Positions 1-64,000 of a DNA stretch of 64,000 nucleotides are shown here, piece after piece. The notes below the pieces were generated by a model that saw only the letters and a list, made by a program, of their open reading frames with translations, had not been told where the DNA came from and did no database searches. Positions within the stretch are counted from its first letter, which is position 1, and every line of letters begins with the position of its first letter. The position numbers and the translations under genes are program-made. The stretch is taken from the NCBI GenBank assembly GCA_002104945.1, contig MCFH01000002.1, positions 682,001 through 746,000 of the forward strand, written 5' to 3'. This DNA comes from Piromyces finnis finn. Lineage: Eukaryota > Fungi > Neocallimastigomycota.

Positions 1-2610
1 TCATTCAGAGAATTAGATAATTCATACTGTTTCTAAGTAAAACAAAGTCCAAGTCATCATATCATATATACTTAAAACAGAAAGAAAATACAAAAAAAAA
101 ATTAAAAAAAAAAAAAAAAACCAAATAATATCTTATAAAATTTTAATAACGCAATATTAAAAAATGAATATTATCTCTAATATTTATATATTTTGTCATT
201 AATAAAAATTAAAAAAATCAAAAAATCTAAAAAATACAAAATAATTAACCTACATTTAAAATATCTTCATTTTAATACATATATAAATAAAATATTTAGT
301 ATTTAAATAATGTAAAAGTTATTTTTTTTTAATTTACATATAATTAATCTATATAATTGTTAAAATATATATAATATATATTAATTTATTTAAATAAAAA
401 GTTAAATAATTCAATTTTTTTTATTTTTTTTTATTTTCGACTTTATACATAATATTTTGTACAATATATTTTATTTATTTAAATTAAAAGTAATTATAAA
501 GTATAGTTTAATTGTAAATGTGAAAAAAAGAAAGAAGTTAAGGAATAATCTTTATTAATAAAAATAAAACAAAAATAAAACTATACAAAAATATAATTGT
601 ATTAATTTATAATTGTTAACTTTTTTTTAGGTCATATATAATTTTACTTCCAATACATGTTACTTTCTTTTCCATTTAAATTTTTGAATATATATAAAAC
701 TAATTATTATTTTTTTTTTTTAAAAAAAAAAAAATTACCTTACAAGTATAAATAGAATAATAATTTTTTTTTTTTTTTTATAATTATTTATATTTCAATT
801 ATTGAAAGACAATGTAGCAAAATTGAAATGTTTTTATTAGAGAATTACTTTTTATATATATATATTAAATTCATAAAAATTTCTTTATATTTTTTATTTA
901 TACATAAAAGAGTTTAATGGATTGAAGTTTATTTTTATGTTATTTATCCTTCCATATTATTAATAATTTTATATATAAATATAAAACAAAAATGAAAATC
1001 TAAAAAAAATATTAATTATTTATTCCTTGATTTATATATATATATCAAATATATCAAATAACCTCTCTCTTTATTATTATTTTTTTTTTAAATAAATTCA
1101 TAATCATATTTGTAAAAAAAAGTCTTTTGAATTAATATTATATAATATATGGTATGTTGTCTAAATAGCATGGTAAAAGAAAAAAAAAACTCTAAATGAA
1201 CTAGTTGTAATTAAAATCTATGTCTTATTTAAAATTGCCTAAAAATTTTGTAACTATAAATTTTATTATATGTATGATACACATTAGCTAATAATCCTAG
1301 ATATTATAATTCGTAAAAAGAAACATAGATTATATATTAATCCAATCATTTAATGTTAATCACATGATTGTTTTTAAATTTTTAATGATTATTTTATAGA
1401 CGATTGGTTTAGTTTATTAATATAATCTTTATTAATTATTTTATATATTTATTGATTTTATACATAATTAAATCCATATATTACAAATAAACATTAATTA
1501 ATGTAAATGTAAATTATTAATAGATTTATGTTTCATTAATAAAGCATTTAAATTTGATGTTATAGACAAGATCCTTATAATATATATTAATTATATATAA
1601 TAAAAAAATGAATATATATATTATCAATATACATAAAATATATTTAAAAAATTTCTGAAAAAATTTAATCAATATTTAGATATCTTATTGAAGAATATAA
1701 TGTAAATAAACAATTATAAATATTCAAAGTCATCATATTTAATTATATTATTTAATAAATTTATTAGAAATTTACATATTTTTTCATTACCGTTTTTCTT
1801 TTATTATTTATATTTTCATTAAAGAGATTTTATATTCATAATATATATATACACATAATATTTCTATATTCTGTTCATCATTATATTTATTTATAATATT
1901 GAAAAGATAAGAAATTAAAGGAAATATATAGAAGAGTATATATTGTTTTTAATAAGTAAAACATTAGTTATAAAATTTCAACATCAATTCGATAAAAAAA
2001 ATTGAATAGAAATTGGTTAAATTATTATTCATTAACCAATGATAATATAGTCATATTTAAAGAATAGGTCAGTAATTGGTTTATATAATAATATAATTGC
2101 ATAATCCTTTTTTTGCTTTTTTTTTTTTTTTTAGCTTCAATTTATTCAACTTATTTTTTTTTTCAAGAAAACAACTAAAGAAAAATGTCTATTATTAGAG
2201 TATTGGATAATTCAATAATACTTTATAAAACTTGGAGTTAAAATGACATATTCTCTTTAAAACAATAAAAAAAAAAATTGAATAAATAAAAAAAATATAT
2301 TTTTATAGATAAATATTATTAATTTTTAAAAAATTAATAATTTGAATATAATCTTTTTATTAATAATTTATCACTAGTATATAAATAATGGCTAATTTAA
2401 ATTTACTATTTTATTCCCACATTCAACAATTTCTATTTGATTACTAATTCCTTTTAATTAATTTTATATTAAATAATAAAATGTTAATCAATTTAACTAA
2501 TATAAACTTTATTAATTATAATTATGATTTTTATATAAATTTGAAATTCAATAAATATATTGTGGATTATTCATTATTATATTAAAAAAGAAAACATTAA
2601 ATAAAATAAA

Positions 2611-5324
2611 ATGCCAAGAGTTCAAGGTTCAAAGGGTTTTACAAACTCTGAAATTAGACTTGTGTTAAAAGAAATTTTAACAATTTTACCACGTTCAGCA
2701 GAAGACTGGAAAAAGGTTTATGAAAATTGTAAGACTGAAGTTTCCAATTTCAATTTTCAACATCCAGACAGACCATTATCATTCAGAAAACAAGAAACTT
2801 TACGTAGAAAATATTCAGATATGATTGCTCTATCAAAAAAGAAAGATAGCAATTTAAGTAAGTAAAAACATGATTTTAATAAATAATCATTTACACCAAA
2901 ACAAAATAAATAATTTGTATATTAAGTATTTTTTAATAATAAATAATAAATCTTTATATATTTGTGATTTAAATATTAATTTATATTTTATATTGATAAA
3001 TAGTCGGTGACAAAGAATATATTAGATTATGTCATATTGCAAGCAGTATTCATACTCTTTGTGTTATTCGTTCTCCTGAAAAAACAAATTCTGCTATTAC
3101 TGATGCTGAAGTTAAAAAGAAGCAACAAGAAATTATGCTTTCATTACAATATGATAATTATTATAACCAAGGTAATTTCGGTCTTGGTGATTTTGGATTA
3201 GAAGACGAAAATAAATTAAGTCTTTTCCAATTATCCCAACATCGTCAATTTATACAACAATTCCAACGTCCAATTCAACCAAAAATAGATAATTCAAAAA
3301 TTTTATCTGGCTCAAAGGTAAAGATTTCTGCCATTTATAATACTTGATTTCTAATATTTATAATATATATTTAAATTATTTTAACCTATTAAAATTTTAA
3401 TATACTATATATATTAAATTATTGTATATATTTTTTTAAAAAAATGTTTTTATTTATCCCATATATAAATAATTCCTAAAAATTTAAGATCATGGAATCA
3501 GGATCATATAGTTCAGGATCAGGAAAATCTTCACCAATAATTTCTGGTACTCTTGAACAAAGCGGAATAGAAGCTAATAACGAAAGCATTGCATTATCAC
3601 AATACCAAGATGAACTTCAAAATAAAAAGAGAGGAACCGATGGTCAAGCACTTTCACCATATAATATGTCAAAAAGAATAAAGTATGGTAATACAGAAGA
3701 TTCATTATCTATGTTAATGCAAACTGCTATAAATCAAAACCATATTTCAAATGCTTCTCTTCCACAAGGTATATATATATATATATTCATATAATTATGA
3801 TAAAGAGAATATTATTACATTCATACTTTATTCATATTTATATTATTATTAATTTTTTTTATTATTTTATTTTATCCATTATATACTATTATATATCATT
3901 ATAATTTTGTTAAAATTTAATTATATTAGACATTGAATTTCTTGATAATGGTGAAAATAATATTGGTGTTCGTGAACAATTAAGATATATTATGAGTGTT
4001 GTTGAAAGTATGTACAGAAAAATTCAAAATATCGAAAATCAATTATATAAGGTTGATGTAATTACAAATCATTTAGATATCTTAGAAAGTAAGATATATT
4101 TATTATCTGCTAGTAAGAACGAAGCAAAACCTGAAGATAAAAAGAAAAAAAGTAAATATCATTTATAATTAATAATTTTTATACAAATTAATTTTGATGA
4201 CTAAAATTTGTTTTATATATATATATATTTAATAAAATTATAATTATTCAAAAAAAAAAAAATTATCATTTCTATTTTTTTTTTTATAAATATATAAAGA
4301 TCCTGTAACTGAAGCTTTATTTAATGGAAGTGCATCTACTTCAAAATCTTTATCATTAGCTAAAAATGTTGTTCTTAATAAAATTAATAGTACCATTACT
4401 CCAAATTCAGTTTCAAAATTAGTTTCCTCAAGTTTAGATACCATTGGTGTTAATAATATTAAAAATCCTATCCAATTATCACCAAAATCAAGAGGAAGAG
4501 TTCAATTTTTCGAAGACACTTTTGGTTTAAAATTAAATTTAAGTGGTAAATTAGACCCAGATTTTAATGTATCTGATTCAAAGGTATCAAATATGATTTT
4601 ATTACCAGAAACCATGGAAAATCTTCGTCAATTTAGAAAAGATTATGGAAATTATTTAACGCCAAAATCATTAGAAAGAATAAATGAATTTGAAGCACAA
4701 TATGCCAAAACCAATGCTTTAAACAGTGAATTATTTAAAACAGTAAGTGCTTTAGGAGCTGCAAGTGATGCTGCTGCCGCAGCTGTAGCTGTTCCAGCTA
4801 CTACTTCCGCTGCTGTTCTTGATATTAATAGAAATAAATTAGAAGGTGAACTTCCTGTTGCTTCAACCACTTCTCCAAACGAAAATGCTGCTTCAATTTC
4901 AATAATAAATAAAGTAAATATTACTGAAAATCAAGTTGCCACTATGGAAGATCAAGAAGAATCTAAAGAAAATCAAGATATTACTGTTAATGATGCTACT
5001 ATCGCTACTGCTACAATTACAGATTCTACCATGGCAGTTGATGAAGGTAAGGAAGAAGAAGAAGAAGAAGAAGAGGAGGAGGAGGAAGAGGAAGAAGAAG
5101 AAGAAGAAGATGAAGGTGAAGAAGAAGAAGATGAAGAAGAAACTCAGCAAGAAACTCAATCAGAAGATGCTTCTCCAAAAAATGAAATTAATCGTGATAT
5201 AAAGAGAGAAGTAAAAATAGAATTACAAGATGCAACTTCATCACCGAGTGTCTTAGTAGAAACTACTGATACTCCTGAAGTTCAGGAAACCTATACAACA
5301 TCTGGTAGCATTATGGGTCTATAA
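2611..5324 (+). CDS. Hypothetical protein: N-terminal Myb/SANT-like (DUF6818-like) domain, central coiled coil, Ala/Thr-rich segment and poly-Glu acidic tail; 5 exons
   Basis: Exons 2611-2857, 3004-3317, 3489-3768, ~3930-4151 and ~4300-5324 join through GT-AG introns with matching phases and link the track ORFs at 2611, 3135, 3492 and 4593. The N-terminus GFTNSEIRLVLKEILTILPRSAEDWKKV...RKQETLRRKY resembles the DUF6818 pattern as I recall it. Confidence 0.7.
5053..5140 (+). repeat. Coding (GAA/GAG)n repeat encoding poly-Glu
   Basis: Read directly from the sequence and the 4593 ORF translation. Confidence 0.9.
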
Positions 5325-6124
5325 ACATACCATACATAAATTTCGTATTCTTTTATTATTATTATTATTAATTTTTACTATAATTTTATAATCTTTACAT
5401 TTAAATAAATTAAAATATAGCCATCTTTTTAATTTTTTTTCACCACTATTTTCTTATATTTTATGTTTTTTTTAGTATTTTTTTCTTTTTTTTTTTTTTT
5501 TTTTTTGATTTTTACTTTTTACTCTTACTTTTTCATAATAATAGCAATAAATTTTTATAATAATTATATTCATTACTACATAATTTTCAGAAATTATAGT
5601 GCAAATAAAATCTTATATTAAAAAATATATATAAATATAAATTTTTTTTTATATTTAATATACTCTTGCAATAAATAAAATCTTATAAATGATATTTGAT
5701 GTTTTTTCTTTCTTTCTTTCTTTTAATTTTTCAACAAACGTTTTATATCCCAAAAATAATTATAATTTTTAATGCTTATGTCAACATCCACATTTTAAAT
5801 CTTAAATTCAAATTTAAATGTATACATAAAAAATCATTGTACAAACACAAAATGCATGGTTCCAATCAGGAGAATAAATTATTTATTTAATAATCAAACT
5901 TTAATGTATACAATATATACAATGATGATTAAGAATATAATTTATGAAAAAATATCATAAAAATATCATATAATGAATTTATAATTATAATCCTATAAAC
6001 TTTTTATTATTACATATTCAATATTTTCAATAGTTTTAAAAGTATATAAAAATAATAAAAAAAAAAAGGAAAACTTTTTTTTTACTTAATATTTAAATAA
6101 TAAAAATATAAATATCTTTTATAC

Positions 6125-6139
6125 TATTACTACTACTAC

Positions 6140-6190
<51 letters not shown>
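6125..6190. repeat. (TAC)n/(TAT)n microsatellite
   Basis: Read directly from the sequence. Confidence 0.95.
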
Positions 6191-6191
<1 letters not shown>

Positions 6192-6386
6192 ACAAAATAA
6201 TTCTATTGAAAGATTTTATTTTTATAATTATGTAAAAATTAAAATATATATATATAATTATATTATTTCTACCAATGAAATTTAAGTAAAATCTTTAAAA
6301 AAAAAAAAAAAAATCGAAAATTTTTAAAATTTCATAAAAAATTTTTTTCTTGTTTTATTAAATTATACACTATATATATACATAAA

Positions 6387-8135
6387 ATGGCTAACGCAAG
6401 AAGACAAAAGAAAATAAAGAACACTGTTGTTGAAGAAGAAAAGGAAGAAAAGGGTAAATTTCCTGGAACAGTCGATATTTTCAAAAAAAAGATTATTTAT
6501 ATTTAAAGCCTTAAAAAAACAGTAAAATTTTAAATGTTAAATTGATGAGGATATTTGCAAACTATGAAATTTTTTACTTTTTTTTTTTTGAGAAAGAAAA
6601 AAGTTACCCTCAATGATATTTTTTTCATACAAATTCAAATAACATTATTTTATATTATTCAAACTTATATTCATTTGATATTTATAGAATTGAACTAAAG
6701 CAATAATGATGAAAAAAAAAAAGTTTTTATTTAAATTTAAAATGTAACAAATTGTAAATCTAAATCATTTAAAAAAAAAATAGCTATAATAATTATAATT
6801 AGATTTAAAAAAAAAAAAACTAAAAGAATTAAAAAGATTCAGTAGTGTTCAATTAAAAATATTTTTTATTTATTTTATATGTTTAATCAAATTCATAATT
6901 TTAATCAGCTAATATATTTATTTTTTTTATTAATAAAAAAATTTTTTTTTGTATATATATCAATACCTTGTAGTTGAAACACCAATTACCAAGGAAAAAA
7001 CTGAAGAAAATGATTTAGAATATTTCAAGGATGTTGCTGAATCTGAAGAAGAAAGTGATTCTGAAGAAAGTGAAGAAGAAGAAGAAAACAAAGAAGAAGA
7101 AGAAGAAAAAGATGAATTCCAAAAAGGTGATAAAATTATTGCTTTAAACCCAGAAGATGAAGAAAAAATTAAAAATCGTGTAAAGGATATTAAGCCAAAA
7201 TCTGAAGTAATTATCAAAAGTTATATATAATATAAGAATTATATAAAAATCAATTTAATAAATTAATTGAATAGTAATAGTCTTAAAAAGGAATAATACA
7301 GAATATTAATACTAATTATGCAATTGTAATTAAATTTAAAATATTATATTACAATAAAAAAAAAGGATAATAAGGTTAAACCAGGTGTTATTTTCCTTAG
7401 TCATATTCCACACGGTTTCTATGAAAAGCAAATGAAAGAATACTTTACCCAATTTGGTGATGTCACTAGATTACGTCTTTCAAGAAACAAGAAGGTATGA
7501 ATATAAATTAAGAATTAAAAGGCATATAAATTTCATTAATATTAATAAAATTATTATTATTTATTATAATAATATGATTATATTTTATCAAATTCAAATA
7601 ATAATATTTTGTATTATGATTAATTAGACTGGTAAGTCTAAGCACTATGCTTACATTGAATTCAAAAATGCTGAAGTTGCCAAAATTGTTGCCGAAACTA
7701 TGAATAATTATCTTTTATATAGCCATGTATTAAAGTGTAGTGTTGTTCCAGAAGATAAACTCCACCCAGATACTTTTGTTGGTGCTAACAAAAAATTCAA
7801 GGTTATACCTTGGGCAAAAATTGAAAGAGAAAAGCAACAACAATTAAAATCTGGTGCTAAATATCAAAAGAATGTAAAGAGTTTATTAAAGAGAGATGAA
7901 AAGAAGAGAAAGAGATTACAAGAACTTGGTATAGATTATGAATTTAATGGCTATGTATGTATTTTTTTAGGTTTAAACTATAATGATATTAAAATATAAA
8001 TAATATATAATTTGGTTTAATATGATTAATTAATTCTTTTTTTTTTTTTTTTTTTTTATAAAATAAAAATATTAAATATTATGATAATAGGCTGCCAATG
8101 TTAAAAAGCAAGCTAAGCACACTAAATTCGAATAG
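6387..8135 (+). CDS. NOP15: Nucleolar RRM protein Nop15/NIFK (60S biogenesis)
   Basis: Spliced product has an acidic N-terminus, then PGVIFLSHIPHGFYEKQMKEYFTQFGDVTRLRLSRNKK|TGKSKHYAYIEFKNAEVAKIVAETMNNYLL, which is the Nop15 RRM signature. ATG at 6387 in an aaaATG context; the last exon 8091-8135 ends in TAG. Confidence 0.92.
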
Positions 8136-9840
8136 ATATTTAATATCTAATTACTTTAATAGTAATAATAACTTAATAATCAATGATGATAATTTTAAAG
8201 AAAAGAAACTATTAGTTAAAAAAAAAAAGTGTTTCATTTATATATAAATTTATATTAATTTTATTCTAATTATCAATTCAATATTTATATTAATTTATAT
8301 TAACATACAAAAAAAGAAAGATTGCTCTATTTAAAAGATATATAAAAAAAGAAACACTGATTTTTTTTTTTTTTTTATTACATTTCTTAAAAGTCTATTT
8401 GTTATTAATATTATTTTACTATTTTTTTTTTTTATTTTTATTATTACTAAAAAAGACAATAAGTATTTATTAGATAAACTCTTCTCAAAGTATTTATTAT
8501 TTTAATTTATCGTTAAGATTAGAGACCACTTTTATTAAGTCAATTAATAATAATAAAAAGGTTTAGAATATATATGATATATAATTCAAAATTTTATTAA
8601 TTTAATTATTAATCATTAAAAAAAAAAAGATATAAATAAAAAAAAATTAAAAAAATATTTGTTCCTTTTCTTTTAACAATTTTTATATTTTTTTCACTAT
8701 AAAATAAAAGGTTTTTTTTTTATTTTTAGCTTTAAGACAAGATATTTTTATTCTTTATAGCCATAGATATTTATATTTTAAGAGAATAATTCTTTCATTA
8801 AAATAAAAATAATTTAATATAAACAACATTTAGACACTTTGGTTTTTGAGTTTCTTAATAAAAAATATTTATATTCAAAAACTCTTTTTTTCATTTGTTT
8901 TCCAAATGATATTAACACTTTTTTTTTTTTTAAAAAAATTCTTAAAAACATTTTCAGAACTTCTATATATATCGAAAGTTATTTCTTTTTTTTCTTTTTT
9001 TTTTTTAAATATTTAAACTAATATTGAAATCTTCACTTGAAGGAAATCTTTACCTAATTCGATTGAATTTTAGCATAAAAAAAAAAAAGTTTATTATTAA
9101 AATAATTTATTCTTTTAACCGACATATTTTTCCATAAATAATAATTATAATAATAATGATATTAATAAATAAATAAAAAATAGGGTTAAAACCTTCAAAA
9201 ATAAATAAATAAATAAATAAAAATACTAATTGAAAATAGGTCTATGTATATTTCAAAATTCAAATTATTTTTTAAAATTCACAATTTCCATTACATATAT
9301 GAATAATTATCATTATTTATATAAACATTAAGCTACTATCCAAATTATTATTACTCGTAAAATAAATTAAATATTGATTTCATATTATAGACATAATGAA
9401 TTGTTAATTGAAAAATGTATCAATTAATACATAATACAAAATCATATTTCATTATTTTGATGATTTTACATGTTATGAAGGCTAATCCATTTAGAACAAA
9501 GTTTAAAAAAAATATTTTTTTTTTCATTATTTTATTTTTTAACAGAAATTTTTCTTATAATTGGGTATATATCAAGCCAACTAAGGTGACTATAACATTG
9601 TTACAACTTTATAGCCTGTAAAGTTTAATTTTCTATATGTTATTAATCTTATATTATTTGCCCTTTTATTCAATATATCTTTCATCTACTCAATCAGAAC
9701 TGCTTTTTTTTTCATTTTACTAAAAAATTTTTTGTTTTGATAATTAATATATAATATAATAAAAGAATTATTTTTAAAATTTTAAAAGTATCGATTATTC
9801 TTTAGCAATAAATAAAGTAAACAAAAGTGGGTTTTTTTCA

Positions 9841-9869
9841 TTTATTTATTTATTTACTTATTTATTTAC

Positions 9870-9904
<35 letters not shown>

Positions 9905-9909
9905 CTTAC

Positions 9910-9948
<39 letters not shown>

Positions 9949-9950
9949 TT
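9841..9950. repeat. (TTTA)n microsatellite with TTAC variants
   Basis: Read directly from the sequence. Confidence 0.95.
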
Positions 9951-11179
9951 TCAATTAAACATTTAATTTAAATGTTATTTACACAAGTCTATATATAAAT
10001 TTCAAAATTTTAATTTTAGTTATTTATATCAATATATGGCTTAATATAAAGTATCCATTTATAGTTAGTATTATAAATATGTATTCTTTATATATTAGTT
10101 TATAATTATTTTTAATTTATTTTTCTATGGTAATACTAATTGTATCATAAATATATAAGATTTTATATTATGAATATAAATCTTATATATATATATTTTT
10201 AATAAAAGTCATACACCTTTTGTATTCTATATATAATATATATAATATATTAATTAAATATTCTTATATTAATAATTTCATAAAATATTTCATTATCAAT
10301 TTCCTAATTATTTATTAAAAAAAAAAAAAGTTTATATTGTTCGAGAAAGATAATATATTTTCAAATTGATTATAATAAATTGTTATAAATATATTGATAA
10401 AATAAAAATTAAAATTTATTTACTTTTATTTTTAAAAAAAAAAAAAAAAAATATTGACATTTATTATAATAAAAAAAGACATTTTAAAAAAATTACTGAC
10501 ATTACTTTTTTTCGTAATTCTTGATAATTTGAAAAAGAGAAATAGAAAATATACAAATAAACAAACAAGAAAAAAAATAAATAATTTTTTAAAAAAGGAA
10601 TTAAATATTAAATAACATTCATATTAAACAATCATAATAGAATTATCTCAACATAGAGAATTTTCAACCATGGTTACCTGTTTATTTTTTATAGCATAGA
10701 TAAAACAACTTAAAAATTTAAGTAAATAAATAATAGTAAAAAAAAACGTATTATGTAATATTATTTTTTCATATTCATAATCATTAAAAAGCAAAAGATA
10801 TAAATCCTCGCTCTTTTATTCAACATTTAATAAAAGTATAATTCAACAATTTCTTTTTATAATTTTCTAAACAAAACATTAAAACAATTTTACGTATTAG
10901 TCATAAAACAAAAAAGGAAAGGGAAAAAGTATAGAAAAAGGTAAAAATAAAAAAAAAAGGAAATAATAATTTATGTTTTCAAATTATTGTTTTTAATAAA
11001 AAGTTTTAACGATGTTTCAATAACTATTACATATTTTCATTATTCAATGTGGATATCATTCATATTTATTAAACATATTATATATAAATATTAAATATAT
11101 ATAGCATTATTATTTAAAAGCATTCATTTATGAAATTCTAATAAAAGCATAAAAACTTTATAAACCGCATTAAAAAAAA

Positions 11180-11319
11180 ATGAAGACATATAATAGACAG
11201 AAAACTGTAAAATATTAATTCTTCTTATTATTATTATTAGTATTATTATTTTATATCTTTAATGCTCTTTATATGATAGGGTGATAAGGAATATTAATTA
11301 AATTGTAATTAATAAAAAA

Positions 11320-11350
<31 letters not shown>

Positions 11351-13961
11351 GTATACTAGAATTTGGATTCAGATCTTTTAAAATATTTAAGATCTTCAAA
11401 TATTAACTCTATTGGAGGATATCATATTGGAAAAACTGTTGGAAAAGGTATATATGATGTATTAAAATAATAATCTATTAATATTGTTTTTTTTTTTTTT
11501 TTTTATTTTAATGAAAAAATATTTAATTTATATTGATTAATAGGCTCATTTGGTAAAGTGAAACTTGGAATTCATAAATTAACTGGACAAAAGGTAAAAA
11601 TTAAAGAGTATATTGTAATAAAATAAAAAAAATGTCTAAATAATTGTTTTAATATATTTATAAAAAAAATATTTTAAAGGTAGCAATAAAGATTGTTGAT
11701 AAAATTCATGCACCTATTGTAGCAAGAGAAATCGAAACTTGGAGACATTTAATTCATCCAAATATTGTTCAATTATATGAAGTCCTCACTTCAGAAACCA
11801 AAATATTTATGGTTATAGAATATGCAGAAGAAGGTGAATTATTTGATTTTATCACAAAATATGGTAGATTAGATGAAAAGAGTGTCACAGCAAAAACACT
11901 TTTTAGGCAATTAGTTGAAGCAGTAAGTTATTGTCATCAAAAAAATTTCGTTCATAGGTAATCATTTTAATCAATAAAAAAAAGTTTAAAAAAAAAATTT
12001 TTTTTCAAATACTAATCAAATAAAATTGAAATATATATAATATATATGTAATATATTAAAATTGAAAATTACATACTCAATAGAGATTTAAAATTGGAAA
12101 ATGTATTATTGAATAGTGATTTTAATATAAAATTAAGTGATTTTGGTTTTACAAAAGAATTTTCAAAATCAAAATTATTAGATACGTATTGTGGATCAGT
12201 AGCATATGCAGCACCAGGTAAAAATTAATCATTTTTATAATGATTAAAAAATGATAAAAATGTAGCATTTAATATACAAAAAATAATTATATTAATACAT
12301 ATTTAATGTGTTTCATTATAAACATTAGAGATGATATCAGGAAAACAATATAATGGTCCAGGTGCTGATATTTGGTCATTAGGTGTTATCCTTTATACTA
12401 TGGTTTGTGGTACATTGCCATTTGATGATGAAGCTGATGTAGTTATTCATCAAAAAATTTTAAATTTAAAATATGAATTTCCTGATTTTATATCTGATGG
12501 TATATATACATAATATATATAAATATAATATATATAAATATATATAAATATTTATTTTTTCTATGTTATGTTTACAAATAAACACAGTAAAAATAATATT
12601 AATAATAATGTTTTTTTTTTTTATTATTATTTTTATATTAAATGTAATAGATTGTAAAGATTTAATTTCGAAAATTTTAAAAGTTGAACCATCTGAAAGA
12701 ATTTCAATTGAAGAAATTTTAGAGCACCCATGGATGCAATTACCACCAGAAGAAAGTGAATATCAGTCCTCAAGTGTACTATCTTCATTGACTACTGTAA
12801 ATTCTAGTTTTACAAAATTAAATAGTCAGTCCGATATTAATAGTAAATCTATGGATAATATAGAAGTAAATCAGGATTCTTCCATAAAAACAAGTACACA
12901 ATCACTTGATAGTAAACAATCGTTAACTAATTCTAATAATGAAAATGATACAAGTAATAATAATTGCAGTAATAATTCTATTCATAGTAAATCATCAAAA
13001 AATAATAGTATTAGTAGTATGACCAGCTGTAATTCTATAAATAAATGTAATAATAAAAATATACTATCATTGAAAAAAGATCACAAAAGAGAAACAAAGA
13101 ATTTATATCTTAATATTCAAAAAGATAAAAATAGTAGTGTTGTTTTAAATGATAAAGATAGAAAACTTCTTGAGAAATTAGAATTACTTGGCCTTAATAC
13201 CAGTGCAATAATAGAATCTGTTAAAAATCATTCTTGTAACGAATTAAGTGCCACTTATTATTTACTTATGAAGAAACAAGAAAATGAAAACAACAACGAA
13301 GAGGATGAAAAAATATTTTGTCCTTCAGCCACACCATGGGCAGTTGGTACCAAAAATAATAAATATGACTTCCAACCCATGTCAGCACCAATTCGATCAT
13401 CATTTACTACCAATATGAATAATAGATATCTTTGGGCCACAGGAACAAGAAAAGATTATATTAATGGAGTAATGAAAAAAAGTTCAAAATTAAGTACTAT
13501 AACTCAAAAACAAGTTTTAAATAGAACCTATAATAATCAAATGAATGATGATTCCCCGATAAAATATAATAATAATAACTTATCTTCCAGTATCAATTCA
13601 ACTTCAACGACTTTTAACAATCTAAAATTTAATAAACTAAAATCACCAGATGATCCAATTTCTAATACACCTTCAACAATATCGAATACCCTAAATACAA
13701 ATCAAATAAGAGAAGAAGATGAAGAAAAAATAGAAAGCAATAGTTTTAACCCAAAAAATTCATCTAACGATATACCTAGTATTAACCAAGGTCGTTCTTT
13801 ATTAACAGCACATATATTACAAAGTCAAAATTTAAATAATTCAGAATCAACATCTTCAACTGTATTATCTCCAAGTGATCGTTTTAAAAAGGATTTCATT
13901 AAACCAGAATCGTCAATTAATTCAATTGTATCATGTGACAATGAAATAATATTTAGCAGTA

Positions 13962-14032
<71 letters not shown>

Positions 14033-14821
14033 TTCAATGGTGGTATAACGATCCATAATATTAATGGTTCTTCACGGACCTATTCTCCATTCTCTGGTAG
14101 ATCAAAACCTAAAAAATATACTCTACCAAATAGTTTCCCTAATCATTTAATGACAGAAGACTCCAAAAATGATAATTATAGTAACTTAATTAGTGTTGAT
14201 GAAGAAGCAGAAGGATATGAAGAAGAAGAATTAAGTTCATCCTACAGTCCTGTTCTTAAATGTAAAGCCTATCCTGTTGATGCACTTGATCATTCACCAT
14301 TAATTTTAAATAATATGATTGATATTGGAGAAGAAGAAGAGGAAGACGAAGAAAATGGCGTCACTAATAGCATTAATAAAAAAACCTGTAATAATAGTAA
14401 GGATTCTGATATTCAAAAAAAGCCAGCATTGCCAACTCAAAATGAATTAGATCCTTCCAATACTTTTGACAAATATGTCAAAGAAAAATATAGTTCTAGT
14501 CCATATGGTAGGAATTCAGGTTCAACAACCACCATTAATGCTAATAATTTAAATAATAAATCCGTAAATGATTTTACATCCTCTCCACGATTTATCAACT
14601 ATACCAACACACAACTTTCTAATTTTTCACAATTTTATTCACCAACACAAAATAATGATAATATGATTAAATTAGATATACCAGATAAATTTATAGCTAA
14701 ATCTACCATTAGTTGTAGTAGTAGTGGTATGAGTGAAACTTCTGGATATAATAATGATGATTATATGAATTATTTCCATCAACCAGAAGCTAATCAAACA
14801 AATAATAGAACAAGTTATTAA
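11180..14821 (+). CDS. Ser/Thr protein kinase, CAMKL/AMPK-related (Ppk16/MARK-like), with UBA domain and long Asn/Ser-rich tail
   Basis: Exons give GKTVGKG|SFGKVK, VAIK, HR|[18 protein letters not shown]|E and DIWSLG. A UBA-like stretch follows ([35 protein letters not shown]). The first exon, 11180-11206 (MKTYNRQKT), is inferred from phase and aaaATG context. Confidence 0.9.
13962..14033 (+). repeat. Coding (AAT)n repeat encoding poly-Asn in the kinase tail
   Basis: Read directly from the sequence and the ORF translation. Confidence 0.95.
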
Positions 14822-15536
14822 AACACCATAAACACTCATTACCTATAAACCTTTTTTTATTTATTTATTTATTTATTATTATTATCATCAATACTATTAT
14901 TATTTTATTAAATAATAATAGTAATAGAAAAGGTAAAAAATTTTTTTTTTTAAATTATATAATGATTTACCTTTGAATATAATAATATTTAATCCAAAAA
15001 AAAAAAAAAGTCAAATTATAAATTGAACCTAACCCGAAAATTAAATAAAATAAAAAAAATATATTAGAAAAGAAAAATAAAGTCACACCTCAATCGTCAA
15101 CTTATACGAATACTTTCTAATAAATATTATATTTGAATAAAATATCTATATTAAAAAAAAAAAAAAAATACTATCCATAATCCCATTTTTATTTAATAAA
15201 ATAAAATAAAAATAAAAAAATTTTTTATAAAACTTCATTATTACTATTTTTATTATTGATAATTGATATTACTTTTGAAATGAATAAGAAATGGATTAAT
15301 TTAATATTTACTTTTTAAACATAAATAAATAAATTATAATAATAATAATATTATTATTAAAATAAAAAACATATTTAAAGTAAAGGTTTTATTTTTTAAT
15401 AATTAAATATTATTGAAGATATAAACCATTTTTAACCAATACAAAATTCAAATTTAAAATAATATTTTTTGAATAAAAAAAATTTTTTTTTTTTTTTTCC
15501 TTCACCTACTTTTTTTTACACACACTTTAATATTTG

Positions 15537-15640
<104 letters not shown>

Positions 15641-16038
15641 TGAATATTTCATTTTTTTTTTTTATTTTTTTTTTGGTATTTTTTTAAATTCATTTTTGGA
15701 ATATATTATGTATTTTATATAAATTTTATTCATTGTGAGCGAATGGAGTAATAAAAAAAAAAGAGAAGGGGGTAAAAGAAAAAAAAAAAAAAACTAATTA
15801 CAAAAATAAAAATATAAAGTAAAAAATTAATTACAAAAATTGAAAATGATATAAAATATTGAAAATGAGTTGATGAATTTTTAAATACTATAATTCATAA
15901 AAATTTATCCTTTTTTATATTATTATGTATATATATATATATATATGTTTTTTTTTTTTTTTGCATAGTTAAAACTTTTGTTATAATTTATATATTCCCT
16001 ATATATATTTTTAATTTTAGTGAAATTTAATCCATGAT

Positions 16039-18128
16039 TTAACGATCGATTCTAGCGATTTCTCTATTACATACGGGACAATAATGAATAACATCCTTTA
16101 TATCATCAATTAATAATGGGATACAGAAACAACAACAACAGAAAATGAATAATAGAATAGTTAAGATCCATACAAGAGAATTATTTTCATATTTAATTAC
16201 TGTTACAATATTTTCATTACAGTAGGGACAACGCATTTGAACCGGGTTTCTTGATACAACAGATGGCATCATCATAGTAGTACTACAGGAAATAAATTTT
16301 ATAAGCAAAAAAAAAAAATAAATAAATAAATGAATAATATATATATTATTATTATATATTATAAAATATATATATTAATATTATTATTAATTATATATAT
16401 TATATATATATATAATTAAAAAATTATTGAATTTTTTTAACTCAGAATAATAAAATATATGAATAAATGATACTATAATAAAAAAAAAAAAATAAAACTT
16501 CCTCGATTACTTACAAAGCATTTGGATCCTTTATAAGATAAATTAATATTATTATTAGATTGATTTATTGATAAATGATTTTATGATTAAGAATTAATTT
16601 ATTTTTTAAATTAAAAAGATATAAACTTCTTTTATATAAAGCTTTTAATATTACGAAAAAAAAATACTTACATTTGTATTTACGGTAATCGAATATTGAC
16701 CTTGAGTATTAAATAATTGAGCTTGGGATGGGTTTTGTAATAACACTTGGTTTTGGAATGGATAGCCTGGATTTGGTTGAGCCATTGGGGATATTTGTGA
16801 CATTTGAGGTTGAGTTGGAGTAGGATGAATTTGAGGTTGTTTATTTTGATCCATTTTTTTTGGTAGATTTGATTGTTGAGTAGAATATTGATTTTGTATA
16901 TTATCTTGTAATAAAGGTTCTTCTGATTCTTGAACTGGTTTTTGTTTTTGTTCCGAAATTGGTTTATGAGGTTTTAATACGGATGATTTTTTTTTTAATA
17001 ATGGAGCAGTAGAAACCTTGGTGGTTTTTTTTATTTCAACTGTTGAGACTTCCGAAACTAATTCACCTTTAGCCTTACTAACTTTTTATTTATTTTATAA
17101 AGAATTTTTATATATAATTATAATCATATTTATTATTACTATTATTATTATTATTATTATTATTAATATTATTTTATATATTAAAAAAAATTAAATAATA
17201 AATACTTTTCTTTTTAGGAGAACCTTTATATATGCATCAAATATAAGATTAATTTAAATTAAAAAGAAAAATATCAAAATAGATTAAATAAAGTTAATAT
17301 ATATTTAATGTTTTCAATGTTTTATATTTTTTTAATAAAAAAAAAATAAATAAAAAAGATATTTTAAATACTAAATCATATAAACTTTTTTATGTCTATT
17401 TTTAATTATATATTAATTATTCCTTTATTTTTAATGATATTTTTATATTATTATTAGATTATTAAAAAATTTAAACTTTATATATCATAAAATTTTCCTA
17501 TGAATCAGTATAAATTTTATATAATTTTTGTTCTAAAAAATATAAATTCATAATGAAACATCAACCACCGATAACTTTTTATTATTACTACTACTACTAC
17601 TACTATTACTAATGGTTTTTTCTTACAATATTAAGCAATCTCTAAAATATTATATTTTTAATTAAATGATATAACAAGTTTGCTATCTTAATATAGTCCT
17701 TTATTCTTGAATTATACTATTAATCATCTAAAAAATTAAATTTGAATATTCATTAATTGAAGTAAAATAATCTCGTAAAACTCGTAAAATCGAGTATGAT
17801 TGTGGTAATATTAACCATAAATGAAAAGATGGTTGTAATATTTTATTATTATTGTTAAATTTTTTTTTTAATTTATATATTTATTTTTATCATTATTGTT
17901 ACATTTATTACAATAATTACTATTTTCTCTTTAATCATTCAATAAAATATATTTTGAAGAAAATAAATTGAATAGCTATAAAGCTATTCATTATATTTTA
18001 TAAATATACATTTTTTAATTTTTAATTCTTCCAGATTAAAAAAAAAAAAATTTAGTATATAGTTATTTTTAAACATCTGTTTTTTTTTTAACAAATTCTA
18101 AATTGTATTCACCTGATGGAGTTCTCAT
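16039..18128 (-). CDS. LITAF-like zinc-ribbon membrane-associated protein with a Pro/Gln-rich N-terminus
   Basis: The last exon encodes CPYC...hydrophobic Cys-rich segment...DVIHYCPVC, the LITAF signature. Upstream exons near 16514-16527, 16674-17081, 17206-17223 and 18113-18128 join in phase. The 5' start is less certain. Confidence 0.8.
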
Positions 18129-20116
18129 TTTTCTTTCTCCCGCCGTTTTGATTATTTAAAAAAAAAAAAATAAAGATTTAATTTGATGTTGAACTTTTAT
18201 AATTTTTCAATTTTTTCTTTTCTTTTTTTTTTTGATATATTGAATTTATTTTTCAATTCCTTCTTTCTTTTTGTATTTTTTATAACTTAATTATATATCT
18301 ATCTAATCAAAATGATGTTTCGGATATATATAATATACTATTAATAGTTGATGATTATTTATTTTATTTATTATTGTTGTTGTTGTTGTTGTGTCCTATT
18401 ACTATTTCAATGCTATTTCTAAGAAAAAAGGGAAAGAAGTCGAATTAAAAAATAAATAAAAAAAAAAGAAAACAAAATATTTTAATCTATATATAAAGAA
18501 AGTTTAATGGGTTTTTTTTTTCTTTTTTTTTAATTATAAAATAAATTAGTTATACTTTTTATTAAATAAGATTTTTAAATATTTTTCAAATGCTTTTTTA
18601 AAAAATTTAATCAAACTTTTTTTGATAAATCATTAAAATTAATATATAGTCATATATAATATATATATATATATTTTTTTTTTTAATATCTTTTTTATCT
18701 TATATATATATAAATAAAAAAAAGAATATTAGGAATATAAAATACTTTACTTTTTTATTTTTCTTTTGTTTTTGTCTATTTCAATAGCGTTACTGTTCTT
18801 TTTTTTTCTTATTATTATTAAAAAAGGCTATAGAATTGTTTCATTATATAATACTAGTTGAACTTTTCCATCATTTGATATATATATATATATAAAGGAA
18901 AAAGTATATTATTTTATTATTTAATTTATTTTATAACTTCATTATCAATAATATATATTATATATATGTTCCTTTTTTTTTTTTTTTTTTTTATTTTTTG
19001 ATTAAATATAAATTTATAATTTTTATACATAAATTAGAAACATTCAAAGTTTAAATACTTAATAATAATAATATAAACTATTACAATTAAGATTTATCCA
19101 ATAAATCTTATTTCTATATGGTATAAAAATATACCTAATAACAATATAACAATTCTTTTTCTTCTTGAAATTACCTCACATCCATTTAAAATAGTAAATC
19201 GAAAAAAAAAAAGATATATATAATACATATATATTTTAATTTTTATTTATTTAATTTTCTTATTGATCTTTCTATTATTTAATGATAAATGAAATAATTT
19301 ACAATAATAAAAGGCCTAGATCATAAAATATATTAATATTTTAATATATAAATCTTTATATATTTAAAAAGTATTTTTAACATATCTATAATAATTTTTA
19401 CATTTCAATATTAATATTTAGGGTATTGAAAAGTAGCTCTACTTAATAGCATCAAAGTTTAATATTTTCCTAAATAATTAATTGAATCTCTAAAAAATAA
19501 AAATAGAAATAAAATAATTTTTTTAAAGATAACTTTATATAGTTTTTCAAATATTTTATTTTCACAACTTTATTATTATAAATGTTAAAGATTTATAATT
19601 TTTTTCTTTATATTTTTCATACAAAATTTTTATTAAAAGTAATAGTTAAAATAAGATTAAATGCAATACTTTAATTTTTTTTTAAAAAACATTTAGTATT
19701 ATATATTTTTTTTTTCTTATTAATTACATGTATCAAAGATATAATCCATTAATTATATACATATGCTTTTTTTTAGCATAAGAAAATATTATTTATTATT
19801 GACGTTACTATTGCTGTTAATAATAATGTTTATAGGAACTATGGTTAAACCCTATAAAAAATTTATGATTTATAGATTCTTTTTTATATAATATATTTTA
19901 TATCTATTTTGTGTTCTAAACTTTTTTTTATATTATTCATAATAAATGTGACTATATTAGTTAATATTAAAAAAAAAAACGTTTTTCACCTTAATTGTAT
20001 GTACTTACATTAAATTTTATTTAGCATAATTTATATAATTTATTAATAAAAAAAAAATAAAATAAAAACATTTTTTTTTAATTATTAAAGTTTATATAAA
20101 AGTGAACAACATAATT

Positions 20117-20148
20117 CTATAGTCAACTGCTCTACCAACCAACTGAAG
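20117..20148 (-). pseudogene. Possible degenerate tRNA 5'-half fragment (D-arm plus anticodon stem, Tyr-like)
   Basis: The minus strand reads CTTCAGTTGGTTGGTAGAGCAGTTGACTATAG, like the CAGTTGGTAGAGC A-box followed by an anticodon stem. There is no T-arm (GGTTCGA) and no acceptor stem. Confidence 0.3.
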
Positions 20149-22123
20149 TAAACAATAATCATTATTACAGTTTATTTTTTTTATTTTATGTATGTATAAT
20201 TCTGATTTATAACATTTTAATACTTTATAACAAGGATAGAGAAAAATAGTTATTAAAGCAAATAAATATTTTTTCAAATTGTAAATAGAGTTATTAATAA
20301 TTAAAGTTATCCTCAAGTTATTTTAATAAAAAAAGTAAATGGACAAATATTACCTTTTAAAATTACATTTTATTTGTTTCACCATTATTATGATGTAAAA
20401 AAAAAAAGAGGACAAGTATAGATTTATATTCCTAATATTAAGCATAATCCTTTATGTTTTACAAATATAAAGTAATGTATTCAATTATTTAACCTGTTCA
20501 CTCTGTTCTGTTCATCCTTGTATTATTAATAAAACTATTTAAATCTGTTACATTTAATCATATCCTTTGAAGTATTTAAAATTGAAAATAAAATATAAAA
20601 CTAACCTTTAAAATGTTTTTTTTTTATCCTGACATTTTAGGAAGCAGAAAAAAAAAACTCCTTAAAATTACCATAAATGTCTTTTTTTTTTTTTTCATTT
20701 AATTTTTTAATTTATTTTTTTTTAATTTTATTTTTTTGTTTTATGTAATTAATATTTAAATAAATAATCCACAATTTAAATTGAAATTAGTTTTTCGTAT
20801 ATTACAATATATTCTATTAAATGATATAAATAAATATAAATTAAATCAGTTGTAGTAAAATTTAATTAAAATTTCAATTAAATTTTGTATTACCCAACTT
20901 GTGTAATATATTACAATATAATCTTTTTAAATGTTTTAATTTATATTTAGTTTTAATTATTTATATAAAAAAGTGTACTTTTAATGGGAAGGAAGGAACA
21001 ACTTTTTAGTAAAGGGAACACTTTTCTAGTATATACAAAGAGTCCTAAAGCGACAGTTATAAACTGTTATAAATGAATTTGAAACATTCTTTAATAGATA
21101 AATAGGATATCAAAGAGGTAAATATAAATTCTTTTTCAATAAAAATTAATCATTCCTATAATATAATGGTTAGGCTGATATTTAGTTTTTAGAATTAATG
21201 ATGGATTATTTTTTATTTATCTTTGATTTGTAAATTATTTTATGACATAAGAAGGTCTGATAATGTAGAAAAAAAGATGTAAAAAAATAGAAAGGGCGTA
21301 TGTAGAGTGTTGCTATTAAAAATGGATCATTTAACTTTAAAAACATGTATAATTAAAAGAGAGTTTAGCATTAAAATTAAAAAGTAGATTCTATTCTACT
21401 TAAAAGAGTGAGTAAGCATGTTTTTTTTAAGTGTGTATTAAAATAGATAGGTGGTGGTTTTATACCATTCTTTCTATTTTATGTCTTTTTTTTTTATAAA
21501 TATATTAATGATTATATTTCAATATACCGAAAAAACAACAATTAATATTTAAATTAAATGATGGATTTTCTTTCATTCTTTTTAATTTAAAAAGTGTAAT
21601 AAATATTAATTTATATCAATTTAAATGAATATATTAAATCTTTATTATATTTAATTAAAATTTTAAATTATATTGAAGAATGTATGTATGTAAAATTAAC
21701 AAAGTATATTCTTAATAAATAAATAAAAACATATATATATAAATAAAAACATATATATAATTAAATAAATATATAAATAAATTTATAAATATGTAAATAA
21801 ATTTATATATATATTTTAAGCAGTAAATTCATATAATTTAAAAAAAGTTTTTAACTGTATTTTTTTTTTTTCTTTGAAATTTTAAAATATTTTACGTTCT
21901 ATCAAGAGGAATCTAAAATTAAAAAAAATAAGTAAAAAATTACAAAGATATAATATAAAAATTAGTAGATTAAAAGTAAGCCAATGTTTTTTTTTTAAAG
22001 AATAAATGAATTAAATTTTTTTATTTTTTTTTTACTATATAACTCTATTTCATTTGAACAAATATGTATTTTTTTTAAACAATTATAAATATATATAATT
22101 CTTGAAATTTATATCATATAAAC

Positions 22124-22154
<31 letters not shown>

Positions 22155-22555
22155 ATTATAATAAAAACTTTTTGAATATTGAACTAATAATTTAAACATT
22201 TTTATTTATTTGAATTTATAGAATATCTATCTTTATAAACAGGATTGTGATAAATAATTTTTATCAGTAAATGAAAGCAATATTTATTTAAAAAAAATAC
22301 ATTAGATTTTGATAAAAAACCAAACTATAAACTATAACTATAAACCATCATATTATAAATAATATCATTTAAGGATATTTTTTTATAACAATAATTATAA
22401 TAAACAATAACTTAATATCAATTTTGAAAATCAATAAAATAATTGTTTATTATTTATCATATAGAAAAATATACAATAAAAAAAATATCGATAATTTATT
22501 TAACTTTAAATACAGTTTTTTAAAGAGCAATAGAAATATATAAAATTTTTTAATT

Positions 22556-22589
<34 letters not shown>

Positions 22590-22956
22590 TTTTAAAAGTA
22601 TCTATTATTTATTATAGGTAAATTAGAATAATTTAATATATTGAAAAATAAAAATATAATATTTCATATATTAAAATTTATACTCTATATAACAATAAAG
22701 AAAATAAGAAAAAAGTTTAATACTCAAAAATAGTTGAAACGAAAACAACTTTATACGCAAAAGTATCATTCTTTTAAAATAAATATAGTATGTACAAATG
22801 TCAAGAATTGATTATTATTATTATTATTTTATAAATATTATATAAAATTATATATGAATATAGATAAAAATTATTTTTTTTTAATATTAATGATTTATAT
22901 TTATAGAAATAATAACACAGGATTTAATACTTTAGATACATATAAATATATACAAA

Positions 22957-25900
22957 ATGGTAAATTACTCTTCAAATAATAGAAAGTCAAATGACTACTG
23001 GAATTCTCAAAAGAGCATTAATCAAAATAATAAAATCACAAATTTAAAACTTTCAGGTTCAGTTGTTACTCAAAAGAAAGATGATGTCGTTACCAAGGTA
23101 AGAATGTCAAAAAAGGAAGAAATATCTATAAAATAATAATTATTATAATAGATATTGGTCATTTATATAACATTTTCTTTTATTTATTTTCATACCGTTG
23201 TATTTATATAAAATAAAAATTATGTCTGATTTTGAAAATTTCAAAGTCCATCGATTTATCTCTTCATTCATATTTAGGTTTAAATCAAAATAAGCAATTA
23301 AAATTAATTACTTCTCAAGTTATTAATGAATTTGGTTGTGGTATTTTTAGAGGATTAACAACATATCATAAGAAAACTGAAGATATTTTAAAGGCCATTT
23401 ATCAATTTCCAACATGCTATACGCTTTCTGGAGGTAAATTTTTCATTATATATAAATTTAAAAGAACGTCATTATAGAAGAGGAATATCAATAGTGATAA
23501 CAATAGGAATTTAATAATATAAAATATTGAAGGAAAATAATAATAATATGTGTTAAATGTTATTATTTATAAAGCTAAGATAGATTATTCAAAATCGAAT
23601 TGTGTTTAAATAATATGGTTTTTTTAAAATATTTTAGTATTGGGTAAAATACAAAAAAGTATAAAAGAGTAAAGTTTTTAAAATTAAGAATAGATGAATG
23701 AATAATATTATATAATATATATATAGACTATTTTATAACAAATAATATACACATGGAAATAAAGTTTTTTTTTCTTAATAATTTATGATACTAATAATTA
23801 TCATATTATATTTTTATATTCAATTTCAACAACAATTTACATAATATAAACCTTTTTTTTTTAATGAATAATTAGATGGAAATTCATTTGTTATTCCATT
23901 AATGGTTGGTAAAGGGGATGCTATTTTTGTTGATGTTGAAGCAAAGACTTCAATTAAAGATGGTTCAGAGTTATCAAATGCTACAGTCTATTACTATAGC
24001 CATAACGATCCAATTAGTCTTGAATCATGTCTTTTAAAGGCAAATCAAGAAGTACCAAATGGTAAAAAGCTTGTTGTTATTGAAGGTGTTTATAAAATAT
24101 CTGGTGATGTTGCTAAATTAAATGAATTTATTCCAATTGCCAAGAAATATGACGCTACTATTTTAGTAGATGAAAGCCATGCACTTGGTGTACTTGGTGC
24201 TAGAGGAAGAGGTTCATTAGAACAATTTAATGTTCGTGAGGGTGTTGATATTATTACTGGTTCATTAGAATATTCTCTTTGTTCTAATGGATCATATTTT
24301 CTTTTAAATAAACAATTAACTCAACAATTTAGTGGCTTTATCTCCATTAATGATACAATTACTCCATTAAGTGCTGCCATTGCTAGTACTACATTAGATA
24401 TTTTAAGACAAGATACTAAGATGATTGAACAATTAAAAAGTAATATTTCATGGTGGAGAACTAATTGTCAACAAAACGGTATTGAATTAATTGACAGCAC
24501 ATCATCAATTACTGCTATTAAAATTGATGACGAAAATGTTTTATTAAATCTTCAAAAAAGATTATTTGAAGAAGGATTAAATGTAATGGTTAGTACAAGT
24601 CCATATGGTTTATTAAAGTTCATACTCTCTGCTTCTTTAACTGAAGATCTTTTAGAAAAGGCTATGAATATTTTATTACATGTATTGTCTAATGAATTCC
24701 CTCAAATATTAAAGGCTATGCCACAAAAAATTATTTTAGATAGTAAAAATCCAACTGAAGAATCATCCATATTAGAAGATGTTCCAAGTACTGATCGTCT
24801 TAACCTTCCATTACCAAAAATCGCTATTATTGGTGTTGGCTGTCGTTTACCAGGTGATATATCAACAAAAGAAGACTTTTGGAACATGTTAGTTACCAAA
24901 CGTGTTGTTACTTCAGAAATTCCATCAGATCGTTGGGACCGTGAGGAATGGTTCAGTGAAGATCCTGTTCCAGGTACCATACAAACTAAGTGTGGTGGTT
25001 TCATTACCAATGCTTATGATTTTGATAACAAATATTTCTCTATTTCTCAAGCTGAAGCTTTTGAAATTACTCCAGAACAACGTTGGTTATGTGAACTTGC
25101 CGTTGAAACTATGGAAGATGCTAATATTCGCCCAGAAGAATTAAAAGGAAGTCAAACTGGTGTCTTTGTTGGTTCAGCAGGTATTGATTTTGGTGGTACA
25201 CAATTAGCTAATACTCTTCAAATGTCTGCTCATACTATGACTGGTTTAGAACCATCCATTTTCTCTAATCGTATTTCTTACATTTTTGATTTACATGGTC
25301 CATCAATTACTAGTAATACTGCTTGTTCTGCCTCTATGTCATCTTTATCTATGGCTTGTAATGCTATTGCTGTTGGTGATTGTGACAAGGCTTTTGTTGC
25401 TGGTTCAAACTTTTTACCAACTCCAGGTGGTTTTGTTGCCTTCTCTCAACTTAGAGTCGTTTCTAAAACCGGTTCTTGTAAGCCATTTGATGAAAAGGCT
25501 GATGGTTATGCTAGACTTGAAGGTGCTTGTATGCTTTTAATTAAGGATTATGAAAAGGCTGTTAGAGATAATGATAAGATTTATGCCACTATTATTAGTA
25601 GTGGTACTAATGAAGATGGTCGTACTTTATCTATTACTCTGCCATCTTCAGATGCCCAATGTGCCTTAATGCAATGGGTTTGTGAAAAGAGTAATATCAA
25701 GGCTGATACCATTGATTACGTTGAAGCCCATGGCACTGGTACTCCAACTGGTGATCCAATTGAAGCTAGATCTATCGGTAATGCATTTGGTAAAAAGGTT
25801 CGTTCTCCAAATAGTAAACCACTTCCAGTTGGTACTGTTAAAGGTAATGTTGGTCATGGTGAATTCTTAAGTGGCGCTATTGGTTTATTAAAGGTTTCTT

Positions 25901-28900
25901 TAATGCTTTTCAACAGACAATTGGTTCCAACTGCCGCTTTTGAAAAGTTAAATCCAAAAATTGATGTTGATGGTTTGGGTATTCGTGTTGCTGATAAAAA
26001 TGAACCATTAGTCAAGATTAATGGTAAGATTAATACTCCATTCCGTGCTGCTGTTAACTCTTTTGGTTTTGGTGGTGCTAATGCTAATGCTATTTTAGAA
26101 TCTGTTGATAAAATTGATGTCGAATCAGTTGATATTGTCAAGAGAGGCAATACCTTACCATTAATGGTTACTCTTACTGGTTTCAGTGCTAAGGCATTAG
26201 TTAGTGTTGTTAAGGAATACATGAAATTACCGGTAAAACAACTTTTACCAAAACTTTATTTAATGACAACTACAAGACAAATACATTCTCATCGTGTTAC
26301 CTTCTTATTAGATGATGCCAATGAATTTTATGAATTAGCTAATGCTTTTGTAAACAATCAACCACATCCAAAGGTTATTCATCATCTTGTTAAGGCCTCC
26401 CATAAGCAAGGTATTACTTTTGTTTTTAGAGGTATTAGTGAGTTAAAAACCAATTTAGGTTATAGCTTATACCAAAATAATAAAATGTTTGCTGATGTTG
26501 TTGACTATTGTGACAAGATTCTTGAGAAGATTAGCCAGGGCTACTCTGTTAAGAAAAACACCGGTCTTTTCTTAAAGGAAAACTTAGATGCTGCTACCCT
26601 TCAAAGTCCAAAGATTTCTGTTGTTGGTAGTGGTATGATCCAACTTGCTATGGCTCATCTTTTAAAGACCTATGGTATTGTTCCATCCTCTGTTGTTGGT
26701 TACAATACTGGTGAAATCGCTGCTGCTTATGCCACTGGTATTATTTCTTTAGAAGATGCCATTCTTATTTTATACCAATTTAGTAATATATTAGAAAAGG
26801 TCCCAGGTAAGGAAGATATCTATACCCTTGAACTTGGTTGTTCTGCTGAACAAGCTCAATCTAGCATAATTAATCAACTCTCTACTTCCGCTTATATTAC
26901 TGGTAATAATGCTAGCAATATTTGTACACTTTGTGGTAGTAGTGCTGCCTTAAACCAAGCTATTCAATTAGCTCAACAATCCAATATTCCAATTTTATCT
27001 AATTTAATTCCAGGATCATGTGGTATTTGTACTCCATTCCTTAACAATTTCAAGAATGAATTCCATGAAGCCTTAAAGGACATTGGTAGCCGCTGCAAAG
27101 CTCCAGCAACTCCATTTATCTCAACTACTTTAAGTCAACCATTCAATGGTCCATTAAATGAATATTATTGGTGGGCTAACTTTACTAGTACTGTTAACTT
27201 TAATGTTGCTCTTTCCCTTGCTATGAATGAACAACAAAAAGGTAGTGGATATATTTTAGATGTTGGCTGTGGTTATTCCAATGCTCTTTTCAACAATTAT
27301 CTTGCTTCATACGCCGAAGCTGATAAAATCTTTGCTACCCATGATGTAACTGGTGCCAACGATGCTCTTGCTTTCGTATATACTATTGCTAATCTTTTTG
27401 AAAGAAATGCTATTCCATTACCTTCAATGGATAAATTATGGGAAACTAGTGCCGATGTTATTGGTGTAGACGCTTTCAAAAAAATAAGAAGTGTTAACTT
27501 TATTTTACCACCACATGTCTGGGAACATAAGACTATTAAGAAGGCTTACAATAAGGAAATTTTCATTAGTTTAAAGAAGAATCAAGAACTTACTGAAAAA
27601 CAAAAGGAACAAGTTAGTTTAACTGGTGGTATCACTGTAGACCATGATAACAAGTACAATGTTGAAATTGAAAAGTTAAAAAAAGAAATTAATGAAATTT
27701 CTCAAAAAGAAGCTAAGAAGGCTCAAGAAGTTGCCAAGGAAAATGCTAAGAAAATTGAAGACATGAAAAAGCAATTTGAATTAGAAAAGGAACAAGAAAT
27801 CAAAAAGAGGGTTGATGAAGAAAAAAAGATTATTTTAAAGGAAGCTAGGGGTTATATTACTAATGAAATGACAAAGTTAAGAAAGAGCGCTGCTAATTCT
27901 AGAACTGCTTCACCATTACCAGTTAAGACTCCAGCCGAAAAGATTCCAGCTGCTCCAGCTGTTATGCATTACTCTGGTAATAATGAATCATGGAATTATG
28001 AAAATCATAAATATTTAGTAGACCATGTTGTTGGAAAGGATGTTGTCTTCCCAGCTGCTGGTAGTGTTAGTCGTGCAATGTATGGTTTCAAACAAAGTAG
28101 AGGTGAATATAACTTTGATAACACTCGTAACATTGTCTTTGAAAATCTTGAATTCTTAAACTTGGCTGTCTTCCAAAAGTCTGCTCAAGAACAATTAAAT
28201 AAAAAGGGACCAATTCCACTTTCTCTTGTTGAAGAAGGTGAAGGAAAGTTCAGTATTGTTCAAAAGAATGGTATTCCAGTAAGTAAGGGTCAATTCTATG
28301 AGCCACAACTTACTCAAAGTAAGGAAGAAAACGCTAACTTATTAGATGATGTTCCACCATTTGAAGAATTTGTTAACAGATGTTCTACCAAGGTTGGTGG
28401 TAATGGGGTTACTGCTGCTCAATTATACAAAAGAACTGATGCTTTAGGTCTTATGTACGGTCCAAACTTCCAACTTGTTCAAAATGGAAGAGCCGGTGAT
28501 AATGTTGGTTATGCTCGTATTGAGGTCGATGAAGAAAAGTCTAAATTAATTTGCCATCCAGCTGTTCTTGATGCATGCTTCCATTCTATTATTGGAACAG
28601 GTATTGCTAATGGTGACCGTCAACCATTACCAAACAAGATTAAAAAATTCATTATGGGTCGCGGTGGTTATTTCCCACAAGGTACAATTATTTGTGCTGC
28701 TGATATTATTAAACACGATTTAAAGAATGTTGTTGTCAATATATACATTTATGATGAAGAAAAGAAACCAATTGCCAAGATAGAAGAAATGGACATGATC
28801 ATCCGCCAACTTAATGTATTAAATAATAAAAGATGGATTAAGTATATGGGTGAAGAAGTTTTGGCCTCATCTCAACAAGATTTATTACCACTTCAAAATA

Positions 28901-31900
28901 GTTCTGCTGTTTTAATTATTGGTGAAAAACAACAAGAATCAGAAATCACATCCATATTATTACCACGTATTGCACCATTACAATCTGTAATCTATATGAT
29001 TTTAGATAATTATGATGAACAATTTAAGGCCATGCTTAGTTCAAATGTCTTAATTCCACAAACTACTTTAGTTATTGATGTCAGATACTTGGTTAATCCA
29101 TCCATAGATTATGCCTTCACTACAATGAAATTATTAATCGAAAATAACTTCAACCTTGTCTATGGTAATATTGACTCTGCTAATAAATTAGTCATTGACG
29201 AAACTTACCAAAACATGGCTTTCGGTAACAGTATTGCTGGTTTATTACAAGTAGCTCGTGCTGAATCTAAGAATAACTTAATCTTTTCTATTCAATCCGA
29301 AAACCTTGATAAATTCACCCATGGTTTATTACGTGGTAACTTAAGAATTGAAGATCCAGATATTAGAGTAAAGGAAGATTATAGAATTACTGCTCAAAGA
29401 ATTATTAAAAATCCAGTTATTCCAGAAATTAAAACCAAGAATTACACTTTAGAACACAGTAGTACTGGTCAAATTGGTAAATTAAAGTTCCGTGAAGTTT
29501 TCGGTTTACCAGAATGTGGTCCAGACGAAATTATTATTAAGATTCAAAGTGTTGCCCTTCAATTTAAAGATATTATGAGTGTCATGAATAATTTACCAGG
29601 TTACAATGTATATGAACCAGGTATGGAAAGTAATGGTTATGTTGTTAAGATTGGTGAAAATGCTAAGAAGCACGTTAATTTCAAGATTGGACAACCTGTC
29701 TTTGCCTTTACTCATAAATATGGACATATGGTTTCTACCTATGGTAAAGCTCACTATAAGTTGGTTAAGCCAATGATCAATAATGATATGAATCCAGAAA
29801 ACTACAGTTCTGTTGTTGTCATGGGTACTGTATTATATGCTATTCGTGATCGTGCTGGTGGCATTAAACCAGGTCAAAGTATTTTAATTCAGTCAGCAGC
29901 TGGTGGTGTTGGTCAAGCTGCTATTAAATTATGTCAATACTGGGGTGCTAAGGTATATGTCAGTACTTCTGCTCGTAAGAGAAAATACTTGGAGGACTTG
30001 TATGGATTAGAACACATTACAGATTCCAGAAATCCAAAGACTTTCTATGAAGATATTATGAAGTGGACCAACAACGAAGGTGTGGACTTTGTCTTAAATG
30101 CTCTTGCTGGTGATGGTATTACCTATGGTCTTAAGTGCTTAAAGAAAGGAGGTCGTTTCATTGAAATTGGAAAGAAAAACATTATTATCAATACTCCATT
30201 AGGTTTAAAGAGTTTAATGAATAATATCAACTTCTGCTCTGCTCATATTGATTTATTAGATGTTGACAAGCTTTCTAGTTTAATGAACGAATCCTTTAAA
30301 CTTATCAACACCGGTAAAATTACACCAATTCCAGTTACCCAAGTCCCAATTAAGAAGTACCTTTCTGCCTTCTTCAACCTTGCTTCTGGTAACAATGTTG
30401 GTAAGACTTGTATTGTTATGGATGATGAATATGAACCATCTTGTAAACCAGTTAATCTTGTAAAAGAGGATAAATCATACATCATTACTGGTGCTTTTGG
30501 TGGTGTTGGTTTACGTGTTGCCTTATGGCTTCAATTAAGAGGTGCCAAAAACATTGTTTTAACTACCTCTGGAAATGCTGCCAAACGTAATAAGAACCCA
30601 ATTGTTGAAGGTCTTCGTAGTAAGGGTGTTAACGTTACCGTTTGTCAATGTGACATTTCAAATATTAATGCTGTTCGTAAATTATTCCAAGAAACTACTC
30701 CACAAGTTGGTGGTATTTTCCATCTTGCTAACAAATTCTTACCAGGTTTAATTCCAAGAACTTCATTAGAACAATTCCATATTGCTTACGATCCAAAGGC
30801 TAAAGGTGCTTTAAATCTTCATCTTGTTAGTAAGGATTACCCAATAGATATGTTTGTCTTATTCTCTTCTGTCCTTGATTTATTAGGTAATAAGGGTCAA
30901 GCTGCTTATGGTGCTGCTAATTCCTTCCTTGGTTCTTTAGTTGAATTCCGTCGTTCCAAAGGTTTATGTGGTTCTTGTATTTCTTTACCAGCCATGAAGG
31001 GATCTGGTTACCTTGCCCAATTCAAACAAGAAAGACAAGCTAAGGGATTTGAAGGTTTAATTACCATGCTTGATTCTGACGATTTACCAGAATTATTAGA
31101 TGAAGCAATTCATTACAGTATGCCACCAAACGTTCTTATTCTTGATGAAGTTGCTAAGATCGATGTCCATACCGATGAAGTTGCTCCAACCACTTTAATT
31201 TATAAGCATCTTCGTTACCCAGATGCTAAGGATCCAGTATGTGAATTCAAGACCTTCCCACCAATTACTGTTTTAGAAAAGGAAAAGCAATACAACATTC
31301 CAAAGAATAAATATATCGCTAATGCTATTCCTGTTTCCACTACCATACCAACTCCAATGAAGCGTTCCTATTCTCCATCAACTAGTGTTGATAGTGATAA
31401 TACTATCGATGAATCTGCTCATGCTAAGACAGTTGATAATAAAATATTATTAAATGCTACTACATTGGACAGTCGTCGTTCTTATTCTCCATCACTTCAA
31501 CGTAAGCATATTCTTGAAAAGGTTAAACCACAAGCCTTTGCTGAAGATGATATCATCATCAGACCAACTGAAAAAGTTGTTTTCCTTACATTAAACAGAC
31601 CAGGTAGTATGAATGATTTACATGCTAATATGATGAGAAAAATCATTTCTGCTATTGATACCCAAAAAGCTCTTGTTATTGAAGGATCTGGTGATAACTT
31701 CTGTATGGGATGGACTTCTTCCAGTATGAATAAACACGAAACAACCGAAAACATATATCAACTTTATGGTGAATTAATAAAGAAGATGAATAAGGTTACC
31801 CAACCAATTGTTACTATCTGTAAGGGTGTTGTCTTTGGTGGTGGTATGATCTTCCCATGTATGTCAGATATTGTCATTGCTGAAAACAACGCTGTCTTTA

Positions 31901-34287
31901 GTTTCTATGAAAACCGCTTAAAGCAAATACCATTCATTCTTTCTAAAGCTGCTCAAAACAGAATAAAGCACAGTCAAATAAAGAAGATGTTCTTAATTGA
32001 AAAAGAAGCTGATATTGAAGAGGCTATTAATATGGAATTAGTAGATATTTCAGTTCCAGCTGATAAATTAGAAATGGAAAAGAAGAGTGTTCTTAGACGT
32101 ATTAATACACTTGATCCAACTGTTTTAAAGATTACCAAGGAAAATATTAAGGATGCAGAATTATCTTTGGAAGGCGCTTTAATTCGTTCCGCTTCAAATA
32201 AAACTACTTCATTTACTGGTCAAGCCATGGATCTTGTTAGTTTAGAATTATTAGAACCAAAAATCTATCTTCTTGAAATTAAAACTAACATCATTAATCC
32301 AGAAATCGCAGCTCAAATTGGAAATGCTTTCGAACAAATGAAAGAAAAGGATGATGCTCATGTCTTAATTGTTAAGTGCAATGGTGATGACTTCTGTCAA
32401 GGTTTTGATGCTGAATTCCTTAATAGCATATCCAATAAAACAAAGGGTCAATTAGCCAATGAAATTTATAATATTTACAAGAACTACAGTAAGAGTTCTG
32501 AATTAACCATTCCAGTTCTTTGCTGTCTTAATGGATCTGTTATGAATGCTGGTTTGAACTTTGCCTTAACCTCTGATTGGAGAGTCGCCACCAGAGAAAC
32601 TTGTCTTTCCTTCATTAATAAAACCAAAACTGTTGACTCTTCAGTCATGATGAGTCACAGTTTACAAGATTTTATAGGTCGTGGTAAGAGTTTTAATATG
32701 ATCTTCAACTATGATAATACTACCAACAATGCTATTGAAGCCCATAAACAAGGTATCATTCAAGAATTAGTTGCTAACCAAAGCCAATTATTAGATGCTG
32801 CTTTAGTTAAGGCTAGAATTATTGCTTCTGCTCCATTAAAGGGTATTAATCATTCTCTCAATTTAATGAGAATTCCATATGATAATTCCTCTTTAATGAA
32901 AGAAGCTTATACCTTTGCTAGTATTTTAAAGGATAAAATGGGTGGTTTCCACGAAACTGTTCTTCCAAAATCACAAACCCATTTCCAAAGTCAAATCCGT
33001 ACAACTCAAAATAATGCTGCTTCAGTCAAATCAGCTAGTCATGGAAGAAAAGCTGAAAACGTTGGTATCATTGGATTAGCTACCTACATTCCAAGTAGTA
33101 CTGTTAATATGACCAAATTAGAAGCGCATGATAATTGTCAAGGTAAATATACTATTAGTTTAGGACAAAAGTACATGTCATTAACTGCACCAAATGAAGA
33201 TGTTGTATCCATGGCTTTAAATGCTGTTAAACGTTTAATGAAGAAGATGAACTTAAAGCCAAGTGATATTGGTAGAATTCAAATTGGTACTGAAACACCA
33301 GTTGATTTAAGTAAGAGTGTCAAGACCTTTATTGTTGAACAATTCTTTGAACAAGGAATTACTGACATTGAAGGTGTTGATAATGTTAATGCTTGCTTCG
33401 GTTCTACTGCTGCCTTATTCGATACTGTAGCTTGGATGCAAAGTGACTTCTGGAATGGTAGATATGCTATTGTTGTAGGTACTGATATTTCTCAAGGTGA
33501 GGATATTTATCACTTCCTTACTGGTTCATCAGCCGTTGCATTATTAATTGGTCCAAACGCTAATTTAGTTGTTGAGCCAGAACGTGGTATTTTCAGTAAT
33601 AGTACTTTTGACTTTTATAAGCCATATGGTTACAAAAACCATTACCCAGTAGTTGATGGTAAATACTCTATAGATTGTTACCTTTCTTCCTTAAAGAGTT
33701 GTTATGAACAACTTAAGAAGAAGACTGGTTCTGAAACCGAATTCCTTGATCATCAATTTAGTGTTTTCCATAATTCAAGTGTTAGTTTAACTAGAAAGGG
33801 TTTCAATACTTTAATTGAACAAGAAATTTCCAAAGTACTTCCAAATGCCAAGATAATTGAAAAGAGAAAATTCATTTCAAATGTTTACAAAGAAAGAGTT
33901 GAAGCCTCTACTTTAATGACAGCTAATATGGGTTGTATGTACAATGCTTCTGTTCTTAATGGTATTATTTCCTTAAATGAATCTTTAACCCCAGAAGATA
34001 TTGGCAAACGTGTTTTGGTTTACTCTTTCGGTTCAGGATCTGTTGGTGCTCTTTGGACTTTACGTATTGATGGCTTAGCTGAAAAGGATGATTTAGTTAA
34101 TAGATTGAATAGTCGTAATGAAGTTTCAGTAGATACATACTTTGAAATTAGAAAATTATGGCTTGAAGAGATTAAAAAGTTTGGACGTTCATACAAGAAG
34201 GATCAATTTGAACTTCAAATCCGTGAAGGTGATTATTATTTATCAAGTGTTTCCCTTGATGGTGTACGTAAATATGAAATTGCTTAA
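22957..34287 (+). CDS. Type I PKS-like megasynthase: AOS-like / KS / inactive AT / coiled coil / DH / ER / KR / ECH / ECH / HMG-CoA synthase, ~3,579 aa
   Basis: join(22957..23097,23247..23433,23876..34287); the phases (0, 1) match and the total of 10,740 nt is divisible by 3. Motifs: KS NTACSAS, EAHGTGT, KGNVGH; DH HVVGKDVVFP and LDACFH; ER SAAGGVG; KR GAFGGVG and QAAYGAAN; two crotonase repeats; HMGS GTET, NACFG, VFH. Confidence 0.93.
23247..24710 (+). other. PLP-dependent alpha-oxoamine synthase-like domain (BioF/SPT/Fum8 fold) of the megasynthase, apparently lacking the Schiff-base Lys
   Basis: DLSLHSYLGL, VIEGVYKISGD, VDESHALGVLGARGRG and DIITGSLEYSL; the family consensus for the last motif is GTLSKA. 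Confidence 0.85.
24814..26100 (+). other. Ketosynthase domain with intact Cys-His-His
   Basis: Cys codon 25324-25326 (TACS), His 25729-25731 (EAHGTGT), His 25855-25857 (KGNVGH); the domain ends in NSFGFGGANA. Confidence 0.95.
26410..27420 (+). other. Acyltransferase-fold domain, catalytically degenerate
   Basis: FVFRG start; GYNTGEIAAAY at 26698-26730 where GHSxGE is expected; no xAFH motif (reads CGICTPF). Confidence 0.85.
27980..31120 (+). other. DH / structural pseudo-KR / ER / KR reductive region
   Basis: DH His 28024-28026 and Asp 28570-28572; ER nucleotide-binding motif near 29890; KR GAFGGVG near 30490 and catalytic Tyr at 30907-30909. Confidence 0.9.
31570..34287 (+). other. C-terminal ECH-ECH-HMG-CoA synthase cassette
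   Basis: ECH1 (FLTLNRP, FCMG, GVVFGGG, FSFYE); ECH2 (FCQGFD, LNGSVMNAG); HMGS with Glu 33292-33294, Cys 33394-33396 and His 33769-33771. Confidence 0.9.
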
Positions 34288-34633
34288 ATGAAAAAGAAAA
34301 AAAAATTTAAAAATCTAAAATGAAAAAAAGCTTTTATCTCGCATTTATCATAAATTCTATATATATATAAAAAAAAAGAAAAGAAAAGAAAAGAAAAAGA
34401 AAAGAAAAAAATATATATTTAAATGACTTTATTTTTACAAAATAAGATATTTTAATAGTAATCATTTAATTTAAAAGATTGAAATTAAAGTAAAACGAAA
34501 ATATATATATATTTAATAATATTTAATAATGTTAATTAAATTTATAGAAAAAGAAAACTCCTAACTAGAATGCATGTATAATAATTAATATATATATTAA
34601 TAATTATATATTATAACATTTATAACTAATAGA

Positions 34634-34681
<48 letters not shown>

Positions 34682-34894
34682 AAAGAAAAAGAAAATTACA
34701 TAAATTAATAATAGTATAGTTCATAGTTTATATTTAAAACAAAAATATTTAAAAAAAAAAAATAATAATAATAATAAATAAAAATAAACAAGCAAATTAA
34801 TAAATAAAATTAATAATATTAAAAAAAAAAAAAAAAAATTAAAATGTATTAAATGGAAAAAATATTTTGTGGGTATTTTTTTAATGGTATACTT

Positions 34895-35065
34895 TTATTT
34901 TGTTTTGTTTTTATTTTATTTTGTTTTATTTTATTTTGTTTTATTTTTTATTTTTATTTTTATTTTTATTTTTGTTTTTATTTTTATTTTTGTTTTTGTT
35001 TTTGTTTTATTTGCTTTATTTTATTTTATGTATTGATTTGTTTTATTTATATTTTATTTTATATA
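34895..35065. repeat. Imperfect (TTTTA/TTTTG/TTTTTA)n low-complexity tract between the convergent PKS and SMG1 3' ends
   Basis: Read directly from the sequence. It explains the spurious ORFs at 34853 and 34900. Confidence 0.85.
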
Positions 35066-35471
35066 TTTTAGTTATTCTATTTATTTTTTTAAAAATTTAT
35101 ATAATATGCCTTATTTTATATATTATACTATATTAAAAAAAAAAAAAAAAAAATAGAAAAAAAAACATCTATTTTTGACAAAATAATGTATTTGTATATG
35201 TATATATAATATAAATCATTATTCTAGTATAAATTTAATATGTATTCTCTTTTCTTTGATAATAAAAAAATATTTTTAAAATTTTATTAATATATTGGTA
35301 TGTATTATTATTTATAGTAAGATATTATAATACTAATATTATATATAGATTATAATTTTAACTGTAGTAGAAATTAAAAAAATAAAAAAATTAAAAAATA
35401 AAATAGATATTGAAATATTAAAAGGAAAATTGTTATATTATTAATGAATTAATGAAATAAACAATTGTAAT

Positions 35472-38400
35472 TTAAATCCAAGAGGTCCAACCTTCATACA
35501 TACAAGCTAAATTATCAATATTAATGGCTTGATTAATTACTTTATCAACATGCTTAGTAACATCCATCACTGAAGGATCAATTAATGGATCATAACCGTT
35601 TAATTTATCACGAATTCTGTATAAAATTTTCATTGCTTGTAAATTTCTTTCACTAATTTTTTGGGTATCTGCTACTTCTTCAGGAAGGTTCATTGAGTTA
35701 ATAACGGATTCTTCTTCACTTGGAATTATCATAGTTCTTAATTTATTACTATTATTAGACTCTTTTTCACTCTCACTTTTATCTTTAGATGATGAATTAT
35801 TCTCCTTCTCATTATGCTTTTTGGCACTCTTATTAGTATCTTTAGTATTAATGATATAAGATGTGTTTTCGTCTATATCTTTATTTTCATTAGATAAATA
35901 GTTTGCTTCTATTTCATTCGATAGTCCAATATTTTCTTGAATATTATAGATTATATCATTGTTTTTACTTATTTCCTTATCAATTTCTTCAATGCTATGA
36001 CCTTGTTGTGTATCGGCATCATTATTGAAGTCATTGTTTCTTTCAGTAAATTGGTAATTTTCTTTTATTTGTTTATTTTTTTCATCATATGTATCTTCAA
36101 TATCATTACTATTATTATTTGAAGACTTTTCTTTCTCACTTCCAATAATTTCATCTATAACATTGTTATTGAATTCAATTTCTTCATTAGTTAATGCAGA
36201 ATATGAATCCTTTGACGAATTATTGGATTTATTTATTCTAATACTGATACTACTATTACTACGACTATTATTAATGCCTCTATGATTATGGAATGATCTT
36301 TTGGAAGGCTTGCTATCACTTTGTTCATTATTAATATTTTGAAGATTTATTAATTTATTAGAAATTGTTTCAAATGCACTTATAAGCTCAGATATTCTCT
36401 TTATAAGTACTATTTCGGCTTTATCTACAGATCTTGATATTTTTAATTCATCAATAATTCTAACAAATTCTCTGCAATATGTATCCCATTCACTCCATAA
36501 AGTATTTATCTCTTCTACACAATCTATTGGTTCCTTTATTTTTTCGGCTGGTTTTAAAGCAGTTGAAGTAAGAGCTTGAATATCTTTATAGAGTTTTAAT
36601 GTAATATCAAATGTATTCTTTACAATTTGAATAAAGTCAGCATTAACAATATTTCCATCTATGTTATCCGATTTATTATGAATATCATTTCCCATAATCA
36701 AAAAATTATCATTGATTTCATTATTCAAATTATTCATTGGAAGAGCATGATACTTTGGTTGAAGATTATCATTATCGAATTTTCTATAGAATAAATTACT
36801 TATGTCTGTATCCTTTGCATTTGGATTATTAATGCTAATCATAGTATTGACAAATGCGTCAAATGAAATATTCTTACTATTGTTTTTTGGTGAATTAATA
36901 TCATTATCTTTTCTAATATCTTTATCAGAATAAAATGAATCATTAAATAATCTTATGTTGGAGTTGTCTTGATTTAATACCTTTTCAAATTCCTTTAAAT
37001 TTAAAGAAATAATATAATTAATTTCTTCAGTTTCTTCAGTTTCATCTACTCTTGTTGTTTCTAATGAAATGATTAACGAAGCAAATTCAATTAAATAATT
37101 GAATTTTTGATGCTCACTAAGTAGGAAATTGTCTACTTTTGACTTAATATTATCAATTTCTTGTTTAATATCATCTACGTCATCCTGTCTTATAAGTCCA
37201 TTTAATAATTTCTTTTGAGAATAAGACTCAATAATATTATAAATATTGTTGTAGGTAAGTTCAAGGTTTCTTAATTGACATATAGAATCTTTTAAATTTT
37301 CTATATCCTTTGTGCAAAGCTCAATAATTTGTTTTCTAATTGATTTTGGTGTTGTATAATCTATTTCATCGATGTGTTCTAAATCAATAAATTCTTTACT
37401 ATCACCTGGGTAGTCATCAAATTCTCTTGCTTTTATTAACGGATAATCATTCATTAATTGATATCTTATATAAGTTTCTCTGTTTAACTTTGTAAAATTA
37501 TCTACATATACTACACAACAATTACAATAATAGTATAAATCTTTTCTTAAATATAAATTTATAATATCTTGGAAAGAATCAAAAATATCAATATATTTCT
37601 TTTTATTATATTTCGGTAATTGAATAATACGTTTACTTTCTTGAAGGTAATCTTCAAATTCAGTAAATTTATCTTTTTCTTCAATATCTAAATTAATAAA
37701 TAATTCTGAGAAAATTCTTTTTAATTGGGATGACAATAATTTTAAATATATTTCATCAATAATAAATTTAATGAATTCGTTTATAGATTCAACAACTGAT
37801 TTAAAAGCTGGATTTTCAGAAACTAATACTTTCGTATCTAAATTATTTATCCATGATTGTGAAAATTTATCATCGTTAACAGGTATTGCTTGATAGAATT
37901 GTTTTACTGCTTTATTTGCTTCATTCAAATTTTTTATCTTCAAAACAAAAATTCTATCTTCCAATTTTTCATAGTATTCCTTATCTTCACTATTATTACA
38001 TTCTTCCTTTAAAAGAGATAATAACTCTTCAGCAGGAAGGAAAATATTACTTACAGTTTTATTAAAATATGAATTATTATAGCTATCTGCTGATAAATTA
38101 TTTATTATTCCAGAATATTGATTCTTTATTTCTCTGATATTTTGATAGTTAGAAGTTTGTTCTAATTTGTCAATTTTTTTAGCAATTGATTCAATTAAAT
38201 TAATTTGAATATCAATTGTATTATCATTGATGGAACGTAATAATTGAGGTATAAATGCAAATAAATAATCTTGCGGAATTTTCATTAAACTTCTTGCAAA
38301 TTCAATAAGAATTTCTTGTTCCTTGAAATATCCTTTAAAGAAATTAGCTGAAGTAAAGTTACGTATATCAGCAACTTTAAATAATATTCTTGATAAACTG

Positions 38401-41400
38401 AAAATACATATCATAAGAAGATAAATTTCCTTTAATTGATTCATATCAAAAACATCAATATGAAATATTACAGTTAATTCCCGAGATATATCAAGGTCAG
38501 TAAATTCAGTAGTTTCAATCTCTTTATGCTTAAACATATCTAAAATAATTTTACCATATTTATTGAAATAATTTAATAAAATTATCTTTACATACTGAGC
38601 ATGCAAGTCGTTGTCATTTGATAACATTTTATTAAATTCAATAATTTCTTCATCTATTTTCTCTTGACTAACCATTTCGATTTTATCAAAAGTATTTTTG
38701 AATATGTTTAAAATTTCGAATTTACTAAAGTAAGTTTTCTTCATTAGGTTTTCCAAACTAGCTACATTTATATACATTTCATGATCCAATTTTGCATCGT
38801 TACTTCTATCTTTGATGAATTTATTAAGGATTTTAATATTATCTAAAATAATTCTTTTATTATCACCATTATCAAATATATTATTTAATAATTTATATAT
38901 ATTTGTATAATAATCCTGATTTAATAAACTATTTGATATAGGAGCTGTGATTAACTGATAAGCATTAAGATGCTTAAAATAGCTTTTTATAGAATTTGTT
39001 CTAAATAATCTCCATGATTCTGATTTTTTAAATATATCCTTTATTTTTCCAATAAGATCAATATTATCATTAATATGTGGATAAATATTATTCTTTACAT
39101 TAATTCTTAATCTATTAAGATCAATAACATTAATTTGATTTTGAATATTTTGTAAAAATGTTCCATGAAGAGTACCATAAGTTGTTTGGAATTGTTGACT
39201 TTTACTTTCACATTTTTCATAAACACTATCTAATTCTTTCTTCATATATTCTAAAAATTCTTTTTCTTTGTTATTCAACTTCAAATTTTCCTCTTCAGCT
39301 ATATCAATATTTTGAACTTCAGTACTTAATTTTATATTACTAATATCACTTTTACTACTGTACATTAAAATATTACTACTTTCACTGTTATTACTGTGTT
39401 CAATTGAATCTGAGGATTCTTTGTTTTCCTTATTTTCCTTATTATTTCCTTTATATAATTCACGATATGAGATTTCTGTCATATGAACTTTAAGATAATG
39501 TTGTAAGCCCTTAAGATTATTAATAAATAGTTCCTTATTTTCTTTAATAACAGGACAAAGACCAGCAATACGAGTTGATAATAAGCCAATATTAACATTT
39601 AACTCTATTAATTGTTTTTCTTTGTTCTTCTTATAATCATTAGACCAATCTACTAATGGATCATAAATAAATGATTCTAAAATTGTCATAAGAATTTCTC
39701 TATTATCACGAAGAACGGAAAGAACATTTTCACATGCTATTCTAAACGGACCTTCAATACCATAAACACCCAATGCAGTTTGAAGATTTTGTGTTAATCT
39801 AAATGGAACAGTTTCTGGAACACACAATTTTTTACCTTTTTCAAAACATACATTATAATCAATATGAATAACTTCACCTGTATCAAAATCAATAAGAATA
39901 TTATCTAAATGTCTGTCCCCTAAGCCAATAATATATCCTATAATAGACATTACTGCTAATGAACGAGAATATGAATTAGTTTTTTCCCACCAAACAGTTG
40001 GTGAAGAAGAAGTAGTCCAAAATTCTTTTGCAATCAAGTCATTTGGAGTTTCGCGTCTTAATTCTAAAAATGCATAACGTTGAATATTAATTGGCCAATT
40101 CTTTCTTATTGGTCCTCTAACAAGGTTATTCTTACTAAATTGAGCATCTAATTTACTATAGAACATTTCATGAGGACGAATAGCAAAAGAAATATTACTT
40201 TCCTCATTATTTTTAATATTTTGAACTTCTTTTGCGTATTTTCTTTGTTGCCATTTCTTATATAAATGAAACATTTGTGTTGCATTTGTAACCCATTGAA
40301 TCATACCTAAATGACCAGATAATGGAACCACTGAATAATTTCTTGCTTGTAATTTCCTAGAATTGGATTTTTTATTACCCTTTAATATATTGTTAGTACA
40401 TGTAAGAAGTTGCATAATTCTTTCGTCCAAATGTAAGTCTTCCAAACCCTTAAGTAAATATATATAAACATTACCATCCGAACCATAAAGATTAATTCTT
40501 TTTGGTTTGGTTTTAGTTGGTAAAGCATAAATATATTCATCAAAATGTTGAATATATACAATTTCCTTTTTATTATAAATACCAGGCAATGGAATTTGAG
40601 ATTCTTTTATGTTAGCTAGATATGGACTAACATCAGCAAGAAGAATTTTTCTATTTTTCTGAACTTCCTTTGCAATTTCTTTATAAAGCTTATTGAATGG
40701 TTCCCATGCTTTTTGGAAACTTTCATTAGTGTTATCTTTTAAATTGTTGATAGCCTCTTCAAGTATTGGTTTATAGTTTTGATGGAACCATTTTTCATGA
40801 TCATTTTGAGGTTCATTATTAATTTCATTATAAAATGATTCAATAATATAGATAACTGGTTTTAAAAGTGAATTATAATTATTTTTTATAATATCATCTT
40901 TTTCTTCCTTAGTAAGTTGATTATTATTATTTACACGCTCGTTTTCCTTCTTTAAACGTAAGAAACGTTTATCAGTTTCCCCTTGAAGTTGTGTTAATTT
41001 ATTTAAAAGAGTTTCTTCCCAAAGAACAGTTACACGTTGAAGTTCACTTATCATTTTTTGAATTTCTTTAACTAACATCCCTGAACCACTTTGTATCAAC
41101 GAATCAATAATATTTTGATAGAGGCATCGGGTATCATTATCATTATTAGTTTCAGTAGCTGTTGAAATACCAACAATAGCTGGGTAAACAATTAAATGAG
41201 GAGAAATAATGCCAATTCTACATATTAAACTACAAATTTGATCTTGTACAAATGGTTCTGGGTGATCTAAACGAGTAAAAAGTTGTGGAATAATTTTTTC
41301 CCATGGAGAAATTGGTGTATTTGCAAAACCTTCACGATAAACACGGACAATATAGATACCATAATTTTCAAAAACATGAAGAAGTCTTAAAGCAATTTTG

Positions 41401-44400
41401 GTCATATTGCTTTCTTGATCATTTTTAATTTCAATTTTATCATTTTCAAATTCATCAAAGTACTTTAAGTATTTGAAATAATTGGTTACAGAATCTGTGA
41501 AATAACCAATTAAAACATTTTTAATTCTATTCAAAATAGATAACAATTCTTTTAATAACTCTTCATTAAGGTCTGGGAATAATTCATATAAATATTTTTT
41601 TATTTTATAATCCAATTCTGCAACATTTAATTTTCTATTTTCAAATTTAATTTTATAGGATGCTCCAAAAATTGATGTTAAAATAGAAAGGCAATCACCA
41701 TATATTTGATTTAAATTAAATATTTTATTAGTACTCCAGAAAACTTTCTTTTCAGAATAATTCAAAATGAACTTTTTCAAATCATAAAAACAATAATGCT
41801 TAATATTATCGACAGAACCTATTTCCATTTCTTCAAGTAAATCCTGAGCTTGAAGATAATAATAATTAGCTGCATTACACCATATTTTAGGATTTATGCC
41901 ACTTTCATCACAAGCTACAGAGTAAATTGATTGAACTAATAAATCAGATCTTTTTATACCCTCTTCTTCATCTATTTCAGCCTTATTTGCAATAAATCTT
42001 ATTTTTAAATCAACTGATTCTGGTAATTCTTCAATATTAAATTCTTCAGAGTTAGACATTTTTGTTAAAAAGTTGATTGTCTTAAGATAAACACTTGAAC
42101 GGAATTTAACTACTTCTTTATCATTAGTTGATGCATCATCAGAATCAGAATCGCAATTTCTTAATTCACTATCGATTAGATCTAAAAGAATATTAAATCC
42201 CTTATCATATTTCTTTTCATTTATATAAATCTTAGCTAATTCAAATATATAATCTTTAACAAAAAGTGGTGTGTTATCAATTAATAGCATATTTGGAATA
42301 TCACTTGTACTAAAATCATTCTTAATCTTCAACAAATTTTTCTGTATTAATTTTTGGCCTAAAATATTATTTCCTTGTTTTCTTGCGATTTTTGCAATAT
42401 CATAGTTAAGCTTTTTAATGTAATCGCCATCCTTCAAAACACGAGTATTATCTAAAAACGAAAAAATATCAAGCATTCGCATTAATATTGCTATATCAAC
42501 ATTTTCAGTTACTTCCTTATTTAGTAATATATTATTATTTATTTGAGAAAGAAGAACATTGGCATTTTTATCATTACTCAAATTTCCTTTTCCAATAGTT
42601 TCAATTATTTTTACAAGCTGTAACTGAATAATTACTGGCAATATTTCTTTAGAGGATGCAAAAGTACTATTTAATCTTTTTAATTGTTCATTTACAAGAA
42701 CTAAGGACTTATTCATCATTGATTTTAATTGAGGGAAATTATTATTATTTTTTTCATTAATTAAAAGCATAGAATATAATGTGTAATATTGAGAAGAATT
42801 CATAACAGCACGATTCATACCAACAGATTCATAAGTTTCACGGAAGTTTGGTGATGTTTTTGAAATATTTAAATAAGCAGCGTGATAATTATTATTTTCA
42901 AAATCTTCCCATGCCTCAAAAAGTTTTGGATTTTTACCATTCTCAAAAGAGCAAAGAGGATAATTAGAATTTTCAATGTTCACAGATTTAACATAATGTA
43001 AAAATTCTCTTATATTACTCCAATCATTTAAATTCTTATAACATTCTACAATTTGTTTAATAACAAAAGAAATCAAATTGGGACTTAATTTTCCATCCTC
43101 TTGATACTTATTTAAAAAGAATCTGTATTTAACAACTGCTTCTTCGTATTTATTCTCTGCCACCAATGCTGCAACTAATATCCATTCTAAATGATATTGG
43201 TAGCCATCTTTATTGGAAGGTGATGTCTTTTTCTGTAATAAAATTTGTAGATAAGCATTGTCCTTCTTTTTAGTATTTTTTTTCATTTCTTGAATTATTA
43301 ATTTTTTCAACCAATAATATATACCAACAATTGGATCTGGATCTTTTAATTGTTGAAGAGCTAATATCAATTCAATTATTACTTGCTCATATTCAATTAA
43401 ATGGTTATATGTTTCTTTTGAATATTGTTTTATATAGTTAATCTTATCATATAAATAATGCATACAGTGTCTAACTACATATGATGCAGACGTACCGAAT
43501 ATCTTTGAATCCAAAATAATTAATTTACGAATTCGTAAAAACCATTCTTCACAAACTCTACTATTGACGCTAAAGAATACAGTTCTTGAACGAGGAAATT
43601 CAGCAGGTTTTTCTAAAGCAGTTCCTTCATAAGCATTGTAGATTTGTAATTCTAAGAGATCAATAAAAGGAATTAAATAACCTAAATATCTGGTTCTACT
43701 AATAAACTTAAGGTTTTCAAAATTATTAATATTTTCTTTACTCTTCCATATTTTATTCAAACTATGTTCAATAAATTCAAATGTTTTTTGTGCATCACCA
43801 TGAGTTGTCTTTAATTTTGATAAAATACAATATCTTACCATTTCCCAAAGTGCCCAGAAACGCAATTTTTTACGAGTTAAGATTTTATCTACAATTTCAA
43901 TTTTATCATTTATATTTCCTTTCATTTTCGTAAAGTTTATAGACGCAGTATTTAAAACCTCAGAAACTTGACACATATGATAAATGTCTAATAACCAATT
44001 AATATTTTCAATTTGGGTTTCATACATATTATTACCATAATTTTCAGATTCATCATTATATTCTCCACTTATATTCAAATTTCTAACAATCATTTGGAAA
44101 TGTTCATATGTAAAATTACTGTCATTTGGAGAAGCCATGACACATTCATTAAAATTAGATTCTTCTACTAACTTTTTTTCCTTTGTTGACCACTTATTTA
44201 ATGAAACTATTGGGTTGATTCTATTTATTACCTTTAATATATCAGTACATACTTTTGTATTTATATCATTTAAATAATGAACAATTATATTATATATTTT
44301 ATTAACATGCTTATCATTTATTTCAGTAAAACCTTTCAAGTCAATGAAATATAAAAGGGTATCATTTGCCAAAAGTCGTATATCTGAATCATTATCATAT

Positions 44401-47400
44401 TTTATTCTTTTATATAACTTATATAAAATTTTACTACATAATTCATAAGCTTCTTCACATTTATTAGTTACGTCTGTTTTATGATAAATGGAACCTATGC
44501 TTTTTATCCAATTTATACAATAATTAATTTGAACATTAGTAGAAAACTTATTGTTAATAATATATAATATTAATTTCAATATGGCAGTATGAAGATTTGG
44601 TTGATAAATAAAATGATTATTGTTTTCACTAATTTGATATATAGCGTTTAATAATATCTTATCTAAATTATTTCTAAATGAATAATCATTTATTCTTGAT
44701 GATCTTGCTGGTTCATTAACAAAAATTAAATATAATGTCCAAAATACGTTTTTTACTTTTAAATTTTTAATAAAATTGTGTTTTTCAATTTCATTTAATA
44801 TATTTATATCATATTCAAAACAATTTTTTAATTCTTCATAAGAATATTCATCTAATAAACCTTTAATAGTATCATCGGTTTTATTTATATTCTTAGGTAC
44901 TAAGCTTTCAAGGTTTTTCCATAAATCATATGCTTTTCTTCTTTCTTCTATAATTCTTATATATCCTTGATCAAAATCTTCTTCTTCTTCATTATCACTT
45001 ATAATTCCACTCTCATCCCACATTTCAATTATACTTTCACCCTTATATTTATTTACTAATTTAAGAGAAATATATTGTAATTCAACTAAAATTTCACTTA
45101 ATCTAAACTTTTTTCTTTTTAATGATCTAGTAACAGGATCAAATTCAGGAATTTGATTTATCGTAATACCATTTGAGCAATCAATTACTTCACTTATATC
45201 TTGTGGAATTAAATTTTCATCATAAATAACAGACTGTTCAACTATAGAAAAGAATCTTCTTGCAATTGGAACTATGATATTAATATTCAAATTATTTAAA
45301 TGATATAATTTTAATCTAATTTTATTCATCAACTGAGATTGTGGATTAAAGAAAACATCAAATACATCAATACTAAGATTTGGAACCCATTGTTCTATCA
45401 TCTTTTTTTATAGAATTTTGTATTTCATAATTAAGAAAAATAATTATTAACAAAGAGTATGATTAGTATCTTATATTATTTATATATAATTTTGAAATAT
45501 AGGGATTACCTCAAATAAATCATTTACTGTAATATTGAATAGTTCAGTTACTCTATTATCTAACTTCAATACTAATTCCATACGTTCAATGCTGCAAATA
45601 CATGCAGCATATTGATATGGTATAAATAATTTTCCTAAATAACTGCTTAACTTTTTTATCATTGATTTTTCTTTGATATATATATATAAAAAAAAAAAGT
45701 ATGTGGTAATAATATTATTTAAAAATAATTAATTAATTAATTATCTACATATATATTATAAAAATAAAATATATAATTAAAATACCTTGGTTAATCCATT
45801 TATTCAAATAAGAAACTTTCGATATTTTTTCTAAAAGTGATAAAAATTTTACTAACAATATATCAACATCTTCTGATACTTCTGAAATAGATTTTATTTG
45901 CTCATCGTTATTTGGAACAATCTCTGTTACTAATATATAGAACAATGAACAAAAGCATCTTTATTTTATAATAATATATATAAAACAATAACAATAAATA
46001 TTGAATTATTTAAATATATAAAATGTTGTATATTTGAGAAGGAATAACAATTATTACTTAAAAAGGAATATCTTTTTATTTAAACTTTCACCAATTAAAG
46101 ATTCAGATGTTGCTATGTTATTTTCTTCTATGCATTCCTTTTGATACACTGTTTCCACATCTGAAATTAAATTATTTAAAATCTCTAATATGAACTTAAT
46201 ATGATTACTGACATAATTGTGAAGAATTTCAAAAGTTTCTATATAAATTATATAATAAATTATTTATTAAATTTTTTATCAAAATATCTTAATATATTAT
46301 AATAGATAATTTGAATAACATACTATCAATGTGTTTCAGTACTTTCTTAGGTAATTGCGGATCAATATACCAGCCAATTAATAAATCAACTATTTCCTAT
46401 TATTGTTTTTATCCATATTAATATCTAATTTTATTTGATTTTATTTGATTTTATACTATTTTCGTATCATCAAACTTACTTCATATTTACTATTAAATAT
46501 GTCTGGATAATCTTGACTTAAAGTTTGAATTATTGATAATATTATAGGAAGATAATCATGAGTTTCTACTGAATCTAATAAATTTTGTAGACTATCCAAT
46601 ATTCTTATTACATATCTGTATATTAATTCTTTATTTTCGTTTGATGTGATTATCTATATTAATAAATTATAATAATAAATTTATTATCAATATAATATAG
46701 AAATTATTGTGTTAATTAGTATCATTAAATATATATATATTTAATTGTGTATACCTTTTCAACACTTAATAACGTCCATAATTTCTTTTCATTTTCTTGT
46801 TCTTTCATTAAATTTGGATTTGATTTATTAACATTTAAAATATTAAATATCCAATTAAAAACAAAATCATTTGCCAATACATCACCATTTTTTGAAAGAA
46901 TGGATATAATTTCTATTGAAATCTTTTTTAAATCTGTAGGTGCACTGGTTAAAAAAAAAAAAAAAAAAGGAAATAAAAAATAAAAAAAAAATATTAATGA
47001 TATAAATTAGTATTTTATATTTAATATTATTGATTATAGTTATATGTATAATATTTTATAATGATGCTATTATTGAATTAAATAAGATTATCTTACTTTA
47101 AATCAATAAATACTTTTTCCAAACCATTATACGTTAATAATAAGTTAATGATACTTGAAATTTCCTGAGAATTTAATGTTTTTATTGTGTTCAATAAATT
47201 ATTTGCATTTTTTATTCGTTGTTGATAATTTACATTTTTTATATATATAATTTTTGATAATTGTTTTTTTAAATCTTTTTTTAATTGTTGAAATTGCTCA
47301 TTAAGATTTTCTTTATATTATTTTAAAGAAAAAAATAGGATTTTAAAATTTGAATATAAAAGATACATAATAGTATAGCTAAGATTTTATAAAATAAATT

Positions 47401-47926
47401 ATACCATTTTGGTCAGAATATTGAGAATTACCAGATTGATTGAAATAATATGGATTAGAATTACGTTTTTGTTGAAAATTAATGTTGTTATTAACTTGAG
47501 ACATAGTTGGAAAATTTTGGGAAATATTTTGAAAAGAAGGCATTTCAACATTTTGAGAAAAATTATATTGTTGAGGGAATTTCCTATATGATGATTGACT
47601 TTGAGGATATTGTGGTTGTTGTGGCTGTTGTTGCATATAATAATTATATTGACCTAATTGAAATGAATAATTATCATCCATTCCAGAAGAACCCATATTA
47701 TTATATGAAAATTGAGAGGAACTTCGTTTATTTTGCTAAATATATATTATATATAATTTAAATATATATATTACTATTAAACAATAATGATAATACTAAT
47801 GAAAAAAAAAATAAAAATTACCTTTTCATTGTAATAATTATTATTTATATAATTTCCATTTGGATTATCATAATAATTATTATTACTAGAATTGTCGCTA
47901 TTGTTGAAATAATATTGATTATTCAT
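35472..47926 (-). CDS. SMG1: PIKK-family kinase SMG1 (nonsense-mediated decay), about 10 exons
   Basis: LLKGLEDLHLDERIMQ, GLGDRHLDNIL and HIDYNVCFEKG, then a long post-kinase insertion and the FATC end DNLACMYEGWTSWI. An upstream exon encodes IVDLLIGWYID, an SMG1 N-terminal motif. The largest exon is 35472-45401; the first exon is 47822-47926 (ATG in caaaATG context). Confidence 0.9.
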
Positions 47927-49642
47927 TTTGAAGTATATTTCATTTATTTGTTTTTATTTTCGTTAATGGATTATTTTGTTTTTATTTTTAATTTTTGTAT
48001 ATAGCACTTTATTTCATTAATATAATTATAACTTTATATTTATTATAATTATTTTAACACAATATTCTGAAACTTTATATTCTTTTGTAGTAATCGAAAC
48101 TAATTAAGAATTTTATATGAAATATTAATTTTTCATACTATTGCTTAAATGGAACAATGTTTCCAATATATTTATTTTTTTTTTCTTTTTTCAAGTATTT
48201 ATATTTTCCCTTTTTTTTTTTTTCTAATAAAAATATTGATAAAAAAAAGTGATTATATATTAATTATACATTTAGAATTCATTATAATTTTTTAATAACA
48301 TCTTAATTACTTACATTTTTATTATTATTTTACTTATTTAATACGATATCACCTTACAATTATCCTTATTAATAATAATTCTTTTTTATATAATTTTTTT
48401 TCGTACATAAATAAGTAAATTTTTAAGATATAAGCCTATTTTGATTATTAATTTTCATATCTTTTAAATTTGAGTATATATAAAAAAGCATTTTATAAAA
48501 GCATTTTAAAAAAATATAATGATTAATAATTAATGTTAATCTTAAGCTTTTCTAATATTATAAGTTTCATAAATTTTTAAAAAAAAAAAAAAACAACTAA
48601 ATTTAAAATACAATGAAATTTTAAGTTCTATTTATATTAATAAACATAAATTAAACATCAAAATTATTATTTTTAAATAAATAGATAAAACAAATTCAAA
48701 AAATTATATGAATATAATTTTTTATTAATATTTCTACTTATTGTTCGATGTAGAGTATATTTTAATAAGAAAAATTGATTTAAACTCGAAATTAAAAAAT
48801 AAAATAAAATAAAATAAAAAAAATAAAAATAAAATAAAATACAAACTACATTAATTTATTAAATTAATTTTATAAGGGTATGATAATATTATAAAAATAA
48901 ACTAAAACTTTATATACTAAATATATTTATACATATATTCAAATATATTTTAGTTATTATATTATTATTGTTATACAATACTAATTTATGGTCATAAAAA
49001 GTATTCTTTTAAATTAATAAACATTACAGTTATAAGACTTTCAAAAGTAATAGCAAATATTGTTTAATATGAAGTGATTTTGACATTTTTATTAAATATT
49101 TTTAAAAAGGTTTTGATCCATTAATATTTTTATTATTTTGTGCTTAAAAAATACTAATAATTAAAATATATTGAAAAAAAAGATTAATATTGTGATATAA
49201 ATAAAACACCAAAATAATAAAAATTGGTTTAATATTTTTTAATATATAATTTTATAAACATATTAGAAAAAGCAATATTATATTGATTTACTTTAAATAA
49301 ATAGCTTAAAAGTATTTATGTAGAATCATACTTCAAATAATAATAATAATAATAATAATACATCATTATACATATAGTATTATAGTATTTATAAAATATT
49401 TATAAATGGGTTTTGATAGTGAAATATTCATTATTTCATTCTTTTTAATATATATTCTAACCATTTTTAAAAATTTTAAACTTGTGTAACCTAATGATAA
49501 TTTTAAAATTTACTATTATAATACCTTAGTTAACAAGATTATATACAAGTAATTGCTTATAAAGCTGTTATTTTAATATTATAATAATAATAAATATTAA
49601 CAAAATGTATTAGTTTTTATGATAAAAGACCATTGTTACAAC

Positions 49643-49644
<2 letters not shown>

Positions 49645-49690
<46 letters not shown>
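49645..49690. repeat. (TTA)n microsatellite
   Basis: Read directly from the sequence. Confidence 0.9.
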
Positions 49691-49691
<1 letters not shown>

Positions 49692-50164
49692 TTGTAGTTG
49701 TTATTTTGATAATATTATTTTTTATTACAATATATTTCATTTATATTTATAAATAAGCTTTATTTTGTACTACACCAAATATAATTTAGTTAATTATAAT
49801 AAAGTTATAATAATTTATATTGGATAAGTTAAAAATTTTAAAATATGATTTTGATTTATTATAAAATATAATTAACAAATTAAATTTTTATATTGAGAAA
49901 TTATTATCAATTATAATTTTAATTTTTTCAAAATATTTCGAGTAAAATGAATTACTAGTTTGAAATTAAAATAAAAAAAATTAGAGAAATATAAAACAAT
50001 GTTCTTATTATAATATCATATATTTATGTATATAGCAAAAAAAATAAAAATAAGCAATAAAAAGTATTTAAAAAACTCTGAAAATATCTTATATAGAAAA
50101 AAAACAGTAAAATTCATTTATCAAAAAGTTTAAAATTTCAATTAATGTAATTTATAAATATACA

Positions 50165-53100
50165 ATGGATTTTAAAGGAAGCATTGACATAGTTCATGAA
50201 TTTAATTCTTTTAAGACAACGATACCGAATAAATTTAAGTAATGTTATATTTACTTTAAATTTAGACTTTGTAACAAATCAATATATTATTTTTTTTCAA
50301 TAGCCTTTAATAAGCTAATTCTTAATATATATTAATATTACAAATTTTTAAAAAATATAGAAAATATTTATTAAATCAATTAACAAACGAAACTGTTATT
50401 AATTGTTTTAAAGAAAATAATAAAAATAATCCTTTAAACATAATTTTAAAATACAATGATAAAGAAGTTAATTATCAGGATTTTGAAAATGGTAAAATGG
50501 ATTTAAATCTAATTATTACAAATAATATTAAATAATTTAATTAATAAATGAAAAATATATATAAACATATATATATATAAGAATCTAATAAAATAGCAAA
50601 ATGGTTGCTATCTATTAATAATAAACCCAAAGGTACAAATAATGTTGACACCTAAAATATCATTTCATTCTATAAAATCTAACAATAATTTATGTTTGCG
50701 TTAAACAGACAGAATTGGCATCATTTTCAAAAATTCACCGGAATTATTAATCTTTATTACTGCGATTCAAAAAATTGGAGCTGTAGCAGTCATAATTAAT
50801 AATGAAATTTCTGGTAATTTTATAGTAATTTATGTTTTATATTAAGCTGATACCTTTATTATGCTTTTTTAGATTTATTAACTGTTTATGTAATATATTT
50901 ACTTCTTTTTTCTTTCATTATTCATGACCTAATAAAAAAAAAAAAAAAATAGAATCAAAATTATTTTTGGGATTAAGGGAATTGAATATATCAACTTTAA
51001 TTACACAAGATTTTTTTCAAATTTCAACATATTATAAATTAAATTATATCATGAAGAATTTTTATATATATTCTGACAAAATAAAAAAATTAAAACATTC
51101 CAATAATAATAATGAAAATAATGAAAATGAATCTATAAAAACTATAAAGTTTATAAATTCATATGAATTAAAATTAATGTCTACTTCAATTCCATCAGAT
51201 ATATTATTAGAAAATACAAATCTATATGATATAGCTATTATTCATTATTCTAATACGTAAGTTCCATTGATATAAAAATATGTTAAAAATATTATTATTA
51301 TGAATTTATTACACTAATATTTATAATTTTTTCTTAAGCGGGAAGACAACAGAATTTTCTCATAGAAATATAATAGGTAACAAAATAATAATAATATTAT
51401 TATTATTATTAAAAAGAATTTTTTTTTTTAGCGTATGAAATATTTTATAATATAAAATAATTAAATTCATTTAAATATACTTTATATTATTAGCTCATAG
51501 TAATATGGTATATAGTGATTTCAAAATTACTAATAAAGATTATATTCTTTGCACCTATTCTCTAACCAAAAATATAAAATGTAATGTATATACAATAATA
51601 AAATACTAAAATAGTAAAATATAAAATCAAATTCATATTAAATTAAAAATAAATTTTATAATTATATATAGCATTAATAAATATATTTATGTTTTTAACC
51701 AAAGGAGTAAATTTGATTTTAACAACGGAAACTAATTATAATAATATATGGAATCAGTATGATTTATATAAAGCAACAGTTATAAATGTAAATTAATATA
51801 AAATATATAAAACTTTTATAAATAGTTATATATAATTAAATTGCTATTGTTTTAGTATTCTCCATTATTAATTAATAATTTAATAGATTCTGAATCATTC
51901 GAAAACCATAAGATTAGATTAGTTATTGGAACATCAATATCAAAAAATATGCAGGATAAAATAAAAACAATATTGAAAATTCCATTTATAGGTTTATATT
52001 ATATATCTATTAATGGTAAATTTAATATTTCATTAAAACTATATATTAGATAATTACTATTATTTTAATAATAACAATTTTTCATTTCTATTTAATAGGG
52101 AAAATTATCTTATCTCATTTGAATAATATTCAAAAATCAAATGTTCAATGTAATCTTGGAAGTCCTGGTATAGTTTTAAAGTTTGTATACATAAAAAAGA
52201 TAATAGAAAATAAATAAAAGTTTATTTAATTGAATTATTGAAAATATTGATAATTTGCATATTTATATAGACAACATCGGCAATTGTCCATAGTAAAAAT
52301 TAACGGAAAAGATAAAATGCCGATTAGAGACGATAACGGTTTATGTATAGAAGTAAATATCTTATAAATTATTTTTAATATTATTTAAAGAAGAATCTAA
52401 CTATTACAATAAATATATTATATATGCATATTAAATAATAGTGTAAAGATAATGAACCAGGTGAACTTATTAAGCGTATTGAAAATAAGAGTTTGGAAAC
52501 AGCAATATTTTTGGGAGAAGTTGAATCTGATGCTTTAAAGGATTATAGCAATATTTTTGTAAAGAATGTACTTTCACCTGGAGACATATGGTACAGGTAA
52601 ATTATCATGAGAAATATTTTTTTCTAACAAAGTTTCGCATATAACTAAAATAAGTGTTTTACATTTTATGTAAATTTATAAAAGAACAAATGACTTATTC
52701 AAGAAAGATAAAAAAGGGTAATTTTAAAATTATATAAATTAAAAATAATTGAAATATTATTAACTTAAGAATTTCTAATTTTCATTTTCTATTATATTAG
52801 ATTTTTATATTATTTAGAAGGTAATAAACATAATAATATTTAATATAAAAAAAATGAAAACTAAGTCTATATTATTTATATAATTTATATTTATTACATT
52901 AATATTAGCCTTGAAAAATTGTTATAGTAAGTTTTTCATGAATATTAAACTTTTATAATCAATTATAACATCTATACAGTTATTGATGATTAATTATTAT
53001 TGATAATAATAATAAATATAGTATTAAATGAAGAAATAATATATCCTTCCACCATAATAGAAAAAATTAATGAATTTGATTATGTTCTTGATAGTTTGGT

Positions 53101-53671
53101 TTATGGCATTGACAGTCCAGGTATGATATTAATAATATAATTTTTATGATAATATTAAATATAAAAAATAATATAATAATATATATACATTTTTTTTGAA
53201 ACATCTATAAGTAAATAAAAATGAATATATTACAATGTGTAATATTATTGTGGACTTAGATTTTAATATAGTTAATTTTACTGAAGAACTAACAAAAGTA
53301 TTAACACCAAATAATGGATTACCAATATTTATAAAAATTATTTATGGAGAGTAAATATTTTTATTTTTTATTTAATGAAAAAAATTTTTTATAATAATAA
53401 AACTAATTTTTATAAAATTATATTTATGATGGAATATTATAGCAAAGAAAAAAATTCATATAAATCTTTAAAAAATGATAGCATAGAAGATCTTTATAAA
53501 CAACTTATGTTAGAAAGAAAAACGGGTTTTCAGCTTTACTGGTTAATTGAAAAGGTTGTAAATAAAACGAAAAATTCAATGGTTTCTATTACAAAAAGCT
53601 ATGAATATGCTCAATTCCATGAAAATGACTTTAAGGATATTTTATCAATAAATTTAAAACCGAAACTATAA
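50165..53671 (+). CDS. Divergent FATP/Fat1-like (very-long-chain acyl-CoA synthetase fold) protein with degenerate adenylation motifs; about 18 exons
   Basis: The exons join in frame and give DRIGIIFKNSPE, KIGAVAVIIN, NHKIRLVIG, PIRDDNGLCIE|CKDNEPGEL, KNVLSPGDIWYR and LVYGIDSP, in the order expected for FATP. Confidence 0.8.
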
Positions 53672-53782
53672 ATTATTATTGCATGCTTATATATTTATTT
53701 ATTTCATTTTTTATTTTTTATCATTCATTATTTTATCATTTTTTAAAATGTTTTGCTTTCTTTTTCAGTTTTGTCTTTTACA

Positions 53783-53783
<1 letters not shown>

Positions 53784-53840
<57 letters not shown>
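53784..53840. repeat. (TTA)n microsatellite
   Basis: Read directly from the sequence. It explains the spurious ORFs at 53679 and 53683. Confidence 0.9.
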
Positions 53841-53844
<4 letters not shown>

Positions 53845-55462
53845 TACTACTATTATCATTTATTTACTCTATTCAATACTATCTCTTAAAATCTACTATC
53901 ATATTTATAATTAAATAATAATATTTACCCTAATAATTTTACTTTTACTATGGTAAATATTAAAAAAAAAAATATTAAAAAAGTACATATATTTTTTTAT
54001 TTTATGTAAAAAGTATTAATAAATGTTTTAATAATATATAATATATAATATATATTAATATATTCATATTTTATATTTATAAAATCTTTTAAATTATTAA
54101 TATAATAAAAGGTTAGAATATATAATTCTAAATTGTTGTAGTAAGTGCCTATTATTATATTCAAATATGTTAAATATATATATATCATTAATATTTAATA
54201 GGATTATATATTATTTTAAATAAAAAATCGTTACATATTGATTTTATTTTTTTTTTATAATAAAAATTAATGGAAATGTATTCATTAACATCCTTTCAAT
54301 ATAAAAATATTGAAAACTAAATATTTAATAAATAAAACTTATATTTTTATGAGATAAATACAACATCAAGTATTGTGCAGTATAGTTCTCACTAAATTCC
54401 TTTATGTGTTTAAAGTAACATAATAATTTCATATGTTACACTACTAACATTTGATCTGTTTAAAATATTAAAATATCACCATAATCCCATAATCCTAGTG
54501 AGCTATATAGCCATTCTGTCTTTTTTTAATAAGTAGTTTATCATAATCTAAAGATTCACCAATAAGGAAAGTAAAAGTATAATTATAATTTTGTTTTTCA
54601 TCCATTAGAAGTCATTTAATATAAATGCTTATATTATAGAAAAGGGTAAAAAATATAGTCAAATTAAGTGCAGAAATTTTATATTAAATATTAAATAAGA
54701 TAATTTTAAAATAAATGATGAAATATTATTCACTATAACCACAACATAGACAGGGCAGATTCAAGTGCAATTAAGAGTAATTCCTAGTAATATCAATTCT
54801 AGTATTGTTTTCATAACATCAAGGTTATCCAAATAATTTTTGGGTTTAAAGAGAATTTATTATAACTAATTAGCATAAAATTCGAATTGAAAAATTTATT
54901 GTTAAGTAAACTTAAAGGTTGTGTTTCCATTATTAAGATTACTTTTTTCCTTTTTTTTTTTTTTTTTAGCGGCATCAAATATTTTTAAACTTTATTATTA
55001 ATAATTTCACATGTTATAATGTATTCTAGTAATTTTAATTAAAGTAAGAAATCCACTATTATACTAAAGTATAATAATTGTATTTGACATTAATAAGAAT
55101 ATTTAGCCCAAGAATAGTGAAAGAAAAAAAAAAAAAAACACGTATATATACGATAAGCTTAATAATTTGAAAAAAAAAATATTAGCAATAAAATAACTTC
55201 TTATATTCATAAAAAATTAATGAAATATTATTATAGTAATATCAAAAAGATGATTTTTCAATATAATTTTTAAATTTTTTAAATTTTTTATTTCATTTCA
55301 CTACATTTCACTTAATGAATATCTATATAATTTTTCTTTTTCTACATAACAATTATTTGCATTTCATATCTTATTAAATAAACTTTTTGTTTTTTTTTTT
55401 TTTAGTGAAAAAATGTAATATATTATTTAATTTTTATCTTTCGGATAATATAAAGGCTCTAT

Positions 55463-56180
55463 TTAAATATCGTACATTTCACCAACAACATTGGCATATT
55501 GGTCATTAAGAGTAGCAAGAGTAGCTCTGTGGAGGTTTTTACCTAAAACCATGTTGTTCATACCATCTGGAATATCACGGTCACCACATGCGTTACCGAC
55601 AATAGTAACCTTGTAACCAAGTTCGTATGCAGCACGAGTGGTAGCATCGACACTTAACTATTTTTATATTAAAATAAAAAAAAATATTAATTATTATTTT
55701 AATATATAATATTCATTAATTGACTCTTTCAATCATTCAATCTATAGATCAATTTAATGATATAATTACATGAGTTGAATAACCAGCAATAATTAAGTTC
55801 TTTCTACCAGTAGAATCAATTTCTTCTTTTAAGTTGGTTTTTAAGAAACCATTTGGTGTAGTTTTCATAATAACCTTTTCGTTAGCTTTTGGTTCTAAGT
55901 ATTTAATTGGCTTAGTAGTAACACCACCAAGAGAGAAAAGTTCAGCATTTGGATTACCAACAGTCATAACATGAATAATTGGCATTTTATTTTGTCTGGC
56001 GGTTTCTAAACAGAAACGAAGGGATTCAGATGAAGTTTTGAAATTGTGGGCTGGAATCTTACCACATTCTGGGTTGAATTCTTGTTGAGCTGAAAGTAAT
56101 AATAAAACTGAATTGTTGTAAGAGAACTTTCCCTTCTTGCAGTTTTGAATTTCATTAATAGTCTTTCCGTATGGGGACAT
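55463..56180 (-). CDS. Isochorismatase/cysteine-hydrolase family protein with variant catalytic residues; 2 exons, 201 aa
   Basis: complement(join(55463..55657,55770..56180)). Motifs: VLLLLSAQQEF, ARQNKMPIIHV, EKVIMKTTPNGF, LIIAGYSTH|LSVDATTRAAYELGYKVTIVGNAC. Confidence 0.88.
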
Positions 56181-56707
56181 TATGAATAAAATTTAGTAAT
56201 CGTTGAAAAAAATTAGAAAAAATTATACGTATATAAAGAAATATAATAGTTTCTTGAAAAAAAAAAAAAGTCTTTATTTTTTTCCTTATAAATAAATGGA
56301 AAAAATAAAGTTAATTAGTATTTAGATTGATTATTGCCATTACTAATTAGAATTAGATTTTATACTTTTTTATTTATAGTTTTATAATACAGTGTAAAAC
56401 ATAAAAGTTTATATTTAAAGTTTTCTTTTATTACAAAATTATATATAAATTTAAAAATTTTTTAAAATTACTATTAATAACTCACAAAGGAAACAATTTT
56501 AAATTATAACAATTGCTTTTAATATATAGTTTTATATTATGTTCCTTACAATCTAATTATTTAATAATGAAAATACAAGAATGCTTTTTTTTTTTTTTTA
56601 ACAAATATCAATATATCATATATCTATAAAAATATAATAAAATAATAATAAAATTTGAAATTATATGTAAAATTATAAGAATAAAGTTCAATGATTAAAA
56701 TTCTACC

Positions 56708-56741
<34 letters not shown>

Positions 56742-57053
56742 TGAAAATTACATTCTTAAAGTTTATTTTTGGGAGATTAAAAACAAAGTAAATATATTAT
56801 ATATTAATTTAAACTATTCAGTAACTATATATCGAAACAAAATAATAAAATAAATATAAAATTTATAATTTAAATATATATTTTTATATATTTTGTTTTT
56901 TATTATTTTTAATATTCTATTTTTATTTATTATTAAAATCAATTGAATTATAATAATATTTATAATTCTATATTTCTAATTATTTTGTAGAAAATGTATT
57001 ATTAATAAATAATAAAAATATTACTAAAAATATGATGATTATTATAAAAGGAA

Positions 57054-58763
57054 TTATTTTATTTTTGATTTACTCATTTTTCTTTTTTAATTTATTAAGA
57101 AATTCCTTTCTTGTAGTACTACGTGGTCCAGAATTCCAAATTCCACCAAAATTTGGCATCCAATTTTTTGATATTTTTTTATCTATTTAAAAAAAATAAA
57201 AATTAAAAAATTGTTAATTATTGTTAATATTTTATAACTACAACATTTAAACTGTTAAATATTAAAAGAAAAGTTTATATTTTACCTCGATCAATTGTAT
57301 TTCCTAATCTCTTTGGGTTCAGTTTGCTTTTTCTTTTTTTTTCCTTGTAATCCATATATAAATCTAATGATGGTCCAACTATTGGGCCATTGTTCTTTTT
57401 TTTATTAATATTTAGTTTTATATTCAATTTTTCATCTTCACTGTTACTTTCACTTTCACTATTATCCAACATCCATGGAGGTGTTGAATTATCATTATGT
57501 ATATTATTAATTATATTCTGATTTGGATTAATATTAAGACATGTTAAATCTAATTTATATTAATAATATTATATATATATATTCAATTATGTTAATGATA
57601 ATAACAACAACAACAATAATAATATAAATCGTAAATTCTAATTTATTAAATCATAGTTACTTTCACCAAAAGCTTGAACTGTTTGATAGGGTATATTATC
57701 ATTAATATCACTGTTTTTACTACTATTAGTTCTTACTTCATTCCCTATATCAAATTTGTCATTTATATAATTATTTCCTTTATTTGAAACTTTTATATCA
57801 TTAATACTTTCACTATAGTTGATATCTATATTCTGAAAACATAAAATTTATATTTAATTAATACATTTAATTATTTTTATAATAATAAAATTAATATTAT
57901 TATTTACATTTGATGGCAACAATTGTTTTTTTTTGTATTCATTTAATTCGATATCACTTTTTTTTAAAAACTATTTCCCATAATATATGAAAATATAAAC
58001 ATTTACGTAAGAAAAGAATTTTAAGTACTTTCATTAATGTTTATGAAATAATACATACATCATTAATAACAGTTTTATTTAAATAAAATTGTTTTTTCTC
58101 CCATTTTTTTTTACTTGGCCTTTGCTCTTTCCAAAATTCGTCAATTGAATCAATATGACTTTCGTAAGTCATATGTAAAAATATATGTTTACTTCATATG
58201 TTAAATATTAAATATTATATTATTTATTAATATTTATTAAAAAAAAAAAAAAAACAAATTAAATTTTTCTGAATGAATATATAAAAAAGTATATACCAAG
58301 CAATTTTTGAATTTGATGATTTAATGGTTGTTTTACAAAAAAGGCACCATATTTCGGGTTGTTCTACATCGTCTTCAACAATTTTTATATTATTTAAGAA
58401 AGTTAAAAGTTTTGAAAATTTCTTTTTTATAATAATATTATAATAATATTATAGTTTATTAATATTAATAATACATATTTAAGATTTTGTAATATATATA
58501 TAAAATTTAAAGAAAAGTATAATTAATTATGAATGATAAAGTAGGAAATTGAAATAATTTATTTATTGATATTATAAAATTATATATTAAATATATTTTC
58601 ATTACTTATTTTTAATTAATTAATTAATTAACCTATTATATACCTCATTCTGTCTAGTCAATAAAAAATCCAATCTTTTTCTATGCCCTTTTGAATAAAC
58701 ATGTCTTTTATTCTTTTCTTGATTTCTATTACAAATTTCACAGAAAAAAAAATTGTATTCCAT
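57054..58763 (-). CDS. CENATAC: CENATAC/CCDC84 homologue (minor-spliceosome-associated zinc-finger protein), about 7 exons
   Basis: N-terminal CEIC...HVYSKGH and WCLFC...HMTYESH...EFW zinc fingers. C-terminal motifs TPPW, VGPS, KLNPKRLG and WMPNFGGIWNSGPR match the CCDC84 layout. Confidence 0.85.
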
Positions 58764-59735
58764 TGAAAAACAGTTTATTTTGTATCTATTGTTTTTTCTA
58801 CTTTAAATTTTTAAACATATTAATATTATCTGAATAGAGTTAAATCATTTTAAAATATACACAATTTTTTTTTTTTCTTTTTTAAATAATGAACATTTAA
58901 AATTTATATTTAATAAACTAATAAAAAATAATATTTTCAGTAATATACATAAAAAAAAAAAAAGAGAGAAAAAATGAATTATACATTTAAATTAAAACAC
59001 GTGGACTCAAGTGAAAATATTATTATAAATGTTATATTCTTTAAAAATAGTCACAATTGATTGGCCATAATTTATTATACTATTTATTTATGTATTTGGT
59101 TCATTTATTAAGTTTATATTCTTATATTTTTTTTTTTTGAAACATATAAATTTGATATACTTATTTAAATTTTTCTTTTAATATATTTAAATAAATTTTT
59201 TATATTAATGAATATATTATTTACGTATTAAATAATTTTGTGATATATTAAAATTTATTTCTTATTATATTGTAAGTATACCGCTTGATATATTACTCAA
59301 TAAAATTTTTAATATACATATATAAATGTATTGTAATATATAATAATCTAATAGTAAATAAGAGATGAATATTAAACTTAAAATTATTTATTAATCTTGA
59401 AATTGTTAATATATTAATATCAAATTACAAAGTGTAATAGTAAATAGTTTAATATATGTGTAAATATTAAACATTAATATAATGGCTAATAAATAAGACC
59501 AAAAGATTAAAAATTAATTTCAAAAAAAAAAAAAAAAAAAAAAAATTAATATAAAAAATTGAATTATTGCAAATAATTTTTTAATTTTTTTCCTTTAATA
59601 ACAAATATATAATATTTTATTAATATTTTTTTTTACTTTCTTTAAAATATTGCAGTTTTTATATTATTTAATATATATTTTTAAAGTATTTTATTATTAA
59701 AATTTAAAAAACAAAAAAACAAAAAAAAAAACAAA

Positions 59736-62700
59736 ATGTCTATGAACTTTGGCCCAGAGTGGTAAACATCAAAGAAAGATACAATAATATACACAAATAT
59801 AACTACTTCAACTAATAAATAAATAAAAGTTAAAATGATTGTTGATAATGGATTAAAGATTTTATTATCAGAACAAAAAATTGAGATTTATTTAATTCAA
59901 ACAAGCGAACAAACAAATAAATAAATAGATTTATTTAAAAAATATTTTATTAAAAAATGACGAATCTTTCATATTTTCAATAAAAAAGTTTATTATTTCA
60001 GAGTAATATAAAAATAAAAATAATAAATATTACTTAAAAAAAATATAGATTAGTATAGTAAATAAAAAAAAAAAAAAAAAAGAAAGGAAAAAGAATAATA
60101 AAGAAATAAATAATTTTGATTATAATAGCAATAATATTTTGGAAAAAAAGTTTTAATTTTAATTAAAAGTTTGATTTGATTTAAATATGAAATAAATGAT
60201 GAAAATAAAGATTATTAGTATTTACAGCAATTCTTTTATAATTAAATAATAAACAAATATAAATAAGAAAGTAAAATAAAAAATAAAATTAATTATAAAA
60301 TAAGCAAAAGCAATATGACAAATAAGATATTAATAAATAATATTAAACAAATAATATTTTTTGTAGGATGAGAAAAAAAATACCAGCCAATTATGATGGT
60401 GGTTCAAATTTATCAAATATAAACAACAATTCAATGGATAATTTTTCAAAAGGAAAAGCAGTCATGAATGATCATAAGGTTGGTTCCAATAAGTATTCAA
60501 GAGATGATGTTATTTCTTCATTATGGAATAATAAGAAGAAGCCAATTAATAAGAAGATGTCTTATGAATATGACAATAAAAACATATCTTCAACAACAGA
60601 ACCATTAAATCCAATGTCAATGATGTCATTTAATAATTATGATAAAAAGGTAAATTACTGAAGTTTTTTTTAACAATAGTAATTAAATAAATAATAAAAT
60701 TAATGTTTTTAATAAAAATATATTTAGATTTTGGGACAAAATTCTGTCAATAATGATATGAATTCAAGACCATCTAGAGATTTTAGTGACCGTTCTGATA
60801 GAAATATTGGTCATTTTAAAGATCGTTCGGATAACAGAATGAATCCACGTCCTTTCAGTTATAGTCAAGGTATATCTAAATATATTTTTTAAATTATTAA
60901 AGATATATTTTAACCTTTTAAATTGATTTAGGCTCTTTCGATCAAATCAACAATGGAAGTACTGATTGTAAGTATAATATTAATCATTATTGTAATATAT
61001 ATATTAAATTAATTATATTATTTATATTATTCAGATTCTCTTGATGCTAATAAAAAAATTGGTAATATTTGGGAAAGTCAAAATAGAACAAGTAGTTATA
61101 TTGGTAATAATGGAATGTATTCATTAAAGAACAATAAAAACGACATTACCAAGAAGCCAAAGTTCAAGGTAAGAATTAATAATACTATTAATTTTCATAT
61201 TATTATATGTAATATATAGTACAATAAATTTGTTTTTATTAGATTATATAAATTAAATATAAAAGTTATTAATTAGTTTTTAAATTTTATTCATTTATAA
61301 ATATTTAAAAAATCTATCAATGCAATGAAATTAAAACATATCAAATTCTTTTTAATGAATATATAAATTAAATCAATATCTAATTTCAAAAGTCTTTTAA
61401 TACCCCATTAGATAAGAATTTGGATATGGATAGTGTACAAGCAAATAATATTGATAAATTAACAATGAAGGATAATTCAAATGATTTGACTAGTACATTT
61501 GATAATATGTCCCTCAAGACTAATTTTACTAATGATAAGCCATTGAACAATTCATTATTTAACAATGATATTTTTTCATCATTCAAATCTAATTCTTTGA
61601 ACGTAGCCAAAACTCAAAGTTTTGATGATACAATGAAAAAGAATCTTGATGCTGGAAAGCTGGAGAATTCAAGACTTCAAGGAAACATATTTAATGAACC
61701 AGACTCAATTAAAGATGTTTCTAAGGAAATTGTTGTTGAACCACCTAAATGGAATTATAAAGATCCAACTGGAAAAATCCAAGGTATAATATTAAGTTTA
61801 TAACCAATTAAATTATAAAATCAATTATTGAAAATTTTAATAAATATAAACTTTAAAATACATAGGTCCATTTTTATATGAGGAAATGCAAGAATGGTAT
61901 AATGCGGGTTATTTTGAAAAGACATTACCAATTAAAAAAGAAAATGAAGCTGACTTTAAAACTTTAGCTTCAATGATCGAGCAATATGGTGAAGAAAAGC
62001 CATTTATTATTGATGCTGAAAATTACATTAAAAAGGAAAGAGAATTAAAGGCTAATGAAGTAGTTAATGCTACTTCAGCAGTTCAACCACCAATTACTTC
62101 AACTTCTGTTAATTCCAAACCAGCGATTAAACCAATTCAAAAAACCATGCCTTCTTCTTTATCACAACCTGGATTAGAAACAAATGTAACTTCATCAATT
62201 GGAAACAAAACATTACCAATGTCAAGTTATTCAGTTGGTGGTGGAATTGGTCTTGGTCGTGGAATTGGAATGAAGGAGAATAATACTTTTGGAAATAATC
62301 TTGATTCAATGTATAATTCATTCAATAATAATTCAATTAATTCACCAAAGGTTTACAGTGGTCGTAATGCATCATTCCCAACTATGAGTAATCATTATGA
62401 ACCTGTAGGTTATCCAGGTATGAACCGTCTTTCCAATACCATGAATAATCCTCAAATGATGGGAATTCCAGGAAACCAACCATGGATGCCATATAATGAT
62501 CCATCAATGTTAGGAATGAAAGGATGGAATGATATGATGGGATTTAATGATATTTATAGTAATCAATTTTATAATTATGATTTAATGAATCCTGACTTGA
62601 ATAAATCCAATTTTAACCAACAATTCTATTACCAACAACTTATGCAACAATCTCAACAATTCCCACCACAATATTATCAAATGATGAGACAAATGCCACA

Positions 62701-64000
62701 AAATCAAATGCCAATGTTTAATGTCTTTGGACAACCAATTAATACTGTTGGTATGAAACCAATAGTTTCAAATACAAATACCATTGGTTCAATGCAAAAT
62801 GAAATAATACCCCCAATGAATACTACTACATCCACTGTTGCTACTAATACCACAACCACAAATAATACACAATCTCTTTTTGCAAACAATGAAACAAACC
62901 AAAGTGTTTCTCAAAATACTACAAATATGTGGGATACAGCACCACAAAATACACTTAATAATATTAATATCAATACCAATAAAGCAGAATTTAATAAAAC
63001 TGACTCTATACCAAATGTAGATAATACTAATATTAATAAGCAAGATGAATCAACTCAACCATCTAATAATATTATTGAAAATGTTGATAATACTCAAAAG
63101 GAAGATATTGCTAATGATATACCAATTAATGAGGCCAATACCGATAAGGACGAAGTTAGTGAAGAAATAAATGAAGAAAAATTAGAACAAAATGAAGAAC
63201 CAGAAACTGAAACAACAAATGAAGACGTACAAGATGATAATGAAAATGAAGAAGAATTAATTGAAGATAATAATGATGAAGAAGAAACTGAAAATATAAA
63301 AGAAGAAGAAAATGAATCAATTGAAGCTGAAGAAGCCAAAAATGAATCAGTTGAAGATAACGAAGAAAGTCCTGTTGAAGAAGCTCCAGAAGATAAGGAA
63401 GAAGTTGTAATGGAAGAAATTAAGAAGCCTGTTGCTCCAGCTCCAGTTAAGAACCATTGGAAGGTATCTACTAACAAAACCCAAAGATTAAGTATTAAAG
63501 AAATTCAAGAAATGGAAGAAAAAGAAAAATTAGAACAATTAAAGAAACAACAACAAGAAATAAAAGAAAAGAAGGAAATTGCAGAAGCTATGTCTGCTGA
63601 AGTTTCTCCAATTTCTATTTCTGAACCAACTACTGTTTGGGGAGCTCCACAAAATAATATTCAAAAACCAACTTTAAGACAAATTATGCAAGAAGAAGAA
63701 AATAACAAAAAGCAAAAAGATTTGCAAATGAAAGAAGCTGAAGGCAAAAAGGCTAATAAACAAAATTCACACGTTGTAGTTAATACTACTAGATCTGTAT
63801 GGGCTGGTAGACCTTTAACTATTATTGCAGATGGTAATTCACAAGTTGTTTCAGCTTCTTCATTAAATGCAGCAAAGAAAGAACCTGTAAAGAAAGAAAT
63901 TATTTCTACTGTTAATCAAAATCGTCCTCAACCAAGCCAAGTTAGTACCTCCACTAGCAATACTCCAACCACTTCAAGATCTGAAAATGTATATAATTTA
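59736..64000 (+). CDS. GYF-domain protein of the GIGYF/Smy2 family (translational repression / mRNA quality control); 3' end lies beyond the window
   Basis: The 26-nt first exon encodes MSMNFGPEW, the GIGYF N-terminal motif. The GYF domain reads WNYKDPTGKIQ|GPFLYEEMQEWYNAGYF. Later repeats LSIKEIQEMEE and TLRQIMQEEE follow. Confidence 0.88.

Follow-up and report, generated by a model that had tools for sequence, protein, structure and literature searches.

Type I polyketide synthase (PKS) and fatty acid synthase (FAS) enzymology is built on a covalently tethered acyl carrier protein (ACP) and a loading acyltransferase (AT), the latter either built in or supplied as a separate, trans-acting enzyme. 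The passage from HMG-CoA through 3-methylglutaconyl-CoA to 3-methylcrotonyl-CoA is leucine catabolism in reverse, and is used in the alternative isovaleryl-CoA route of myxobacteria (MvaS, LiuC and AibA/B). Type I PKSs of fungi that have no ACP are already on record, namely CgPKS11 of Chaetomium globosum and lichen PKSs of Peltigera and Endocarpon, so the original prediction was too absolute in holding that fungal type I PKSs carry a cis ACP (PMC8471558). In CgPKS11, KS and AT are listed as essential for chain building, no AT defect is reported, and most homologues have an ACP; the same paper cites precedents for ACP-less condensing enzymes that take acyl-CoA directly (PMC8471558). The gene described below has been published as "PKS family 6", which is transcribed and was detected by proteomics, with no mention in that study of AT or ACP losses (Swift et al. 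2021; PMC8106346).

We analysed a window of 64 kb, the whole stretch of DNA under study, from Piromyces finnis. Within it, BCR36DRAFT_316229 occupies 22957-34287 of the forward strand (as do all features below) in three exons, and encodes 3579 aa. Exon 1 (22957..23097; aa 1-47 of the 3579-aa protein) matches the N-terminus of P0001 exactly, with GT after 23097. Exon 2 (23244..23432; aa 47-109), where the oxoamine-synthase-like domain begins, also matches P0001 exactly, and exon 3 (23875..34287) runs for 10.4 kb to the stop codon. HMM matches give the domain order AONS°-KS-AT°-DH-ER-KR-linker-ECH-ECH-HMGS, with dead domains marked by a degree sign. The gene is real, conserved and expressed, and its product is a megasynthase whose ancestor was a highly reducing type I PKS. 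The original prediction had ended the frame at 31560; the linker it placed after the KR is present, but the reading frame extends to 34287 through ECH-ECH-HMGS. These added domains are of CoA-dependent ancestry, and this bears directly on the carrier question. As judged from alignments and profile searches, three parts are dead or missing: the oxoamine-synthase domain has lost its PLP lysine and the AT its entire active site, and the ACP is gone.

The AT° (26416..27228; PF00698 at 2e-22, profile positions 1-256 of 319) retains a complete fold, with both subdomains aligning to solved ATs, and its catalytic residues are gone. In HMMER alignments GYNTG (26698..26712; ORF aa 933-937) falls on the GHSxGE of Dictyostelium PKS16 and mycocerosic acid synthase, exactly where the dead nucleophile had been predicted. 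Three further losses accompany it: GQGxQ has become RGISE at 26428-26442, the malonyl-binding Arg has become Phe, and GICTP (27022..27036) places Cys where the catalytic His belongs. The GHSxG serine, His, GQGxQ and Arg of a canonical cis-AT PKS are all absent. A missing His had also been predicted, although relatives P0004 and P0121 keep His at that position and have Gly at the nucleophile. Orthologues share the losses while the nucleophile position drifts, reading N/S/N/G/G over orthologues and a 36%-identical paralogue (GYSTG, GYNSG and GYGIG in orthologues, GYGAG in the paralogue).

The normal ACP site is taken by a linker of ~115 aa between KR and ECH (31222..31569; dN/dS 0.24-0.43). It had been described as Ser/Thr/Pro-rich and free of an ACP. 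It has no ACP, its composition is K/P/T/I/S/D-rich, and it is followed by crotonases and HMGS rather than by the protein end. Short conserved motifs, RSYSP and SVDSDNTIDE (31390-31413), resemble phosphosites. PF00550 (Pfam) gave no match at E<=5-10 in the protein, its linker pieces or four orthologues, and the same search finds ACPs 60-100 aa past the KR in seven of nine distant single-module relatives. An HMM built from the ACPs of such relatives, which picked up the ACPs of three unrelated controls (1e-16 to 1e-19), matched nothing in the protein family or in the six-frame translation of the window, and profile-profile comparison with hhalign returned an ACP probability of 0.2%. The tripeptide DS[LIVMF] has zero occurrences in 3461 aa. 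An AF2 model of the linker has a pLDDT of 34, too uncertain to rule out structure by itself. A DSL-bearing ACP downstream of the KR, as in canonical PKSs, is present in relatives and absent both here and from the 36%-identical paralogue. The one look-alike, MLDSDD (31066-31083), belongs to the C-terminal region of the KR; orthologues have it unchanged, the paralogue has it too, and the ACP profile does not match it. These searches bear out the predicted lack of a GxDSL motif and the assignment of MLDSDD to the C-terminal part of the KR. Also as predicted, the window holds no ACP, AT or discrete acyltransferase gene, and no other PKS-like sequence.

The remaining PKS core is intact, as had been proposed. 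The KS (24817..25941; PF00109 at 2e-69, PF02801 at 6e-32; dN/dS 0.08-0.10) retains its Cys-His-His triad, and four orthologues show its motifs TACSAS, EAHGTGT and GNVGHGE without change, motifs that the paralogue also has. Between AT° and DH lies a charged, K/E-rich insert (27577..27906), recognised by its composition, that matches no Pfam family. The DH (27997..28797; PF21089, PF14765) carries HxxxGxxxxP and DxxxH, the ER (29518..30408; PF08240, PF00107, PF13602; dN/dS 0.05-0.07) carries GGVG, and the KR (30475..31221, including the C-terminal region with MLDSDD; PF08659 at 2e-45) carries GxGxxG/K/S/Y. The KS triad and the catalytic and cofactor motifs of a canonical reducing loop are thereby all accounted for. 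At the N-terminus, AONS° (23911..24669; class I/II aminotransferase, 8-amino-7-oxononanoate synthase/SPT-like; PF00155 at 1e-15) has its PLP lysine replaced: the motif GSLEYSL, read against the usual one, has Tyr at the Lys position and is invariant in orthologues. An identity as an alpha-oxoamine synthase (BioF/SPT/KBL) was rejected, as there is no PLP-binding Lys and scores fall far under family cutoffs (110-149 bits against NCBIfam SPT/BioF cutoffs of 394-670).

The C-terminal domains are two crotonases and an HMG-CoA synthase. ECH1 (31570..32154; PF00378) has as its best solved relative 4zu2, an isohexenylglutaconyl-CoA hydratase (9e-19, vs 6e-7 for PksH), and we infer that it groups with the methylglutaconyl/isohexenylglutaconyl-CoA hydratases. 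ECH2 (32284..32871) is a second PF00378 stretch, matching NCBIfam enoyl-CoA hydratase at 2795-2990. The HMGS (33055..34278) is of the eukaryotic type, passing TIGR01833 at 308.1 bits (cutoff 286.2); it has the catalytic Cys, Glu and His, with NACFGST unvarying across orthologues and GTETPVD and VFHNS also in place. Its match to HMG-CoA synthases of plants and human reaches ~250 bits (plant enzyme 2f82 at 1.5e-73), compared with ~30 bits for CurD (1e-7) and PksG (4e-6), homology that, like that of the ECH domains to CoA enzymes, attests to ancestry and not to current substrate.

Every domain evolves with dN/dS well under 1 (0.04-0.31). Values are 0.04-0.14 in KS, DH, ER, KR and HMGS and 0.11-0.31 in AT° and AONS°, with KS, DH, ER and KR evolving two to three times slower than the two dead domains. 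Contigs from four runs of three studies carry identical sequence, there is a transcript-like contig (L002) without introns, and annotated and transcript-derived proteins share one stop codon. No fewer than four other species-level sequences have the architecture, as does a paralogous clade; the substitutions and the ACP-less architecture recur in six other sequences. GHSxG is absent from the orthologues and the paralogue, and with the identical runs this largely answers the concern that the copy might be a sequencing error. In the paralogue P0121 the ER is weak and possibly degenerate, and KS and DH catalytic residues are retained. In Neocallimastix sp. 'constans', locus L004 has frame changes, one stop and ~600 aa deleted. 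The losses are older than the split from the 36%-identical paralogue, and the AT and AONS folds appear, on this comparative evidence, to be retained as structural pieces.

The intact 3579-codon frame, the low dN/dS, the conserved architecture, the identical runs, and the published transcription and proteomics together indicate that the protein is functional. This is selective loss in a functional protein and not decay, in agreement with the original prediction. Such a protein must use free CoA compounds or another protein's carrier. Because it is functional, one of the options first put forward should hold: an ACP and AT acting in trans, pairing with another synthase, or independence of any ACP. 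That interpretation has gained support from selection, conservation and expression.

Among these options we favour, tentatively and short of even confidence, an enzyme that may act on CoA thioesters without a carrier protein of its own. We lean this way, rather than to a partner supplying ACP and AT, because the HMGS is of the eukaryotic type and ECH1 is nearest to methylglutaconyl-type CoA hydratases. The KS would supply or extend a beta-ketoacyl thioester, which KR, DH and ER would reduce. HMGS, ECH1 and ECH2 would convert a beta-ketoacyl-CoA and acetyl-CoA into a 3-methyl-branched enoyl-CoA, passing through HMG-CoA-like and then methylglutaconyl-CoA-like intermediates, with ECH2 acting as decarboxylase. 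Domain fusion would give proximity and so replace ACP tethering. The AONS family uses acyl-CoA substrates. Some 16 kb downstream is a gene for an AMP-binding, FATP-like acyl-CoA synthetase, and such a gene is annotated in the N. californiae PKS6 cluster as well. We know of no type I PKS whose KS/KR/DH/ER set uses CoA esters efficiently nor, more specifically, of one that accepts malonyl-CoA as extender without an ACP. The fullest form of the idea, a 'type I CoA-PKS', is one we hold to be possible and rather doubtful. Condensation, full reduction and HMGS-type beta-branching would all proceed carrier-free on CoA thioesters, the ACP being replaced by an Erg13-type HMGS and methylglutaconyl-type crotonases. 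The products would be branched acyl-CoAs of an isoprenoid-like kind, made by an anaerobe.

A serious competitor, to which we give somewhat less credence than to CoA substrates at large, makes the protein one subunit of a multi-protein synthase, whose chain would ride on a separately encoded ACP and whose malonate would be loaded by an active acyltransferase that is likewise separate. That ACP might stand alone or form part of a tandem-ACP megasynthase or of an A-ACP-KS-AT° protein, and the acyltransferase might be dedicated or the MPT domain of FAS. KS, DH, ER, KR, ECH and HMGS would then work in trans on the carrier, in the manner of PUFA synthases and split trans-AT modules, with the dead AT and AONS folds as docking platforms. 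Purifying selection on those folds suggests such a structural or docking role and, to our knowledge, the KS and reducing domains of canonical type I enzymes are all tuned to ACP-bound substrates. Against it stand a window devoid of any candidate partner, and a fused HMGS and ECH1 that look CoA-dependent, unlike the ACP-dependent PksG, CurD and PksH.

It is improbable that catalysis is confined to the C-terminal HMGS-ECH-ECH or to some domains, with the PKS core serving as a scaffold for oligomerisation or regulation and without any polyketide-type extension. The three original domains already dead, the weak ER of P0121 and the phosphosite-like linker motifs, suggestive of regulation, would suit such a scaffold. 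Yet the KS, DH, ER and KR catalytic and cofactor motifs are invariant, these domains evolve more slowly than the dead ones, and the paralogue keeps its KS and DH residues. Hardly credible, despite the broken 'constans' locus and a linker model too poor to exclude structure alone, is that the Ser and ACP are missing through an error of sequencing or assembly, an overlooked exon or recent pseudogene formation, or that a divergent ACP lies hidden, given the identical runs, the shared substitutions and architecture, the low dN/dS, the common stop codon and the negative ACP HMM and hhalign results.

A family without an ACP or a working AT, kept across genera of anaerobic gut fungi, expressed, and with strongly constrained KS, DH, ER and KR, is a natural experiment on untethered domains. 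If CoA substrates are used, it would represent a compact route to branched acyl-CoAs that needs no carrier and might be useful for engineering; if a carrier acts in trans, it would point to fungal PKSs organised in several subunits, in trans-AT-like fashion. The published view of PKS family 6, that of an ordinary iterative type I PKS, is also corrected (Swift et al. 2021).

Set beside known systems, the protein resembles several and coincides with none. Among solved structures the nearest, those of Dictyostelium PKS16 (9nju) and of mycocerosic acid synthase (5bp1, 9d2z), share its KS-AT-DH-ER-KR fold order (KS 297-310 bits, AT 62-72 bits), but have GHSxG ATs where P. finnis has GYNTG. Like CgPKS11 and the Peltigera and Endocarpon PKSs, it is a highly reducing type I enzyme with no ACP domain and no stand-alone ACP nearby. 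Unlike CgPKS11, its AT is dead too, the loss is common to a whole clade and a paralogue, and ECH-ECH-HMGS stands in the place of the ACP. With bacterial trans-AT PKS beta-branching (PksG/H/I of bacillaene, CurD/E/F of curacin) it shares a KS, an HMG synthase, two crotonases (ECH1 dehydratase, ECH2 decarboxylase) and the lack of a working in-module AT. Those systems differ in having ACPs in every module, often in tandem, a dedicated donor ACP, a discrete AT and ACP-dependent HMGS and ECH enzymes, and where they would have a docking remnant, P. finnis keeps the whole AT fold, though dead. A trans-AT PKS module was accordingly rejected as an identity, there being no ACP and a full AT fold (profile 1-256 of 319), as was an ACP-dependent beta-branching cassette of the PksG/CurD, PksH/PksI type, HMGS and ECH1 being far closer to CoA enzymes. 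PUFA synthases (Pfa/ORF A-C), whose ACP-less multidomain subunits act in trans on a tandem-ACP subunit, would be the model if a separate carrier serves the protein, but they have a FabA-type DH and a KS-CLF pair and lack HMGS and ECH. The archaeal thiolase/HMG-CoA synthase complex (6esq, a weak match to the HMGS) likewise couples a thiolase-superfamily condensing enzyme to HMGS and passes a beta-ketoacyl-CoA without a carrier; it is non-covalent, made of small proteins and confined to acetyl-CoA, whereas P. finnis has a decarboxylating PKS-type KS in one polypeptide with a reducing loop. Finally, the MvaS, LiuC and AibA/B route also runs from a CoA-bound HMG synthase through a methylglutaconyl-type hydratase, the group of ECH1's best solved relative, to decarboxylation; there the enzymes are separate and soluble and the decarboxylase is not a crotonase, whereas in P. 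finnis the domains are fused to a PKS core.

The stretch with a dead acyltransferase (AT) and no ACP is enclosed by a single open frame of 3461 codons (23902-34287, + strand), the translation of which matches the Piromyces finnis hypothetical protein BCR36DRAFT_316229 (3579 aa) at 100% identity. Mapped back to the window, this protein resolves into three exons on the + strand (22957-23097, 23244-23432 and 23875-34287). Pfam and NCBIfam give the domain order as an oxoamine-synthase-like aminotransferase (AONS), KS, KS-AT linker, AT, DH, ER, KR, a linker of ~115 residues, two crotonase domains (ECH1 and ECH2) and a eukaryote-type HMG-CoA synthase (HMGS). Positions 26410-31560, for which the original prediction had proposed a PKS working in trans or on CoA esters, span the AT through the end of the KR-ECH linker.

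The window is very rich in A and T, with a GC content of 13-24% outside genes and 34% in the PKS gene. The GC content of the PKS gene (0.339, GC3 0.216; 23902-34284) is above that of the adjoining SMG1 gene (0.246, GC3 0.153; 35475-45401) and also that of a kinase gene (0.259, GC3 0.144), a difference that could stem from amino-acid composition, expression level or origin. The SMG1-type PI3K-related kinase (3309 aa, 35472-45401, - strand) lies tail to tail with the PKS, an arrangement kept in Neocallimastix (locus L004). Further downstream of the PKS are a gene for an AMP-binding, FATP-like acyl-CoA synthetase (PF00501, 6e-6; exons within 50705-52597, + strand) and a two-exon isochorismatase-family gene (55466-56180, - strand). 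Both kinds of gene are listed for the N. californiae PKS6 cluster in the supplement of Swift et al. (PMC8106346).

Sequencing error is ruled out by the identity of positions 26000-31900 in contigs from four public runs and three studies. Three of these four contigs are ~11.0 kb, the length expected for spliced mRNA, and may be RNA-derived. The same Pfam set recurs in orthologues of 79-90% identity, and in one of these (L002) the three exons form one continuous frame, as in a transcript. Pairwise dN/dS, calculated per domain, is low in KS (0.08-0.10), DH (0.04-0.14), ER (0.05-0.07), KR (0.07-0.14), HMGS (0.06-0.11) and the ECH domains (0.05-0.17), and is 0.11-0.31 in AT, 0.13-0.23 in AONS and 0.24-0.43 in the KR-ECH linker. 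These values exclude a pseudogene in P. finnis and, together with invariant catalytic residues in KS, DH, ER and KR, bear out the earlier view that loss has been selective rather than a general decay. The dead AT and AONS domains evolve at two to three times the rate of the live ones, yet remain under purifying selection, which would fit a structural role for both. In AONS (23911-24669), Tyr replaces the PLP lysine (GSLEYSL), and AKTS stands at the upstream NHAS-type motif. Both GSLEYSL and the KTS of AKTS are invariant across orthologues.

Swift et al. (2021) classified the gene (MycoCosm 316229) as PKS family 6, with orthologues in C. churrovis and N. californiae and a SMURF-predicted member in A. 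robustus (187102, SI Table S3). The family is transcribed in culture and was seen by proteomics in three species (PMC8106346). The term "HMG" is absent from that article and its supplements, and "ACP" appears there only for a Sanghuangporus PKS (PMC8106346). The orthologous locus of Neocallimastix sp. 'constans' is broken (L004:10001-19711, GCA_050613775.1) and annotated as two genes. Its reading frame changes near 11900, 15020 and 17356, and the KR-ECH linker is interrupted by an in-frame stop. From residue 2551 of the P. finnis ORF, the match skips to residue 3155, such that ECH1, ECH2 and the first ~100 residues of HMGS are gone; this may be a pseudogene or an assembly error.

The GYNTG motif of the AT lies at 26698-26712, as originally placed. 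In HMMER alignments to the solved ATs of Dictyostelium PKS16 and mycocerosic acid synthase, it falls on GHSxGE, GQGxQ is replaced by RGISE, and the malonyl-binding Arg by Phe. Downstream, Cys stands in for the His of the Ser-His dyad (GICTP, 27022-27036). Both AT subdomains can nevertheless be aligned over positions 1-256 of the 319-position profile, and the fold is thus kept. Among relatives, the Tyr of GYxxG, standing for the His of GHSxG, is fixed, while the nucleophile and catalytic-His positions drift independently: GYSTG with Ser (P0002), GYNSG with Cys (P0003, L004 and L008/L009) and GYGIG with His (P0004) in orthologues, and, in the paralogue P0121, GYGAG with His. Such drift is what would be expected of an active site long out of use. 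Between AT and DH lies a K/E-rich insert (27577-27906; ~110 aa, 23 K and 19 E) that varies in length among orthologues and matches no Pfam family; it resembles a single charged helix or a coiled coil.

The absence of an ACP held at permissive thresholds. PF00550 was unmatched at E-values of up to 5-10 in the whole protein, in four orthologues, and in separate scans of the KR-ECH linker, ECH-HMGS linker and post-AT insert. As positive controls, Pfam detected an ACP 60-100 residues past the KR in seven of nine distant single-module relatives, and past each KR of three bimodular ones. An ACP HMM built from seven relatives' ACPs (alignment A3) and run with --max returned 1e-16 to 1e-19 on the ACPs of three proteins outside the building set, and approximately zero score on every member of the P. 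finnis PKS family. With hhalign, the family and linker alignments each matched the ACP alignment at 0.2% probability. For both the KR-ECH linker and the post-AT insert, all three methods (Pfam at E≤10) thus reject a hidden ACP. An AF2 model has no helical bundle in the linker (pLDDT 34), a result in keeping with these searches that is uninformative alone. The observation of a dead AT and an absent ACP is therefore confirmed in full.

No GxDSL motif was found; the tripeptide DS[LIVMF] is absent from the whole ORF. MLDSDD, previously noted as a look-alike, lies in the conserved C-terminal region of the KR, also occurs in the paralogue, and is rejected as a phosphopantetheine site because it belongs to the KR fold. 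SVDSDNTIDE is likewise rejected: it is a conserved acidic motif in the disordered linker, without a hydrophobic residue after Ser, and looks more like a CK2-type phosphosite. An unconventional attachment site is very improbable. The otherwise fast-evolving linker keeps RSYSP and [SV][VI]DS[DE]xT[IL] (31366-31413 and 31480-31494) in five orthologues and two paralogous-clade members (P0121, aa 2379-2437, and L010). Their acidic, CK2-like or proline-directed appearance points to probable phosphosites with a regulatory function; that they hold an unconventional prosthetic group is very unlikely.

An exhaustive HMMER search of 1.84 billion representatives with the DH-ER-KR region ranked the orthologue cluster first, followed by the paralogous cluster P0121, the fragment P0137, and then only relatives of 29-33% identity, mostly multimodular. 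P0121 (2678 aa, 40% identity across the whole DH-ER-KR region) has the order KS, dead AT (GYGAG), DH, weak ER, KR, low-complexity linker and single ECH, and no ACP was found in it. A metagenome scan added further orthologues and one paralogous-clade member (L010), and no family member with an ACP. Since both clades share the losses, those of the AT active site and ACP are older than the duplication that separated them. A paralogue with an ACP or live AT was also sought by word-based protein searches, which gave orthologues only; the HMMER and metagenome searches gave one paralogous clade, likewise ACP-less (P0121/P0269, L010 and P0137), the other relatives being at ≤33% identity. Nor was a bacterial trans-AT origin of the KS supported, CurL, MAS, Dictyostelium PKS16 and DEBS ranking alike among solved structures by score.

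HMGS is above the curated threshold for eukaryotic HMG-CoA synthases. Its score is 250 bits with those of plants and humans and 100-124 bits with bacterial MvaS, and drops to ~30 bits with CurD and PksG, which are ACP-dependent. Among solved structures, ECH1 is closest to an isohexenylglutaconyl-CoA hydratase (9e-19, against 6e-7 for PksH), and the oxoamine-synthase family uses acyl-CoA substrates. From these relationships, the fusions to the PKS core are of CoA-dependent ancestry, rather than a bacterial trans-AT, ACP-dependent beta-branching cassette.

Being functional, the protein must obtain its thioester substrates from an external source. We tentatively favour direct use of CoA thioesters; here the ancestry of the domains is shown, whereas we infer the substrates and order of steps. 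KS, KR, DH and ER would make or process the chain, and HMGS, ECH1 and ECH2 would convert a beta-ketoacyl-CoA and acetyl-CoA, via HMG-CoA-like and then methylglutaconyl-CoA-like intermediates, to a 3-methyl-branched enoyl-CoA, with domain fusion standing in for tethering. The main rival, a carrier and an AT both supplied in trans, is a serious if somewhat less probable option; neither was found as a separate gene within the 64 kb, as the original prediction had held, and the best ACP HMM match in the six-frame translation had E=1.4. That the PKS core serves only as a scaffold is improbable, fitting poorly with its invariant catalytic residues and low dN/dS. An artefact or hidden ACP is barely credible given the identical contigs and negative searches.

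Bacterial trans-AT systems already offer examples of dead ATs and of HMGS/ECH branching. By membership tests, the P. finnis PKS belongs with neither canonical cis-AT nor trans-AT PKSs. ACP-less fungal type I PKSs are already known, namely CgPKS11 and lichen PKSs (PMC8471558), and macrotetrolide biosynthesis employs ACP-independent ketosynthases on acyl-CoA (cited in PMC8471558). No description of a dead AT, missing ACP and dead AONS joined to HMGS and ECH domains was found in searchable papers. What is new is this combination, conserved and expressed across anaerobic fungi, with an Erg13-type HMGS and CoA-type crotonases where the ACP would sit.
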